From a virus (Duplodnaviria; Caudoviricetes): 54,403 bases of DNA. A program made the translations under genes and the position numbers. Positions 1-54,403 of the stretch are shown one piece after another (position 1 is the stretch's first letter; every line of letters begins with the position of its first letter). The DNA lies in the IMG/VR virus record IMGVR_UViG_3300013122_000005, positions 1-54,403 of that record. One strand, written 5' to 3'. Under the pieces are notes generated by a model that saw nothing but the letters and a program-made list of their open reading frames with translations, was not told the origin of the DNA and made no database searches.

Positions 1-18
1 AAGCAATTAAAATATATT

Positions 19-624
19 ATGTCCCATTTTGACCTAAAAAACAATTACCATCCAGAGCACCCAAAGAAGCAGTATAAACATATACTTTTTCATAAAAAAG
101 AAAATTATATCTCCGATAAAAAACTTAATAAGCTAATATCATTAAAGATGAGAAAATGTATTGAAGAAAATTGTAATGAACCTGTATTTGGTACAGACAA
201 AATAACAAGAAAAGGATATTGTAAAAGACATCAGTATAAACGTACTGATCAGAAAAACACTCTTAAATCATCATATGAACCCACAGGAGAAGGATTATTA
301 TTTCAAGGATTGTTTCGTACGAGAAGACATATATCGTGGCTTACAGGTCTTAAAATTGATAATATCTCCCATATGAATTGTGCTCATGTAGTAAATAAAG
401 GAAACGCTACCTATTCTAAACTATGTAGATTGGACATTGATAATATTATCTTCCTTACTTTTGAGGAACATAGTCTACTTGATAGAGGTACTAAAGACCA
501 AAGAAATACTTATCAAGAAAGATGTAGAAAGAGTAATATTCCTTGTAATTGGAATAGAATAGAAGAACTAAGAGCAGAACTTATTAATAAATATAAAATG
601 TTATTAGAAGATGAAAATAAATAA
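19..624 (+). CDS. HNH-like (His-Me finger) endonuclease with N-terminal Zn-binding motif, NinG/Ref-like
   Basis: CIEENC...GYCKRH Cys/His cluster, then SWLTG...CAHVVNKG...DNIIFLTFEEHSLLD (H...N...H pattern). Alternative start ATG at 148. Confidence 0.6.
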   Translation: MSHFDLKNNYHPEHPKKQYKHILFHKKENYISDKKLNKLISLKMRKCIEENCNEPVFGTDKITRKGYCKRHQYKRTDQKNTLKSSYEPTGEGLLFQGLFRTRRHISWLTGLKIDNISHMNCAHVVNKGNATYSKLCRLDIDNIIFLTFEEHSLLDRGTKDQRNTYQERCRKSNIPCNWNRIEELRAELINKYKMLLEDENK

Positions 625-798
625 TACTGTAATCTACTTTAAAGAGAAGTACATGAAATAAGTCATATTCTCTTTCATCTTGCTAAAATATGTAATCTTG
701 AAATAGGAGAGAATTCCCAGGAATGGGTTAGTTACTTCTTAGAATACTTATTTAATAAAATTAATGATTTAAAAACCTATAAAACAATAAAAGTATGA
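611..798 (+). pseudogene. Frameshifted or truncated small zincin-like (HExxH) phage gene, not in the ORF track
   Basis: ATG at 611 gives MKINNTVIYFKEKYMK*. The -1 frame (643-798) reads REVHEISHILFHLAKICNLEIGENSQEWVSYFLEYLFNKI...KV* with no in-frame ATG. Its TGA (796-798) overlaps the next ATG (ATGA). Confidence 0.65.
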
Positions 799-1211
799 AA
801 AATTTAATAATTATTTTAATCTTATTACCTCTAATGGCAATAGCTCAACATGTTCATTTACAAAAAACTATTAAAGAAATAAAATTAGAATATCCTAATA
901 ATTATTTTAAATTATCTTCTTTTAATACTGATGAGGGAGATATTGTTTTTGAATACACTACATTTATTTATCCATACGGAGAATATAGTTATTATTTTAA
1001 AGAAAATAATGATAAATGTGATATGGTTATATTAACACCTTCTAATATAGATATAAAAAATAAATTAATAAAATTCTATAATGATAAATACAATATTATC
1101 TCTAACACTCCGTTTGATAAATCTTGGATTATAACAGTAGATAATAGTTCAATATATATCTATTTAAATTATAGTAAAGAAACAAATATTTATTACTTTG
1201 GATATATGTAA
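795..1211 (+). CDS. Exported/periplasmic protein with Sec signal peptide, function unknown
   Basis: MKNLIIILILLPLMAIA|Q: basic N-terminus, hydrophobic core, AxA site followed by Gln, as is typical of Bacteroidota. Confidence 0.7.
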   Translation: MKNLIIILILLPLMAIAQHVHLQKTIKEIKLEYPNNYFKLSSFNTDEGDIVFEYTTFIYPYGEYSYYFKENNDKCDMVILTPSNIDIKNKLIKFYNDKYNIISNTPFDKSWIITVDNSSIYIYLNYSKETNIYYFGYM

Positions 1212-1217
1212 ATATAA

Positions 1218-2594
1218 CTATGCTGGAAGTATGTGTCTATAAAATACTCTAAAGTGCATCTCTCCTGTTCCTGCTGCCATATCTGATGTTGTAGTCCTTA
1301 CTTGTAATCCATTATTAAGTATTTTAGTTAAATAAGTTGCTCTATTCCCTTCCATATGCATATCTGCTGCTGCTTCTGCAAACGTATGAGGAAAGGTTGC
1401 AGCAATCGTACCATTTGTATATTGTATTTCAACAAGATCTGCTCCTGCAAGTGTAAATGTTACTCCTCCATATTTCATATATCCCAATACTGTTACTATA
1501 TCAATATAATATCCAGCCGGTGGTGCTGCAAGTAATGGAAAATATGTTCCTGGAGGCACACCTGTATTAGAAGCAAGGCACCATGCATTATCCATTGTAA
1601 CCCATCCTGTATCCTGTATTGCACTTATATACGTTGTAACAAGATTATCTACATACTGTTTACTTGTAGCATGTGTAGTTAATACAGGTACAAGTGGTAC
1701 TATAACATTATTAGTAAATGTCCAATTTCCTGCTATAGTTTCATTATGTGCTAAATGTGCCGCTAATAAATCTGCTGTATCAACATATAGTTTATTTGTT
1801 AATTCAGTTACACCTGCTGGTATATTTGCGCATACTGGAGTTGTAGTAAAGTTTTTTATTCCTGCTATATTCTGGTCACCGGTAGTCATTACATAAGTTG
1901 TTGGATTATTTAATGATAATCCTCCTCCTCCTATTACAAGACTTGTTCCATCAAGAACTACATCTGCTTGTAAACCTCCTACTCCATGTGTCCATGATAT
2001 AGAATTTGAAACTAATGTATTTACATTGATTTCATTAAGTCCTGTAAGTTTTAATGAAGGTGTTGCTCCAAATAGATTACCAATAAAATCATAAGTACTT
2101 GTTGGATCTGCTAATTTAATCTTTCCTAAATGAGTAGGATTTATATTAAAATTGTAATTACCCGAATTAACTACTGTTTCTGCAATAGTAATATAAGTAT
2201 CAGTATTATATGGTATTGATATATTCTCCAAAAGAAAATCCATCCTCTGTTCTCCTCCTCCTAATGTTTCCATAGTAGGTGTCATCTTTAATCCTCTACC
2301 TGTTAATGCCACTCCAGCCACTATTCCTTGTTCGGTAGAAACTCCTCCAACCATAAGTCTTATTAAAGGTAATTGAAACGATTGTAAAGTTCTTACATGA
2401 CCATCCGTATGAGGTAATGACCTTTCAAATGCTCTTGTATCCGTTTCCTTTTTAACATGTCCTGCAGTAGAACTTGCTGTATCAAGAACATCATATCTGA
2501 ATAATAAATTATACATGAATGTACTCCAATCAGGAGGTGGTGTTGTGCCACATGCTACCATCCATTGTGCTCTAGTCATTTGTATTGCTGCCAT
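1218..2594 (-). CDS. Putative tail/head fibre protein
   Basis: Two fibre-type repeats (GDQNIAGIKNFT...TNKLYVD; NETIAGNWTFT...TSKQYVD), Gly/Thr-rich, with a beta-rich C-terminal knob. Last gene of the virion block. Confidence 0.65.
   Translation of the reverse strand: MAAIQMTRAQWMVACGTTPPPDWSTFMYNLLFRYDVLDTASSTAGHVKKETDTRAFERSLPHTDGHVRTLQSFQLPLIRLMVGGVSTEQGIVAGVALTGRGLKMTPTMETLGGGEQRMDFLLENISIPYNTDTYITIAETVVNSGNYNFNINPTHLGKIKLADPTSTYDFIGNLFGATPSLKLTGLNEINVNTLVSNSISWTHGVGGLQADVVLDGTSLVIGGGGLSLNNPTTYVMTTGDQNIAGIKNFTTTPVCANIPAGVTELTNKLYVDTADLLAAHLAHNETIAGNWTFTNNVIVPLVPVLTTHATSKQYVDNLVTTYISAIQDTGWVTMDNAWCLASNTGVPPGTYFPLLAAPPAGYYIDIVTVLGYMKYGGVTFTLAGADLVEIQYTNGTIAATFPHTFAEAAADMHMEGNRATYLTKILNNGLQVRTTTSDMAAGTGEMHFRVFYRHILPA
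1645..1895 (-). repeat. Two ~40-aa fibre-shaft repeats inside the 458-aa protein
   Basis: YVMTTGDQNIAGIKNFTTTPVCANIPAGVTELTNKLYVD versus AHLAHNETIAGNWTFTNNVIVPLVPVLTTHATSKQYVD. Coordinates approximate. Confidence 0.7.
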
Positions 2595-2616
2595 AAATAT
2601 TGATTTTTAAAGATTA

Positions 2617-3039
2617 TTAATTACAAGTAAAATAATTTAACATTTCTGATATATCTCCACACCAGGATAAACTAGCATTTAATATAGTGTCTATTGAATC
2701 TATTGCTACTTCTACTGAACATCCTGTACATTGTATAGCTTTTCTTATACAATCTATCTTATATAATTCATCATAATAAGATTGTGTTCTTATAATTCCA
2801 TTAGCAATATCCATCTGAATATCTTCCGCGATAAACATTAAATAAAATGCTAAATAGTGTATATTATTCATTTTATCATATTCTTTTTGGACCTCTATAT
2901 GACCCATAACTTCTTTAGAATATGCTGACTTAGAAAATTTGTCCATGCATTTAGCTAATTGAAGATAATAATTAGCCATCATCTGTTGTTGTGAACTAGG
3001 AAATGCAGGAGATATCTGAGGGTTGACTATCTGTATCAT
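2617..3039 (-). CDS. Small helical virion protein, possibly tail hub B-like
   Basis: 140 aa with Cys motif CIRKAIQCTGC, 3 nt downstream of the 375-aa gene and upstream of the fibre. Hub assignment is by size and position only. Confidence 0.4.
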   Translation of the reverse strand: MIQIVNPQISPAFPSSQQQMMANYYLQLAKCMDKFSKSAYSKEVMGHIEVQKEYDKMNNIHYLAFYLMFIAEDIQMDIANGIIRTQSYYDELYKIDCIRKAIQCTGCSVEVAIDSIDTILNASLSWCGDISEMLNYFTCN

Positions 3040-3042
3040 ATT

Positions 3043-4170
3043 TTAATTACAATTTGAACATGGTGAATCAATACTACCTTCTGTTGAAACAGGGTTACAT
3101 ATACCACATGACTGTGATATTTCTTTTGCCTTTGTTATCATATCTGATACTCTATGAACATAACTATCCTGTAAATCATCCGTTCCAAATATTCCTAAAT
3201 AATATACTTGTTCTACATTAATATATGCCATAATAGACATTACAAATCCTGACATCATATTAAGTGTTTCTCTATATCTTTTTTGTGTTTCTATAAGTGC
3301 AGGATCACATGTATTACAACATGGATTATATGCTCCACACATCACATCCTGGAATAATCGTTGATAACATGCCCATAAAGAGCACCATTCATATATCCTA
3401 AATGTTCCTACATTTATTTCTTCTGTACCGGTATCTGCACTTACTGATATATTATATACACCATCTCCCCATTGTGATATATCTATATCTACTGTTGTAC
3501 TTATTGCAGGATCTAAAGTATATGTTGCAAGTACTGTTGAACTACCATAAGCAGTTAAAGTAATAGTCTGAACATATCCTAACCCTGATAAATCTTCCAT
3601 ACGATAATTATAACAACTTATTTTTGTTAAAGTAGGAGTATAATTATTACCACAATTAATATCGAATGTCGTTTGTACATATCCATTCTTACCCATGGCA
3701 ATTAATGGAGAACAAAAATTATAAAACCATGTATATGCTTGTGTTAAATCTGCAGGTGTTCCTATTGTTATAATATCCCATACAGGATCAACACCTGGAA
3801 CAGCATCATGATTTGCTAATCCATTTGAATGCCAAAATTGACCATTATAAGTACAAACCCAATCTACAGGATACCATCCTCCAGGTGCAGGATTAGTCCA
3901 TATACTAACTACAAATACCTGTATAGTTACTGTTTCATTTCCAATAGGTGGTATAGTCCAGGTACATGGAACTCCATAATAATTCATATTACTTAATGAA
4001 GCTCCTGTATATGGTGCTCCTGCAAATGCAGCAATATCATAAAACATAACAACTCCATATTCTGTTATAGGTAATCCATCATAAGGATATGGTGTTATAT
4101 CACTTACTGCAATAGTACATGGTTCCGGCCCATTCTGTGCTGTTATAAAAAAATCAGTTAATAATGCCAT
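3043..4170 (-). CDS. Virion protein, possibly tail hub A-like, with a CBM5/12-like insert and Cys-rich helical C-terminus
   Basis: Beta-rich N-terminus; WYPVDWVCTYNGQFW...PGVDPVW motif; C-terminal CYQRL...CGAYNPCCNTC...CGIC...CSNC. Confidence 0.45.
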   Translation of the reverse strand: MALLTDFFITAQNGPEPCTIAVSDITPYPYDGLPITEYGVVMFYDIAAFAGAPYTGASLSNMNYYGVPCTWTIPPIGNETVTIQVFVVSIWTNPAPGGWYPVDWVCTYNGQFWHSNGLANHDAVPGVDPVWDIITIGTPADLTQAYTWFYNFCSPLIAMGKNGYVQTTFDINCGNNYTPTLTKISCYNYRMEDLSGLGYVQTITLTAYGSSTVLATYTLDPAISTTVDIDISQWGDGVYNISVSADTGTEEINVGTFRIYEWCSLWACYQRLFQDVMCGAYNPCCNTCDPALIETQKRYRETLNMMSGFVMSIMAYINVEQVYYLGIFGTDDLQDSYVHRVSDMITKAKEISQSCGICNPVSTEGSIDSPCSNCN

Positions 4171-4187
4171 AATATTAAAATATTAAA

Positions 4188-7100
4188 TTAATTTTTATTG
4201 GTTTCTTTTATTTCAGGATATATTGGTTCTACAACATCTTTTATTTGGCTTGGTACAAACATCCTTTCATCTATATCTCCTTCTTTAATCTTATTCCACA
4301 TCGAAGAACTAAATACATTTGCTCCCCAACGATCTATAATACTTATTGTAGAAAATGGATTTTTAGCAATCTCTAATAGTTGAGGTAAAACCAATATAGA
4401 ATCTGCTGCATATATCCAATTTCGCACTAATCTATTTTCTGGTATTGGTTTATCATCATCATCAGGATTACGTTTAAGATTTACTAATATATTATAAACA
4501 ATATACATTGCTATCATAGCTGCTACTCGCATACCTAATTTTCTATAATTTGCTCTCTCAAATGGTTCCATCTTACTCCATTGTTTAAGACTTTTAGTTT
4601 TATACATCTCTTGTATATGTCTTAAGAATGTTATATTATATCCTTCTACTATCATTTTTTCTATTCTTGATTGATATGATCCATCCTTTTGTTTAATTAC
4701 TCTTAATTTTCCACCTCTTTTAGTATATCCCTTTGATTGAAATGCATCTTGATATGCCGTAAAGATATAATTTTTCATTTTAGTAAATAGATTTCCTATA
4801 AAAAGATTTCCTAAATTTACTCTATCCGGATTACTATATCCTCCTATAATCATTGTTCCAAAATATTTTAATTTTTGAACTTCATCATAGATATAGGGTA
4901 TATCTATTCCTTTATTATTTTCATCTGAACTACCTTTCTTAATTAATTCATTCCTATATGCATCAAATAATGCTTTTTTATCAGGACTCTTATTCATCCC
5001 AATCCATCTCTTATCTTTAAGCCAATTATATTTAACAGTACCATCTTTAGAATTATATGTAAAGGCATCAAATACTCCATCATGCATCATCTGTGCTACC
5101 ATAATAGAACATTTTGTCCCAAAATCTGTCCAGAAGTTACCAGCTTGTGTTATAGTCTGATCAAACAATTCCTTTCCTGTCTTTTTATATATCTGATATG
5201 TCATTAATTCATATTCATCCATCATTCCTGTTGCACGATACAACTCTATCGCAAATGATTTATGTGCTACTATCCATGATTGTGCTTTTAGATAATCTTT
5301 ATCATTCCATAATTCTTTATCTTCTCTATTTGCAAATCCTTGTGATATTGCCTTTAAAGTATTTATTAATCCTGACTGAATACCTACATTTTGATTAACT
5401 GTTAATACTATATTAGATACTGTATTTGCTAAAGTAATAATAGCCGGAGCAATATTTTTCCCCGCTACTTTTATAGATTGTTTATTAACAATATTACTTA
5501 CTGCTCTCTGCGACCAACTTCTGATAAATTCTATAAGATCATTAGTATTTTCATCTTTATTATCTTTTGCTATCTGTAATTGTGATAATAATGCATTTTG
5601 ATAAGGTAAAACTTCTATATCTAATATCCTTTTACGTTCACTAGACATCCAAAAATACTTCATTAATAATTCAATATTCTGTGATAAATTTTCATTCTTT
5701 TTGGAATCAATTAAAGTATATCCTCCTTTCCCATTATTTGCATATGCATCAAACTTTAATCCTAAATGAAATAATCGAATATTTTCATTCTTATTACATA
5801 ATTGATTATAATATTTAGCAAACAATTCATTTGTCTGTTGATTTTCACTAATAAGATCCTCTGTAAATATAGTATTTATATTTCCTGCCTTATATAAATT
5901 ATTCTTTGCTGCATTAAATACATTCTTAAGTCCACCTTTATTTAGTAATTCTAATGACGTTATATTCATTATTGGAAGCATACCTTCTTCATAATGATAT
6001 TCATTAAATAACATTTCTTTAATTTCATCTTTTGTATATGGATTTTCTGTTTGAGGATTATAATTTCTATTTTCTATTGTTATTTGATGTTCAAGCATAG
6101 TAACCATTTGTTCTGTTATTTGATCTACTATCCATCTACCTTCATCCAATATTTCTTTTGATAATCTTTGTCTTTGATCTTTATAATACTTTTTAGTACC
6201 ATTTTCATCTATATAATATCCTTCATCCCCTGTAAAATGAATACGCGATAATTTAGCTTTATAAACCTTTCCACCATTTTTAATCTCTCTATAACACATC
6301 ATCCGTTCATAATTTTCTTTCTGTCCTAGAGTACTATTTGTGGCCATACCTAACTTTTTCAAATTAGTCCAATGAGGTTCCGCTAACTTCATCTTCTTGT
6401 TAACAGATACTACAGATTTATATAATCCATTACCAGCAATATAGGCATAATCTTGTATTATATCATCATTAATATTAACAATAGAAGTAGCAAATTTCTT
6501 AATGAGATCAAACGAACTTTTTATATTCCATTGAAAAGCTAATGGATTAACTATCATTAAAGCATTTATACTATCTTTTAATATTGATTGAATATATTGT
6601 TCTTCAGTAGATAGATAATTCTTACTTTCTAATCTTTTTAATGCTAAAGAATAAAGCTTCATTAATACATCAGGTGACTCTGATTGATTATCTGCTATGT
6701 TCTTTATCTCAAAGAAAGGATCTGTTCCATCTTTATAATAATCATAATCATTAGCAATAGAATCTATAACTTTATTAAAGTCAATATAAATATTATTAGC
6801 CCATGAATTATTTCCTATATCTTCTGTAAAGTATTTCTTTATAGTATCAGGTAGGTCTGCTGTAAATTCTTCTACCTTAGCCATACCTTTTAAATTCATT
6901 AAAACACTTTTAATATCATGGAATGTACATAATGTTTCTGTAGGCATTATTCCTATAGATGCTATATTTCTAACTTTTATACCTGTCTTATTTATAATAT
7001 CGGCAGCCATCAATCCCATTATTACAGAACTAATATCTCCATGGGTATTATTCATTGACATTCCTAATTGTTTTGCTTTCTTTTCACTATCTATTCCATA

Positions 7101-10100
7101 AACCTTTAATATACTTTCTATCTTCACACTCTCATTAGTATATTTAGGTGATGAATTTCTTATATCATAAAGTGATATAATTGTTTGTGATCTATCTTTT
7201 GATACATTCTCTAACATTACCATTATATCCGAATCATCAAAATAGGTATCTAATGACTTTAATGATGGTATCTTTTCTTTTGCTTCCTTAAGTGTCATTA
7301 ATTGCATCCCCTTATAATAATCAACTGCCTTTAAAAATTTTATTATTGCTGCAGGTTTATATATATTTACTTTTTCTCCATTTACCATATTAGTACCTAA
7401 AGATTCTATACTATCTACTGATCCTTTTTCTATATTAATAAAATTAGCAAAATTACTTTGATGTTCTTCAATTATAGTTTCTTTATTTTTATCTAAAATA
7501 CCATTATCTGATATATAACTTCTTATATAGTTCTCACTTGTATTTTCTATTCTTTCTGACCTTCCAACCCATTTCATAGGTAAATGACCATACATCTTTA
7601 CATAAGTAACAATCATATTTATTTTAACTTCTTTTTCTGCATTATCAAATTTAAAATTATTAACTGTCATTGATAATTTAGATCTTAAAGTTCCAGCTGT
7701 TTTATTTACTGATGCATTCTGTGATAAGACTTTTATCCTATTAATCTTCATTAACCGATTGATCGTAGATGAACTTACTTCAGATACTATCTTTCTATTT
7801 TGTATAGCATTATATAATTGTTCTCCTATATCAAAGACAGATCCTTTAGTAAAATCAATATTTATTTCTGTCCCATATATTCCTTTAAATACACTCTTTA
7901 TAAAATCCCAAAATTTAGTTAATACATTTTTTATACTACCATAGATTCCTTTAGTCCTTTGTTCTACGTTATTTACTTTTATCTTATGTAATCCTAACAT
8001 TACCTTTTCTTCAGAACTCCATCCCATTAATGTAGCTGCTACTTCTTCTAAAAATTCTTCTCCATTCATATTAGGATTAATCTCTCGTATCCTTTCTATT
8101 ATATCTGGATTAGAATCCATAAATTCTTTAGTACTATTTATTATATCTCTATAAAGTTCTATATTTGAATCTTTGATAGCAAGTAAAAATATATGACTTA
8201 TTTCATGTAAAGGAGTATCTTTTTGTACTCGATCCATGTTAATATATATTACTCCTTCTTTTATAAATGCTATCTTACCAGGATACATATTGTCAGGATC
8301 AGAAGTAAAAGTTTCTTTAATCTGTATATTAGGAAATGCAGTACGAATATTATCAATGAATGTATTTAGTGTTTCTTTAGATAGGAACTTCTTCGTATTT
8401 TCAATATTAGAATTTCTTGTAGTAGTATTTTCATCTTTCTTTTTCTGTTCTTCTTTCTGATTATTATTCTTATTTACAAACTCTTTAAATCCTTCTATAT
8501 CTTGTTTACCTAAATCTTGTCTTGTTAAAAAAGCATCTGTAAGTATTTGAGTAAGCTCTTCTTTTTGTAATTTAGATAGAGAATTAAATTTATTCATTAT
8601 CCATTTAACAAAATTATTCCACCAATTATAAGCTTCTCCTTTTTGTTTAACTACTTGTTCTCCAATACTTTGAACTAAAGCTTCTTCACTACCCCACTTT
8701 TTAATGGCTTCTTGTACAATAGGGCTATTTCTATACCATGCTATATAATGATGTGCATATTCATGTGGTAATGTATCTTGTTTTTGATTAACAGCGTCTA
8801 TTAAGACAGATAGTGCTTTAATATTAGCTTGACCTATAATTTTATTAGCTTCATTACGTTGTAATAAAACTTCTGCTAAATCTCTTGCTTGATTAATAGT
8901 TATTTCTCTCCAAGTATTACCATATTCATCAGTAATTAATTTAATATTTTCTTTACCATAGATTTTTTCAAGTATATTTCTAACTCTTATCTCATAAAAC
9001 CCTTCAATAGGTTTAAGTTTTTCTATACCTTGTGATTTAAGTTCTTGTTTCTCTTTTTCAAGTTGCTCTATTCTTCTATTTAAATCTTTTATCTTAGCGG
9101 TATATTCTTTTTTAATATGATTTTTAACAATTAAAGCAAATTCTTCTTTGCTGCCTGATTTCCAATCTTTATCTTTAAGTGTAGATATGTTATATTCTTC
9201 TTTACCTTCTGAAGTGATAGTTAATTTAGCATCATTACCAATACCAGTATAAACAGTGTTAATAGACACAAAATATTTATTTTTACCATTTATGAAGTTT
9301 TCAGTATTTATATCTAAAGAATCTAAAACATCTTGTTGTACTTCTTTATTTATTTTTAATTGATTAATAACTCTATTTTTTGTATTAATTTCATCAGCTA
9401 TAGTCTGATGTCCTTCTACTTTAGCAGCAGTTTCACCACTTGGAAATAATACTTTCTCATATCCTTTTTTAGCACTATCTTGTATAATAGACTTAATAAA
9501 GAATGTTACCCAGTTATTGTCTTTGTTTAGAAGTTGTAGAAATTGATTTCCCTTACTATCAAATTGTTTTTTACCTGTAGTACCCAGTAAGTCATCTAAA
9601 TTATCACCAATTCTCTCATCTTCTCCAGTTAATTTTTTATGTTCTCTACCTTTCTGAAATAAATCAGATTGTATTTCTAGTATTCTGCGAGTTTTAGCTT
9701 CAGGTTTATTTTGTATTCTTTCATTACCTAAAGACATATTATATCTCCAGATAACAGTTTCAATATCCTCTATAAATTTACTTTTGGTTTGCCATTCACC
9801 ATCTTGTTTAAAATATCTTTCTCCACTATAAGTAAATTCATTAGGTAATTCAGATTCACTTTTAATCCAATTACCTTTTAATTCGTCAACAGTTTTATCA
9901 TCTGAACGAAACCAACCTATACCTTTATCAGTAGCAAATTGAGCATGACCTTTAATAGAAGGAGTTATAGCTGGTGTAGCTATTTCATTTTCTGTATAGT
10001 TAGTACCACCTGGTACTGTTAGATTAGAATAGTGTCGAGTTGGTTTAGATTCATTAGTTAATTCATTATATCTCTTTAATGCTTTTTGATATTCATTATA

Positions 10101-12275
10101 TGAAATTCTAGTTTTTCCATCATCTTTTGTATACATTCCAAATGCCTCAGCATATGTATTTCCATCTAGTTCAAAATATGGAATATCAAAATTTTTAATT
10201 CTTTCAATTTTTTCTTTAGCAGTATTAATTTCAACAGCATAACTATAATTAGCTGCAAATGAAGTTAATTTTTCTTCGATAGTATTGCCTTCAGATTCTT
10301 TAAGTAAATCAAGTTGTTGTTTAGAAATACCCAATTCACCTATTTTTTTCCATAAAGTTTCTTGATTAATAGATTTATTAGACTCCCACTGTTTAATCTT
10401 AGCAAGATTATCTAATATCTTTTCGGTAGCTTTTAATCTATAATTAACTTGGTTATTAAATTCTTCTTGATTAAATACATTATCACCTTGTTCCCATACA
10501 GGATTATTAGTAATATTTAATTTAATTTCAGGATATAACTTTTGAAGTTTATCTTGTATTTTTTGTGCAAGTTCTCTATCAAATGATTTACCTTGTACAA
10601 ACTCTTTAAACCCTTGTATATCTTGTTTATTACCTAATATGTGGATTTGTTCTGTCCCAAATACTACATAGGAATCCTCTCTCTTATCTTCATAATTCAC
10701 TTTACGTAGAAGGGAGTTATTAGTACTTGTAGGCATCTCTCTTATATTCTGAAAAATAACTCCATCGGACCCATCTTGTACTGATAAGTCAAAATTAGAT
10801 ATTACAACTGGAGATTCCTTTTCATTTACTTTAATGTCTGGCTTCTTTATATTTAATATAGTGGTATATATAGTTGGGATATCTATATTGGAATGTTTTG
10901 ATATGATATCATCTATTATAGATGAGTCTTGCAGTAAAAGAGCCATAAGGACTGATACTTCCTCCTTTTTAGATAAATATTGGCTTGTAACATAACTCAT
11001 CGAAAGTGCTTCTGAACCAAACCATTCCGTATATTTATCTAAATTTCTAAGGTTACTTAAATCAGAATCAGCTTTCTTTAGTTCCTCCTCTTTGAATCCC
11101 TCAAATCTAAGCACTCCAATCATTATATCTTTAAAAGACCTAATAGATAAGTCATCAGAACTGCCTTTAAGATATTCGTAATATTCGCCATTTTTATCTA
11201 TCGCACTTTTTATATTGGACAAACTATTGATTATACTAATTTCTTTAGATTCAGTATACGCATTTGCCACAGCTTTTTGGTTTGAAAAATAGAAACCACT
11301 TAAAAGTTCTGAATATTGAGTTTTAATATTGCCTTTTGCAAATTTATCAAATCTTTTGTGGCTACCATGATAAACAATATCTTTTACTTTACTATCAGGA
11401 AATATAGTATCGAGATATAAACTATAAAGTTGTTGAGCTTCTTGTTTTTGTTGTGGGGTTATTTGTCGTTTTGAAATAAAATCTTCGGTTAACCCTAATA
11501 CTTCTTGTAACGCAGAATTATCTTTTACAGTTACATAACTACCTAAAAGTTGTTTTACAAATTCAATTATTTTAGAAAATACATTAGTTCTTTCTACCTC
11601 AATTCTAGATAAATATTCTTGAAATCTTTCATCTACAAAAGCTCTTGCTACAAATTCTTCATCTGATGATAAACCATAATAATCATTTTCATTTTGTGGT
11701 CTTTGTCTTAAAACTTCTTTTCTTAAATTACTTATGTTATTTACAAATTCTTTTTCTACTTTTGATAAAGTACCAGGCATTAACCCTTTTGATATTTTAA
11801 AAGGTCTTGATGTTAAAGAATGTATAACTTCTTCTATAATTACTCTTGATTGAGCAGCATTTGTTTCTCCTTTTGATAAAACATCTAATCCTAAGAAATC
11901 ATTTAAACTATCATAAAATCCCATAGAATTTCCTACAGGTCTTTCTATATAGTTTATAGTTCTTTCTGCAAAAGCTGGTATTTCAAGAAGTTTGTTTATT
12001 AAATTTTTAAAATTTTCTCTCATACCACCCTCAAAAGAATTTAATATTTCTTTTGCCGTAGTTTTGGATATAACTTTTGCATTACCAAGATTTTTATTAA
12101 ACCCAGCAGCTTCATATACAGCATTAGTTAATTCAGGATTTTGTTCAAATAATTCTTTTACACCTGGTTTAATTTCATTTGATACACTTGTTATTCCATA
12201 CCCCTTATTAATATAATCTACTAATTCTTGTTTAGTACTAAACTCCTTACCTTTATATTTAAAACTACATTTCAT
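4188..12275 (-). CDS. Giant polyvalent virion cargo protein (2695 aa): three zincin-like domains, ART-PolyVal-like domain, EIQSD domain, C-terminal hydrophobic segment
   Basis: EEVIH (11820-11834)...EEFVA; VYHG...GFYFS...DGVIF...YVVF; GWFR...LEIQSDLFQ; HEYAH (8751-8765)...EEALV; HEISH (8193-8207)...EEVAA; VAAMIAMYIVYNILV near the C-terminus. Confidence 0.8.
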   Translation of the reverse strand: MKCSFKYKGKEFSTKQELVDYINKGYGITSVSNEIKPGVKELFEQNPELTNAVYEAAGFNKNLGNAKVISKTTAKEILNSFEGGMRENFKNLINKLLEIPAFAERTINYIERPVGNSMGFYDSLNDFLGLDVLSKGETNAAQSRVIIEEVIHSLTSRPFKISKGLMPGTLSKVEKEFVNNISNLRKEVLRQRPQNENDYYGLSSDEEFVARAFVDERFQEYLSRIEVERTNVFSKIIEFVKQLLGSYVTVKDNSALQEVLGLTEDFISKRQITPQQKQEAQQLYSLYLDTIFPDSKVKDIVYHGSHKRFDKFAKGNIKTQYSELLSGFYFSNQKAVANAYTESKEISIINSLSNIKSAIDKNGEYYEYLKGSSDDLSIRSFKDIMIGVLRFEGFKEEELKKADSDLSNLRNLDKYTEWFGSEALSMSYVTSQYLSKKEEVSVLMALLLQDSSIIDDIISKHSNIDIPTIYTTILNIKKPDIKVNEKESPVVISNFDLSVQDGSDGVIFQNIREMPTSTNNSLLRKVNYEDKREDSYVVFGTEQIHILGNKQDIQGFKEFVQGKSFDRELAQKIQDKLQKLYPEIKLNITNNPVWEQGDNVFNQEEFNNQVNYRLKATEKILDNLAKIKQWESNKSINQETLWKKIGELGISKQQLDLLKESEGNTIEEKLTSFAANYSYAVEINTAKEKIERIKNFDIPYFELDGNTYAEAFGMYTKDDGKTRISYNEYQKALKRYNELTNESKPTRHYSNLTVPGGTNYTENEIATPAITPSIKGHAQFATDKGIGWFRSDDKTVDELKGNWIKSESELPNEFTYSGERYFKQDGEWQTKSKFIEDIETVIWRYNMSLGNERIQNKPEAKTRRILEIQSDLFQKGREHKKLTGEDERIGDNLDDLLGTTGKKQFDSKGNQFLQLLNKDNNWVTFFIKSIIQDSAKKGYEKVLFPSGETAAKVEGHQTIADEINTKNRVINQLKINKEVQQDVLDSLDINTENFINGKNKYFVSINTVYTGIGNDAKLTITSEGKEEYNISTLKDKDWKSGSKEEFALIVKNHIKKEYTAKIKDLNRRIEQLEKEKQELKSQGIEKLKPIEGFYEIRVRNILEKIYGKENIKLITDEYGNTWREITINQARDLAEVLLQRNEANKIIGQANIKALSVLIDAVNQKQDTLPHEYAHHYIAWYRNSPIVQEAIKKWGSEEALVQSIGEQVVKQKGEAYNWWNNFVKWIMNKFNSLSKLQKEELTQILTDAFLTRQDLGKQDIEGFKEFVNKNNNQKEEQKKKDENTTTRNSNIENTKKFLSKETLNTFIDNIRTAFPNIQIKETFTSDPDNMYPGKIAFIKEGVIYINMDRVQKDTPLHEISHIFLLAIKDSNIELYRDIINSTKEFMDSNPDIIERIREINPNMNGEEFLEEVAATLMGWSSEEKVMLGLHKIKVNNVEQRTKGIYGSIKNVLTKFWDFIKSVFKGIYGTEINIDFTKGSVFDIGEQLYNAIQNRKIVSEVSSSTINRLMKINRIKVLSQNASVNKTAGTLRSKLSMTVNNFKFDNAEKEVKINMIVTYVKMYGHLPMKWVGRSERIENTSENYIRSYISDNGILDKNKETIIEEHQSNFANFINIEKGSVDSIESLGTNMVNGEKVNIYKPAAIIKFLKAVDYYKGMQLMTLKEAKEKIPSLKSLDTYFDDSDIMVMLENVSKDRSQTIISLYDIRNSSPKYTNESVKIESILKVYGIDSEKKAKQLGMSMNNTHGDISSVIMGLMAADIINKTGIKVRNIASIGIMPTETLCTFHDIKSVLMNLKGMAKVEEFTADLPDTIKKYFTEDIGNNSWANNIYIDFNKVIDSIANDYDYYKDGTDPFFEIKNIADNQSESPDVLMKLYSLALKRLESKNYLSTEEQYIQSILKDSINALMIVNPLAFQWNIKSSFDLIKKFATSIVNINDDIIQDYAYIAGNGLYKSVVSVNKKMKLAEPHWTNLKKLGMATNSTLGQKENYERMMCYREIKNGGKVYKAKLSRIHFTGDEGYYIDENGTKKYYKDQRQRLSKEILDEGRWIVDQITEQMVTMLEHQITIENRNYNPQTENPYTKDEIKEMLFNEYHYEEGMLPIMNITSLELLNKGGLKNVFNAAKNNLYKAGNINTIFTEDLISENQQTNELFAKYYNQLCNKNENIRLFHLGLKFDAYANNGKGGYTLIDSKKNENLSQNIELLMKYFWMSSERKRILDIEVLPYQNALLSQLQIAKDNKDENTNDLIEFIRSWSQRAVSNIVNKQSIKVAGKNIAPAIITLANTVSNIVLTVNQNVGIQSGLINTLKAISQGFANREDKELWNDKDYLKAQSWIVAHKSFAIELYRATGMMDEYELMTYQIYKKTGKELFDQTITQAGNFWTDFGTKCSIMVAQMMHDGVFDAFTYNSKDGTVKYNWLKDKRWIGMNKSPDKKALFDAYRNELIKKGSSDENNKGIDIPYIYDEVQKLKYFGTMIIGGYSNPDRVNLGNLFIGNLFTKMKNYIFTAYQDAFQSKGYTKRGGKLRVIKQKDGSYQSRIEKMIVEGYNITFLRHIQEMYKTKSLKQWSKMEPFERANYRKLGMRVAAMIAMYIVYNILVNLKRNPDDDDKPIPENRLVRNWIYAADSILVLPQLLEIAKNPFSTISIIDRWGANVFSSSMWNKIKEGDIDERMFVPSQIKDVVEPIYPEIKETNKN
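8475..8508 (+). repeat. 34-bp direct repeat, copy 1 (encodes KQDIEGFKEFV on the minus strand)
   Basis: tacaaactctttaaatccttctatatcttgttta; 32/34 identical to 10596-10629. Confidence 0.9.
10596..10629 (+). repeat. 34-bp direct repeat, copy 2 (encodes KQDIQGFKEFV on the minus strand)
   Basis: tacaaactctttaaacccttgtatatcttgttta; 32/34 identical to 8475-8508 and in the same reading frame. Confidence 0.9.
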
Positions 12276-12287
12276 ATTATCTATTAT

Positions 12288-15200
12288 TTATGAACACGAT
12301 TCTTCAATTATACCTTCATCTATCATTTCCTGTATATCTTTTTTAGTAACATTATCTTCTATCTTTTTACCATCATTCCTAGAACGACCATTTTTTAAAT
12401 CTTTTGTTACTGTAAATATATATTCTCCATTAGTTGTTACTTTAACTCTAACTCCTGTTGGAAGTTCACATATAGCATTTTCAAATAATCTATAGTTATT
12501 TGATTCATATTCTTGATTTTCTTTATATATTCCATGCCAACCTGATAACATCTTTGTAACCTCATTTAATAAATATGGTTTATTATTTTCATTATCTTCA
12601 CTAAATGATAATCTAACTTTTTCCCCCATAGTTAATTGTTTTGGTGCTGGTGGGTACGAAGATAATAAATTCTCTTTAGAATTATAAATATTAATATCTT
12701 TCCATGAATTTTCATATTCAAAAACAACATTTCCTTTACCATCATAGTAATATGTAAACTTATCGCCTATAAAAGTTGTTACAGTGTTTAATATACCAGG
12801 TATTTTCTTTTCAATCATATTACCAATACCTTCTCTTATAATTATAAGTTTAGCGATATCATTAGTAATTTTCATATTATGATTATCTAAAATAGTACTT
12901 ATACCTTGTAGATAAGGATTATCTATTAATTCATTCATGGTACCATTGCGATATATATTACCAAAGAATAACATCTGATAAATAGAAAATAATTGTCTTT
13001 CTTGTAATGATAATTTATTAAATGCTGCTAACTTTTTTGATTTAATTCCTTCATCAAAATAAATACTGTTTTTATATTGTACATATTGATATAGTGATGA
13101 ATTTATATTTAATCCATTGATAAAATCATTTGTTTGATTATATTTAGTCTTAAGGATACCTACAAATGATGGAAATAACATACATAACATTTGTCTATCA
13201 CTAGATTTTGATAAATCAAATTCTCCTATTTCATTATATTTCTTAAATGATTTCTTGTTTTCAGCTATATCTATATCTCTTAATTGATATTTCATATTAA
13301 CAATTCCAATATTAGATATTGCATCTCCCCACATAATTTTATCAAAGGCAGAACTTACTTTTACAAAATCAGTTTCATTCATCCATTTCTTTTGTCCTAT
13401 CATATTAAGTATAGTTTCATCCTGCATATACTTATAAGCTGTTATACCTTCATTTAATACTTCATGAGTAGTATCTATCAATTCTATATAAGAATTTAAT
13501 AATGGATGATTAGCAACTATCTGGGCACCATCTAATTCTTTTCTTATTTCCGAATCATAAATATCATCAGTAAATAATTCTTTCTGTATAAATTCTTCAC
13601 TTCCTTTATCTTTAATAATATCTTTATTTTCCAAATATGTCTTTATTGACATACCAAGTAATTTCTCTATATTTAATCTTGCCTTATAAAATTCCCACTC
13701 ATTACTTGCTATCTTTTGTTGCATTTGTGATAATGAAGCTATTCTTCTAATAACCTCTCCGGCCATAGACGTTGTTTTCTTTTCTGATAAATTCATTATC
13801 TTTATATCTAATGAAGATATTAATTCATTTATAGCATTTATTCGTTCAGTTTTCTTCTTATCTGATAATGACTTGTATTTCATTATCTTATTTCGTTTTT
13901 CTACAAGGTCATATTTTTCTTTATTTGGATTTTTTAATATCTGATCAAATGCTTGATAGATTGGTATCTTAGATTGATTATTATCAACATCTATTCTTGT
14001 ATTCTTAGAAATATTTTTAGAAGAATTTATTATCTTAATTGCTTTTATAATATCATCATCCTTTAATTCAGTTATTATTTCATTAATATCTTTACCTTTT
14101 AGAATCAATCCTGTTTGATATAAACTTGTTAAAGGAACAATATTAAGTTTACCTATTGCTCCGCCGAGTTTAACTGTATCTGTTGCACCATTAATAATCT
14201 CCATAGAGGCCCCTATTGCTTTAAATATGCTAAAATCATCTTTTAATGCAATATATTTATCTTTTATGAATTTCTTATTTGATAATTGCATAATAGTAGC
14301 ATAACCATTTTCTGCTGTTGCTCCATGACCAATCATCTCTTTTCCTGTATTATTTTCTTCCATTGCAGATAAATCATTAGCAATACTATTTGGTGCTATT
14401 ACACGACTATTATCTATATTCTTAGCATGTTCTACAATATTCGATGTACTTGTCTCTTGTAATAGATATTTTAAATTAAGAGGATCAGTAAAATACTCAT
14501 ACGATAGATTAAATAATCTATTTTGTAATACTCGTTTTTCACTATTTGATACTAATTCTGTTTCTTGATATGTTCTTATCTTTCTAAAATATGTTTGTGA
14601 TGCATCAGCATCATAGTCGTGTCCAGTTAATAATGCTGTTTTAGGAGATACATATTTACCATTTTCCATAGTATTATCAAACGCAACTATTCTTTCTATG
14701 ATAGCAGATGATACTGAACCTGTTGGAATACGTGCAGATATTAAATCTAATGAATCATTTAATGATTGATAATATGCAGCCATAGATAATAATAATTGTT
14801 TTTTATTATCTTCTATTTTCTTTCCTTTTGTTCCCCAACGTAATATAGTTCTTCTTTGTCTTTCATTATCAGGTAACATAGACAATATTTGTTCATATGT
14901 ATATTCCCCAAATTTAGGTTCTATTATTTCATCATATAATCTTTTAGCTGTCCATCTTTTACCTTGTTTAATGGCAAGTTCTCTCTCTCTACCAGATTGA
15001 TATAAATTTTCTCCTTTTACTTCCATTGCATCTACTAAGGTTTGATTATTATCTAATCCAAACTCTTTTAGATATGGAAATTTACATATTACTTCTGATG
15101 GTACTATTACTAATTCATTTATAGGAATAATAAGATTATTATTAATATCTAATAAATCATTTTTGTTTACTATTTCTGTTTGATCATTTATCTCATCATT

Positions 15201-18200
15201 AACAATTCTATATACTGATAATGGTTTTAATTGTCTATTATTTTCAAATCTATCATTTATTACTTCTTTTTGTCCTCTAGCCCTTAAATCTTGTGCTAAA
15301 TATATCTTACCATTATTATCATATACTTTACCTAACATAGGTGTAAGTGTTTGTTCTGTTCCTGCAAGAGTAGGTTTAAGTGCTTTATTTATATCAGATA
15401 ATAAAAATTGTATTGCTAAATTCTTTTTAACTTGTATTGATATATTAGGATTATTCATTTGGTCTACTAATATACCTGTCTGTGTACTATTCCTCGTACT
15501 TTTATACCCTAATCTTTTTATGAAGTCTAATATTTCTTCTTTTGTCTTTAATCTCTGTAATTGATTCTTTTTTATATTAACAAAATCAGTTAATATTTGA
15601 TTCAATTCATTTGCTCTATCTTCATTATTAGTACCTATTGCTATAAGTTTTGTCATCTGAACAAGTAATGTTCTATTTGAATCTTCTACATCATGATTTA
15701 AAACCTTCTGTGTACGGTAATATTTCATCTGAAGTTTGCTACTATATTCAGATATTTGTTCCGGTGTTAATGATAATTCGGCATTATCTAATGTTACTTC
15801 TCCACCATCAGTTGTTCCATATACAACCTGATTCTCTTGTCCCAATTTAATTGCAGAAGAATGAAATATAAATCCTGTCATACCATGTTCTATACCTTGT
15901 TGAATATATTCCTTTGATACATGATCTGCTGTTTCAGATACTGCTTTATCCCAATCCCTACTATTATTATAATTATTTTCAAATATCTTTCCTATTTTTT
16001 CTCCTAACATAGTCTTAAAAATAGTTTTATGTAAATGGAAATTATCAATCTCAAATTTACTTATAGGTTTTATAGATAATTTTATATATCTCAATTCATC
16101 TGTTATTGGATCATAATAAAATATCATTGGTTTCTGAATACCTTTTACTATATTACCATCTATACCTCCATTTTGTCTTCTTAATAGTTCATGTATTATT
16201 GGATTTGCAAAACCTAATCCATTCGTATTTAATTCGGAATCGTATTTCAAACTATATAATGGATGTGAATCTCCAATATCTTTTATATTTAAATATGTTA
16301 CAATAGGACCAGCACCAATCTTAGAATTAGCATTAGAAGCATTTCCTGGTGATGTTAAACCTGCTGCACGTTTTATATAATCTCCAATATTTTTTGATGA
16401 TAATTCATTTCCTCTTGTTAATTGAGAAAGAGTTTCGTTATATAAATGAAAAGAAAGAAACATCATTTTTAAAAAAGGATTACCTATTTGATTTATATTC
16501 TTATATTCTTTATATAAAATTTTTTCATATTCTTTTTTAAATGCTTCTATTTTAGGCATTATCTCTTTCCATACTTCCTTTGCTTCTTTTCCTTCTAATT
16601 CAATCTGATTTTTACCTAATTGATAAAAATTGTTTTGCATTATGCTCATTATCGTAAATAAATCATTTGTAGTACCAATATTATGTATATCATCTAAAGA
16701 AGTTATATTATCATTTAAATCTTGTTCAATATTATATTCTTCTTCAGTTAATATAGTTTTGCTACCTTTTTGCAATTTAGTCCAAGTACCATCTTCATTT
16801 TTGGTAAACTTCACTGATTTATCGTAATGTTTTAGAATTACTTTAAATAGATCATCCTTTACTTTTTGAGAAACTTCTTTATCTAATATTGTTAATTGTT
16901 CAGGGATCTTATATTTAACATCTGATATCATATCTATATAAGCACTATAATCATCATTAAATGCCTTCCACCATAGATCTATTTTCTCATTTACATCTTT
17001 CGTATTATTCCATTGTTCTATAAACTCATTATTATATCTGAATTTTTCCATTTCAGGATTTAAAGCAAATGATAAGGTAGTATGATTACCAAGTATAACT
17101 TTACCATTCTTAATATGATAATCAGAATTTAATCGCAATTTTCTTACTTGTTCCAGAGTAACATTTCCAATATTAGATTGGAGTTCATTTACAGTTTTAT
17201 ATGACTTTCCTAATAGTTTATTCCATCTTGTTAATGATCGTTGTTGTAATAAACTATATAACTTTACATGATCATCTATAATATTTACAATATCATCATT
17301 ATTAAAACTAATAGATTTTAATTGATATCCTTTTCTTGTCCATACCTTTTCAATATTTACAAATGTTCTTTGATTATTCCCCTGGCCTGATGTTGATATT
17401 AAAGCCATATTTTTTACATTTCTATCTGCTTCAACTCCATTAATAACAGGAATACTTTTTAAATATTTCCCACTATTTAACATATAACTTAATGTCGATT
17501 CTGTTGTATATTTTATTAGATCATGTCTTGTTAATGATATATATTTTCTTCCGGTCCATTCATTCTTTAATCCACCAAATATTTGTGATTTACTTATAGT
17601 CATATGCCCATTATAGATTGGACTATTGACTAATTTACCTTCAAATACAAAAGGAGAATTAATTTCTTTCCCATTTTCTATTAATGTATTTAATTGATTT
17701 TGTGACTGTTTAATATATGTTTCAGAACCTAATCCTATAGTATCATTATAATTATTACTTTCATGTACTACTTGTTGAAATTCTCCTTCTACATTTTTTA
17801 ACATAGTAGAAACAGGACCACCTTGTTGATACAAAAATGCTTCTGCAAATGATTCAAAAAAACTATATGCATCTGTTGGTTTAGGTAAATCAAATTGTTC
17901 ATATTCTTCTTGTGATTCTCCAAAATTCTGTGTCGCACTCATAGATTCCATAGAATATCCATAACCGGTATAAACTGTTTCTAACATTTTATATTCTTGA
18001 TATTCTTCTGTACCTATTTCAAATCCATTTAATTGATCCGTTTCTTTATTTATTCCTGTTTTTTCTAATAGAATATTAAGTTTCATAGCCATCATAGTAA
18101 CCCACATATTAATACCAAATGATGCTGTTCCAGGAGTTAATTCAAAAACACTCTTTGTTACTTCTAAGTTTGTTTCTACACCTAAATAATTTACTATTTG

Positions 18201-21200
18201 ATTATAATATGCCATGTATTTTCTCTGAGTAATAAAATTATTTTTACTCATGTTGTCAAATTCATTACCTAAAATAGATATTGGAACATTTACTATTTTA
18301 ATCTTTTCTCCCTTTTCTGTTATAATATATAACCCTGTTTTATCAACTTCATACTTCTTTTTATCTCCAAAGAAATCTCCTTTTCGTATATTCTTTACAA
18401 ACCCTGATTCATCTAAATTAGTTTTAAGCATATTATTTTTAATATTATACTTAATCGTATTTACTTGATTAAATGATTCTATATTATTCTTTATAATTCC
18501 TTTACCTTTTATCTCTCCAGTTACATAATCATTTATAGATGTAGAAGAATAAGCACTTTCTATTGCTGCAAATACTAAATTAGCTGCATTTACTCGTCTT
18601 TCAACCTCTTGTTCTGTTTGTTTATATCGTTCCTCCATCTTATCTCTTGCTTCTGTATTTTCTCCCCAATATGTATTATCATCAAGATTTAAATTCTTTC
18701 GTAATCGTTGTAATATTAAATCTTTCTCCTCTACCATTCGATATAACCCTTGGCCTCTAACATCATAAATACCAGAACTAAGATACATATCTATATTAAA
18801 TCCTACTATAGAACCTTTATTCCCTAATGCTCTTAAAAATGAATTAATATATAATTGATAATCAGTATTATTTATTCCTATATACTTCTTATTATTATCT
18901 ACTATATCATTCATAGTAGATATCATATTCTTAAAAGTTATTTCTTTCCCTTCTGATTTTAATATTTGTGCAGTATCAATTAATATTCTATGTATAGCAG
19001 TTGCACTAGCATATTTTTTGTCAAATTTATTAACCTCAGTACCATCTACATTTGTTAATTTGATAGTACTTAATATTATCTTTAAAGTACTTGATAGACT
19101 TGAAAATAAATTCTTTGTCATTGATTCCTGTCCTATAGTTCCTTCTCCTATCTTTGTAGCTACATATATATTATTTACAAACTTATCAATATCTATCTCT
19201 GGTAACATTTTCTTTAACATGATATAAGCTGTTCTTCTTGTCTTTTGTATATTTTCCCCTTCTTGAAAACTCATCTGATAGAAAGCATATTGAACAAATG
19301 AATACAAGTTTCCAGATTCGATTTTATCTCCTCTTAATGATTTAATAATATGATCCGGTCCATCTTCTATATAAGCTATACATGTTTCAAAATCTTCTTT
19401 AGTCATATCACCTAATTTCTTAGTAATCGTAACAGGATTATTCTTATCATCTAATGATGTTATTGTTACTTCTTTATCAGGTTTATAACTATTTTTTAGA
19501 TTTAATAATGTTCTATTAATACCTGTACTTATCCATGATTCATTTTTTATTGAAGGATTCCGATAATTCATTCTCCAATACAATGTACTATTCTGTAATA
19601 TTTTAGGAATAAGTACTTCATATAATACTTTATTTTGGTTATAACTATTACCAAATACTTGTTGAATATGTAATTGTGCTAATTCATCATTATATTTATC
19701 AATCTTAATCTTATCAAGATTTACTGTTAATTCACTATTATCATAAATAGGATCCATATTTGCATATACTCCTTCTCTTACTGATTTAGCAAATGCAGTT
19801 AATGATGGTGCATATAATCCAAACTTATTAAGTAAATTAGTTGCAAGTTGTCTTATCCATAATATAAATTTTTGCCATAGATTAGTTGGTTTTACTATCT
19901 CTTGTGATTCTAACTTATATGCAGCATATTCTAATGCAGAACGTATATTCCCATCATATGCTTCTCCCATTTCTTTTATAATATCATCCATGACACTATT
20001 AAAAGCTTTTGGACTTAACATATGTTTCATTATCAAATGGACTGCCTCATGTCTTCCCGAAAACTCTTCTACATTATTTGTGTCTCCAAATAGATATATG
20101 ATACCATTAGATAATCTCCCAAATAATTTTGAATTGATACCTTCTCTTTTTACTAGATTATTGAAATTATTATTTCCTAATATGTGAGATAATATATCAG
20201 TATTTTCATCTTCACTAATAAAAGTTACACTTTCACTATTAGTAATTCCTTTATCTAATGCCATATCATCTTCTTCTATTTTTATTTGTTCATTGTGAAC
20301 AGAGTTAGTAGAATTATGTTCTATTTTATTATTAATCCTAAAATAAAAAGAAGGAGTAGATAGGTATTGAGATCGTACTATTGCATTTTTAGTTATAATC
20401 TTTCCATTATTATCAATTAGATTTTTATATAGATGATCAACACCATTTACATAATTCTTTACCTTTGGTAATATCTTTGTAAGTAGATTATCAATCTTTG
20501 CTATTGGATTGGAACCTTTTATTCGAATATTATTTATTTTTAAATCTTTCCCATTTTTACTATTTATAGTTTTTTCTTTTATAATAAATAAATTCTTAAA
20601 TGCTCGATTTTTAAATAAATTTGTGGAGGTATTTGAAATTAATAATCTATACAAATCAGTATTTTCTAGTAATTGCATAGCTCTATTATATTCTATAGAA
20701 CCATCTTTTAATTGTTCTTTTAATTCTTTCAGTTGTTCTTTAAAGTTTATAATATCTTCAGCAAATGATTCACTAGTATATTCATCTGAAAATAATTTTA
20801 CTTGTTCTTGTTTAAATCCTAACTTTTGAATGTTTATAAATATTGCAGGTGCTGTCTGAGTTCTTAATATTACTTCTTCTCCAACTACATGAAAACCATA
20901 TTCATTTAATGAATTTTCAAAAGTTTCAAATGATTGTCTATCTTTTATGTTTGTACTAAATTTAGATCTGCCAGACATCGTCTGTTCAATTCTTACAGTA
21001 TATTGTTGATTATTATTTTTCATATCAAACAACATCATCACTCTACTTATATTTAACTTCTTAAGTTGTTCTCTTGTTGTTGTATTGAAATCAGAAATAA
21101 ACTTATCATCAAAATATTTAATTGTTTCTTTTAATGCATTATCTCTAGTATCCATTTGAAGTATCTCTTCTATCTTACTCTCTGGCATCTTCATTACATT

Positions 21201-24200
21201 ATCACTTCTGAACCCTATTTCAGGCATCGATAATATACCAAGAATATTTGCTTTATTCTCAATTATCATATCTGCAAATTGTTCATCCGTCATTTTACCT
21301 TTTAATGCATTATATAGTTCTCCTGACTTTGTTTTACTATTTACAGAAGATAATATTTCAAGTATATTTTTTTTCGAAACTTCTAATGTAATAGCATAAG
21401 GAAAAGACGATTGTTCCATAACTTCTCCATTCATAGAATAACCATTAAAAGTTCCTGATTTAACTTCTAATTGTATTAATGGATTATTATTTATTCCATC
21501 CAATAATAATTGCATTATTGCAAGATGTTTATTATTTATCGTTTTATTACCATCTTTATCTATATTCCATAATTTGAAATAATTTTTTATTGTTTTATTT
21601 ACAGGTATTAATTTAGATACATTACTTACAGGTATAGACATTCCTATATGCCAATTTTCTTTATCATATACTATTGCTGTTTGTATATGATAATCTACTT
21701 CTTTAACTTTTGAAGTTTCATAATTAGGTTTAAAATTATCTTGAAATTCCTGATAAGATACATATTCAATATTACCATCAGAATCTTGTGTCTCTACAGT
21801 ATTTATAACTTTTCCATTAATTATCTGTTTTGTAAATCCTTTTACACTAATATTATTATTATTCTTTTGGTTCCTATAAATGTTATTTATTTGTATTACC
21901 GGTTCATTTGTTTTATCATCTATCGAGGGATCAACATATCTTATATTATTAAAATATTCTTCTTTGGTAACTTCTTTATAATCATTTTCTTTCTGTAAAT
22001 CCGTTATACTACTATTTGCCTGTATTTTTTGTTCAGGGGATAGTATATATTCATCTCCAAAGTTTATGTCTATATGACCATTAGAAGGAAATGTATGAAT
22101 AGGTATAATCTTAATGTTATTTAACTTAAATCCTTTAGGTAACATGTTCATATAATAACCATACTTCTGTTTATCTGGTTCTGTTAATTCTTTCTTTTCT
22201 GAAAACATTGATGGAAAATCAATTATATCTACTAATATTGTCCCATCCTTTGTTATCCCTACTATTTCTATTCTAGGATTTGCTTGCACCTTGGTCCCAT
22301 CATTTAATTCTCCTGATAAAATAGAATTGCCTACAAATAATTTATTATTTAGATACGGACTTAATTCTTCACTAAATTGATTTAATATTTTATTAAGATA
22401 TATATCTACTTGTAGTTTTTCAATATCATCTATAGTTTTATCTTCAGTATTTATTCCTATAATACCATATGTTTTAATTTTATTATTTGCTATGTTATAT
22501 TCTAATTGTGCTTTATTAAGTTCTCTTATTAAATTTTCAAATATTTTTTTATCAGTATCTGTAAATTTACCTTTTGTTTCGAAATACCTATCTAGAATAC
22601 TTCTTATTAATTGACCTCTTATTTTATTAATAGGTGCCATAGAAGTTTTAGGATATTTTATATTTTCGGTTACATGTTGATAATCTTTTGCTGAAGTATT
22701 TTTTAATTTATTTATATTCTTATTCTTACTTAATTCTTCAGATTCACTAATTGTTAATGGATGATCGTTAATATTTGACTCTATATTAATTTCATCTGGA
22801 TTTTTAGGAGTAACAAATCTTATTTCGTCTATAAGTTCTTCTCTTGCTTTTTGTTTATTAAATAATACTTCATTGGTAACATCCCTATTTACTATTCTTT
22901 TTATAGAATTTTCTAATCCAGCAATCTCTTTTGGACTATTTACCTCTTTTGATACTCCTTCTTCACTTATCATCTCTAAATAAAGTATAGGTCTTGATAT
23001 AGCTGTTAATGCTGTTCTACCATTTGTTACTGCTTCTTTTTGATTTTCTTTAATATCAATATTATTGAATAATTCTATAGCAACATATGCTTTATAACAT
23101 TCTATTCCCGAGATCATATGATCAAGATCATTTTCATCATATTCACAGAATAATACATTATCTTTATAATCTTTTAATTTTCCAGATATTAGTGCTTCTC
23201 TATCCTCTCTTGTTCTTACAATAAGGTATATCCCTTTCCTATCAATAACAGAATCTTTAGATTCCATCTCTGCATAAAAATTATCTATTACTTTATCTAT
23301 TCTTTCATTTGATGTATTTCCACTTACATAACTCATACCTATTTTCCCATAAACAGGATGAATACAATATCTTGTTTCTAAAGGAACTAAAATAGTATTG
23401 ACATTTTCTGTTTTTGTTTGTGCCCTAAATAGACTTACGGTATTATATATTTGTGTTTGTAATGTTCTATATATCTGTGAAGCAGGAATTGTTCTTTCTC
23501 CAATAACTCTAACTGGATGATCTAATATATTTGTTCCTTTACTACTTATCTGTGCATCATCTTCAAGAAAAATATATGAAAAATTATCTTTTTTAATTTT
23601 TTGTAATTCTGTAATTTCATCTATGCTATAAACTGAACTCTCATCCATAATTGCAATATTAACATTATCTAATAATGCTAAATTATCTATTACGTCTTTA
23701 TAAATATGATCAGTTATAAATTTTATTTCTGGATATTTATCTTGTAATATTTTAATTATATTAGTGTATTCTTTTTGTAATTTATTATGTGTACCGGCAA
23801 TCATTACATTTACCGATTTATTCCCCTTTTTTTTATTTATCTCAGCTATAGTTCCTATTGTTGCTCTTAAAATTATAGTTGATTTCCCTGCACCAGCATA
23901 TCCTCTTAATATTATTCCATTTAAAATTCTATATGTCTCATGTAGAAATGGATCAGGATTTTTTTCATCATAATTCATAGGATTCATATGATGACTTACT
24001 AACTGTTGTACTATTATACGTTGTTCATAAGTCATTTTCTCTTCTGTAGTTCCTTCCATTGTCTTTTCATATGATTCCATTCCATTTAGAATATCTACTA
24101 TGGTTGGCGTGCCATTCCTACCCATTCTATTTACATTATTCATCCAGGTAACCATAGAATATATATAAAACTTCTGTTCCGATGTATTTTTGCCACTATT

Positions 24201-27200
24201 AAAATATGATTGACCAATAAGAAATTGTCCCAATGCACCACCAAACTTATCTAAATTCTTTCTATTAATAGAATCTTTTCCTTTAAAATCATCTAATAAA
24301 GAATAATTATATTCGTCTAACTTTTTAGCTCTTTCTATAAATTCTTTTATTACATTATCTAATTTACCTGATAGCTTATTTGCGATATTATTTATATTTA
24401 ATTCTAGTGCATTTAAATATACTTTAAGCAATTCTCTATTATATGCATCTTCTTTTATATCTGTTGTTTGTTTAGTGAATATACTTAATGTATCCTCTAA
24501 ATGTTTAATATCCGTATTAGTTATTTTTAATTTTTCCTTACCTGTCATAACTGAAATTATATCTACTATATTCTTTGTTTCAGTTATTTCCTTTCCATCT
24601 TTCCCTTTATAACTATAAGTTACTCCTTCAACAAAAGCTTTTTCTAAAATTTCTTTTAATTCTTTTTGTTCAGCAGTTAAATTTTTTAATGGTATACTAT
24701 TATAAATATCAGTTATAATTTGTAATTGATTATGAATATGATGTGTTTTATTAACATATTCATATTGTTGTTCGGTTAATCCTTTTATACTTAATCCTTC
24801 TTTTAAATTTATTAATCTTGCTTTATAATCTTCTATACTTTCAATAATATTATCTGCCTGATCTTTTGTTAATCTTAAATTAGGACTATTTAATAATGCT
24901 GAATGTTCTTTTTCTAAATTATTATTTAAAAACTTTTCTTGGTCTATTAAATTTAACTTTATATATAATTTAATATTATCAAGTAATCCGGATTCATTTT
25001 CATTTCCTAATAGTTCTTTTATCTTTAATTCAATACTAGTTGTATTACCTGACATAATTTCAGGATTCGCTAATAAAGATTCTAACCCTTTTATAAATTC
25101 TTCTATAGTCTCTACATGTCCTCCTTTATTATCTTCTATTATAGTAACCTTAGTATCACCATCAGCACTATATAATGCAGGATAATTTCCTACATAACCA
25201 TATTTATTATTTTCCTTATCATTTAAGAGAATTTCATTAATGTCTTTCTGAGTTAAATCTTCTTTAGTTAATTGTCTTGTAGGTTTATTCTCTAAATTAA
25301 TATTATCTAATGATAATATTTCTGATTTATCACCAACTACTTTTTCTAATTCATTAAATGCTTCCTTGTGTTTTATTATAGATTCTTGTAATAATTTATG
25401 TGTTTCTTCAGATATTAAATCACTATTTAAATTATTATTTGATGTTTTTACCTGTTCATTAATATATGATATCGAATCTAATAATCCCTGTGTAATAGCA
25501 CTATGTATTTTAGTTTCTTCTGGTGTCTTATCTTTTGACATACCAGCAAGTATATCTAATGATTGATTTATATTTGCAATATGTACATTTAATGAATTAA
25601 CAAGATCTCTACCTTCATTTTCAGCAATTCTTTTTAATTCATTAATATGATTTTCTATTATAAAATTATGTTTTGATTTATATTCATCAAATAATTCAAT
25701 AACCGAAGTATTACGTAATGATGACATAATATTAGCAACACCTTCACGTAACATTTCTATTCTTTGTTGAGGATCATATTTCTTCCCATTTTTCTCTTCT
25801 TTTGCATCAATCATTTTATTAACAGTAGAACTCCCAATTTCTTCTAAGTATGTTAATTTACGTTTATTTTTAGTGTAATTAATACTTGTCTTTCCATCTT
25901 TTACATAATCAGGATTATCTGGAGATAGTTGACCTTTTGGTGTAATATTATTTAATATAGTTTTTTCATTATCAGATATTATTTTTTCTAATTCCGCTAT
26001 CCTTTTACTATTATCTGTTTTCGTTGTTTTAGTGTCTTCTTTTAATGCATTTATCTCTTCTATACTATCATTATTTTCTTTCATTTTAATAAGAGTATTA
26101 GAAGTCAATGATTCATCATTCATTGCTCCTGCATATCTATCAATAAAGTCTTTCCCCTTGTCTTTATATAAAGAACGATAATAGTTTATTTCTTGAAGTG
26201 CATTTTCTTTTAATGCATCTGCCTGTGAAACTACTTTTTCTTTTGATTTATAATCTATGATATTACCATTTATATCAATATCTTTTCTAATACCATATTT
26301 TATTATTTCTTCATCTATCTTAGTATTTAATTCTTCTTCACTTATTTTCCCATCTTCTAATGCAATAGCTAATTTTGCTCTTGCTGTTTGTTGTGCATTA
26401 TGATTTGCTCTATTTCCTTTTACTAAACCAGACGTAAGAAACGAACTCCAAAATACTGCTGTATCTTCTAAAAAGTTAGTAGATGGTGTCATTAAATGTT
26501 TACCTTTATCTACATCAGCTGCAAATTTTTGTTCTTCTATTTCATCATTATAATCAACAGAACTAAGAATCTCTTTTCTCCCATTCTTTAATTTAGTATA
26601 TGTTCCATCTTTATTATCTTTATATGTAACTCCATTATAATAATCTTTTATATTTTCGGCCTTTATCTTTTGATATCCATTAAATAAATTTTGAATACCA
26701 TAATCCATTATATCTTCTGACCATTCTTCTTTTGTTTCTTCCCATCCTCCAATAGCACCTTTAGCTATAAATCCTTTAATACCTCCTAACTTTTCTGCCT
26801 TTATCAATGCATCTTCATTCCCTAATATTACTTTTTTAAACATCTGTTTACTAAACCATCTTTTAGTATTATTTGATACATTATTAGGTATATTACCAAA
26901 TGTTTCTTTTATACCATTAATAGGAATAGTTTTTGCTATATTTCTTCCCCACATTCCTTCTAATATATTAGGACCTATTAATTTCTCTGAAGCATATGTA
27001 GCTGCAAAAAATGGCCAATACCACATTGCTGCTGTTTCTCTATCTACACCTACATCTCTCATCTCTTGTGAATATTGTGCTGCTGCTTCTGATGCTCCTA
27101 TTGTTAATGATGTTTCAAGAGCTAATTTTGGTGCTAACTTTGCCAATTTAGGTATTAATGATGCTCCTTTAAATACTGCACCACCACCTACTATCATAGG

Positions 27201-28193
27201 TAATATTTGTCCTATCCCATTTCCTAATGAATACGCAAATGATTGTCCACTACTATATACTCCATTTTCATCATCATTTTTACCTTGAAATTTATTTCCG
27301 AAATTGACCATGGTTGATCTCATTCCATCAATAGAAGAATAAACTTTTTCTAAATCTACTTGATATCCTTCAGATGCTAATTTATTCCAATTTTTTAAAT
27401 AAACCATAGTATAAAGATCTGCTATATTTCCTACTAATTCGCCAATACCACTAGAAATTTGCATTACTCCACCTACTAATCCTTTTCCAAATCCTATGAC
27501 TTTATTATCAGATTCAAATGTTCTATCTCCAAATATTGATTGAATATTATCTGAATTTGCTATTTCATTATCTCCTAATTCTTTCCAATGGTATCCACTT
27601 AATATACCTTCTCCATTTACATCTTCTACTCTTTTAAAATTATTCATAGAATGTTTACTTACATTCTCTACAGGTAACCACATACCATCTTTGGTTTCTA
27701 TCATAGCATTTTTAGACGCTATCTGGTCAGGAGATAATGGTTGTACAGTTCCTCCAAAATAATTTTTATATACTGGACTTGAAGATACTGTTACCGGTTT
27801 TAATTTTGATTCATCTACAACATGATAATCATACATTCCCATCCTATTCATTGCAATGGCTGATTCAGGTGTTACATGAGGATGTTGTGAATCTTCATAT
27901 GCTAATGCCTTTTTAAAGTAATTCCAATTCTTTACAAGTTCATTATTTGTTTGTATAATTACTTGTGGATTTAATGTTTTAGGATCAACATTATTACGTT
28001 TATAAAAATCAGGAAGAGTTTCAAATTCTACAGGTGTATTAGTTCTTACAGAATATTGAAACATTTCTGATATATTATCTGAATTAAAATTATTTCTTAT
28101 TACATTTTCAGTAAAATTGATTGGTTTATTAGGTGTTTGTTCTACTGATGTATTTGATGTATTCGGATCCTGCACTGTATTAATTTCTACCAT
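12288..28193 (-). CDS. Giant virion polyprotein (5301 aa): hydrophobic N-region, SF1 helicase, degenerate PD-(D/E)xK fold, zincin protease, crAss-type two-barrel virion RNA polymerase
   Basis: Walker A GYAGAGKST (23877-23903), Walker B IMDESS, EDDAQ, QIYRT, TAISR; HEAVH (20037-20051)...LEYAA; KRAAGLTSPG, SAIKLG, RIPT (14721-14732) and GHDYDAD (DYDAD at 14604-14618). Confidence 0.88.
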   Translation of the reverse strand: MVEINTVQDPNTSNTSVEQTPNKPINFTENVIRNNFNSDNISEMFQYSVRTNTPVEFETLPDFYKRNNVDPKTLNPQVIIQTNNELVKNWNYFKKALAYEDSQHPHVTPESAIAMNRMGMYDYHVVDESKLKPVTVSSSPVYKNYFGGTVQPLSPDQIASKNAMIETKDGMWLPVENVSKHSMNNFKRVEDVNGEGILSGYHWKELGDNEIANSDNIQSIFGDRTFESDNKVIGFGKGLVGGVMQISSGIGELVGNIADLYTMVYLKNWNKLASEGYQVDLEKVYSSIDGMRSTMVNFGNKFQGKNDDENGVYSSGQSFAYSLGNGIGQILPMIVGGGAVFKGASLIPKLAKLAPKLALETSLTIGASEAAAQYSQEMRDVGVDRETAAMWYWPFFAATYASEKLIGPNILEGMWGRNIAKTIPINGIKETFGNIPNNVSNNTKRWFSKQMFKKVILGNEDALIKAEKLGGIKGFIAKGAIGGWEETKEEWSEDIMDYGIQNLFNGYQKIKAENIKDYYNGVTYKDNKDGTYTKLKNGRKEILSSVDYNDEIEEQKFAADVDKGKHLMTPSTNFLEDTAVFWSSFLTSGLVKGNRANHNAQQTARAKLAIALEDGKISEEELNTKIDEEIIKYGIRKDIDINGNIIDYKSKEKVVSQADALKENALQEINYYRSLYKDKGKDFIDRYAGAMNDESLTSNTLIKMKENNDSIEEINALKEDTKTTKTDNSKRIAELEKIISDNEKTILNNITPKGQLSPDNPDYVKDGKTSINYTKNKRKLTYLEEIGSSTVNKMIDAKEEKNGKKYDPQQRIEMLREGVANIMSSLRNTSVIELFDEYKSKHNFIIENHINELKRIAENEGRDLVNSLNVHIANINQSLDILAGMSKDKTPEETKIHSAITQGLLDSISYINEQVKTSNNNLNSDLISEETHKLLQESIIKHKEAFNELEKVVGDKSEILSLDNINLENKPTRQLTKEDLTQKDINEILLNDKENNKYGYVGNYPALYSADGDTKVTIIEDNKGGHVETIEEFIKGLESLLANPEIMSGNTTSIELKIKELLGNENESGLLDNIKLYIKLNLIDQEKFLNNNLEKEHSALLNSPNLRLTKDQADNIIESIEDYKARLINLKEGLSIKGLTEQQYEYVNKTHHIHNQLQIITDIYNSIPLKNLTAEQKELKEILEKAFVEGVTYSYKGKDGKEITETKNIVDIISVMTGKEKLKITNTDIKHLEDTLSIFTKQTTDIKEDAYNRELLKVYLNALELNINNIANKLSGKLDNVIKEFIERAKKLDEYNYSLLDDFKGKDSINRKNLDKFGGALGQFLIGQSYFNSGKNTSEQKFYIYSMVTWMNNVNRMGRNGTPTIVDILNGMESYEKTMEGTTEEKMTYEQRIIVQQLVSHHMNPMNYDEKNPDPFLHETYRILNGIILRGYAGAGKSTIILRATIGTIAEINKKKGNKSVNVMIAGTHNKLQKEYTNIIKILQDKYPEIKFITDHIYKDVIDNLALLDNVNIAIMDESSVYSIDEITELQKIKKDNFSYIFLEDDAQISSKGTNILDHPVRVIGERTIPASQIYRTLQTQIYNTVSLFRAQTKTENVNTILVPLETRYCIHPVYGKIGMSYVSGNTSNERIDKVIDNFYAEMESKDSVIDRKGIYLIVRTREDREALISGKLKDYKDNVLFCEYDENDLDHMISGIECYKAYVAIELFNNIDIKENQKEAVTNGRTALTAISRPILYLEMISEEGVSKEVNSPKEIAGLENSIKRIVNRDVTNEVLFNKQKAREELIDEIRFVTPKNPDEINIESNINDHPLTISESEELSKNKNINKLKNTSAKDYQHVTENIKYPKTSMAPINKIRGQLIRSILDRYFETKGKFTDTDKKIFENLIRELNKAQLEYNIANNKIKTYGIIGINTEDKTIDDIEKLQVDIYLNKILNQFSEELSPYLNNKLFVGNSILSGELNDGTKVQANPRIEIVGITKDGTILVDIIDFPSMFSEKKELTEPDKQKYGYYMNMLPKGFKLNNIKIIPIHTFPSNGHIDINFGDEYILSPEQKIQANSSITDLQKENDYKEVTKEEYFNNIRYVDPSIDDKTNEPVIQINNIYRNQKNNNNISVKGFTKQIINGKVINTVETQDSDGNIEYVSYQEFQDNFKPNYETSKVKEVDYHIQTAIVYDKENWHIGMSIPVSNVSKLIPVNKTIKNYFKLWNIDKDGNKTINNKHLAIMQLLLDGINNNPLIQLEVKSGTFNGYSMNGEVMEQSSFPYAITLEVSKKNILEILSSVNSKTKSGELYNALKGKMTDEQFADMIIENKANILGILSMPEIGFRSDNVMKMPESKIEEILQMDTRDNALKETIKYFDDKFISDFNTTTREQLKKLNISRVMMLFDMKNNNQQYTVRIEQTMSGRSKFSTNIKDRQSFETFENSLNEYGFHVVGEEVILRTQTAPAIFINIQKLGFKQEQVKLFSDEYTSESFAEDIINFKEQLKELKEQLKDGSIEYNRAMQLLENTDLYRLLISNTSTNLFKNRAFKNLFIIKEKTINSKNGKDLKINNIRIKGSNPIAKIDNLLTKILPKVKNYVNGVDHLYKNLIDNNGKIITKNAIVRSQYLSTPSFYFRINNKIEHNSTNSVHNEQIKIEEDDMALDKGITNSESVTFISEDENTDILSHILGNNNFNNLVKREGINSKLFGRLSNGIIYLFGDTNNVEEFSGRHEAVHLIMKHMLSPKAFNSVMDDIIKEMGEAYDGNIRSALEYAAYKLESQEIVKPTNLWQKFILWIRQLATNLLNKFGLYAPSLTAFAKSVREGVYANMDPIYDNSELTVNLDKIKIDKYNDELAQLHIQQVFGNSYNQNKVLYEVLIPKILQNSTLYWRMNYRNPSIKNESWISTGINRTLLNLKNSYKPDKEVTITSLDDKNNPVTITKKLGDMTKEDFETCIAYIEDGPDHIIKSLRGDKIESGNLYSFVQYAFYQMSFQEGENIQKTRRTAYIMLKKMLPEIDIDKFVNNIYVATKIGEGTIGQESMTKNLFSSLSSTLKIILSTIKLTNVDGTEVNKFDKKYASATAIHRILIDTAQILKSEGKEITFKNMISTMNDIVDNNKKYIGINNTDYQLYINSFLRALGNKGSIVGFNIDMYLSSGIYDVRGQGLYRMVEEKDLILQRLRKNLNLDDNTYWGENTEARDKMEERYKQTEQEVERRVNAANLVFAAIESAYSSTSINDYVTGEIKGKGIIKNNIESFNQVNTIKYNIKNNMLKTNLDESGFVKNIRKGDFFGDKKKYEVDKTGLYIITEKGEKIKIVNVPISILGNEFDNMSKNNFITQRKYMAYYNQIVNYLGVETNLEVTKSVFELTPGTASFGINMWVTMMAMKLNILLEKTGINKETDQLNGFEIGTEEYQEYKMLETVYTGYGYSMESMSATQNFGESQEEYEQFDLPKPTDAYSFFESFAEAFLYQQGGPVSTMLKNVEGEFQQVVHESNNYNDTIGLGSETYIKQSQNQLNTLIENGKEINSPFVFEGKLVNSPIYNGHMTISKSQIFGGLKNEWTGRKYISLTRHDLIKYTTESTLSYMLNSGKYLKSIPVINGVEADRNVKNMALISTSGQGNNQRTFVNIEKVWTRKGYQLKSISFNNDDIVNIIDDHVKLYSLLQQRSLTRWNKLLGKSYKTVNELQSNIGNVTLEQVRKLRLNSDYHIKNGKVILGNHTTLSFALNPEMEKFRYNNEFIEQWNNTKDVNEKIDLWWKAFNDDYSAYIDMISDVKYKIPEQLTILDKEVSQKVKDDLFKVILKHYDKSVKFTKNEDGTWTKLQKGSKTILTEEEYNIEQDLNDNITSLDDIHNIGTTNDLFTIMSIMQNNFYQLGKNQIELEGKEAKEVWKEIMPKIEAFKKEYEKILYKEYKNINQIGNPFLKMMFLSFHLYNETLSQLTRGNELSSKNIGDYIKRAAGLTSPGNASNANSKIGAGPIVTYLNIKDIGDSHPLYSLKYDSELNTNGLGFANPIIHELLRRQNGGIDGNIVKGIQKPMIFYYDPITDELRYIKLSIKPISKFEIDNFHLHKTIFKTMLGEKIGKIFENNYNNSRDWDKAVSETADHVSKEYIQQGIEHGMTGFIFHSSAIKLGQENQVVYGTTDGGEVTLDNAELSLTPEQISEYSSKLQMKYYRTQKVLNHDVEDSNRTLLVQMTKLIAIGTNNEDRANELNQILTDFVNIKKNQLQRLKTKEEILDFIKRLGYKSTRNSTQTGILVDQMNNPNISIQVKKNLAIQFLLSDINKALKPTLAGTEQTLTPMLGKVYDNNGKIYLAQDLRARGQKEVINDRFENNRQLKPLSVYRIVNDEINDQTEIVNKNDLLDINNNLIIPINELVIVPSEVICKFPYLKEFGLDNNQTLVDAMEVKGENLYQSGRERELAIKQGKRWTAKRLYDEIIEPKFGEYTYEQILSMLPDNERQRRTILRWGTKGKKIEDNKKQLLLSMAAYYQSLNDSLDLISARIPTGSVSSAIIERIVAFDNTMENGKYVSPKTALLTGHDYDADASQTYFRKIRTYQETELVSNSEKRVLQNRLFNLSYEYFTDPLNLKYLLQETSTSNIVEHAKNIDNSRVIAPNSIANDLSAMEENNTGKEMIGHGATAENGYATIMQLSNKKFIKDKYIALKDDFSIFKAIGASMEIINGATDTVKLGGAIGKLNIVPLTSLYQTGLILKGKDINEIITELKDDDIIKAIKIINSSKNISKNTRIDVDNNQSKIPIYQAFDQILKNPNKEKYDLVEKRNKIMKYKSLSDKKKTERINAINELISSLDIKIMNLSEKKTTSMAGEVIRRIASLSQMQQKIASNEWEFYKARLNIEKLLGMSIKTYLENKDIIKDKGSEEFIQKELFTDDIYDSEIRKELDGAQIVANHPLLNSYIELIDTTHEVLNEGITAYKYMQDETILNMIGQKKWMNETDFVKVSSAFDKIMWGDAISNIGIVNMKYQLRDIDIAENKKSFKKYNEIGEFDLSKSSDRQMLCMLFPSFVGILKTKYNQTNDFINGLNINSSLYQYVQYKNSIYFDEGIKSKKLAAFNKLSLQERQLFSIYQMLFFGNIYRNGTMNELIDNPYLQGISTILDNHNMKITNDIAKLIIIREGIGNMIEKKIPGILNTVTTFIGDKFTYYYDGKGNVVFEYENSWKDINIYNSKENLLSSYPPAPKQLTMGEKVRLSFSEDNENNKPYLLNEVTKMLSGWHGIYKENQEYESNNYRLFENAICELPTGVRVKVTTNGEYIFTVTKDLKNGRSRNDGKKIEDNVTKKDIQEMIDEGIIEESCS

Positions 28194-28220
28194 ATTCTTA
28201 TTATAATTTTATTATATGAT

Positions 28221-30419
28221 TTATTCTATTGGAATTGATTGTTCCGAACTATTTTGATCTGGCATCCTTACATAAGGATTTATTGTTCCTGAAGATTCTT
28301 TAGGTAATCCCACTCCCTGTAATGCTTCTATTGGAACTAATGGTCTTACTTTAAATAATTTTTCTTGATTATTTCTATTGATAAGATCAGGATTTGTTTC
28401 AATCTCTTTATCTTTATTTAATACCATATTATATGATGGTTTTAAAGTACCTTTTTCAACTACTTCCATTTTCATAATTGGATTATTACCTCCAAACAAT
28501 TTCGGATTAGGAAGAAGTTCATCTTTTCCCCAAAAATTTGGTGCTTTTATAAAATAATATTCTTTTTTGCCATTTATCATGATAGGTATCTGTGCTCCAG
28601 CTTGTGGATTAATATACATATCTGCAATAACTCCTTTAGGAACATTAACTAAATTACCTTTACTACTTTTCATTATTTGTTGTACCCCTGTTGTTGTTTT
28701 AGGATATTCTACATAAGCAAAAGCTCCTGTTACATTTACACCCCCATTTTCTGGAATCACTCCCGTATTATTTATAACATATTTCGTATCACTATTAATA
28801 TCTTGTAAAGGTTTTTGTATTCCTGCCCAATCTCCACCTGGTAATAATTTAGTTGTTGGTTCTGTTAATGTTACAGAGCTATACATATTATTATTAGTTG
28901 GGTTTATATTATTTTGTATATATGATGCTAATCCGGCAACATAAATAGCTTTCCCTCTTGATTCTAAATCTGTAAGATCTGTTCTATTTGAAACACCATA
29001 TCCTGTCAATGCACCTATCAAAGGCATTCCTACCATTCCAAATCCAGTTCCCATTGCTATTTTTGTACCAATATTTTTTACATTTGATTTTGTATTTTCT
29101 GAAGGATCAACCAAATAACCATTATCATATTTCCATCCTTTATCATAAGCATCTGCCATATTTAATAAATTTAATCTTTGATCTTTAGTTAATTCTTTAT
29201 GACTCTTTTCATATTCTCGTATTTGTTTTCCTGTCGTATTTTTAGATATTGTTTCTGCATCTTGTGTAGATATTGCAAATGGAACACCTTTTAGTTGTCC
29301 TGAGAGAAAATCACCCCATTCATATTCATTTACCTTTGTTTTCCCACCATAATTACTCTTACCTAGACTTGTTACTCCATAAGTACTATTTTCAATATTT
29401 AAATAATTATTAATCATCTTTTGAAATTCTATAGTAAGATATTCATTAAAACTATGTTCTACTTCTTGTCCTTTATTATTTTTAACATATTGTCCTTCTA
29501 ACCAATATTTCTGTCTTAATTCTTCTTGTGCTTGTGGTGAAAGATTACCATAAACACTATTTGCTCTTGAATATAATGCCGCTTTATTTGTTTTCCCATA
29601 TTTAATTGATTGCATAGTTGTATAAAACTCTCCTATTCCATTTCCATGAATTTTTAGATCTCCTGTAGAACCTCCTCCTCCTTGAAATGCAGTAGATGAA
29701 TTTTTGAATAATTCTTCTATTTCTTTTTGTGATACTCCATTTACATATTTAGCTCCTAGATAAACTTGTTCTCCACCTCCATGAGTATTGTATCTATTTT
29801 CATTTAATGCTTGATCTCTAATAGTTAAAAATTTATTTCCTTTCATTAAATTATCTATCTCTGTTTTATCAGTTACATTTACTAATGTTCCTTTATCATC
29901 AATTTTTTGATAATTCCCAAATGTTTCATATCCTACTACATTATATTTACTATCTACTATTGTTCTAGTACCTGATTTTCCATCTGTAAAATAATTATCT
30001 AATGTTCCTTGTGTTTCAAAATCCTTTAAATCTTGATAATATTTTATACTTGCTTGTTTTTTATTTTCTTCTAATGCTGTATTTTCAATCTTTGCTTGTG
30101 ATATCTGAGATGATAGAGTTTGAAAATCATTCCATAATGGATGATCCTGCACATTATTTACATCAGGACTTTCATCTAACATTTTTATAAGCATACTTTG
30201 AGCTACTTTCGTTTGGGTATTAATAATTTTATCATTACCTAATTGTTCTTTTGTATCAGCATATAGATATGGTGTTTTATCTTCACTATCTTTTTTACTT
30301 TTATCTGAACTAGTATTTGTTGAAGGTATTCTTGATTTTGGTATTTCTAATGGTGTTGTAGGTAGAGTAGGTGCCATTAATATATTAGGCATTCCTCCTA
30401 CATATCGTTCTCTAAACAT
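28221..30419 (-). CDS. Putative virion cargo/ejection protein
   Basis: Lies between the muzzle/cargo genes and the RNAP. Carries a Gly-zipper hydrophobic segment IAMGTGFGMVGMPLIGALTGYGV. Confidence 0.55.
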   Translation of the reverse strand: MFRERYVGGMPNILMAPTLPTTPLEIPKSRIPSTNTSSDKSKKDSEDKTPYLYADTKEQLGNDKIINTQTKVAQSMLIKMLDESPDVNNVQDHPLWNDFQTLSSQISQAKIENTALEENKKQASIKYYQDLKDFETQGTLDNYFTDGKSGTRTIVDSKYNVVGYETFGNYQKIDDKGTLVNVTDKTEIDNLMKGNKFLTIRDQALNENRYNTHGGGEQVYLGAKYVNGVSQKEIEELFKNSSTAFQGGGGSTGDLKIHGNGIGEFYTTMQSIKYGKTNKAALYSRANSVYGNLSPQAQEELRQKYWLEGQYVKNNKGQEVEHSFNEYLTIEFQKMINNYLNIENSTYGVTSLGKSNYGGKTKVNEYEWGDFLSGQLKGVPFAISTQDAETISKNTTGKQIREYEKSHKELTKDQRLNLLNMADAYDKGWKYDNGYLVDPSENTKSNVKNIGTKIAMGTGFGMVGMPLIGALTGYGVSNRTDLTDLESRGKAIYVAGLASYIQNNINPTNNNMYSSVTLTEPTTKLLPGGDWAGIQKPLQDINSDTKYVINNTGVIPENGGVNVTGAFAYVEYPKTTTGVQQIMKSSKGNLVNVPKGVIADMYINPQAGAQIPIMINGKKEYYFIKAPNFWGKDELLPNPKLFGGNNPIMKMEVVEKGTLKPSYNMVLNKDKEIETNPDLINRNNQEKLFKVRPLVPIEALQGVGLPKESSGTINPYVRMPDQNSSEQSIPIE

Positions 30420-30420
30420 A

Positions 30421-31494
30421 TTATTCTGGATTTAATGAATTATAAGCTATAGCATATCTTTTTAATCTTGCTTCTTCTTTCGATTTTGCAATATCAGTTT
30501 TCATATTAGCATAATTAGTAAGTATCTGAGAAAGATTGCTTATACTTTTAGCTTTTTCTGTTTGAGCCAAAGCATTATATTGTCCTTGTGTTTGTAATCG
30601 TAACATTTCTGCTGCTGCTCTTGCTGTATTTGTCGCATTTGTTGCTGTTGTATTTGCTTCTGATTGTTTATTTAATCTTTCTCCTTCTGTTGTACTTATA
30701 AGTATTTGATTTTTTAATCTCTGATCTGCTATATTGGCTTGTACTGAAGGCATCATATTTGCAGCATTAGGACCATATCCTGCCATTCTTGAACCTATAG
30801 TATATGCTGTTCTTAATCCTCTATTCATCTCTGCTGTCATAGGACCTACCATAGATACTGATTGTGGTGCTTGAGTTGTTACATAAGGAAATGATGATAC
30901 TATATAATTACCTTGTAAAGGTGGTAATTGTAAAGCAGCTTCTGCTCCATATATCGCAGCGTTTCTTCTTGCTATAGCATCCATTTCATTGTCAAAATTA
31001 TTATTATTTATGAATTTATTTAAATTTGTTGTAGTAGTTTCATTATCTCCTTTTTCTAAAACATTTCCAATATCTTTTAATACTCCTTCTTTAACAGTCA
31101 CAGTAGCAGTTGGATCGAAAGTAGAATTATTCATGTAATCAATATAAGATTTTATCTGTTCAGGAGTAATTCCTTTTAAAAAATCTATACCTTTTCCCCA
31201 TCCTGTTGGTAATACAGTTTCTCCTTTTGTAGGTGTTCCCATATCTTCAAACCAATTAGGATTAGATTCATCTAGTAATTGCATTTTAGTAGGAGAATTA
31301 TCTGCAACTATATTATCTGCTCCTTGGTAAGGATCTGGTTTTGTCTTATAATCACTTCTATCTTGTAACCATTCATCAAAAGTTGGATTTATTGAATAAC
31401 CTCCTTCTGCCATATCTTTTTCATATAACCTTTTTAATCTTTTTCTAGGATCGCCATTATTTAGACTATTTCCTATTGTATATAATTGTGCCAT
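30421..31494 (-). CDS. Putative cargo protein (C1/gp45-like position), Ala/Asn/Gln-rich helical C-terminus
   Basis: The ORF track starts at 31524, but ATG at 31494 (MAQLY) removes the overlap with the upstream gene. C-terminal ANTTATNATNTARAAAE composition is typical of ejection proteins. Confidence 0.55.
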   Translation of the reverse strand: MAQLYTIGNSLNNGDPRKRLKRLYEKDMAEGGYSINPTFDEWLQDRSDYKTKPDPYQGADNIVADNSPTKMQLLDESNPNWFEDMGTPTKGETVLPTGWGKGIDFLKGITPEQIKSYIDYMNNSTFDPTATVTVKEGVLKDIGNVLEKGDNETTTTNLNKFINNNNFDNEMDAIARRNAAIYGAEAALQLPPLQGNYIVSSFPYVTTQAPQSVSMVGPMTAEMNRGLRTAYTIGSRMAGYGPNAANMMPSVQANIADQRLKNQILISTTEGERLNKQSEANTTATNATNTARAAAEMLRLQTQGQYNALAQTEKAKSISNLSQILTNYANMKTDIAKSKEEARLKRYAIAYNSLNPE

Positions 31495-31498
31495 ATAT

Positions 31499-32113
31499 TT
31501 AATATTTAAATTGTTTATAATCATCCATTACACCAAAACCTGATTTTGCTCCTATAATCATATTATTTTGCCAATTACTAAATTGACCAGATATTAAATT
31601 TGAATTAGTAGGTAATGTGTATTTATTATTAGATGTCAAAATATCTAAATTTTTAATTTCATTATTTATTCCTTTTTCAAATCCTGTACCTAAATTATTT
31701 AATGTTGGTTCTAATTCTCCATTTAGACCTTTTGTTAATGAACTACCAATACTACCTATTTCAGAAGGTTGTTTTAATCCACTTTGTAATGAACTACCAA
31801 TAGATTTTAATTGTCCATCTTTTTCTGGTAATTTAAATCCTGCTCCAGATATAACACTTCCTGCAGTTGAATATACTTTTCCCAATCCTGTCATAAAATT
31901 ACTAAACTTATTAGGAAATTCTTTATATGTTCCAACCACTTCAGGTTGGTTTTTAGGTGTTCCAATGTATGAATCTAAATTGTTATTATTTGTATTCCAT
32001 TGTAAAGAACTTTTATAAATAGGTTTCTTATGAAGTAATGCTCCTTCTGCCTGAAAAGCAGCACCCATTATATTCATACCTGTTCCTATTAAACTTATTG
32101 GATCCATTGCCAT
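31499..32113 (-). CDS. Putative small ejection/pilot protein
   Basis: N-terminal MDPISLIGTGMNIMGAAF Gly-rich amphipathic segment, internal SIGSSL repeats, directly after the muzzle gene. Confidence 0.55.
   Translation of the reverse strand: MAMDPISLIGTGMNIMGAAFQAEGALLHKKPIYKSSLQWNTNNNNLDSYIGTPKNQPEVVGTYKEFPNKFSNFMTGLGKVYSTAGSVISGAGFKLPEKDGQLKSIGSSLQSGLKQPSEIGSIGSSLTKGLNGELEPTLNNLGTGFEKGINNEIKNLDILTSNNKYTLPTNSNLISGQFSNWQNNMIIGAKSGFGVMDDYKQFKY
31736..31802 (+). repeat. 16-bp direct repeat taatgaactaccaata (31736-31751 and 31787-31802), coding repeat IGSSL
   Basis: Exact 16-mer twice, 51 nt apart (17-aa period). Confidence 0.8.
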
Positions 32114-32117
32114 ATTA

Positions 32118-35100
32118 TTACGTTTTTGAAGGTATATAACTTGTTATTGCATTTTTAATAAATATCTTATCTGTTCCTAAATATTCAAGTGTTGTTTTCA
32201 TCCACGTTCCTCTCATATTTGTATTTGGTTCAAAAGCATCATTAGCAATACTTGTTTGTAAAGATATAGGAAATTTCCATTTATGTTCTAAATATTCAGG
32301 AGACTGCCAATATTCTATTGCCATTAATGCCCAATTATGTATTGAAGTTTGATATTCAGTTGTATATGTTACTGTATTGAGTAAATGATGACTCATTTCT
32401 ATTTCATTATTAAGAAATAGTTTATTAGTCAATATCCCTCCTGCTACTCCTGAACCATTTATAATATATGATAATTGAAAAGGATATTCATTATTATAAA
32501 ATGTTAATGATGGTGCTGTTTCAATATTATGTAAATAGACTAATTCTGATGTCGGTTGAGATACTAAATCAAAAATAGGTCTTTGTGAATACATATCATT
32601 ATTAATATTCAAATAAAATGGAGATGCAATAGAATACTGTCCTGTAAAAGCATTTATCTTTTCATTATATACTAATGTTTTTGATACGATTGATGTATGA
32701 CTTATTCGATGTACCGTAAAGTATATCTCATTAAATTTTCTATCTACTCCCGATACAATACCTGTATAATTTACAGGATTATCAGGAAATATTGCCATGA
32801 TATCTGACTTAGGATCAATAGAATCTTCCATATCATATATCCATTCTTCAATCAATTTAGACATTGATATTGATTCTGACATAATTCCTGTTTGTCCTCC
32901 TACTGTTCCGGTGCTTATTTTAATAATAGTCCTTTTATCCCAATCCCATGAATATAACCCCATAGTACCTTTTACTACACTCCATTGATGTTTGGTGCCA
33001 TATTCTCCTTTTCGTGATACTTGTTGAGATAAAATAGGTCCCGTACCTAATATAAGATCTCCTGATATAGTAGGTGTCTTAAGTTGTTGTTCGTTACTAT
33101 AATGTTGATTTATAGTTCCCTCCTGATAAGAGATAAGAGTATCATCTATTACCTGGAGTGAATGGATCTGTCCATAACGTAAATCATAATCTTTAAAAGA
33201 ACTTACATCCCATAATCTATAACCATCTATATAAGAATAAGGAACATGATAATTACTATGTCTTATTCTTGTAGGTTTTTTATTTATATGATAAGGAAGT
33301 AAATCATTATACCCCATAAATTCCTTTTGTCCCAATTGTGCATTATGTCCTGAATTTAAAAGATTCGATTCTGTAATTATTTGTGGAGGTGTTATTGCAT
33401 AATCCCATAAAGAAGCATGTGGATAATAATCATAACTATTCGTAGAATATCTCATTGCAGTATTAATAACATTTTCTGTTATGATACCTATAATAGTTCC
33501 ATAAGTATGTCTTGTACTTGACCCTGTATCAGGATAATCCCATGCTGCAGTATCACTCCCCGTATATAGACAACCTACACTATTACCATTTGGAGCACCT
33601 TTTAATCCTTCTGAACAATTCCATGATACTTGTTTAAAATATGTTCTTTGAAGATAACAATCGCCTTTATAATAGGTATAAGTATTATTTAATAATGGTG
33701 TTCCGCTATCAGAAAATAATTTTATTCCTTGTGATAAACGATAAAATGGTACAGAAGAATAACTTGATAAATCATATCCCCAATTAGAAACTATATTTAT
33801 AGTTGTAGGATTTGATATATAAACATTACAAATACTGTGATTGTAATCATTTATCATATAATCTATTGATGTATCTTGTATTGCTTGATATGGACATGTT
33901 TGTATTGAACGATTAGACCAATATTGTTTTTGCGTATTTAATTTTTGTATATTGTAAATACAATCACTACTTCCTGTAAATTCATCTTCCCATATATCTT
34001 TGGCTGCATTGACATAATTTTCTGTATTTAATGTAATAGGCCCTGATGGATATATAGAATCTACTCCTTTACCAATATTAGCATTTTGATTAAGAGTATT
34101 CATTTCTATTAATGGTATCGCAGAATTTAAATATGTAGTTTCTGCAAGTAATGTTTTAGGATAAACATCATTAATAGAACCTGGTACTTCTCCCCAAGGT
34201 GTTAATAATGGTCCTACATTATGATCATAAAATGTTATATCTGATACTTTATGAAGATAATTGCAATTTGTAAAATCTGCTGAAATATTATAAATATCAT
34301 CAGGAGAATAAAATGCATAATGTTTACTATATAGAGGCCATCTTGATACATAATTTGCAATATGATCGGGTGCGGTTTGTCCTACCGGATCTCCATCTAA
34401 TGTATACATCATAGCAACATTCCCTCTATAGATTGGTATAAGAGGTTTATTTATATGATATGTTTCCGAAGCTCCATGTTCCCAATTATTATTTGATCCT
34501 CCTGTAGCATTACATATCCAATTCCACCATGGACTTGAAATTGGACCACTACCGCCAGCATAAAAGGAATATTTAGCCGGTACCTGGCCCATATGATGAC
34601 CAAAATTATAAAAACTTGAATCTGACCATGGAGGTCTAAAAAATGGATATCCTTGAAAATAAGAATTACAATTATTAGTTATTATTTCATCATTTGTATC
34701 ATCTGTGTATGGTTTACATACATTCATCATCAATCCCTGATACTTTAGATTAACATCTCTATTACTTCTCATAAAGTAAATAGCACGTACATTCTTCTTC
34801 ATCCACGTCAATGCTGTTGAAGGTATACTAAGAAATAAATTAGCAGTAGTCATATCAAAGGTTATTCCCATAATCCTAAGATGTCCTGTTCCATCTAATA
34901 CTACCGATGTTGATTGAGCAGGAAAACGATATAATCCTAAATTATTTGTAGTTCCTGTAAGTTCATCATATCCTTTTACAGGAAATGCTTCTGTCAAAGT
35001 ACCACTATTTAATTCATAAGTTATAGCAAAAGGATATGTTTCAATTCTAAAATATCCTGCATCGTAATATGTTTTAAAATAATCTTTATATTGTCCTTTC

Positions 35101-36377
35101 CTATTATTAATAGGTATAGGAGATGCGATAGATCCTCCTTCATTATTAAAATAACTTGTTCCATCTATTGCAAGACTATCATCATATTTAAGTGTAATAA
35201 GTTGAGCAAATTCTTTTAAAACAGCATAATCTATATCTATATCTTTCCAGTTTGCTCCCCAGCTCATATTATTAAGATGATTGAGTGTTTTACATGTAAC
35301 CTCTACTGATTTATTCTTTATAATCTCAGCAGGATCTAAAGGAATAACTGATTCATGTCCTGTTATAGTTATTTCTGTTATTCCTACAGTAGAAAACTTT
35401 TTATCTATAAGAAATGTTTCAGATAACTGTACTCCTGTATAATCTGAATAATATCGAGTATAAGCAACCTGAATATAAGGATATGTTGGATCAATATTAC
35501 TTATATTAAATATTACTTGTTTGTCTGAATCTTCATCCCATTTTCCTCCCTCTACATTACGTAATTGTAATAAATCATTCTTAAATATTTGACATGCATT
35601 ACTTTCTGTTATAAAAGCTGTTGCATCAAAGTTAAGTGTAAGATATTGAAAATAAAAAATGATATTACCATATTTAAAACTTCCTCCGGAACTGATTTCT
35701 TTTAATTCTACAGTAAGAACATTACCGGTAGACAGTATCATATTCATTGAAGTAAAAAAATCAGTCTCATTATACAATCTATGATTAAGAAAACCATCCT
35801 GATTAAATCCACTATTTACTACTCTATTTGGATTCTTATAATCACAAAAATAAAGATTTACTGAACCATCATAATCTTCTCGGGCAAATACACTAATCTG
35901 ATGTTGACTATCCCATTCGAATAAATCCGTATTTAATGATGTACGTAATGAATTTACATCATAAGGTGGCATAGTAGTAGAAGGACTTACATAATTATTT
36001 AATGGTCTATATACTCTTTCAAATGAAGGTACAGGAAGTATTGATGGAGGACCACTATAATCTAAAGTATTTGGCGATGGATAACATCCTATCTCACATA
36101 ATAAAGACGATTCATTAAAAGAAAATATATACGCAATACCATTATATTCACAAGCACCTATAATCTTATATTGAGATTTAATAAAAAATGCTTCTCCTTC
36201 AGGATGTGTTCCATCAATAAGAGTATTACCATCAAGATTAGTAGCAATATATCCCTGTCCTTCTTTATTAAATATTCTCATATTCAAAGTAGGAAAATCC
36301 CATGACTGATTATCTCTTTTTGAATAATCAAGATCTGATGATATACCTTTATGAAATATGTTTACCTGTTCTGCCAT
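32118..36377 (-). CDS. Tail stabilization/muzzle protein (P22 gp10-like; crAss001 gp44-like)
   Basis: 1419 aa, beta-rich. N-terminal FHKGISSD, YFCDYKNPNRVVN, C-terminal KTLVYNEKINAFTGQYS and MRGTWMK motifs recalled as typical of crAss muzzle proteins. Position between ring and cargo genes. Confidence 0.8.
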   Translation of the reverse strand: MAEQVNIFHKGISSDLDYSKRDNQSWDFPTLNMRIFNKEGQGYIATNLDGNTLIDGTHPEGEAFFIKSQYKIIGACEYNGIAYIFSFNESSLLCEIGCYPSPNTLDYSGPPSILPVPSFERVYRPLNNYVSPSTTMPPYDVNSLRTSLNTDLFEWDSQHQISVFAREDYDGSVNLYFCDYKNPNRVVNSGFNQDGFLNHRLYNETDFFTSMNMILSTGNVLTVELKEISSGGSFKYGNIIFYFQYLTLNFDATAFITESNACQIFKNDLLQLRNVEGGKWDEDSDKQVIFNISNIDPTYPYIQVAYTRYYSDYTGVQLSETFLIDKKFSTVGITEITITGHESVIPLDPAEIIKNKSVEVTCKTLNHLNNMSWGANWKDIDIDYAVLKEFAQLITLKYDDSLAIDGTSYFNNEGGSIASPIPINNRKGQYKDYFKTYYDAGYFRIETYPFAITYELNSGTLTEAFPVKGYDELTGTTNNLGLYRFPAQSTSVVLDGTGHLRIMGITFDMTTANLFLSIPSTALTWMKKNVRAIYFMRSNRDVNLKYQGLMMNVCKPYTDDTNDEIITNNCNSYFQGYPFFRPPWSDSSFYNFGHHMGQVPAKYSFYAGGSGPISSPWWNWICNATGGSNNNWEHGASETYHINKPLIPIYRGNVAMMYTLDGDPVGQTAPDHIANYVSRWPLYSKHYAFYSPDDIYNISADFTNCNYLHKVSDITFYDHNVGPLLTPWGEVPGSINDVYPKTLLAETTYLNSAIPLIEMNTLNQNANIGKGVDSIYPSGPITLNTENYVNAAKDIWEDEFTGSSDCIYNIQKLNTQKQYWSNRSIQTCPYQAIQDTSIDYMINDYNHSICNVYISNPTTINIVSNWGYDLSSYSSVPFYRLSQGIKLFSDSGTPLLNNTYTYYKGDCYLQRTYFKQVSWNCSEGLKGAPNGNSVGCLYTGSDTAAWDYPDTGSSTRHTYGTIIGIITENVINTAMRYSTNSYDYYPHASLWDYAITPPQIITESNLLNSGHNAQLGQKEFMGYNDLLPYHINKKPTRIRHSNYHVPYSYIDGYRLWDVSSFKDYDLRYGQIHSLQVIDDTLISYQEGTINQHYSNEQQLKTPTISGDLILGTGPILSQQVSRKGEYGTKHQWSVVKGTMGLYSWDWDKRTIIKISTGTVGGQTGIMSESISMSKLIEEWIYDMEDSIDPKSDIMAIFPDNPVNYTGIVSGVDRKFNEIYFTVHRISHTSIVSKTLVYNEKINAFTGQYSIASPFYLNINNDMYSQRPIFDLVSQPTSELVYLHNIETAPSLTFYNNEYPFQLSYIINGSGVAGGILTNKLFLNNEIEMSHHLLNTVTYTTEYQTSIHNWALMAIEYWQSPEYLEHKWKFPISLQTSIANDAFEPNTNMRGTWMKTTLEYLGTDKIFIKNAITSYIPSKT

Positions 36378-37771
36378 TATTTTTTATTTTGAGATGCTCC
36401 TATTATAGTTCCTAATCCAATAGGATATAATGATGGTATTTTATTTGCCATTTCAGCTAAAAATTCTCGAGACCAATAGTGAGTTAAATCATAACTATCT
36501 GGATGTACATACCATGGTTTTCGTTTCTCATTCATTAATGTATATATATGATCAGATTTTGTTTTATTCATAAAATAATCATTAATATTTGCATTTTTAA
36601 TATCTTCTTTTAATCCTCTTATTCTAACTTCAAATTCTGTAGGATTTGAATAATAATTTGATAAATTATATGTTTTAGATAAATCATTATATAAATCTTT
36701 TGCTGTTAAGTATCGATTAATATTTTTAGGATTTAATAATTCTTCTTGAGTAATATAATTTGGCAATAATTCTTCTGAATTAGTTCTTTGATGACCTAAT
36801 TCATGTTCGGTTGCATAAAGGGATTGAACATAAGATTTTCCTGAATGTCCAACTTCTCGTAAACCTTTATTATCTGCTGTATTTGCATATTTTAATTTAA
36901 TTTTTAATGAAGGATTTGCACCTGGCATTATAGCCCCATCAAAACTTTGTTTTGGATAATAAACTCCTGATGCATCAAAATTTTTTGCGAGGTCTTCGTT
37001 ATATACTATTGGATGTTCAAGATTTTCTAATGTTTTTTGTTTATACATTTCAATATCAACATCAGGATTATGTTCGTTCATTATTCTCTTAAATTCTGGA
37101 CTATCATAATACCTTTTTAAATTTGCAATATATTCATCCTGAACAGAATTTCCACTTATTTTATTATATGGTCTTGTTGTTTCATTACCTATTACCCACT
37201 TAAAATCATTATTCGGATTTTTATAATGCGGTATAAGAGTATTTTTTGTATTTTTCATTCCACTTAGAGGATTTACCATATCCACTCCCGTACCTACTAC
37301 ATTACCCACTTCTTCTCCTAACAACTTACCAAATATATTCTGTGTAGGTTTTAATAGTCCGGGTAATATAAACGTACTGGCTATCATCTCAGGTGTATAA
37401 TCTTGACTGATCATACCTCCCTGTGGTATCTTACTCTTATTAGTAATCTGTTGTTGAGTCCAATTATATTGTTGTCTCTGTTTATTCAATTCAATCTCTT
37501 TTTGTAAATCAGGATTATTAGTAATATATTTTGGTATAACATCTGTATTATGCAATGCATATCTGTTACTATCAGTAGTACCTTGTTCTGAAGATAGATT
37601 TTTCAAAGGAGTACTCATCTTCTGTTCTATTATAGGAGTATATTCCGGAATAACAGGTAATGTTTTGGTGTCAATAGAAGATACAGAAGTTGTTTTGTAT
37701 TTCTTTGGTGCTAAAGAACCACCTGCTCCTTGAATCTTACTAAAATTAAACCATGTATTATTGTATGTCAT
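36377..37771 (-). CDS. Zincin-like (HExxH) metallopeptidase-domain protein, probable cargo
   Basis: HELGH (36791-36805)...YYSNPTEFEVR, low-complexity N-terminus and hydrophobic C-terminal tail LYPIGLGTIIGA. Its stop overlaps the muzzle start (TAATG). Confidence 0.6.
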   Translation of the reverse strand: MTYNNTWFNFSKIQGAGGSLAPKKYKTTSVSSIDTKTLPVIPEYTPIIEQKMSTPLKNLSSEQGTTDSNRYALHNTDVIPKYITNNPDLQKEIELNKQRQQYNWTQQQITNKSKIPQGGMISQDYTPEMIASTFILPGLLKPTQNIFGKLLGEEVGNVVGTGVDMVNPLSGMKNTKNTLIPHYKNPNNDFKWVIGNETTRPYNKISGNSVQDEYIANLKRYYDSPEFKRIMNEHNPDVDIEMYKQKTLENLEHPIVYNEDLAKNFDASGVYYPKQSFDGAIMPGANPSLKIKLKYANTADNKGLREVGHSGKSYVQSLYATEHELGHQRTNSEELLPNYITQEELLNPKNINRYLTAKDLYNDLSKTYNLSNYYSNPTEFEVRIRGLKEDIKNANINDYFMNKTKSDHIYTLMNEKRKPWYVHPDSYDLTHYWSREFLAEMANKIPSLYPIGLGTIIGASQNKK

Positions 37772-37775
37772 AATT

Positions 37776-38432
37776 TTATATTATATCATTACTATCTTGT
37801 TGGATAAACATTGTATGAGCTAAAGGTAAGTGTCCTATTCTTGAAATCATATTACCATGAATAATTGCTATATCATTTACCTGTGCTCTATCTTTATGCA
37901 TATAATTTTGTTTGGTTGCGGTTATCATACCGCCCAACTGTGTAGTCCAATACTGATACATAGAAGCAGATATTTTTTGCAATAAAATATCTTCTTCAAA
38001 TGCCTTTATTTTACAGTAATTTTCACATACAAATTCATGAGATCTTAAACATAAAGGTATACCGGTTTCCAAATCAATAGCATTTCCTTTATAATTAATA
38101 TATATTGTGGTATCATCAGTAATAGTATTTCCATTCATGTCCATAAGGCCATAAAGATTCTTTCCATTGCTCTGATATAATATTCTATTTTCTGATGAAT
38201 CGTATACATCTAAAAGACGATATACATTACATGGTAGTGTTAATATTCCATTGCACAACACAATATCTACCCTATCATAAGTTACCATGTTTTCTACATC
38301 TGCTAGTACTTCTAATTCAACTTCTTGACACCATACAAGTACATCATCATCATTAAATTGTTTCTGCTTAAACTGTCTCGCAAGACGGTTTTTTATATAC
38401 AGATGATCGAAATATTTTTGATTGTATATCAT
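37776..38432 (-). CDS. Tail tubular/ring protein (P22 gp4-like; crAss001 gp43/R1-like)
   Basis: 218 aa, LPCNVYRL...IYINYKG...GIPL pattern, between the IHF-like gene and the muzzle. Confidence 0.7.
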   Translation of the reverse strand: MIYNQKYFDHLYIKNRLARQFKQKQFNDDDVLVWCQEVELEVLADVENMVTYDRVDIVLCNGILTLPCNVYRLLDVYDSSENRILYQSNGKNLYGLMDMNGNTITDDTTIYINYKGNAIDLETGIPLCLRSHEFVCENYCKIKAFEEDILLQKISASMYQYWTTQLGGMITATKQNYMHKDRAQVNDIAIIHGNMISRIGHLPLAHTMFIQQDSNDII

Positions 38433-38958
38433 TTTTATCTTTTTTTGTTCTTACATCATAACCTACTTCTTGTAATAACCTTTCATAAGTCATATATATA
38501 AATCCTTTTTTTATATTATCTTCTACTCGTTGCCAATTATTTTTAGATAAAATGATCTTTAATGCATTTCGTTTCTTTTTCCAACCTTTAGGACTTAATA
38601 ATATATAACATACCGGCCTTGCCTGTTTATATTTTATTTCGTACACATAATATTTACTTTCAATAGGTCTTTGTGCAATCGCTATACATCCTATCCCATT
38701 AGGTAACATATAAATTGCATTATTATCTATTAAATTGTCAATCAATATCTCAATGAACTTCTTTGTAATTGTTGTTGCAATATTCTTAGGTTTCCCTTTT
38801 ATTCTTTGTAAATAAAATTTCCATCCTCTCCATTTATCATGATGGGTATCACTTGAATTTTTGGGATTTATTCCTTCATCTTCTAGTAAATCTTTTAAGG
38901 TTATGACATATCTATAATATTCATTTCCCCAGCGATCCATTACTGGTTCTTGTATCAT
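38368..38958 (-). CDS. IHF/HU-like DNA-binding protein of the crAss structural module
   Basis: Basic protein with IDNLIDNNAIYMLPNGIGCIAI (helix-LPxxxG-strand), in the conserved position upstream of the R1 ring gene. Confidence 0.55.
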   Translation of the reverse strand: MIQEPVMDRWGNEYYRYVITLKDLLEDEGINPKNSSDTHHDKWRGWKFYLQRIKGKPKNIATTITKKFIEILIDNLIDNNAIYMLPNGIGCIAIAQRPIESKYYVYEIKYKQARPVCYILLSPKGWKKKRNALKIILSKNNWQRVEDNIKKGFIYMTYERLLQEVGYDVRTKKDKNDIQSKIFRSSVYKKPSCETV

Positions 38959-39376
38959 CTACTAATCTTGGTTCTATTATTCCTATTTCCTTTTCTATTT
39001 CAATACCATTATATTCCAATGTCCCAGGTATTGTTAAAATAGTAAATGAATTTAAGACTTCTCTTTCCATCCTCTTATCAAAATTTTGTTCCCATTCTTG
39101 TCTTAACTTTCCTTCTATAATTGCTGCATAATCAGGGACCCAATATTCTATACTATTTAAACATAATTTATATGATAAACCTTTTGATATTTGCATTGGA
39201 TTATTATCTTCATTACATATACCACAACGCCTTCGTTCTATTCTTGTGTCACAAAATATAAATTGCTGAAAAGGATAAAACCATCTATAGATATTATCAC
39301 TTCCAAGTACCATAACTCTATCAATAATAGTTATTATACTACTAAGAGATATTTCACTATTTGTTATATCTTGCAT
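38921..39376 (-). CDS. Hypothetical protein
   Basis: 151-aa ORF fills the gap on the coding strand and overlaps both neighbours; contains CGIC. Confidence 0.55.
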   Translation of the reverse strand: MQDITNSEISLSSIITIIDRVMVLGSDNIYRWFYPFQQFIFCDTRIERRRCGICNEDNNPMQISKGLSYKLCLNSIEYWVPDYAAIIEGKLRQEWEQNFDKRMEREVLNSFTILTIPGTLEYNGIEIEKEIGIIEPRLVDDTRTSNGSLGK

Positions 39377-39701
39377 CTAATGTAACTAATATTTTTAAAA
39401 TTATATAATTAAATCCTAACATACTGATCACTTCTAATCTTAATCCCATTATCGTAGTATATGTTAATATAGCTATCCATGTAGAATAACAATAAATACA
39501 TAACCCAAATGGTTTAAGCAATTTTCTTATCCAGCGATCCCTTTTCCTCCAACTGTGAATCCATAACCAAAGAAGAAATAACCGATACCTCCTTAGTATC
39601 ATTCCTTCTTGCATTGTTTCTTCCAGAAACATACTTAATGTCGCAGTCATGAGCGAGATTATTACCGGCAGAACAACCACGTTTTTTACAAGCACTTCCA
39701 T
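39357..39701 (-). CDS. Small membrane protein, DUF1360-like (CxxCxSxW)
   Basis: Several hydrophobic segments and KPFGLCIYCYSTWI. Confidence 0.55.
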   Translation of the reverse strand: MEVLVKNVVVLPVIISLMTATLSMFLEETMQEGMILRRYRLFLLWLWIHSWRKRDRWIRKLLKPFGLCIYCYSTWIAILTYTTIMGLRLEVISMLGFNYIILKILVTLDARYNK

Positions 39702-39739
39702 ATATTATTTTCATTTGTAAATAATTTAAAATTACTAAT

Positions 39740-40426
39740 TTAAGTTTTTTGTATATTTTGTTGATTTTGTTGTAATGTTCTAGAATCAATGGGTGTATCT
39801 GAAGCATCTTGTTGTGTATCAGGTTTGTTTCCTACGCTCATTAAATCTTTTACTACCAATAATGATAGTTTATATGGATCTGGTACAGGATAATTATCAA
39901 TTAATTCATTGTAATCACATACATCTACAGGATTCATAATCAATAATACTGCACATATTTTTCTCATTCCTGGAGTAATTAAATTCTTTATATATACTTT
40001 ATTCCCTAATCGTGTTGCTGATGGACTATTTTGTAATAATGGATGATTTTCGATCGTTCTCCAATTATCTAATCCTATAATATTAAATGATTTCCAATCA
40101 TTCGAACCTAAAAATCTTATTGGCTCATTTATACCAATATCTGTTATTAGTTCTGGCAATACTACACTATAAAGAATATTTTCTGTACCATAAAATTCTC
40201 CATTTATTGTACATCCTTGTTCTTCACATACGATATCTAAACAACATATTCTTTGATAGAAACTTTCATCTAATCTTCCTTGTTTTGCTAATTGAGATAT
40301 TAATGTAGCACGTACATCATTAATCTTTTTTATAATAAATGCTTCTGGCACTTCAAGATCATCTGAAGGTTTATATTGAGTATATTTTTCAATTACATCA
40401 TCAATTATTTCTCTTAGTATAGCCAT
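39740..40426 (-). CDS. Tail ring protein (crAss001 gp40/R2-like)
   Basis: 228 aa; IKKINDVRATLISQ N-terminal helix, NP...YPVP and C-terminal PDTQQDA; position after the auxiliary capsid gene. Confidence 0.65.
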   Translation of the reverse strand: MAILREIIDDVIEKYTQYKPSDDLEVPEAFIIKKINDVRATLISQLAKQGRLDESFYQRICCLDIVCEEQGCTINGEFYGTENILYSVVLPELITDIGINEPIRFLGSNDWKSFNIIGLDNWRTIENHPLLQNSPSATRLGNKVYIKNLITPGMRKICAVLLIMNPVDVCDYNELIDNYPVPDPYKLSLLVVKDLMSVGNKPDTQQDASDTPIDSRTLQQNQQNIQKT

Positions 40427-40440
40427 AGTATTATTTCTTT

Positions 40441-40481
40441 AATAAAATAAGTATGGATAGGATTTAAAACCCTACCCATAC
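40441..40481 (-). terminator. Intrinsic terminator after the auxiliary capsid gene
   Basis: Minus strand GTATGGGTAGG-GTTTTAAAT-CCTATCCATAC followed by TTATTTTATT: an 11-bp stem with one G-U pair (an A-C mismatch on the plus strand, which fixes the orientation). Confidence 0.8.
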
Positions 40482-40493
40482 ATTTATTTATTA

Positions 40494-42080
40494 TTACCAT
40501 GAAGTAGGTGCTACTCCTGCCCAAATAGTTAATAATTCATCAAAATTAGTATCAGGCGTCCAAGCAGTTGTTACCGCAGAATTGAAATTCTTTTCAATAT
40601 TGTAGTTTACCATTCCAAGTAATCCTGCAGGTGTAAAGATATTTGCATCCCATACATCTGTTGTTAATAATGAAGATTTAATATATATTTGTACATGTTC
40701 TAAATAATGATCTATATGTGACGAACCATGAATAGCATAAATATCACGATTGAATTTTAAATCATACATACAATATTCATCTTCTGGATTAACCTGATCA
40801 AGATATTGATACATATAAAGATTTCCTGCATCATTCTTATTAGCAAAAACACGAAATACATCTTTTCCTGTTAAGATAGGCCATGACCCATTTCCACTCC
40901 ATGAATCTGCAATACTTGTTGTTGATGTTGCACTAAATGTTAAAGAAACTTTACTTACATCAGTATTACCATAAACCATTGTATAACCTGATACACTATC
41001 CCATGAAGCAGCAGTGTCAGCAAGTAATAAAGGTACAGCTGCTAATGTTGCCTGAATAGCAATTGCATAAGCTGATACAAGACCTACTGCATCATTAGCT
41101 GCAGCAGAAGCAGTTGGAACACCATTAATAGTTGCAGTAGTGGTTGTTGTACCTATAGCAGTATTACCTGTTAAATATTGAATAGTATGCTTTGTTGTTG
41201 TTGCTCCCATATCATTACTGTAAATAACATCAAAATGTACATCTACTGATTTGGAATTTAAAGCTACATAACGATGATCAATGGTTGCTGATCCAGCTCC
41301 ATTTGCTGCTACTGTAAATAATCTACCAGGTGTTCTTGACATAATAGCAAACGTATAACGTGTACCATCAGTATTCTGAATACCAAAAGCAACTATTTCA
41401 TCATGAACTGCAATTGTTCCATTGATATCTTCTACCATGTCAATAGCTACACCAGCAGGAGTTGCTATAGGAGTTGTTACACCATCAATTGTAATATCAA
41501 TACCTGCACTTCCTGCTAATACATCTGAACATACATATACACGCCTTGCTTCTACAGGAGACATACTTCTTGAAGTGGAAGGATCGGTATTATTACCATT
41601 AAATCCTGTATCATTAGTTATTTGAGTAATAATATCATCTTCTGCAGCAAGTACATAAGCATCGTCTATCATAGATGGAATTCCTGAACAAGATACAGCT
41701 TCTGTAATACCTGAATAACTTCTTGTCTGTCCTTCTGGACCCCAATCATTATCCTTAGCATTTTTAATATATGAATGAATAGATATTCCCCATTCCCATC
41801 CACAAGTACCACAAGTACATGGAGGTGAAAATTCTACCCATTTAAAAGCTAATTCACCAGGATCTGTACATGATTTACTCCCAACTAATCCTGTTGCTAA
41901 TGTACCACTTGCTAATGGAACACCTGTTCCTGCTGTTCTAACATCACCCGGAATATTAACTCCATATTCTTTAAATGATAACACTTTTCTGCCTGAAATA
42001 GTATCGGTAAACATTCCTACCTTATAGGCATCAATTGATTGTAACAATATTTTTGTTACGGGTTGTCTTAAATTTTGCAT
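40494..42080 (-). CDS. Auxiliary capsid (decoration) protein, crAss001 gp36-like position, enlarged
   Basis: Ala/Thr/Gly-rich and beta-rich, with PCTCGTCG motif. Follows a ring gene in the MCP operon and is followed by a terminator, as expected for a high-copy protein. Confidence 0.6.
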   Translation of the reverse strand: MQNLRQPVTKILLQSIDAYKVGMFTDTISGRKVLSFKEYGVNIPGDVRTAGTGVPLASGTLATGLVGSKSCTDPGELAFKWVEFSPPCTCGTCGWEWGISIHSYIKNAKDNDWGPEGQTRSYSGITEAVSCSGIPSMIDDAYVLAAEDDIITQITNDTGFNGNNTDPSTSRSMSPVEARRVYVCSDVLAGSAGIDITIDGVTTPIATPAGVAIDMVEDINGTIAVHDEIVAFGIQNTDGTRYTFAIMSRTPGRLFTVAANGAGSATIDHRYVALNSKSVDVHFDVIYSNDMGATTTKHTIQYLTGNTAIGTTTTTATINGVPTASAAANDAVGLVSAYAIAIQATLAAVPLLLADTAASWDSVSGYTMVYGNTDVSKVSLTFSATSTTSIADSWSGNGSWPILTGKDVFRVFANKNDAGNLYMYQYLDQVNPEDEYCMYDLKFNRDIYAIHGSSHIDHYLEHVQIYIKSSLLTTDVWDANIFTPAGLLGMVNYNIEKNFNSAVTTAWTPDTNFDELLTIWAGVAPTSW

Positions 42081-42101
42081 TTTATTTAATTATTAAATTG
42101 T

Positions 42102-42833
42102 TTATAAATTCGTTATAGGTTGTTGTTGTGCTGCCTGTATAAACGATACTAATCTCGGGTCTTTAACTTCTTCTAAATATAACTTTACACATCTTTGTAC
42201 TATTTCCTGTTTTGCATAATCAGGTAATATACTTGTTGGTAATAATGGATCACTATTTATCTCATTAGGAAACATTAAATATTCAATATTCATTTCTACT
42301 GCAGGAGAATAATTTTGTAAACTATTTATTACTCTTATTCTATAATCTATCTTATCATAATATAAATTATGATCTGATGGTTTTCTAAATGCAGATTTTT
42401 TTGAATATGTTTTTCTATCAGAACGCATAATCTTTGCATCTATCCAATCACTTACTCCTGTTAAATTACATTCCTGATTCAGACAATTATCATAATCTAA
42501 TTTGAATGCAACATTTAATGTTCTCATATGTTTTGGAGCAACTTCAAATACATTTGTTATATTATTAGTTCCTTGTATAATACCATCAGGTAAATAAAAT
42601 AAATTTGTTCCTGAAGATAGAATAGTATAATGTTTACGTAATGGTTGTAAATCATTAATCTTTTTCTCTGTAACCTCAATACCTTCTTTCATACTTACAC
42701 AATCAGCAATCCATTGTGGTTGTGCCCATTCATTCCATAAAGACATAAAGAAAGTAGGAGTTACTGTCCCTGTATTTTCTTTCTTTATACCTCTTAGAAA
42801 TGCTTTATGTAAATCTGAAAAGGTGTCAAGCAT
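42102..42833 (-). CDS. Tail ring protein (crAss001 gp34/gp35-like)
   Basis: 243 aa; WNEWAQ...EVTEKKINDLQPL, IEYLMFP and LPDYAKQEIVQRCV pattern; conserved position. Confidence 0.7.
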   Translation of the reverse strand: MLDTFSDLHKAFLRGIKKENTGTVTPTFFMSLWNEWAQPQWIADCVSMKEGIEVTEKKINDLQPLRKHYTILSSGTNLFYLPDGIIQGTNNITNVFEVAPKHMRTLNVAFKLDYDNCLNQECNLTGVSDWIDAKIMRSDRKTYSKKSAFRKPSDHNLYYDKIDYRIRVINSLQNYSPAVEMNIEYLMFPNEINSDPLLPTSILPDYAKQEIVQRCVKLYLEEVKDPRLVSFIQAAQQQPITNL

Positions 42834-42839
42834 AATTAC

Positions 42840-44015
42840 TTATTTTTGAAATTTGATTTTACACATATACTTTATTAATGAATCCTTATTCCCCCATATA
42901 TCAACACAATCTTCCTCTTTATAAGGACTATTATGATGTTTTATGGTTGTACGTAACTGTTCAATAGTTTTCTTTGCAAGATCTTCTGAAAATTTCGTTA
43001 GTTCCTCGATTCCTGATTCTGTAACTTTAGGACTTTTTAATAGTTCAAGATTGTTTCTAAATTCAGATAATTTAGGATTGTTATCAAAATACTTTTGCAA
43101 AATATTAATAGCTTCTTCGGCCTCTATAATATTTTTTTCATACAAAGCTTTTTGACATGCAGTAACCATTGCCTCTTCTTTTTCTTTAGGATCGACAACT
43201 ACTGCTCCTATATTACCTTTCCTTTCTTGTAATAATCCTGCCCATTTATTCTTACGATATGAATTTTCATTCTTATCAACCCATAATTCAATATTTGTCA
43301 TATTACTTCCAATATAATCTTTACCATCAAAATAGGAACCATCAGGATTCTTTTTAAGTATTCCGTGTTGAACCAATTCTAATATAAAGAACTCAAATTC
43401 TACTTTTGAATTATATTGACTAAAACATTCTTTTACTTTATCAGGAAAATCTCTACATGCATCAAGTAATATGTTTTTAAGTTCATCTATAGTTAGATTA
43501 TTCACATTTGCATTAAATATAGGTATCATTGAATTCAATTTCAAAGCAATTCTTTTCTGATCTTCAACTGTTGATTTTCTTAATAAACTTTCAACTTCAA
43601 ATTGTTGATCTCTCAAATCATTGTTTGTTTTTGATTCAATAGTTCTATCCTCTAAATAACCATCATATATAGACTTATTATCATTATATTCCTTTTTGCT
43701 TTTAGCCCATTTCTTACTTAATAATAATAATTCATACCTTGCTTTATCTACCGGATTGTCAAGCCTTAACCATTCCGAATGATTAACCCTAAGATGATCT
43801 GTAGGGTCAATCACATATGGAATAGATTTTCTTTCTGTTTCATTTAATAAAGCAGGATTTAACATTTTTTCAGTAGGCAAATTTTGCCCTGTCAAATAAC
43901 CAGACTTGGTTTTTGTAATAGGAATAATATATGGAAATTCTCTGTTAGGATTTTTACCATTCTTAGTTCCACAAATTACTCTTACTTTTCTATTTTCTAA
44001 ACTATTTTCTGACAT
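42840..44015 (-). CDS. Conserved crAss-like protein downstream of MCP (gp33-like), function unknown
   Basis: LRLDNPVDKARYELL motif and C-terminal YIGSNM segment; position immediately after MCP. Confidence 0.6.
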   Translation of the reverse strand: MSENSLENRKVRVICGTKNGKNPNREFPYIIPITKTKSGYLTGQNLPTEKMLNPALLNETERKSIPYVIDPTDHLRVNHSEWLRLDNPVDKARYELLLLSKKWAKSKKEYNDNKSIYDGYLEDRTIESKTNNDLRDQQFEVESLLRKSTVEDQKRIALKLNSMIPIFNANVNNLTIDELKNILLDACRDFPDKVKECFSQYNSKVEFEFFILELVQHGILKKNPDGSYFDGKDYIGSNMTNIELWVDKNENSYRKNKWAGLLQERKGNIGAVVVDPKEKEEAMVTACQKALYEKNIIEAEEAINILQKYFDNNPKLSEFRNNLELLKSPKVTESGIEELTKFSEDLAKKTIEQLRTTIKHHNSPYKEEDCVDIWGNKDSLIKYMCKIKFQK

Positions 44016-44040
44016 CTTAATTTATTTTTTAAAATTATTA

Positions 44041-45525
44041 TTACAATAATGAATTCATATAAGGACGATAAATTTTAAATACCTTGTTCTGTGATACTAC
44101 ACCATTTTGAACAAGTAAATGTTCTGATGAACCATCAACTGAACTACAGATATTACCACCCTGATCAAGTCCTGCAAGTTTACCACGTACCATTGGTCTT
44201 AATTGAATAAGTTGAATACCTGGATCTCCAGATGCTGTTTTTCCCATTGGTATAACAAGTCCATCATAATCATTAGACTTTGTACCATCATTTAATGGTA
44301 ATCCGGGTCTTGCTGTTAATGATTTATATTCGTGTACATATAAGGTAACACCTGCAAGATTATATCCCAAATAGGTATTATTTTGAATCTTCTGTCCACC
44401 TTCTCCTACAATATTTACATCTTTTGTTACACCTAATGAACCCATAAGGATATTAAATTCTACATAAGATCTTGAAGGTAAAAGAACAGCTACTGATTTT
44501 TCTCCTGTTTCATCATAATTAACATATGAGTTAATATCAGTCATAAAGGTTTCTAACCATTTTTTAGTCCAACCGGAACCTTGTGGATATTCAATAGGTC
44601 CATCTCCACAATTCATAATACCATCTCCGGCAAGAATTTCTTTATTTCTTTCATCAGTTAATTTGATTTTTTTAGTATCGCGATTAACAGTAGATTTACC
44701 TTCAAGTAATTGCCAATTTGAAAATCTTGCTGCCCATTTTAACATTTCTTCGTCAGCATAACGTAAAAATGACCAGTTATTTTTGTCATTTCCTACTACT
44801 ACTTTACGACCATCAATCTTACGATTTTTGTCCATAGCTGCTGCTGTACCAGACCATGAATATTTTAAACGGAATAATGATAAATAAGCATCACCAAATG
44901 TTCCCATTGAATATCTTTCATTTCCAAATTCTGAGAAATCTTGTTCATGTAATGCTCCTACAAGTTGACATTCAAAACCATCCTGCATAATATTAGGATC
45001 AACATATATATCATCTTCTGCACCTATAATCTTTACTTTGAACATAAATACACCACCTGCTTTTTCTTCTCCACCTCTTTCGTTATCAACCCATAATTGA
45101 GTTTTTCCATCAGCTAAAAGAATAATATCCTTACCACCAATGACATTCGAATCTAAGAAAATATAAAATGGTTGTCCCTGTAAACCAGGTTTTGTAGGAT
45201 TAGCATCAGATATAAATGTTAATCCATTTACATTCGCGCGAAAATGTTCTTTTCGATAATCATTTTGTGCAATACGATATTGAACATGCGAACTTGAAAC
45301 TGTAGTAAATCTACCATTATCAAAATTAGCATTTGTTGTATAATTAAGTCCTTTTGTTTTAAGTCCTTTCATATCCAATAATGATAATACCGGTGCTTCT
45401 TGTGTAGCTACTTCTCCCATAATGGTTGGTAAATAATCAGGATCATTAATACCTAAATCAATAAGTAATCGTCCTGTAATTGATTCTTGTGCAATGGTCT
45501 CTCTTGGACCTAAAGTCATTCTCAT
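44041..45525 (-). CDS. Major capsid protein (HK97 fold, crAss-type)
   Basis: 494 aa; RLKYSWSGTAA, EILAGDGIM, SSVDGSSEHLL motifs; position after portal and scaffold. Confidence 0.88.
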   Translation of the reverse strand: MRMTLGPRETIAQESITGRLLIDLGINDPDYLPTIMGEVATQEAPVLSLLDMKGLKTKGLNYTTNANFDNGRFTTVSSSHVQYRIAQNDYRKEHFRANVNGLTFISDANPTKPGLQGQPFYIFLDSNVIGGKDIILLADGKTQLWVDNERGGEEKAGGVFMFKVKIIGAEDDIYVDPNIMQDGFECQLVGALHEQDFSEFGNERYSMGTFGDAYLSLFRLKYSWSGTAAAMDKNRKIDGRKVVVGNDKNNWSFLRYADEEMLKWAARFSNWQLLEGKSTVNRDTKKIKLTDERNKEILAGDGIMNCGDGPIEYPQGSGWTKKWLETFMTDINSYVNYDETGEKSVAVLLPSRSYVEFNILMGSLGVTKDVNIVGEGGQKIQNNTYLGYNLAGVTLYVHEYKSLTARPGLPLNDGTKSNDYDGLVIPMGKTASGDPGIQLIQLRPMVRGKLAGLDQGGNICSSVDGSSEHLLVQNGVVSQNKVFKIYRPYMNSLL

Positions 45526-45550
45526 TTTTATAATTTTTTATAGTTTAATA

Positions 45551-46609
45551 TTAAGTACTCTGAATAAATTGTTTAGGATTAAATTCAGATGAACCACCTA
45601 CATTACCTCCTGAAGGTTCTCCAAGATTGGGGTCCAATTTATCTATAATCTGTTTCTTTGTCTTTTCTTTAATAGAAGAAGTATAACCTCGCAATTTGTT
45701 ATTTTTGATCATCCACAAAAGAGGAAGGAATGTCATTGACTTATCCTCATCTGAAAAAATATCATTTAATAACTCTTGTGCTTCAATTTTAGCTACCTTT
45801 TTTCCATCATTTTCTTTAATTACATTTACTTTAAACATATTAGGAATATCTTTTTTATATTGTGCAAGATCAGCTTCGCTGAATTCTATCCCATCAATAT
45901 TTGATTTTCCTTCAATATTCTTTAAATAATTTGTAATTAATTTTGAATTATTATTATCTACAATCTTTACATTCTTTTCAAAATCTTCATCAAGCTTTGC
46001 TTTATTTTTAGATTTTTGTTCTTCCTGTAAATCATTATATGTTTTTACTATATTTTGTCTTAGTTCACGCATTTGAAATTTAGACATCTTCTGTATATCT
46101 TCTCTTATTTCATCATCATCAAATCCTTCTGGATTATTATCTGTTTTCCCATATTTTTGTTTGTTAATCGCAAAAAGAAAATCTTCATCCGACATTTTAG
46201 ATATATCTTGTTGTATAATTTTACTTTTTAAGTATTCTTCTTGAGAAAATTTATCTCCTTGTTCTGTTTTCTTCTTTTTATAATCAATAATAAAATCATC
46301 ATCTCCTATATCAGTATTTTTATAAATTTCTTCTCTTATTAAATCAAACTTTTCCTTACGGGTAAGTTTTTCTCCTTTATCATTCTTTCCTGTTTTAATA
46401 ATACTAGGTACTTCATAATCATCTCCCATACGTTCTATATGTTCTTGCCAATATTCATCTATCTCGTTTTGAGGAGATGGATCATTCTCTGGAGGAGGTG
46501 GTGTTTCTTCGTTAGTAGGTTCTGCAGATACTATACCTGCTGGTTCGCCTTTGATAAAAGCTTGTGAATCAAAAGGTTTTTCTAAGTTCTTTTCTAGTTC
46601 TTCTGGCAT
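45551..46609 (-). CDS. Acidic coiled-coil protein, putative capsid scaffold
   Basis: Acidic Pro-rich N-terminus and helical K/E-rich body; between portal and MCP. Confidence 0.65.
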   Translation of the reverse strand: MPEELEKNLEKPFDSQAFIKGEPAGIVSAEPTNEETPPPPENDPSPQNEIDEYWQEHIERMGDDYEVPSIIKTGKNDKGEKLTRKEKFDLIREEIYKNTDIGDDDFIIDYKKKKTEQGDKFSQEEYLKSKIIQQDISKMSDEDFLFAINKQKYGKTDNNPEGFDDDEIREDIQKMSKFQMRELRQNIVKTYNDLQEEQKSKNKAKLDEDFEKNVKIVDNNNSKLITNYLKNIEGKSNIDGIEFSEADLAQYKKDIPNMFKVNVIKENDGKKVAKIEAQELLNDIFSDEDKSMTFLPLLWMIKNNKLRGYTSSIKEKTKKQIIDKLDPNLGEPSGGNVGGSSEFNPKQFIQST

Positions 46610-46629
46610 GTTTTCTAATTTTTAATTTA

Positions 46630-46637
46630 CAAATATA
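46630..46637 (-). promoter_or_regulatory. Bacteroidota-type -7 promoter box TAnnTTTG (TATATTTG) upstream of the scaffold/MCP genes
   Basis: The 68-nt intergenic gap reads ...AACTATTATATTTGTAAATTAAAAATTAGAAAACATG on the minus strand. No clear TTTG -33 element. Confidence 0.5.
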
Positions 46638-46677
46638 ATAGTTATTTTTAAAATTCATTGATTTATTTTCATTTTTT

Positions 46678-49416
46678 TTATCGTCCTATTTGTTCCATTG
46701 TTCGTTTTTTTTCTTTTTTAATGTCTACATCTACTTTTTTCATATTATGAATATGATTTAACTGCATTTGAGTTTCTTCATTTTTTAATCCCATAGTATT
46801 AATTAATGTTTCTAATTTTAATTTTATTGCTTCAAACTCATTCTGAACTTTTCTTGCTTCTATATTTTCATCCAATAATCCTTTTTCAGAAGTATCTCTT
46901 GATGTAAGTTCAAACATTTTTAATGCACTTTCTTTTTCTAATTTATCTCTTTCTATAGCATTACGTTCAATCATAATCTGTTGATTAACTTTATTATTCT
47001 CGGATTCTATCTGTTGTGCTAGTTGTTTACTTTCGTATTCTTTTTGTTTCCAAAAACTTTCATATTCTTGACGCATCTTTTCAGCTTTTTCAATTAATTG
47101 TGCTTTTTGTTGTTCTCCTGCACCTGCCATTTGTTGTTGTAATTTCTTTGTTTCATCTGTATAATATTCAACATTCTTTTTAAATTCTATAAGATTATCA
47201 GAATTTACTATTGTATGTACTATACCATCATAAGATATTGTCCCTGACTTTAAACCTATCATTGCAAGTTGTTTCAATTCATCCATTAAAGATTGTTGTT
47301 CTCCATTATTTGCAATAATAACTTCTATCCGTACATCATCAAATGTTCCTTTAGGTATTTTATAAATATTAGAAGATAATTCTTTTCCTATAGTATTTAT
47401 AAAATCTCCCTCTTTAATAGTATATTTTAATGCATAATTTATACATGCTTCAAAAGCTTTTGATTCTATTTCATCATGTTTAAAAAAACGTAGTTCCGTA
47501 ATTAAAGCAGCTTGCTTTAAACTCATCTCATAAGTACCTACTTGATCAGATTGTACTACTTGTCCTTTTCGTGTATATGGAACTCCTATAACATTACCCA
47601 TGGTTTCTTCTGTACTTTTAAGTATTTGATCAAAATATTGTATAGAACTAGAAACTGTTAAATCAAATGCATTCCATTGATTAAATGCACTTCTAATGGG
47701 ATTACCAAGATTATCAGTTGTTTGAATATGTAACATACCTATTTTCCTTTGATATTCCCATTCGGGATCTGTCATTGTTGTTGGTTTAAATGCTTTATCA
47801 TAAAGTATAGTTTTAGGACCAGATAAAGCTAACATAAGATCTCTATAATAATTTATGAGATCATACATATCCTGAAGATTAATAGTATCTTTAATAATAG
47901 AATATGGTTGATCATTTATTGCTGCATGAGTTCTTCCATAAACCGGTAATTGTATATCTGAATGTCTATCAGGATTTCTTAAAATATAATATTTCTTTTG
48001 TATTCCTACAACATATTCTCTATTAATTATTACACCTTGATAAATATCATTGGTATAATAAATACGCATTTGTTCTCCTTTTGTCTTTTTATAAGTATCT
48101 ACTGATTCTTTTGGTAATACTTCTGAGTTGTTTTTTTTATTTATATAATATCCTCCATCTTTATTGGTATAAGTATAATCATCTTCATTAATAACCATCT
48201 TATTACCATCTAAGAACTTTCTAAAATATTCTCCTTGTACATAAGGATTAGGAGAGTATTTTACATATATCTTTCTTGGTACCTTAAACCATATTCTCTG
48301 TCTTGGAATAGCACTATTCTTCATACTTGAACCTGAATATAATTCATCAACAAATATAGCTCCTCCTCCACTTACAGCATACATTTCATTTTTAGAATTT
48401 ATATTTCCAGATTCTGCTAATTTTTGTAATTCACTTGTCCCATATTTTTTAATAAATTCTTCTCCATAATATGTTACTATCTGTTGATATGACAATCCAT
48501 CTTCTATTCCTACCCATGGACCATCCTGTATCCATTCTATTCCATCAATAGAAGGATATGTTACTTTCATTACATTTAATGCTTTAAATATAGGTTTCTT
48601 TGCTCCTTCTTCAAGATTTACATAAAATGCTGTTCTTCCTACTACAACTTCTGATAAAAATGATTTATTAGATTCTATTTGTATTTTTAAACTTTTACGT
48701 AAATCCTTAGCAATATGCATTGCAATATCTTCTTTTATATCTTTTTTAGTATTTTGATTAAATTCTTTTAATTGATTCAATTCTCTTTCTGTAAATCCAA
48801 TCTGTTCATTAAGAATATCTTTCATTGAATCAAATTGAGATTTTAATTGAGGTAAAGCATTTCTTAAAGATTCTTGTTGTTGTACTAATTGTTTATTTAA
48901 AATTTGTACTTGTTGTTGTTGTTCCGGAGACATTCCTTGTTGTACTTGTTGAGGTTGTTGTTGAAGTACTTCAGTAAGTTTTCCAAATTGCATATCTATT
49001 TGTTCTATATTTGCAAGTTCAATATTATGTTTTCGCATAGTAGCTTGCATAATAATATTAGACATTTCCTGTATCTTGAATTGATATTTCTCTTCCATTG
49101 AAGCTCTATCTGCTACTATACAATCATATACAAATGGTCTATATAATTTTTGTGATGTTAATATATCACAATTAGTCCTCTGTAATGGTATATGTCTTAT
49201 TTCTGATGGTAAATGGAAATTACCCATTGTAGTTAAATATTCAAATTTTGCTACTGATGTTTTATTATTATAATACTGCCAACATATAGTATCCTGTGTT
49301 TTATTATTACTATTGTCAGTAATTTGACCATAATATTTTAAATGATCCTCTTTCCATTTATTTGTTTTTTTAAATTCTTCTACTAATAATTCAGGTTCTT
49401 GAATGATGTTTTCCAT
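46678..49416 (-). CDS. Portal protein
   Basis: 912 aa directly after TerL; LQDMYDLINYYRDLMLA, ETMGNVIGVPYTRKGQ and a long C-terminal coiled-coil barrel. Confidence 0.88.
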   Translation of the reverse strand: MENIIQEPELLVEEFKKTNKWKEDHLKYYGQITDNSNNKTQDTICWQYYNNKTSVAKFEYLTTMGNFHLPSEIRHIPLQRTNCDILTSQKLYRPFVYDCIVADRASMEEKYQFKIQEMSNIIMQATMRKHNIELANIEQIDMQFGKLTEVLQQQPQQVQQGMSPEQQQQVQILNKQLVQQQESLRNALPQLKSQFDSMKDILNEQIGFTERELNQLKEFNQNTKKDIKEDIAMHIAKDLRKSLKIQIESNKSFLSEVVVGRTAFYVNLEEGAKKPIFKALNVMKVTYPSIDGIEWIQDGPWVGIEDGLSYQQIVTYYGEEFIKKYGTSELQKLAESGNINSKNEMYAVSGGGAIFVDELYSGSSMKNSAIPRQRIWFKVPRKIYVKYSPNPYVQGEYFRKFLDGNKMVINEDDYTYTNKDGGYYINKKNNSEVLPKESVDTYKKTKGEQMRIYYTNDIYQGVIINREYVVGIQKKYYILRNPDRHSDIQLPVYGRTHAAINDQPYSIIKDTINLQDMYDLINYYRDLMLALSGPKTILYDKAFKPTTMTDPEWEYQRKIGMLHIQTTDNLGNPIRSAFNQWNAFDLTVSSSIQYFDQILKSTEETMGNVIGVPYTRKGQVVQSDQVGTYEMSLKQAALITELRFFKHDEIESKAFEACINYALKYTIKEGDFINTIGKELSSNIYKIPKGTFDDVRIEVIIANNGEQQSLMDELKQLAMIGLKSGTISYDGIVHTIVNSDNLIEFKKNVEYYTDETKKLQQQMAGAGEQQKAQLIEKAEKMRQEYESFWKQKEYESKQLAQQIESENNKVNQQIMIERNAIERDKLEKESALKMFELTSRDTSEKGLLDENIEARKVQNEFEAIKLKLETLINTMGLKNEETQMQLNHIHNMKKVDVDIKKEKKRTMEQIGR

Positions 49417-49435
49417 TGGATATCATTTATTAAAT

Positions 49436-51517
49436 TTATATAAATTGAGGTATCATATGACCATTTAGTCCTTTTACATATACCAAACTCTTTTGTCTTT
49501 TACTATTTATTTCGTCTTTCTTTATTACTATATAATGTTCTCCTTCCTTTGCCGATACTTCACATAGTGATGTTGCAATAGTTATATCACAATTATATTT
49601 CTTTCCGGAAGGATCATATTTATACTTTATCCATGCATCAATAATTTCAGGAAAATATTGTCGATTAATATAATCCTCTGTCATCCTATCTCGTTGTATC
49701 GCTAAAATATGAGGTTTTAAACTTTTATCTGTACCATAAGGATTAGATACATTGCTTTCTTTTATCTTACCTGCAAATGCTAATTTTGGTCTTTGTTTTA
49801 ATAAATGTGTTAAACCATTATTTTTATACCAATCAAAAATACGTAAATTTGAATACTCAATATTATTTTGACAACCATAATATATACATGTCATAGCTGT
49901 ATGTTCATAAAATAATTCAGCACCTCCTTCTGCTACAGTTGGTCTCTCAAGTATTAATGCTACGAATGTATTATAAATTGCATGATGTGGAACAAATCCT
50001 TTACGTATTGCCTGACAACCTTTTGAATCTGATGTATGAGCTTCATCTTGATCATATGAATCACAAGCTCCTTCATATAAATTAGCATATAATAATTCTT
50101 GAATGCCTTGTTCTCCTTTTTCTGTATTCATGCATGGATGTTCTATAATCTTTAACCATCCATACTGATCAGGAACCCATTTTACTCCTTTAGATTTATT
50201 ATTTTTATCTTTCCATTCCAATCTACCAATCTGAATAATATTTTCATGTGGATGTGAACGCATATAATTTTTACGTGCATTAAGTAGAAGTGCTGCTTCT
50301 TTTCCAAAATAACCTCCTGTTTCAATCATAAATACATTATGATCAAATATTGCATATTGTGTTATTAATCTATATCTCTTTTTTGCATCATTCTGTGCTT
50401 CAATTTCTTTATTAATCCATTCAATAGATTCTTGTTTTAATGAATTACCATCTTTATCAATTTTAACAAATAACCATTTGGGAGTAAAATGTCCTACTCT
50501 TAATTCAGACTGTTTAATTTCTGAAAATATTTCCGGAAATGATAGAATATTATGTTTATCAGGATTATAATGTCTTTCTTCTAAATCAAGTGCTCCTGCT
50601 AACATGTCACCACCAGTTCCTAAATAGAATTGATAACCTGTTTTTATACCTTCTGCTGATTGAGATGGTTTAATAAAATCTGATACTGCTAATGACCAAC
50701 CAGCCTTTCCTTTTCCTACTTCTTCATGTACTACCCAAAATGGTGAATATCTACTTACTGATTGAGGTTTATCTTTTGCAGTCATAGATCTAATTTCTGA
50801 TAATGTATTTTCAGATTGAAGATATGAACTACTATTTCCACCAGGAGGTCTATGAAGATAGAATTGAGTATTTATAAGATAATCTAATCCTCTCTCACAA
50901 TTTTCCATAGTATGATCAGCATCAGATTGTTCTCCTCCTACTACTATATTTACACTATTAGGAATAAATGTATAATTCCATGCTAATTGCCCACCTGCTA
51001 CCTTTTCTGAATATCCTTGTTGTCTTGCTTTTAAATCCTGTCCATCTTTCTTTTGTTTAAACATCATTTCTATTCTTTGAAAAAAGAAATAATCCATATC
51101 AAGAAACTTGGGTTTCATTAATCCTTTTATTTCTTGTCCTGGTAATAAACCATATATAGGCCAGAAGTTAAGATAGAAATACATTCTACCTGAAATATGT
51201 ACTGCGCGATTCTTAAATATAGTATCATATATTGGAACACTACAATTATCTTCATACCAAAAACAATCTTCTCCATCTACATATGAACTACCACCTTTAT
51301 CTATAGCATTTTCAACTGTATATCCATTAATACATCTATCATATTGTTTTCTCCACCAATCTCTATCAATCTTTATATTATTTTTTTTTATAAATTCTTT
51401 TCTTAAATCTTTATTTTTAGGTATCATAGTAGGATTAATATGAAATAGATCATATTTCCATGGTAAATCCTTACCTAATGCTACTAGACTAAATCTATGA
51501 GTATCTTTAAATATCAT
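49436..51517 (-). CDS. terL: Terminase large subunit
   Basis: ISGRMYFYLNF; Walker A-like LKARQQGYSE; Walker B VVHEEVG; GTGG; RNase H-like nuclease GACDSYD...IEYSN...NCDITIA. Confidence 0.93.
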   Translation of the reverse strand: MIFKDTHRFSLVALGKDLPWKYDLFHINPTMIPKNKDLRKEFIKKNNIKIDRDWWRKQYDRCINGYTVENAIDKGGSSYVDGEDCFWYEDNCSVPIYDTIFKNRAVHISGRMYFYLNFWPIYGLLPGQEIKGLMKPKFLDMDYFFFQRIEMMFKQKKDGQDLKARQQGYSEKVAGGQLAWNYTFIPNSVNIVVGGEQSDADHTMENCERGLDYLINTQFYLHRPPGGNSSSYLQSENTLSEIRSMTAKDKPQSVSRYSPFWVVHEEVGKGKAGWSLAVSDFIKPSQSAEGIKTGYQFYLGTGGDMLAGALDLEERHYNPDKHNILSFPEIFSEIKQSELRVGHFTPKWLFVKIDKDGNSLKQESIEWINKEIEAQNDAKKRYRLITQYAIFDHNVFMIETGGYFGKEAALLLNARKNYMRSHPHENIIQIGRLEWKDKNNKSKGVKWVPDQYGWLKIIEHPCMNTEKGEQGIQELLYANLYEGACDSYDQDEAHTSDSKGCQAIRKGFVPHHAIYNTFVALILERPTVAEGGAELFYEHTAMTCIYYGCQNNIEYSNLRIFDWYKNNGLTHLLKQRPKLAFAGKIKESNVSNPYGTDKSLKPHILAIQRDRMTEDYINRQYFPEIIDAWIKYKYDPSGKKYNCDITIATSLCEVSAKEGEHYIVIKKDEINSKRQKSLVYVKGLNGHMIPQFI

Positions 51518-52179
51518 TATATAATTGTCGTATTAAATGAATCTAATTCTAACATGGTCTTATTTGATATTTCAATATCTTGTTTTTCATGTTGAAGTTT
51601 AATTTTAATTTTTTCTTCAAAATCAAGTAACTGATCCCACGTCTTTAATGATTCTGTGTATTCTTTAATATTATCTATTTCTATTTCAGTAGTAATAAAA
51701 AATTCTTTTTCTATCAAAGTATCATTTTCTCCTGCTGCCACCATGCAAGTTACTCTTTGATCTTTTATTTGTTGATATTTCTTCAAAGGTATAGTCCCTA
51801 TATGTTCTATGACTTCTTCTATTTTTTTTAATATTGTTCGATATGATTTAGATGATACTGTATCTTGTGAAATTAAATAATCATTGATAACCGCTAATAC
51901 TTTTTTATTCTTTTCAAATCCATTTATATCAATTCTTGCATCATCACTAAAATACATTTCTGCTACTCTTGTTTTTCTTTCATTCGGTAATGTATTCTTT
52001 AATACAGGATGTTCATTATAATAAGTATGATAAATATATTTAAGACATCTTTTAAAGAATGGTTTTTCTATTTCTCCTGGTCTTTTATCTGAAGCATAAA
52101 GTTCTTTTACTGATAAAAGTGCCATTGCCTCTGGTCTTATTTTTACTTCTTCTGAATCTTTATCTATATATAAAAACAT
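51517..52179 (-). CDS. Conserved protein translationally coupled to TerL, terminase small subunit candidate
   Basis: Helical 220-aa protein whose TAA overlaps the TerL ATG (TAATG). TerS role is inferred from position only. Confidence 0.5.
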   Translation of the reverse strand: MFLYIDKDSEEVKIRPEAMALLSVKELYASDKRPGEIEKPFFKRCLKYIYHTYYNEHPVLKNTLPNERKTRVAEMYFSDDARIDINGFEKNKKVLAVINDYLISQDTVSSKSYRTILKKIEEVIEHIGTIPLKKYQQIKDQRVTCMVAAGENDTLIEKEFFITTEIEIDNIKEYTESLKTWDQLLDFEEKIKIKLQHEKQDIEISNKTMLELDSFNTTII

Positions 52180-52257
52180 ATTATAAACTTTTTATTACTA
52201 AATATATTAATATTATAATTATACAAACCAATATTATTGATACTAAATATGGTTTTT

Positions 52258-52692
52258 TCATTTATACAAATCAATAATATCTTGTGGTATTCTTGAATTA
52301 CCGGCTGTTAATCCTTTTCTTTCTTCATAATGCAAATGTTGTCCTGTACTTTTACCTGTACTTCCCATAATACCTATAAACGATCCTTCGTCTATTAAAT
52401 CTCCTAATTTAAAATCATCACAAACAAAAGCAAGATGTGGATATATTGCATACCAATTATCTTCCATCTTAACATAAACAACTTTTCCAAAACCTCCACC
52501 GGTTAAAGGATTATAATTAATATGTGCTATTTTACCTTTCTTAGTACAGTAAATAGGAATACAATTAGGATTCCCAATAACTGCTATATCTATACCAGGA
52601 TGAAATTCTAACTGTCTTGTGAATGGATTTTGTCTTTGTCCATAACCACTTGTTATTACAGTTTTACTATTTTTAACAGGTTTTGTTGCCAT
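52258..52692 (-). CDS. M23-family peptidoglycan endopeptidase (endolysin candidate)
   Basis: ITSGYGQR, HPGID (HxxxD), GGFGKVV, YPHL, GSTGKSTGQHLHYE (HxH). Confidence 0.92.
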   Translation of the reverse strand: MATKPVKNSKTVITSGYGQRQNPFTRQLEFHPGIDIAVIGNPNCIPIYCTKKGKIAHINYNPLTGGGFGKVVYVKMEDNWYAIYPHLAFVCDDFKLGDLIDEGSFIGIMGSTGKSTGQHLHYEERKGLTAGNSRIPQDIIDLYK

Positions 52693-52693
52693 A

Positions 52694-53755
52694 TTATTTA
52701 TTTCTTAAAAATGAATTTGGATTTTTATTCGTAAGATAATCCCATAGTTCTTCTCCTAAATATACTCTAAATTCCATTGACCATTGTTTGGTATTACATT
52801 CTGCTTCACTCATATAATAATCATCTCCAAAAAGTACCTTATTTCTTATTTGAGGATAAGTTATCATAAGTAATTTAAACGCTGGCCATAGTTCTTTATT
52901 TGACATTGTATAAGATATATCAGTATAGAAGTTAGGATATTCTATAAGCATTTTAGTAATTATATTCTTCCAGTTATTTTTATCTCCGGGATTATTCAAA
53001 TCTCTTTCCCATTCTCCCATGGAACCATAATGTGCTATACATATTCTTAATGTTGGGTATTTTTCTAAAATCTTTTTATAATTTAAAGGATGGGTAAAAT
53101 ATGCACATAATTCAGAATCTTTTTTTGTCCAATCAATAGGAAGAATACCTCCTTTTAATAATTCTACAAGTTCTTTATGAGAACCTTTAAAATGTACAGG
53201 ATTTAACGGACTACCATGTGTTATAATAGGTAAATTGCCTGATTGACAATATTGATATATAGTATCTAATCTCTCATCAAAAGGATATATTCCTAATGGA
53301 GGATATAGTTTTACTCCTTTAAACCCTTTAGAAATAATAAATAATTTAAACAATTCATTATATTCATTTCTTCTAGGATCAATATGAATAAAAGGTATTA
53401 TCTTTTTGTTAGATATTGTTAATTCATACAATTCATTTAACTGATAATAATATTCGCGTTCTACTTTTCCTGCTCCCATAAAAGCCATATCCATTGATAA
53501 AATAACAAAATTTGTATTATCAGGATACCATTTAGAATTTTCTTCTATGATACTTTTTTGAGAACCTAACTTTGATATTTTAATAACTTTAACCAATCTA
53601 TCAAATTTATCTTTTGTAGAGAAAGGATTTAATTCAGATAATAACCTTGAAAAAAGAAAATATCCTACTTTCGTCTTTAAAACTTTAGTCATAAATCCAA
53701 ATATATTATTTGGAACATCTTCTATCTTAAATGAATGTAAATGTGTATTTATCAT
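52694..53755 (-). CDS. Amidohydrolase-superfamily (TIM-barrel, amidohydrolase_2-like) metallohydrolase
   Basis: INTHLH, PFIHIDPRR, FKGVKLYPPLG, ITHG, IAHYG, YTDISY, LFGDDY. Confidence 0.88.
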   Translation of the reverse strand: MINTHLHSFKIEDVPNNIFGFMTKVLKTKVGYFLFSRLLSELNPFSTKDKFDRLVKVIKISKLGSQKSIIEENSKWYPDNTNFVILSMDMAFMGAGKVEREYYYQLNELYELTISNKKIIPFIHIDPRRNEYNELFKLFIISKGFKGVKLYPPLGIYPFDERLDTIYQYCQSGNLPIITHGSPLNPVHFKGSHKELVELLKGGILPIDWTKKDSELCAYFTHPLNYKKILEKYPTLRICIAHYGSMGEWERDLNNPGDKNNWKNIITKMLIEYPNFYTDISYTMSNKELWPAFKLLMITYPQIRNKVLFGDDYYMSEAECNTKQWSMEFRVYLGEELWDYLTNKNPNSFLRNK

Positions 53756-53766
53756 AGTTTTTATAT

Positions 53767-54048
53767 TTATTGATTTCTTTTCCCCATTTGATAATTATAA
53801 GGATTTATTCCATGAGAAATTAAAGCATTTTTAAAACAATTATGGTCTGCAGCATTATTTAACTTTTCTTCTTTAATCTCTTTCTCATTATTATCTATTC
53901 GTATAGAATAAGTTATAATTACATACTCCATCTGAATAATAAAACCAATAAAACCAATAATTATAGTTATTACTTTCCATAATTGACTTGGGTTTAATAC
54001 TAATTGAAAAGCATCTTCTTTTTCCCCATGTTTCTTTAATAGTACCAT
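53767..54048 (-). CDS. Single-pass membrane protein, holin/antiholin candidate
   Basis: VITIIIGFIGFIIQMEYVIITY hydrophobic segment followed by a coiled coil; upstream of the M23 peptidase. Confidence 0.5.
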   Translation of the reverse strand: MVLLKKHGEKEDAFQLVLNPSQLWKVITIIIGFIGFIIQMEYVIITYSIRIDNNEKEIKEEKLNNAADHNCFKNALISHGINPYNYQMGKRNQ

Positions 54049-54084
54049 TTTATTTTAATTTTAATTATTATTAATTATTTTATT

Positions 54085-54402
54085 TTACCATGAAGATAAT
54101 AAACGCCAAACTCCTTCAGCATATACTTTAAAAGTATTATCAAAAGTATTGATTTGAAATAATCCTTCTGCTCCTGTTCCATCTCCAGTTGTTGTCTTTG
54201 TTACAACCGTTCCTATGGTTTCTCTTTGTGTTCCTGTACGTGTAACATAAAATGAAGTTCCATCATATTCCATTGCTCCTGCTTCTGCTGTAGTCATAGA
54301 AGTTCCTGCTGTAAATTTCAATGGTGCAGTATTAGCTGTGGCTGTTCCTGCGGGTAGATGAAGTCTTGCTGTTGGTGCTATCGTTGATATACCGACATTA
54401 CC
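54085..54402 (-). CDS. C-terminal part of a tail fibre/structural protein, 5' end beyond the window
   Basis: The frame is open to the window edge: GNVGISTIAPTARLHLPAGTATANTAPLKFTAGT...AGAMEYDGT. The GNVGIxTxxPxAxLH repeat is typical of fibres. The TTG at 54321 is not the real start. Confidence 0.75.
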   Translation of the reverse strand, partial: GNVGISTIAPTARLHLPAGTATANTAPLKFTAGTSMTTAEAGAMEYDGTSFYVTRTGTQRETIGTVVTKTTTGDGTGAEGLFQINTFDNTFKVYAEGVWRLLSSW

Positions 54403-54403
54403 T

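Follow-up and report, generated by a model that had tools for sequence, protein, structure and literature searches.

The 34-nt direct repeats inside the 2695-aa gene of this phage are probably module-end linkers that serve as joints, at which protein modules are exchanged in frame by ordinary homologous recombination. The linker is widespread in other phages, its flanks are diverse, similarity between relatives breaks sharply at it, its codons are fixed, and two lake strains carry swapped segments in the gene.

A repeat search of the window, the whole stretch of 54,403 nucleotides that was analysed, gave a direct-repeat pair at 8475-8508 and 10596-10629, 94% identical (32/34) and 2121 nt apart. 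Both repeats lie inside a minus-strand ORF (4188-12275) for a 2695-aa polyvalent-type virion protein, P0001. The preliminary description had reported this pair and its peptide, KQDI(E/Q)GFKEFV, and the repeat search, translation and shuffles bear it out: the repeats encode KQDIQGFKEFV (aa 550-560) and KQDIEGFKEFV (aa 1257-1267), with LG(N)KQDI(Q/E)GFKEFV as the wider shared peptide. Linker copy 1, LGNKQDIQGFKEFV (aa 547-560; 10596-10637, minus strand), adjoins the C-terminal strand of the ART module, and copy 2, LGKQDIEGFKEFV (aa 1255-1267; 8475-8513, minus strand), which is without the S/N residue usual between G and K, adjoins the end of the zincin-like module. With up to 3 mismatches allowed, the window has two matches to the 33-nt repeat core; a pair of matches arose in none of 100 shuffles that preserved dinucleotides. 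The copies differ at two DNA positions, GAA/CAA (E/Q) and GGA/GGG (synonymous), and their longest common exact runs are 13 and 15 nt; outside LG..KQDIxGFKEFV they lose similarity at once on both sides. When all six frames of the 54-kb window were searched for the peptide, with up to 4 substitutions tolerated, just these two in-gene copies came up and no third. The spacing is a multiple of 3 because both copies code for one peptide within one ORF, and direct repeats surround the block because two neighbouring modules have the same C-terminal linker. AlphaFold predicts copy 1 to be a helix (model residues 266-277, aa 550-561; pLDDT about 70). At the RNA level, 76-nt folds around both copies were no better than those of shuffles (z 1.03 and 0.03), and no Rfam family was found in 4000-12500. 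A frameshift site was dismissed by eye, since the frame of TTTAAAG does not fit; two other ideas, an internal start and a promoter of Bacteroidetes type, were likewise weighed by eye and dismissed.

The gene is on the same strand as the terminase, portal, major head protein and virion structural protein genes, in a genome of 27% G+C with strong A/T-ending codon bias, whose 54-kb record is 62% complete. With several effector/enzyme domains in one phage polypeptide, P0001 is a polyvalent protein. The Pfam family ART-PolyVal (PF18760) matches aa 300-544 at 31.2 bits with the whole protein, equal to the gathering cut-off, and at 42.7 bits on aa 285-605. The module core defined by these matches (aa 296-548; 10632-11390, minus strand) has an unrelated 120-aa version in the closest relative, P0002. 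The model of the ART module has a mean pLDDT of 69, and its best Foldseek matches, PARP ART domains, are weak (E 0.14, TM 0.12-0.17). The module has YHGS, and the usual EPE before QIHILG reads GTE; YHGS and the EPE/GTE position may be catalytic. The Pfam ART-PolyVal alignment in relatives ends at EPEQI, before the linker.

The repeats had been said to enclose exactly an EIQSD domain plus one HEYAH zincin; both are indeed inside, but the enclosed block (aa 561-1254; 8514-10595, minus strand) is a composite of at least three parts that also occur separately. HMMER stretches place these at about aa 560-800, 857-1001 and 1054-1257 (query 16-255, 313-457 and 510-713). The block search returned 1209 representatives at E<=1e-3, and the ExQSD domain and the other conserved parts each have hundreds of relatives, in varied positions of proteins of 264-5760 aa. 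The EIQSD motif (aa 867-871; 9663-9677, minus strand), conserved as ExQSD in the alignment, marks a domain of unknown function with no Pfam family, no PHROGs family and no PDB sequence match, whose best Atlas score, 0.87, was to an unnamed entry. The HEYAH motif (aa 1171-1175; 8751-8765, minus strand) is one of two HExxH motifs in P0001, the other being at aa 1357. It belongs to a zincin-like module (about aa 1095-1254) in which P-H-E-Y-A-H-H-Y is invariant in 20/20 aligned sequences and which matched no Pfam family and no PDB sequence. The model of this module with its linker (pLDDT 62, pTM 0.27) is too poor to place the helix on the domain.

A degenerate DNA scan of IMG/VR found KQDI[EQ]GFKEFV in frame at 41 places, spread over about 39 contigs, and each of these places lies in an open frame of at least 224 aa; the linker counts rest on scans of IMG/VR and genome_contigs. 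The consensus, (L)GSKQDIEGFKEFV, also written (G)(S)KQDIEGFKEFV, spans about 39 nt and is predicted to be helical. Among 185,579 bacterial and archaeal species, one genome each, there were 3 matches, all on MAG contigs. No near-DNA match to the window was found in 50,697 phage records, and the sole tblastn match there, a weak one in MT835645, has the zincin-like end and no linker. The phages that carry the linker form a large group, uncultivated and AT-rich, represented so far by metagenome-derived records only, and all comparative sequences used here are metagenome assemblies.

Sequences upstream of the linker group into one large ART-type cluster; downstream, 42 copies compared over 350 aa yield 28 similarity clusters. 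Pfam has no family for 17 of the 19 downstream segments that were scanned, and the other two are a second ART-PolyVal and a 2OG-Fe(II) oxygenase. The peptide and DNA search proposed in the preliminary description thus shows domain content to be variable around the motif, with similarity stopping at the linker, rather than invariant and free of breakpoints. The linker is separable from the ART domain, since it also follows zincin ends (13/67, among P0001-P0151) and QQKQQAQQ-type linkers; 48 of the 67 zincin ends are followed by neither. It is not obligatory, the strict motif being present in just 27 of 150 proteins with parts of the block. One genome, G001, has three copies, identical over the linker and the next 39-42 nt, and in L043 a different linker, LTxEQxKNIxDLKxIE, stands in three copies at module borders. 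In an unbiased sample the linker varies as xxD[IVL]xGF[KR]x[FWY][VIAT], with structural positions fixed and polar ones free, a sign that the peptide is constrained as protein too.

Similarity between relatives ends at this peptide. Among motif-anchored sequences, 15 pairs agree at 80-97% over the 150 nt before the linker and fall to background (29-41%) beyond it; L034 and L041 have the reverse pattern, with similarity downstream of the linker and not upstream. In the EPEQIHILG-anchored sample of 79 sequences, 9 pairs that are not identical match upstream at 80% or more, and all nine lose similarity between -2 and +37 nt of the linker start, eight of them having no in-frame similarity over the next 1467 nt. 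The left breakpoints of those pairs fall at a second joint, present in 81 of 86 ART modules. In the window this left joint, QITPQQKQEAQQLYSLYLDTIFPDSKVKDIVYHGS (aa 271-305; 11362-11465, minus strand), is a DNA island at least 85% shared with 27 loci and coincides with left breakpoints of shared ART cassettes. An N-terminal conserved island, IKPGVKELFEQNPELTNAVYEA (aa 35-56; 12108-12173, minus strand), is shared at the DNA level with 11 loci, and peptides of its type stand shortly downstream of KQDIEGFKEFV in L005, L010, L018 and L036. In the ~170 aa that lead up to copy 2, P0001 shares about 90% of its residues with P0015, and beyond that copy the two proteins are unrelated. Variable segments bordered by a motif, with similarity breaking at that motif, are what motif-mediated in-frame exchange would produce, and these comparisons fit a reading in which the linker marks points where related phages exchanged modules. 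Domain ends may be the sole viable crossover points, and therefore the breakpoints do not prove that exchange is driven by homology. The earlier suggestion of a linker acting as a recombination joint thus stands for a conserved coding linker at which module content changes, but not for these two copies as the bounds of a moving cassette.

The closest relative offers a view of such changes between near-identical strains. In a protein-level comparison, P0002, encoded by a second JGI contig, has the same residues as P0001 throughout aa 1-295 and again throughout 915-2690. Identity drops to 18% at aa 296-548 (flanks 100% and 96%) and to about 30% at aa 683-914 (flanks 96% and 100%), the latter an inner segment of the block (9534-10229, minus strand) that is replaced in P0002; aa 549-672 are 96% identical, not 100%. 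The units exchanged between these strains are the ART core and this inner part, and not the whole block, which had been proposed to be swapped as a unit. The two proteins would also be explained if aa 296-914 had been replaced in one event, by crossovers at the left joint and NQFLQLLNKDNNW, and such an event may bypass the linker.

Contigs from lake metagenomes support the arrangement in the window. In P0002 the order around both linker copies is the same, with the block and the two repeats retained. Copy 2 is spanned by an X3 contig (8133-8891) with 0 differences and copy 1 by a contig (9984-11391) from X1, possibly the source sample, and X1 contigs of even depth (40-46) cover the gene. The repeat is thus not the assembly chimera that had been considered, since the X3, X1 and P0002 contigs all keep the arrangement. 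Contigs of X4 and X5 differ by 4-11% over 9909-10625 and show 0 differences over 4000-8504. Positions 10816-11099 are without cover in X4 and X5, an observation that we do not count as evidence by itself. Logan contigs break at the linker, where depth is 174 vs 17 in X4 and 73 vs 41 in X1, which indicates that other genomes of the same lake samples share the linker. Contig joints 8508>11362, 10654>11362 and 11464>12097, whose intervening sequence is undefined, we read as other genomes with conserved joints closer together (cf. L007) and not as deletions in this phage.

The linker DNA is more constant than its peptide calls for. A first codon test, on exact-peptide sequences, gave GAG 36 times against 8.4 expected and GGT 0 times against 20.5 expected; it was biased because the exact-peptide requirement enriches recent copies, but the fixation persists in an unbiased sample of 93 distinct EPEQIHILG-anchored sequences, which are phylogenetically related and whose statistics ignore kinship. 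There, ATA encodes the Ile of linker position 4 in 76 of 79 sequences against about 51% expected, Ile in HIL is ATA in 87/93 and Pro is CCA in 83/93; Gly at position 6 is GGR in 78/86, and position 9 is G-ending in 48/60, whichever amino acid it encodes. Expected codon shares corrected for the following codon are 39-61%. Neighbouring codons are free (ATT 48, ATC 20, ATA 25; CAT 47, CAC 46; GGT 51, GGA 37), and variable synonymous sites are weakly associated with each other. Codon-pair context before TTT (GAG 44% and AAG 52% there vs 23-24% overall) accounts for part of the G-ending preference, but not for the fixation of ATA, CCA or GGR. Codons of the left joint are likewise site-specific, Ile being ATA in 65/74 at one site and ATT in 76/79 at another, and Ser TCT in 67/75 at one and AGT in 75/81 at another. 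The linker DNA thus appears fixed beyond codon bias. The interleaving of fixed and free synonymous sites is not predicted by a pure homology requirement.

These observations can be drawn together as follows. The giant polyvalent virion proteins of these phages would be chains of effector modules, and in P0001 the linker closes two consecutive modules, an ART-PolyVal ADP-ribosyltransferase followed by a three-part block with the HEYAH zincin-like domain at its end. The linker DNA is nearly the same in many co-occurring phages and therefore forms a patch of homology; a second patch would be the joint QYSQYLDTIFPDSKVKDIVYH at the start of ART modules. Co-infecting relatives could recombine in frame at such patches, so that whole modules would be exchanged. 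We infer that crossovers occur within the linker by homology. Going by the ART-PolyVal family and the virion-gene context, P0001 may be packaged, injected and aimed at host defences. The exchange would then play a part in the conflict between phage and host. These phages may perhaps also keep a small set of portable in-frame joints (the 39-nt GSKQDIEGFKEFV, the ~60-nt QYSQYLDTIFPDSKVKDIVYH and the lineage-specific LTxEQxKNIxDLKxIE), whose DNA itself is selected, for combinatorial exchange of the effector cassettes of injected polyvalent proteins among co-infecting phages, and the linker peptide might in addition be where the embedded peptidases cut the polyprotein, an extension that we offer tentatively and with some doubt.

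The linker could instead matter mainly as protein, as a module-capping amphipathic helix or a processing or docking site, and recur at module borders on that account; breakpoints would coincide with it merely since crossovers are viable at domain borders, and the conserved DNA would be a by-product. Residues D3, hydrophobic 4, G6, F7, K/R8 and aromatic 10 are kept while positions 1, 2, 5 and 9 vary, the linker is helical in the model, and copy 2 adjoins a zincin-like domain with HEYAH invariant in 20/20. The processing might, for instance, be a cut made by the embedded HExxH peptidases; the three module-border copies of LTxEQxKNIxDLKxIE in L043 are as lineage-specific processing sites would predict. 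Yet a role in the protein leaves unexplained why Ile is ATA in 76/79 against about 51%, or why position 9 ends in G whatever the residue, and 48/67 zincin ends do without this linker or a QQKQQAQQ-type one. In passages of PMC5512222, autoproteolysis by metallopeptidase domains of polyvalent proteins (P1 DdrB) is proposed, whereas the N4 virion RNA polymerase is described as packaged unprocessed. We consider this explanation rather unlikely. Far less probable still is that the resemblance reflects chance, the codon bias of a peptide that occurs twice, a duplication that arose recently within the gene, or faulty assembly. At 27% G+C with A/T-ending bias, identical peptides give similar DNA anyway, and the Logan contigs break at the repeat; against this stand the 0/100 shuffles with two matches, the codons that depart from bias (GAG 36 vs 8.4; GGT 0 vs 20.5), the even depth of 40-46 in X1, the X3 contig over copy 2 and the independent JGI contig with the same arrangement. 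The flanks of the two copies are unrelated, and therefore no duplication took place.

The preliminary description took the 2.1-kb block for an active cassette, open to loss, duplication or exchange through its two repeats in this phage, and we find this very unlikely, its movement by deletion, duplication or excision being unproven. The geometry permits in-frame deletion, and L042 and L043 match P0001 solely at aa 564-1269 and 568-1260, which shows that the block can stand as a unit in other contexts, but in L042 it is without the 5' linker and in L043 another linker flanks it at either end. The order ART-linker-block-linker recurs in P0002 and P0015, with copy spacing that varies among relatives (707, 738 and 634 aa). 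P0001 and P0002, the sole proteins that a search found to share the C-terminal 500 aa, both have the block, and no 2121-nt deletion joint linking 8475-8508 to 10596-10629 was present among the 15 listed of 26 contig joints from four lake runs, contigs being blind to rare variants. The exact matches between the copies are just 13 and 15 nt, and the record, 62% complete, has no site-specific recombinase. In the same record PF00589, PF00239 and PF00078 had 0 matches, whereas 14, 12 and 3 of the 14 control genomes were positive for them; with no tyrosine/serine recombinase or reverse transcriptase in the 62% that it covers, the record does not resemble an integron, a shufflon or a DGR. Nor do the repeats have the look of termini of a dedicated mobile element.

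Polyvalent virion proteins presumably deliver sets of enzymes that act against the host, and the order of their domains diversifies fast. If the linkers are joints, as their place at module borders, the sharp breakpoints in many assemblies and the flanking of a strain-variable ART module suggest, homologous in-frame exchange at conserved joints would be a concrete mechanism for it, and would clearly illustrate, below the level of the gene, the old linker hypothesis of how phages evolve by modules. Selection on the joint DNA, if true, would make this a population-level diversification system acting on protein domains. The two joints could be used as anchors to amplify and catalogue effector cassettes from metagenomes, with the caution that short-read assemblies and k-mer graphs tangle at joints.

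In the modular theory of Botstein and Susskind, functional modules are said to be exchanged by homologous recombination at short conserved linkers. The likeness is module exchange at short conserved sequences lying between modules; theirs are gene-sized modules with intergenic linkers, whereas here the linker is coding and in frame within a single ORF. Recombination between conserved motifs was reportedly described by Tetart, Desplats and Krisch in 1998 for T-even tail-fibre/adhesin genes. As in those gp37/gp38 genes, so far as accounts of them go, short conserved coding motifs part variable segments in one gene and are held to mediate in-frame swaps. Passages of Trojet et al. (2011, PMC3157838), a paper that also cites Botstein 1980, treat the glycine-rich motifs of gp38, and the T-even motifs described there are in host-recognition proteins, within one folded domain. 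Here, unlike in the T-even phages, the motif parts whole enzyme modules of a presumed injected effector and recurs in unrelated module contexts across uncultivated phages. In polymorphic toxins (CdiA VENN, Rhs PxxxxDPxGL), a conserved junction precedes variable effector modules and homologous recombination replaces the module. The linker resembles these in being a conserved peptide/DNA junction beside variable effector modules, and differs in that no orphan cassettes or immunity genes with the motif are present in the 54-kb window, modules occur both inside the protein and at its end, and the system is a viral one. Polymorphic toxin systems are alluded to in passages of the account of polyvalent proteins by Iyer et al. 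(2017, PMC5512222), whose proteins share with P0001 a giant multidomain chain encoded among virion genes, ART-PolyVal and HExxH metallopeptidase-like domains, and very variable domain orders. A nucleotide-conserved in-frame joint at module borders is absent from its main text ('linker' 0, 'shuffling' 0; supplementary alignments apart), and possible recombinational variability is mentioned there for one kinase-associated locus only. Motif-mediated exchange is known in phages, and a linker between enzyme modules makes the case described here a fresh form of such exchange.

The window is AT-rich (about 27% G+C over 54,403 bases) and 62% complete, and its minus strand carries nearly all long ORFs, including those for the large terminase, portal protein, major head protein and a virion structural protein. 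Beyond the virion genes come two giant ORFs, of 5301 and 2695 aa. The shorter (4188-12275, minus strand), which encodes the protein P0001, is the site of a pair of 34-nt repeats at 8475-8508 and 10596-10629, with 32 positions identical and 2121 nt apart. The pair reported from the sequence alone is real: with up to 3 mismatches allowed, the window has two occurrences of the 33-nt core, and 0 of 100 shuffles gave two matches. Copy 1 encodes KQDIQGFKEFV (aa 550-560) and copy 2 KQDIEGFKEFV (aa 1257-1267); their flanks are unrelated beyond LG..KQDIxGFKEFV, and no third copy of this linker was found in any frame of the window. The neighbouring 5301-aa ORF (12288-28193, minus strand) contains no linker copy and has no Pfam family above cut-off, the best being AAA_30 at 16.8 bits versus a cut-off of 27. 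Positions 7800-11300 are present in nine lake-water metagenome runs.

Copy 1 directly follows the last strand of an ADP-ribosyltransferase (ART) module, which ends ...VVFGTEQIHILGN before KQDIQGFKEFV. Pfam places ART-PolyVal (PF18760), an ADP-ribosyltransferase family defined for polyvalent proteins (Iyer et al. 2017, PMC5512222), at aa 300-544 with 31.2 bits in the whole protein and 42.7 bits in the sub-sequence, and the best fold matches of the ART model are weak ones to PARP ART domains (E 0.14). In four relatives the ART-PolyVal alignment runs only as far as EPEQI (profile position 130 of 140), which leaves the linker beyond the part that the Pfam model recognises. In an AlphaFold model based on an alignment of 61 sequences, a predicted helix coincides exactly with aa 550-561 (pLDDT about 70). 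The preliminary description had the repeats enclosing exactly an EIQSD domain and one HEYAH zincin; both motifs do lie between the copies (aa 867 and 1171), with a second HExxH, HEISH, downstream of copy 2 (aa 1357), but the 2.1-kb block is a composite of several parts. When aa 545-1270 were queried with HMMER, the 1.84 billion representatives yielded 1209 matches at E<=1e-3 and 574 at E<=1e-30, in proteins of 264-5760 aa, and the matched stretches delimit at least three parts, each occurring separately (query 16-255, 313-457 and 510-713), many stretches ending at query 711-716, just before copy 2. The last part, in which P-HEYAH-HY is invariant in 20/20 aligned sequences, terminates ...ILTDAFLTRQDL; for the ExQSD part, Pfam, PHROG, PDB sequences and Atlas gave no naming lead.

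A degenerate DNA pattern covering all synonymous codons of KQDI[EQ]GFKEFV occurs at 41 places in IMG/VR, on about 39 contigs, every one in frame within an ORF of at least 224 aa, which bears out the view of the repeat as a conserved coding linker. Among bacteria and archaea (185,579 species, each represented by one genome) it occurs at 3 places only, all on MAG contigs. Most copies are preceded by ...EPEQIHILG[SNTG], the end of an ART module, and others by ...YATTSKNLHELGS or ...QQAQQLYSQYLEQTG. When the flanks were tabulated across contigs, as had been proposed, the 350 aa downstream fell into 28 similarity clusters among 42 copies, and 17 of 19 downstream segments scanned had no Pfam family. 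In proteins found with the block, what comes next after the zincin end ...LTRQDL(G)(S) (67 ends) is the linker in 13, a QQKQQAQQ-type linker in 5 and something else in 48. The order ART-linker-block-linker recurs in two relatives, P0002 and P0015, with copy spacings of 738 and 634 aa. The repeat is thus a widespread module-end linker, and the window has direct repeats because two adjoining modules each carry the same C-terminal linker.

Similarity between loci breaks off at this linker. Among loci anchored on the motif, 15 pairs have 80-97% identity in the 150 nt upstream and background identity (29-41%) in the 150 nt downstream, identity stopping within a few bases of the linker; one pair of loci (L034/L041) has the reverse pattern. 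A further set was anchored on EPEQIHILG (79 sequences with enough flank, fully identical duplicates collapsed first) and, among the matches listed, includes 9 pairs with at least 80% upstream identity. Similarity is lost at -2 to +37 nt from the linker start in 9/9 of these listed pairs; over the next 1467 nt, eight are without in-frame similarity and one has a domain of 41% identity. Among the matches listed, the upstream similarity is itself bounded, at 323-725 nt, and a second conserved stretch, (Q)YSQYLDTIFPDSKVKDIVYH, marks its start in each of the 8 pairs examined; we call this stretch the left joint. This joint is present in 81/86 ART cassettes among the matches listed, with a variable interior of 77-253 aa between joints, and its codons there are site-specific: ATA in 65/74 at one Ile and ATT in 76/79 at another, TCT in 67/75 and AGT in 75/81 at two Ser sites. 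In the window the left joint (aa 271-305, 11362-11465) is a DNA island common to 27 loci at >=85%. Given bounded similarity and two conserved ends, ART modules behave as cassettes.

Relatives are encoded at three IMG/VR loci. The L042 match is limited to aa 564-1269 and the L043 match to aa 568-1260, and homology thus stops at the repeats on either side. The L042 block has no linker on its 5' side and SKQDIKGFKEFV on its 3' side; the L043 block lacks the KQDI linker and is flanked by copies of LT(L/S)EQ(S/N)KNIDDLK(F/S)IE, a third copy following after another 235 aa. This alternative linker, LTxEQxKNI(D/E)DLKxIE, has three copies in a single 6385-aa ORF of L043 (9953-10012, 11861-11920 and 12566-12625), where it flanks the block homologue and the next module; its copies 1 and 2 are identical at 44/60 nt. 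At L044 the block is split just before the E(I/Y)QSD motif into two ORFs (10767-12842 and 13614-25052), and the 245-aa ORF between them (12884-13618, plus strand), with a GIY-YIG domain (51.9 bits versus a cut-off of 22.6) and an HTH, looks like a free-standing homing endonuclease that split the gene. Many ORFs with block parts start MAC(K)Y.Y.G... (alignment A2, P0007-P0128; L044 from 13614) and have a Cys within the last one to three residues, and P0001 itself starts MKCSFKYKGKEF (12200-12275); these look like a conserved ORF start and end where chains of modules are divided into individual genes.

The C-terminal part of P0001 is common to P0002 only, which is encoded on another JGI contig. 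The two proteins are identical at aa 1-295 and 915-2690 and 96% identical at 549-672, but only 18% identical at aa 296-548, where P0002 has a 120-aa ART-type core in place of the 253-aa core, and about 30% at aa 683-914. The replaced segments (window 9534-10229 and 10632-11390) are bounded by the left joint, the linker region, ANYSY.VEINTAK and NQFLQLLNKDNNW. Two otherwise identical strains thus differ by segments replaced between conserved islands, in one event or several and with or without a crossover inside the linker, a case of population-level mosaicism inside one gene; the strains come from the same lake sample set, their giant proteins being identical over 2071 aa with two internal segments replaced. 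Both copies of the linker, and the block, are retained in P0002. Over the last ~170 aa before copy 2, P0015 and P0001 are about 90% identical; past copy 2 they are unrelated.

The lake runs were examined as Logan contigs, which do not reach rare variants. In X1, maybe the source sample, the gene is covered by five contigs, all at similar depth (40.4-45.6), whose ends fall at conserved islands, and an X3 contig spans copy 2 without differences. Depth in the copy-2 bin is raised (174 vs 17 in X4, 73 vs 41 in X1), as it is at other islands, a sign that these short stretches are also present in other genomes of the same samples. X4 and X5 show 0-2 differences in 4000-8504 and 11431-12500, and differ by 4-11% in 9909-10625, matching the P0002 type. 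Across 4000-12500 the contigs of X1, X3, X4 and X5 break exactly at 8479-8508, 9984-10008, 11380-11391 and 12124-12163, with depth spikes there; joints of this kind probably cause tangles in k-mer assembly graphs of phage communities. G001, a 96% complete genome record of 114,943 bases, has three linker copies on one strand (114760, 1534 and 3541), identical over the linker and 39-42 further bases (SQPSTQQQGSV) with unrelated upstream sides, which suggests exchange or conversion among copies within one genome; the window's two copies have no such extension of identity. The record is classed as linear with the copies at its two ends, suggesting that its giant gene runs across the record ends and that the genome is circularly permuted.

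The linker is also conserved as DNA. In the 41 IMG/VR loci plus the two window copies, its eleven codons vary much less than expected from codon usage in the ORFs that carry them: Ile is ATA in 43/43 (19.6 expected), Gly is GGA in 35, GGG in 8 and GGT in 0 (20.5 GGT expected), and GAG encodes the second Glu in 36 (8.4 expected). The adjoining L-G-S codons vary freely, and in 27 copies with flanks mutually <50% identical the linker DNA is still 95% common. Since requiring the exact peptide favours young copies, the test was redone on an EPEQIHILG-anchored sample (at least 120 stretches in 118 records, 93 distinct after collapsing identical ones). Among the matches listed, the peptide reads xxD[IVL]xGF[KR]x[FWY][VIAT], a substitution pattern that shows protein-level constraint. 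Among the same matches, position 4 is ATA in 76/79 Ile and A-ending for Val/Leu, the Ile of HIL is ATA in 87/93, Pro is CCA in 83/93, position 6 is GGR in 78/86 and position 9 is G-ending in 48/60, Glu or Lys alike, with adjoining synonymous sites near equilibrium (ATT 48/ATC 20/ATA 25; CAT 47/CAC 46; GGT 51/GGA 37). Usage conditioned on the next codon (435,336 codons of the same loci) leads one to expect just 39-61% for the fixed choices, and association among variable sites is weak (Cramér's V mostly 0.0-0.3), which speaks against an origin of the pattern in a few deep clades. Mean variability at codon positions 1, 2 and 3 of the linker is 0.14, 0.05 and 0.18; the size of the codon-fixation effect should be taken as provisional. 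Across L001-L152, one amino acid has different near-fixed codons by site (Ile ATA/ATT, Ser TCT/AGT, Pro CCA/CCT, Val GTA/GTT), interleaved with freely varying synonymous sites in both linker and left joint; neither codon bias nor codon-pair context accounts for these site-specific codons.

The reading with most support is that the linker forms a conserved end of modules and that its DNA, because it is common to many copies, would act as a patch of homology through which modules are exchanged in frame. Its main rival holds that a role in the protein, for example as a helix cap or as a site where the embedded peptidases process it, keeps the linker in place, and that breakpoints fall there because only domain borders give viable recombinants; the peptide's substitution pattern and the lineage-specific alternative linker of L043 speak for such a role, codon fixation speaks against it, and both readings may be true. 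RNA-level explanations found no support. Nor did the original proposal of an active cassette recombining between the two repeats: no recombinase or reverse transcriptase was found in the 62%-complete record, and none of 15 of the 26 Logan contig joints, in contigs blind to rare variants, links the two repeats as a deletion junction would.

The P0001 gene fits the polyvalent proteins as presented by Iyer et al. 2017 (PMC5512222), in the main text of which 'linker' and 'shuffling' are absent; the supplementary alignments may include the linker. The linker peptide string did not occur in any of the 8.4 million papers and preprints searched, and a separate search returned no paper combining at least four of conserved linker, module exchange, homologous recombination, domain shuffling and bacteriophage. 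Polymorphic toxins have junction motifs, which the linker mechanism resembles, and Tetart reportedly described recombination between conserved motifs of T-even tail-fibre genes in 1998. The mechanism proposed here is like the recombination between conserved motifs of T-even tail-fibre/adhesin genes outlined in PMC3157838.
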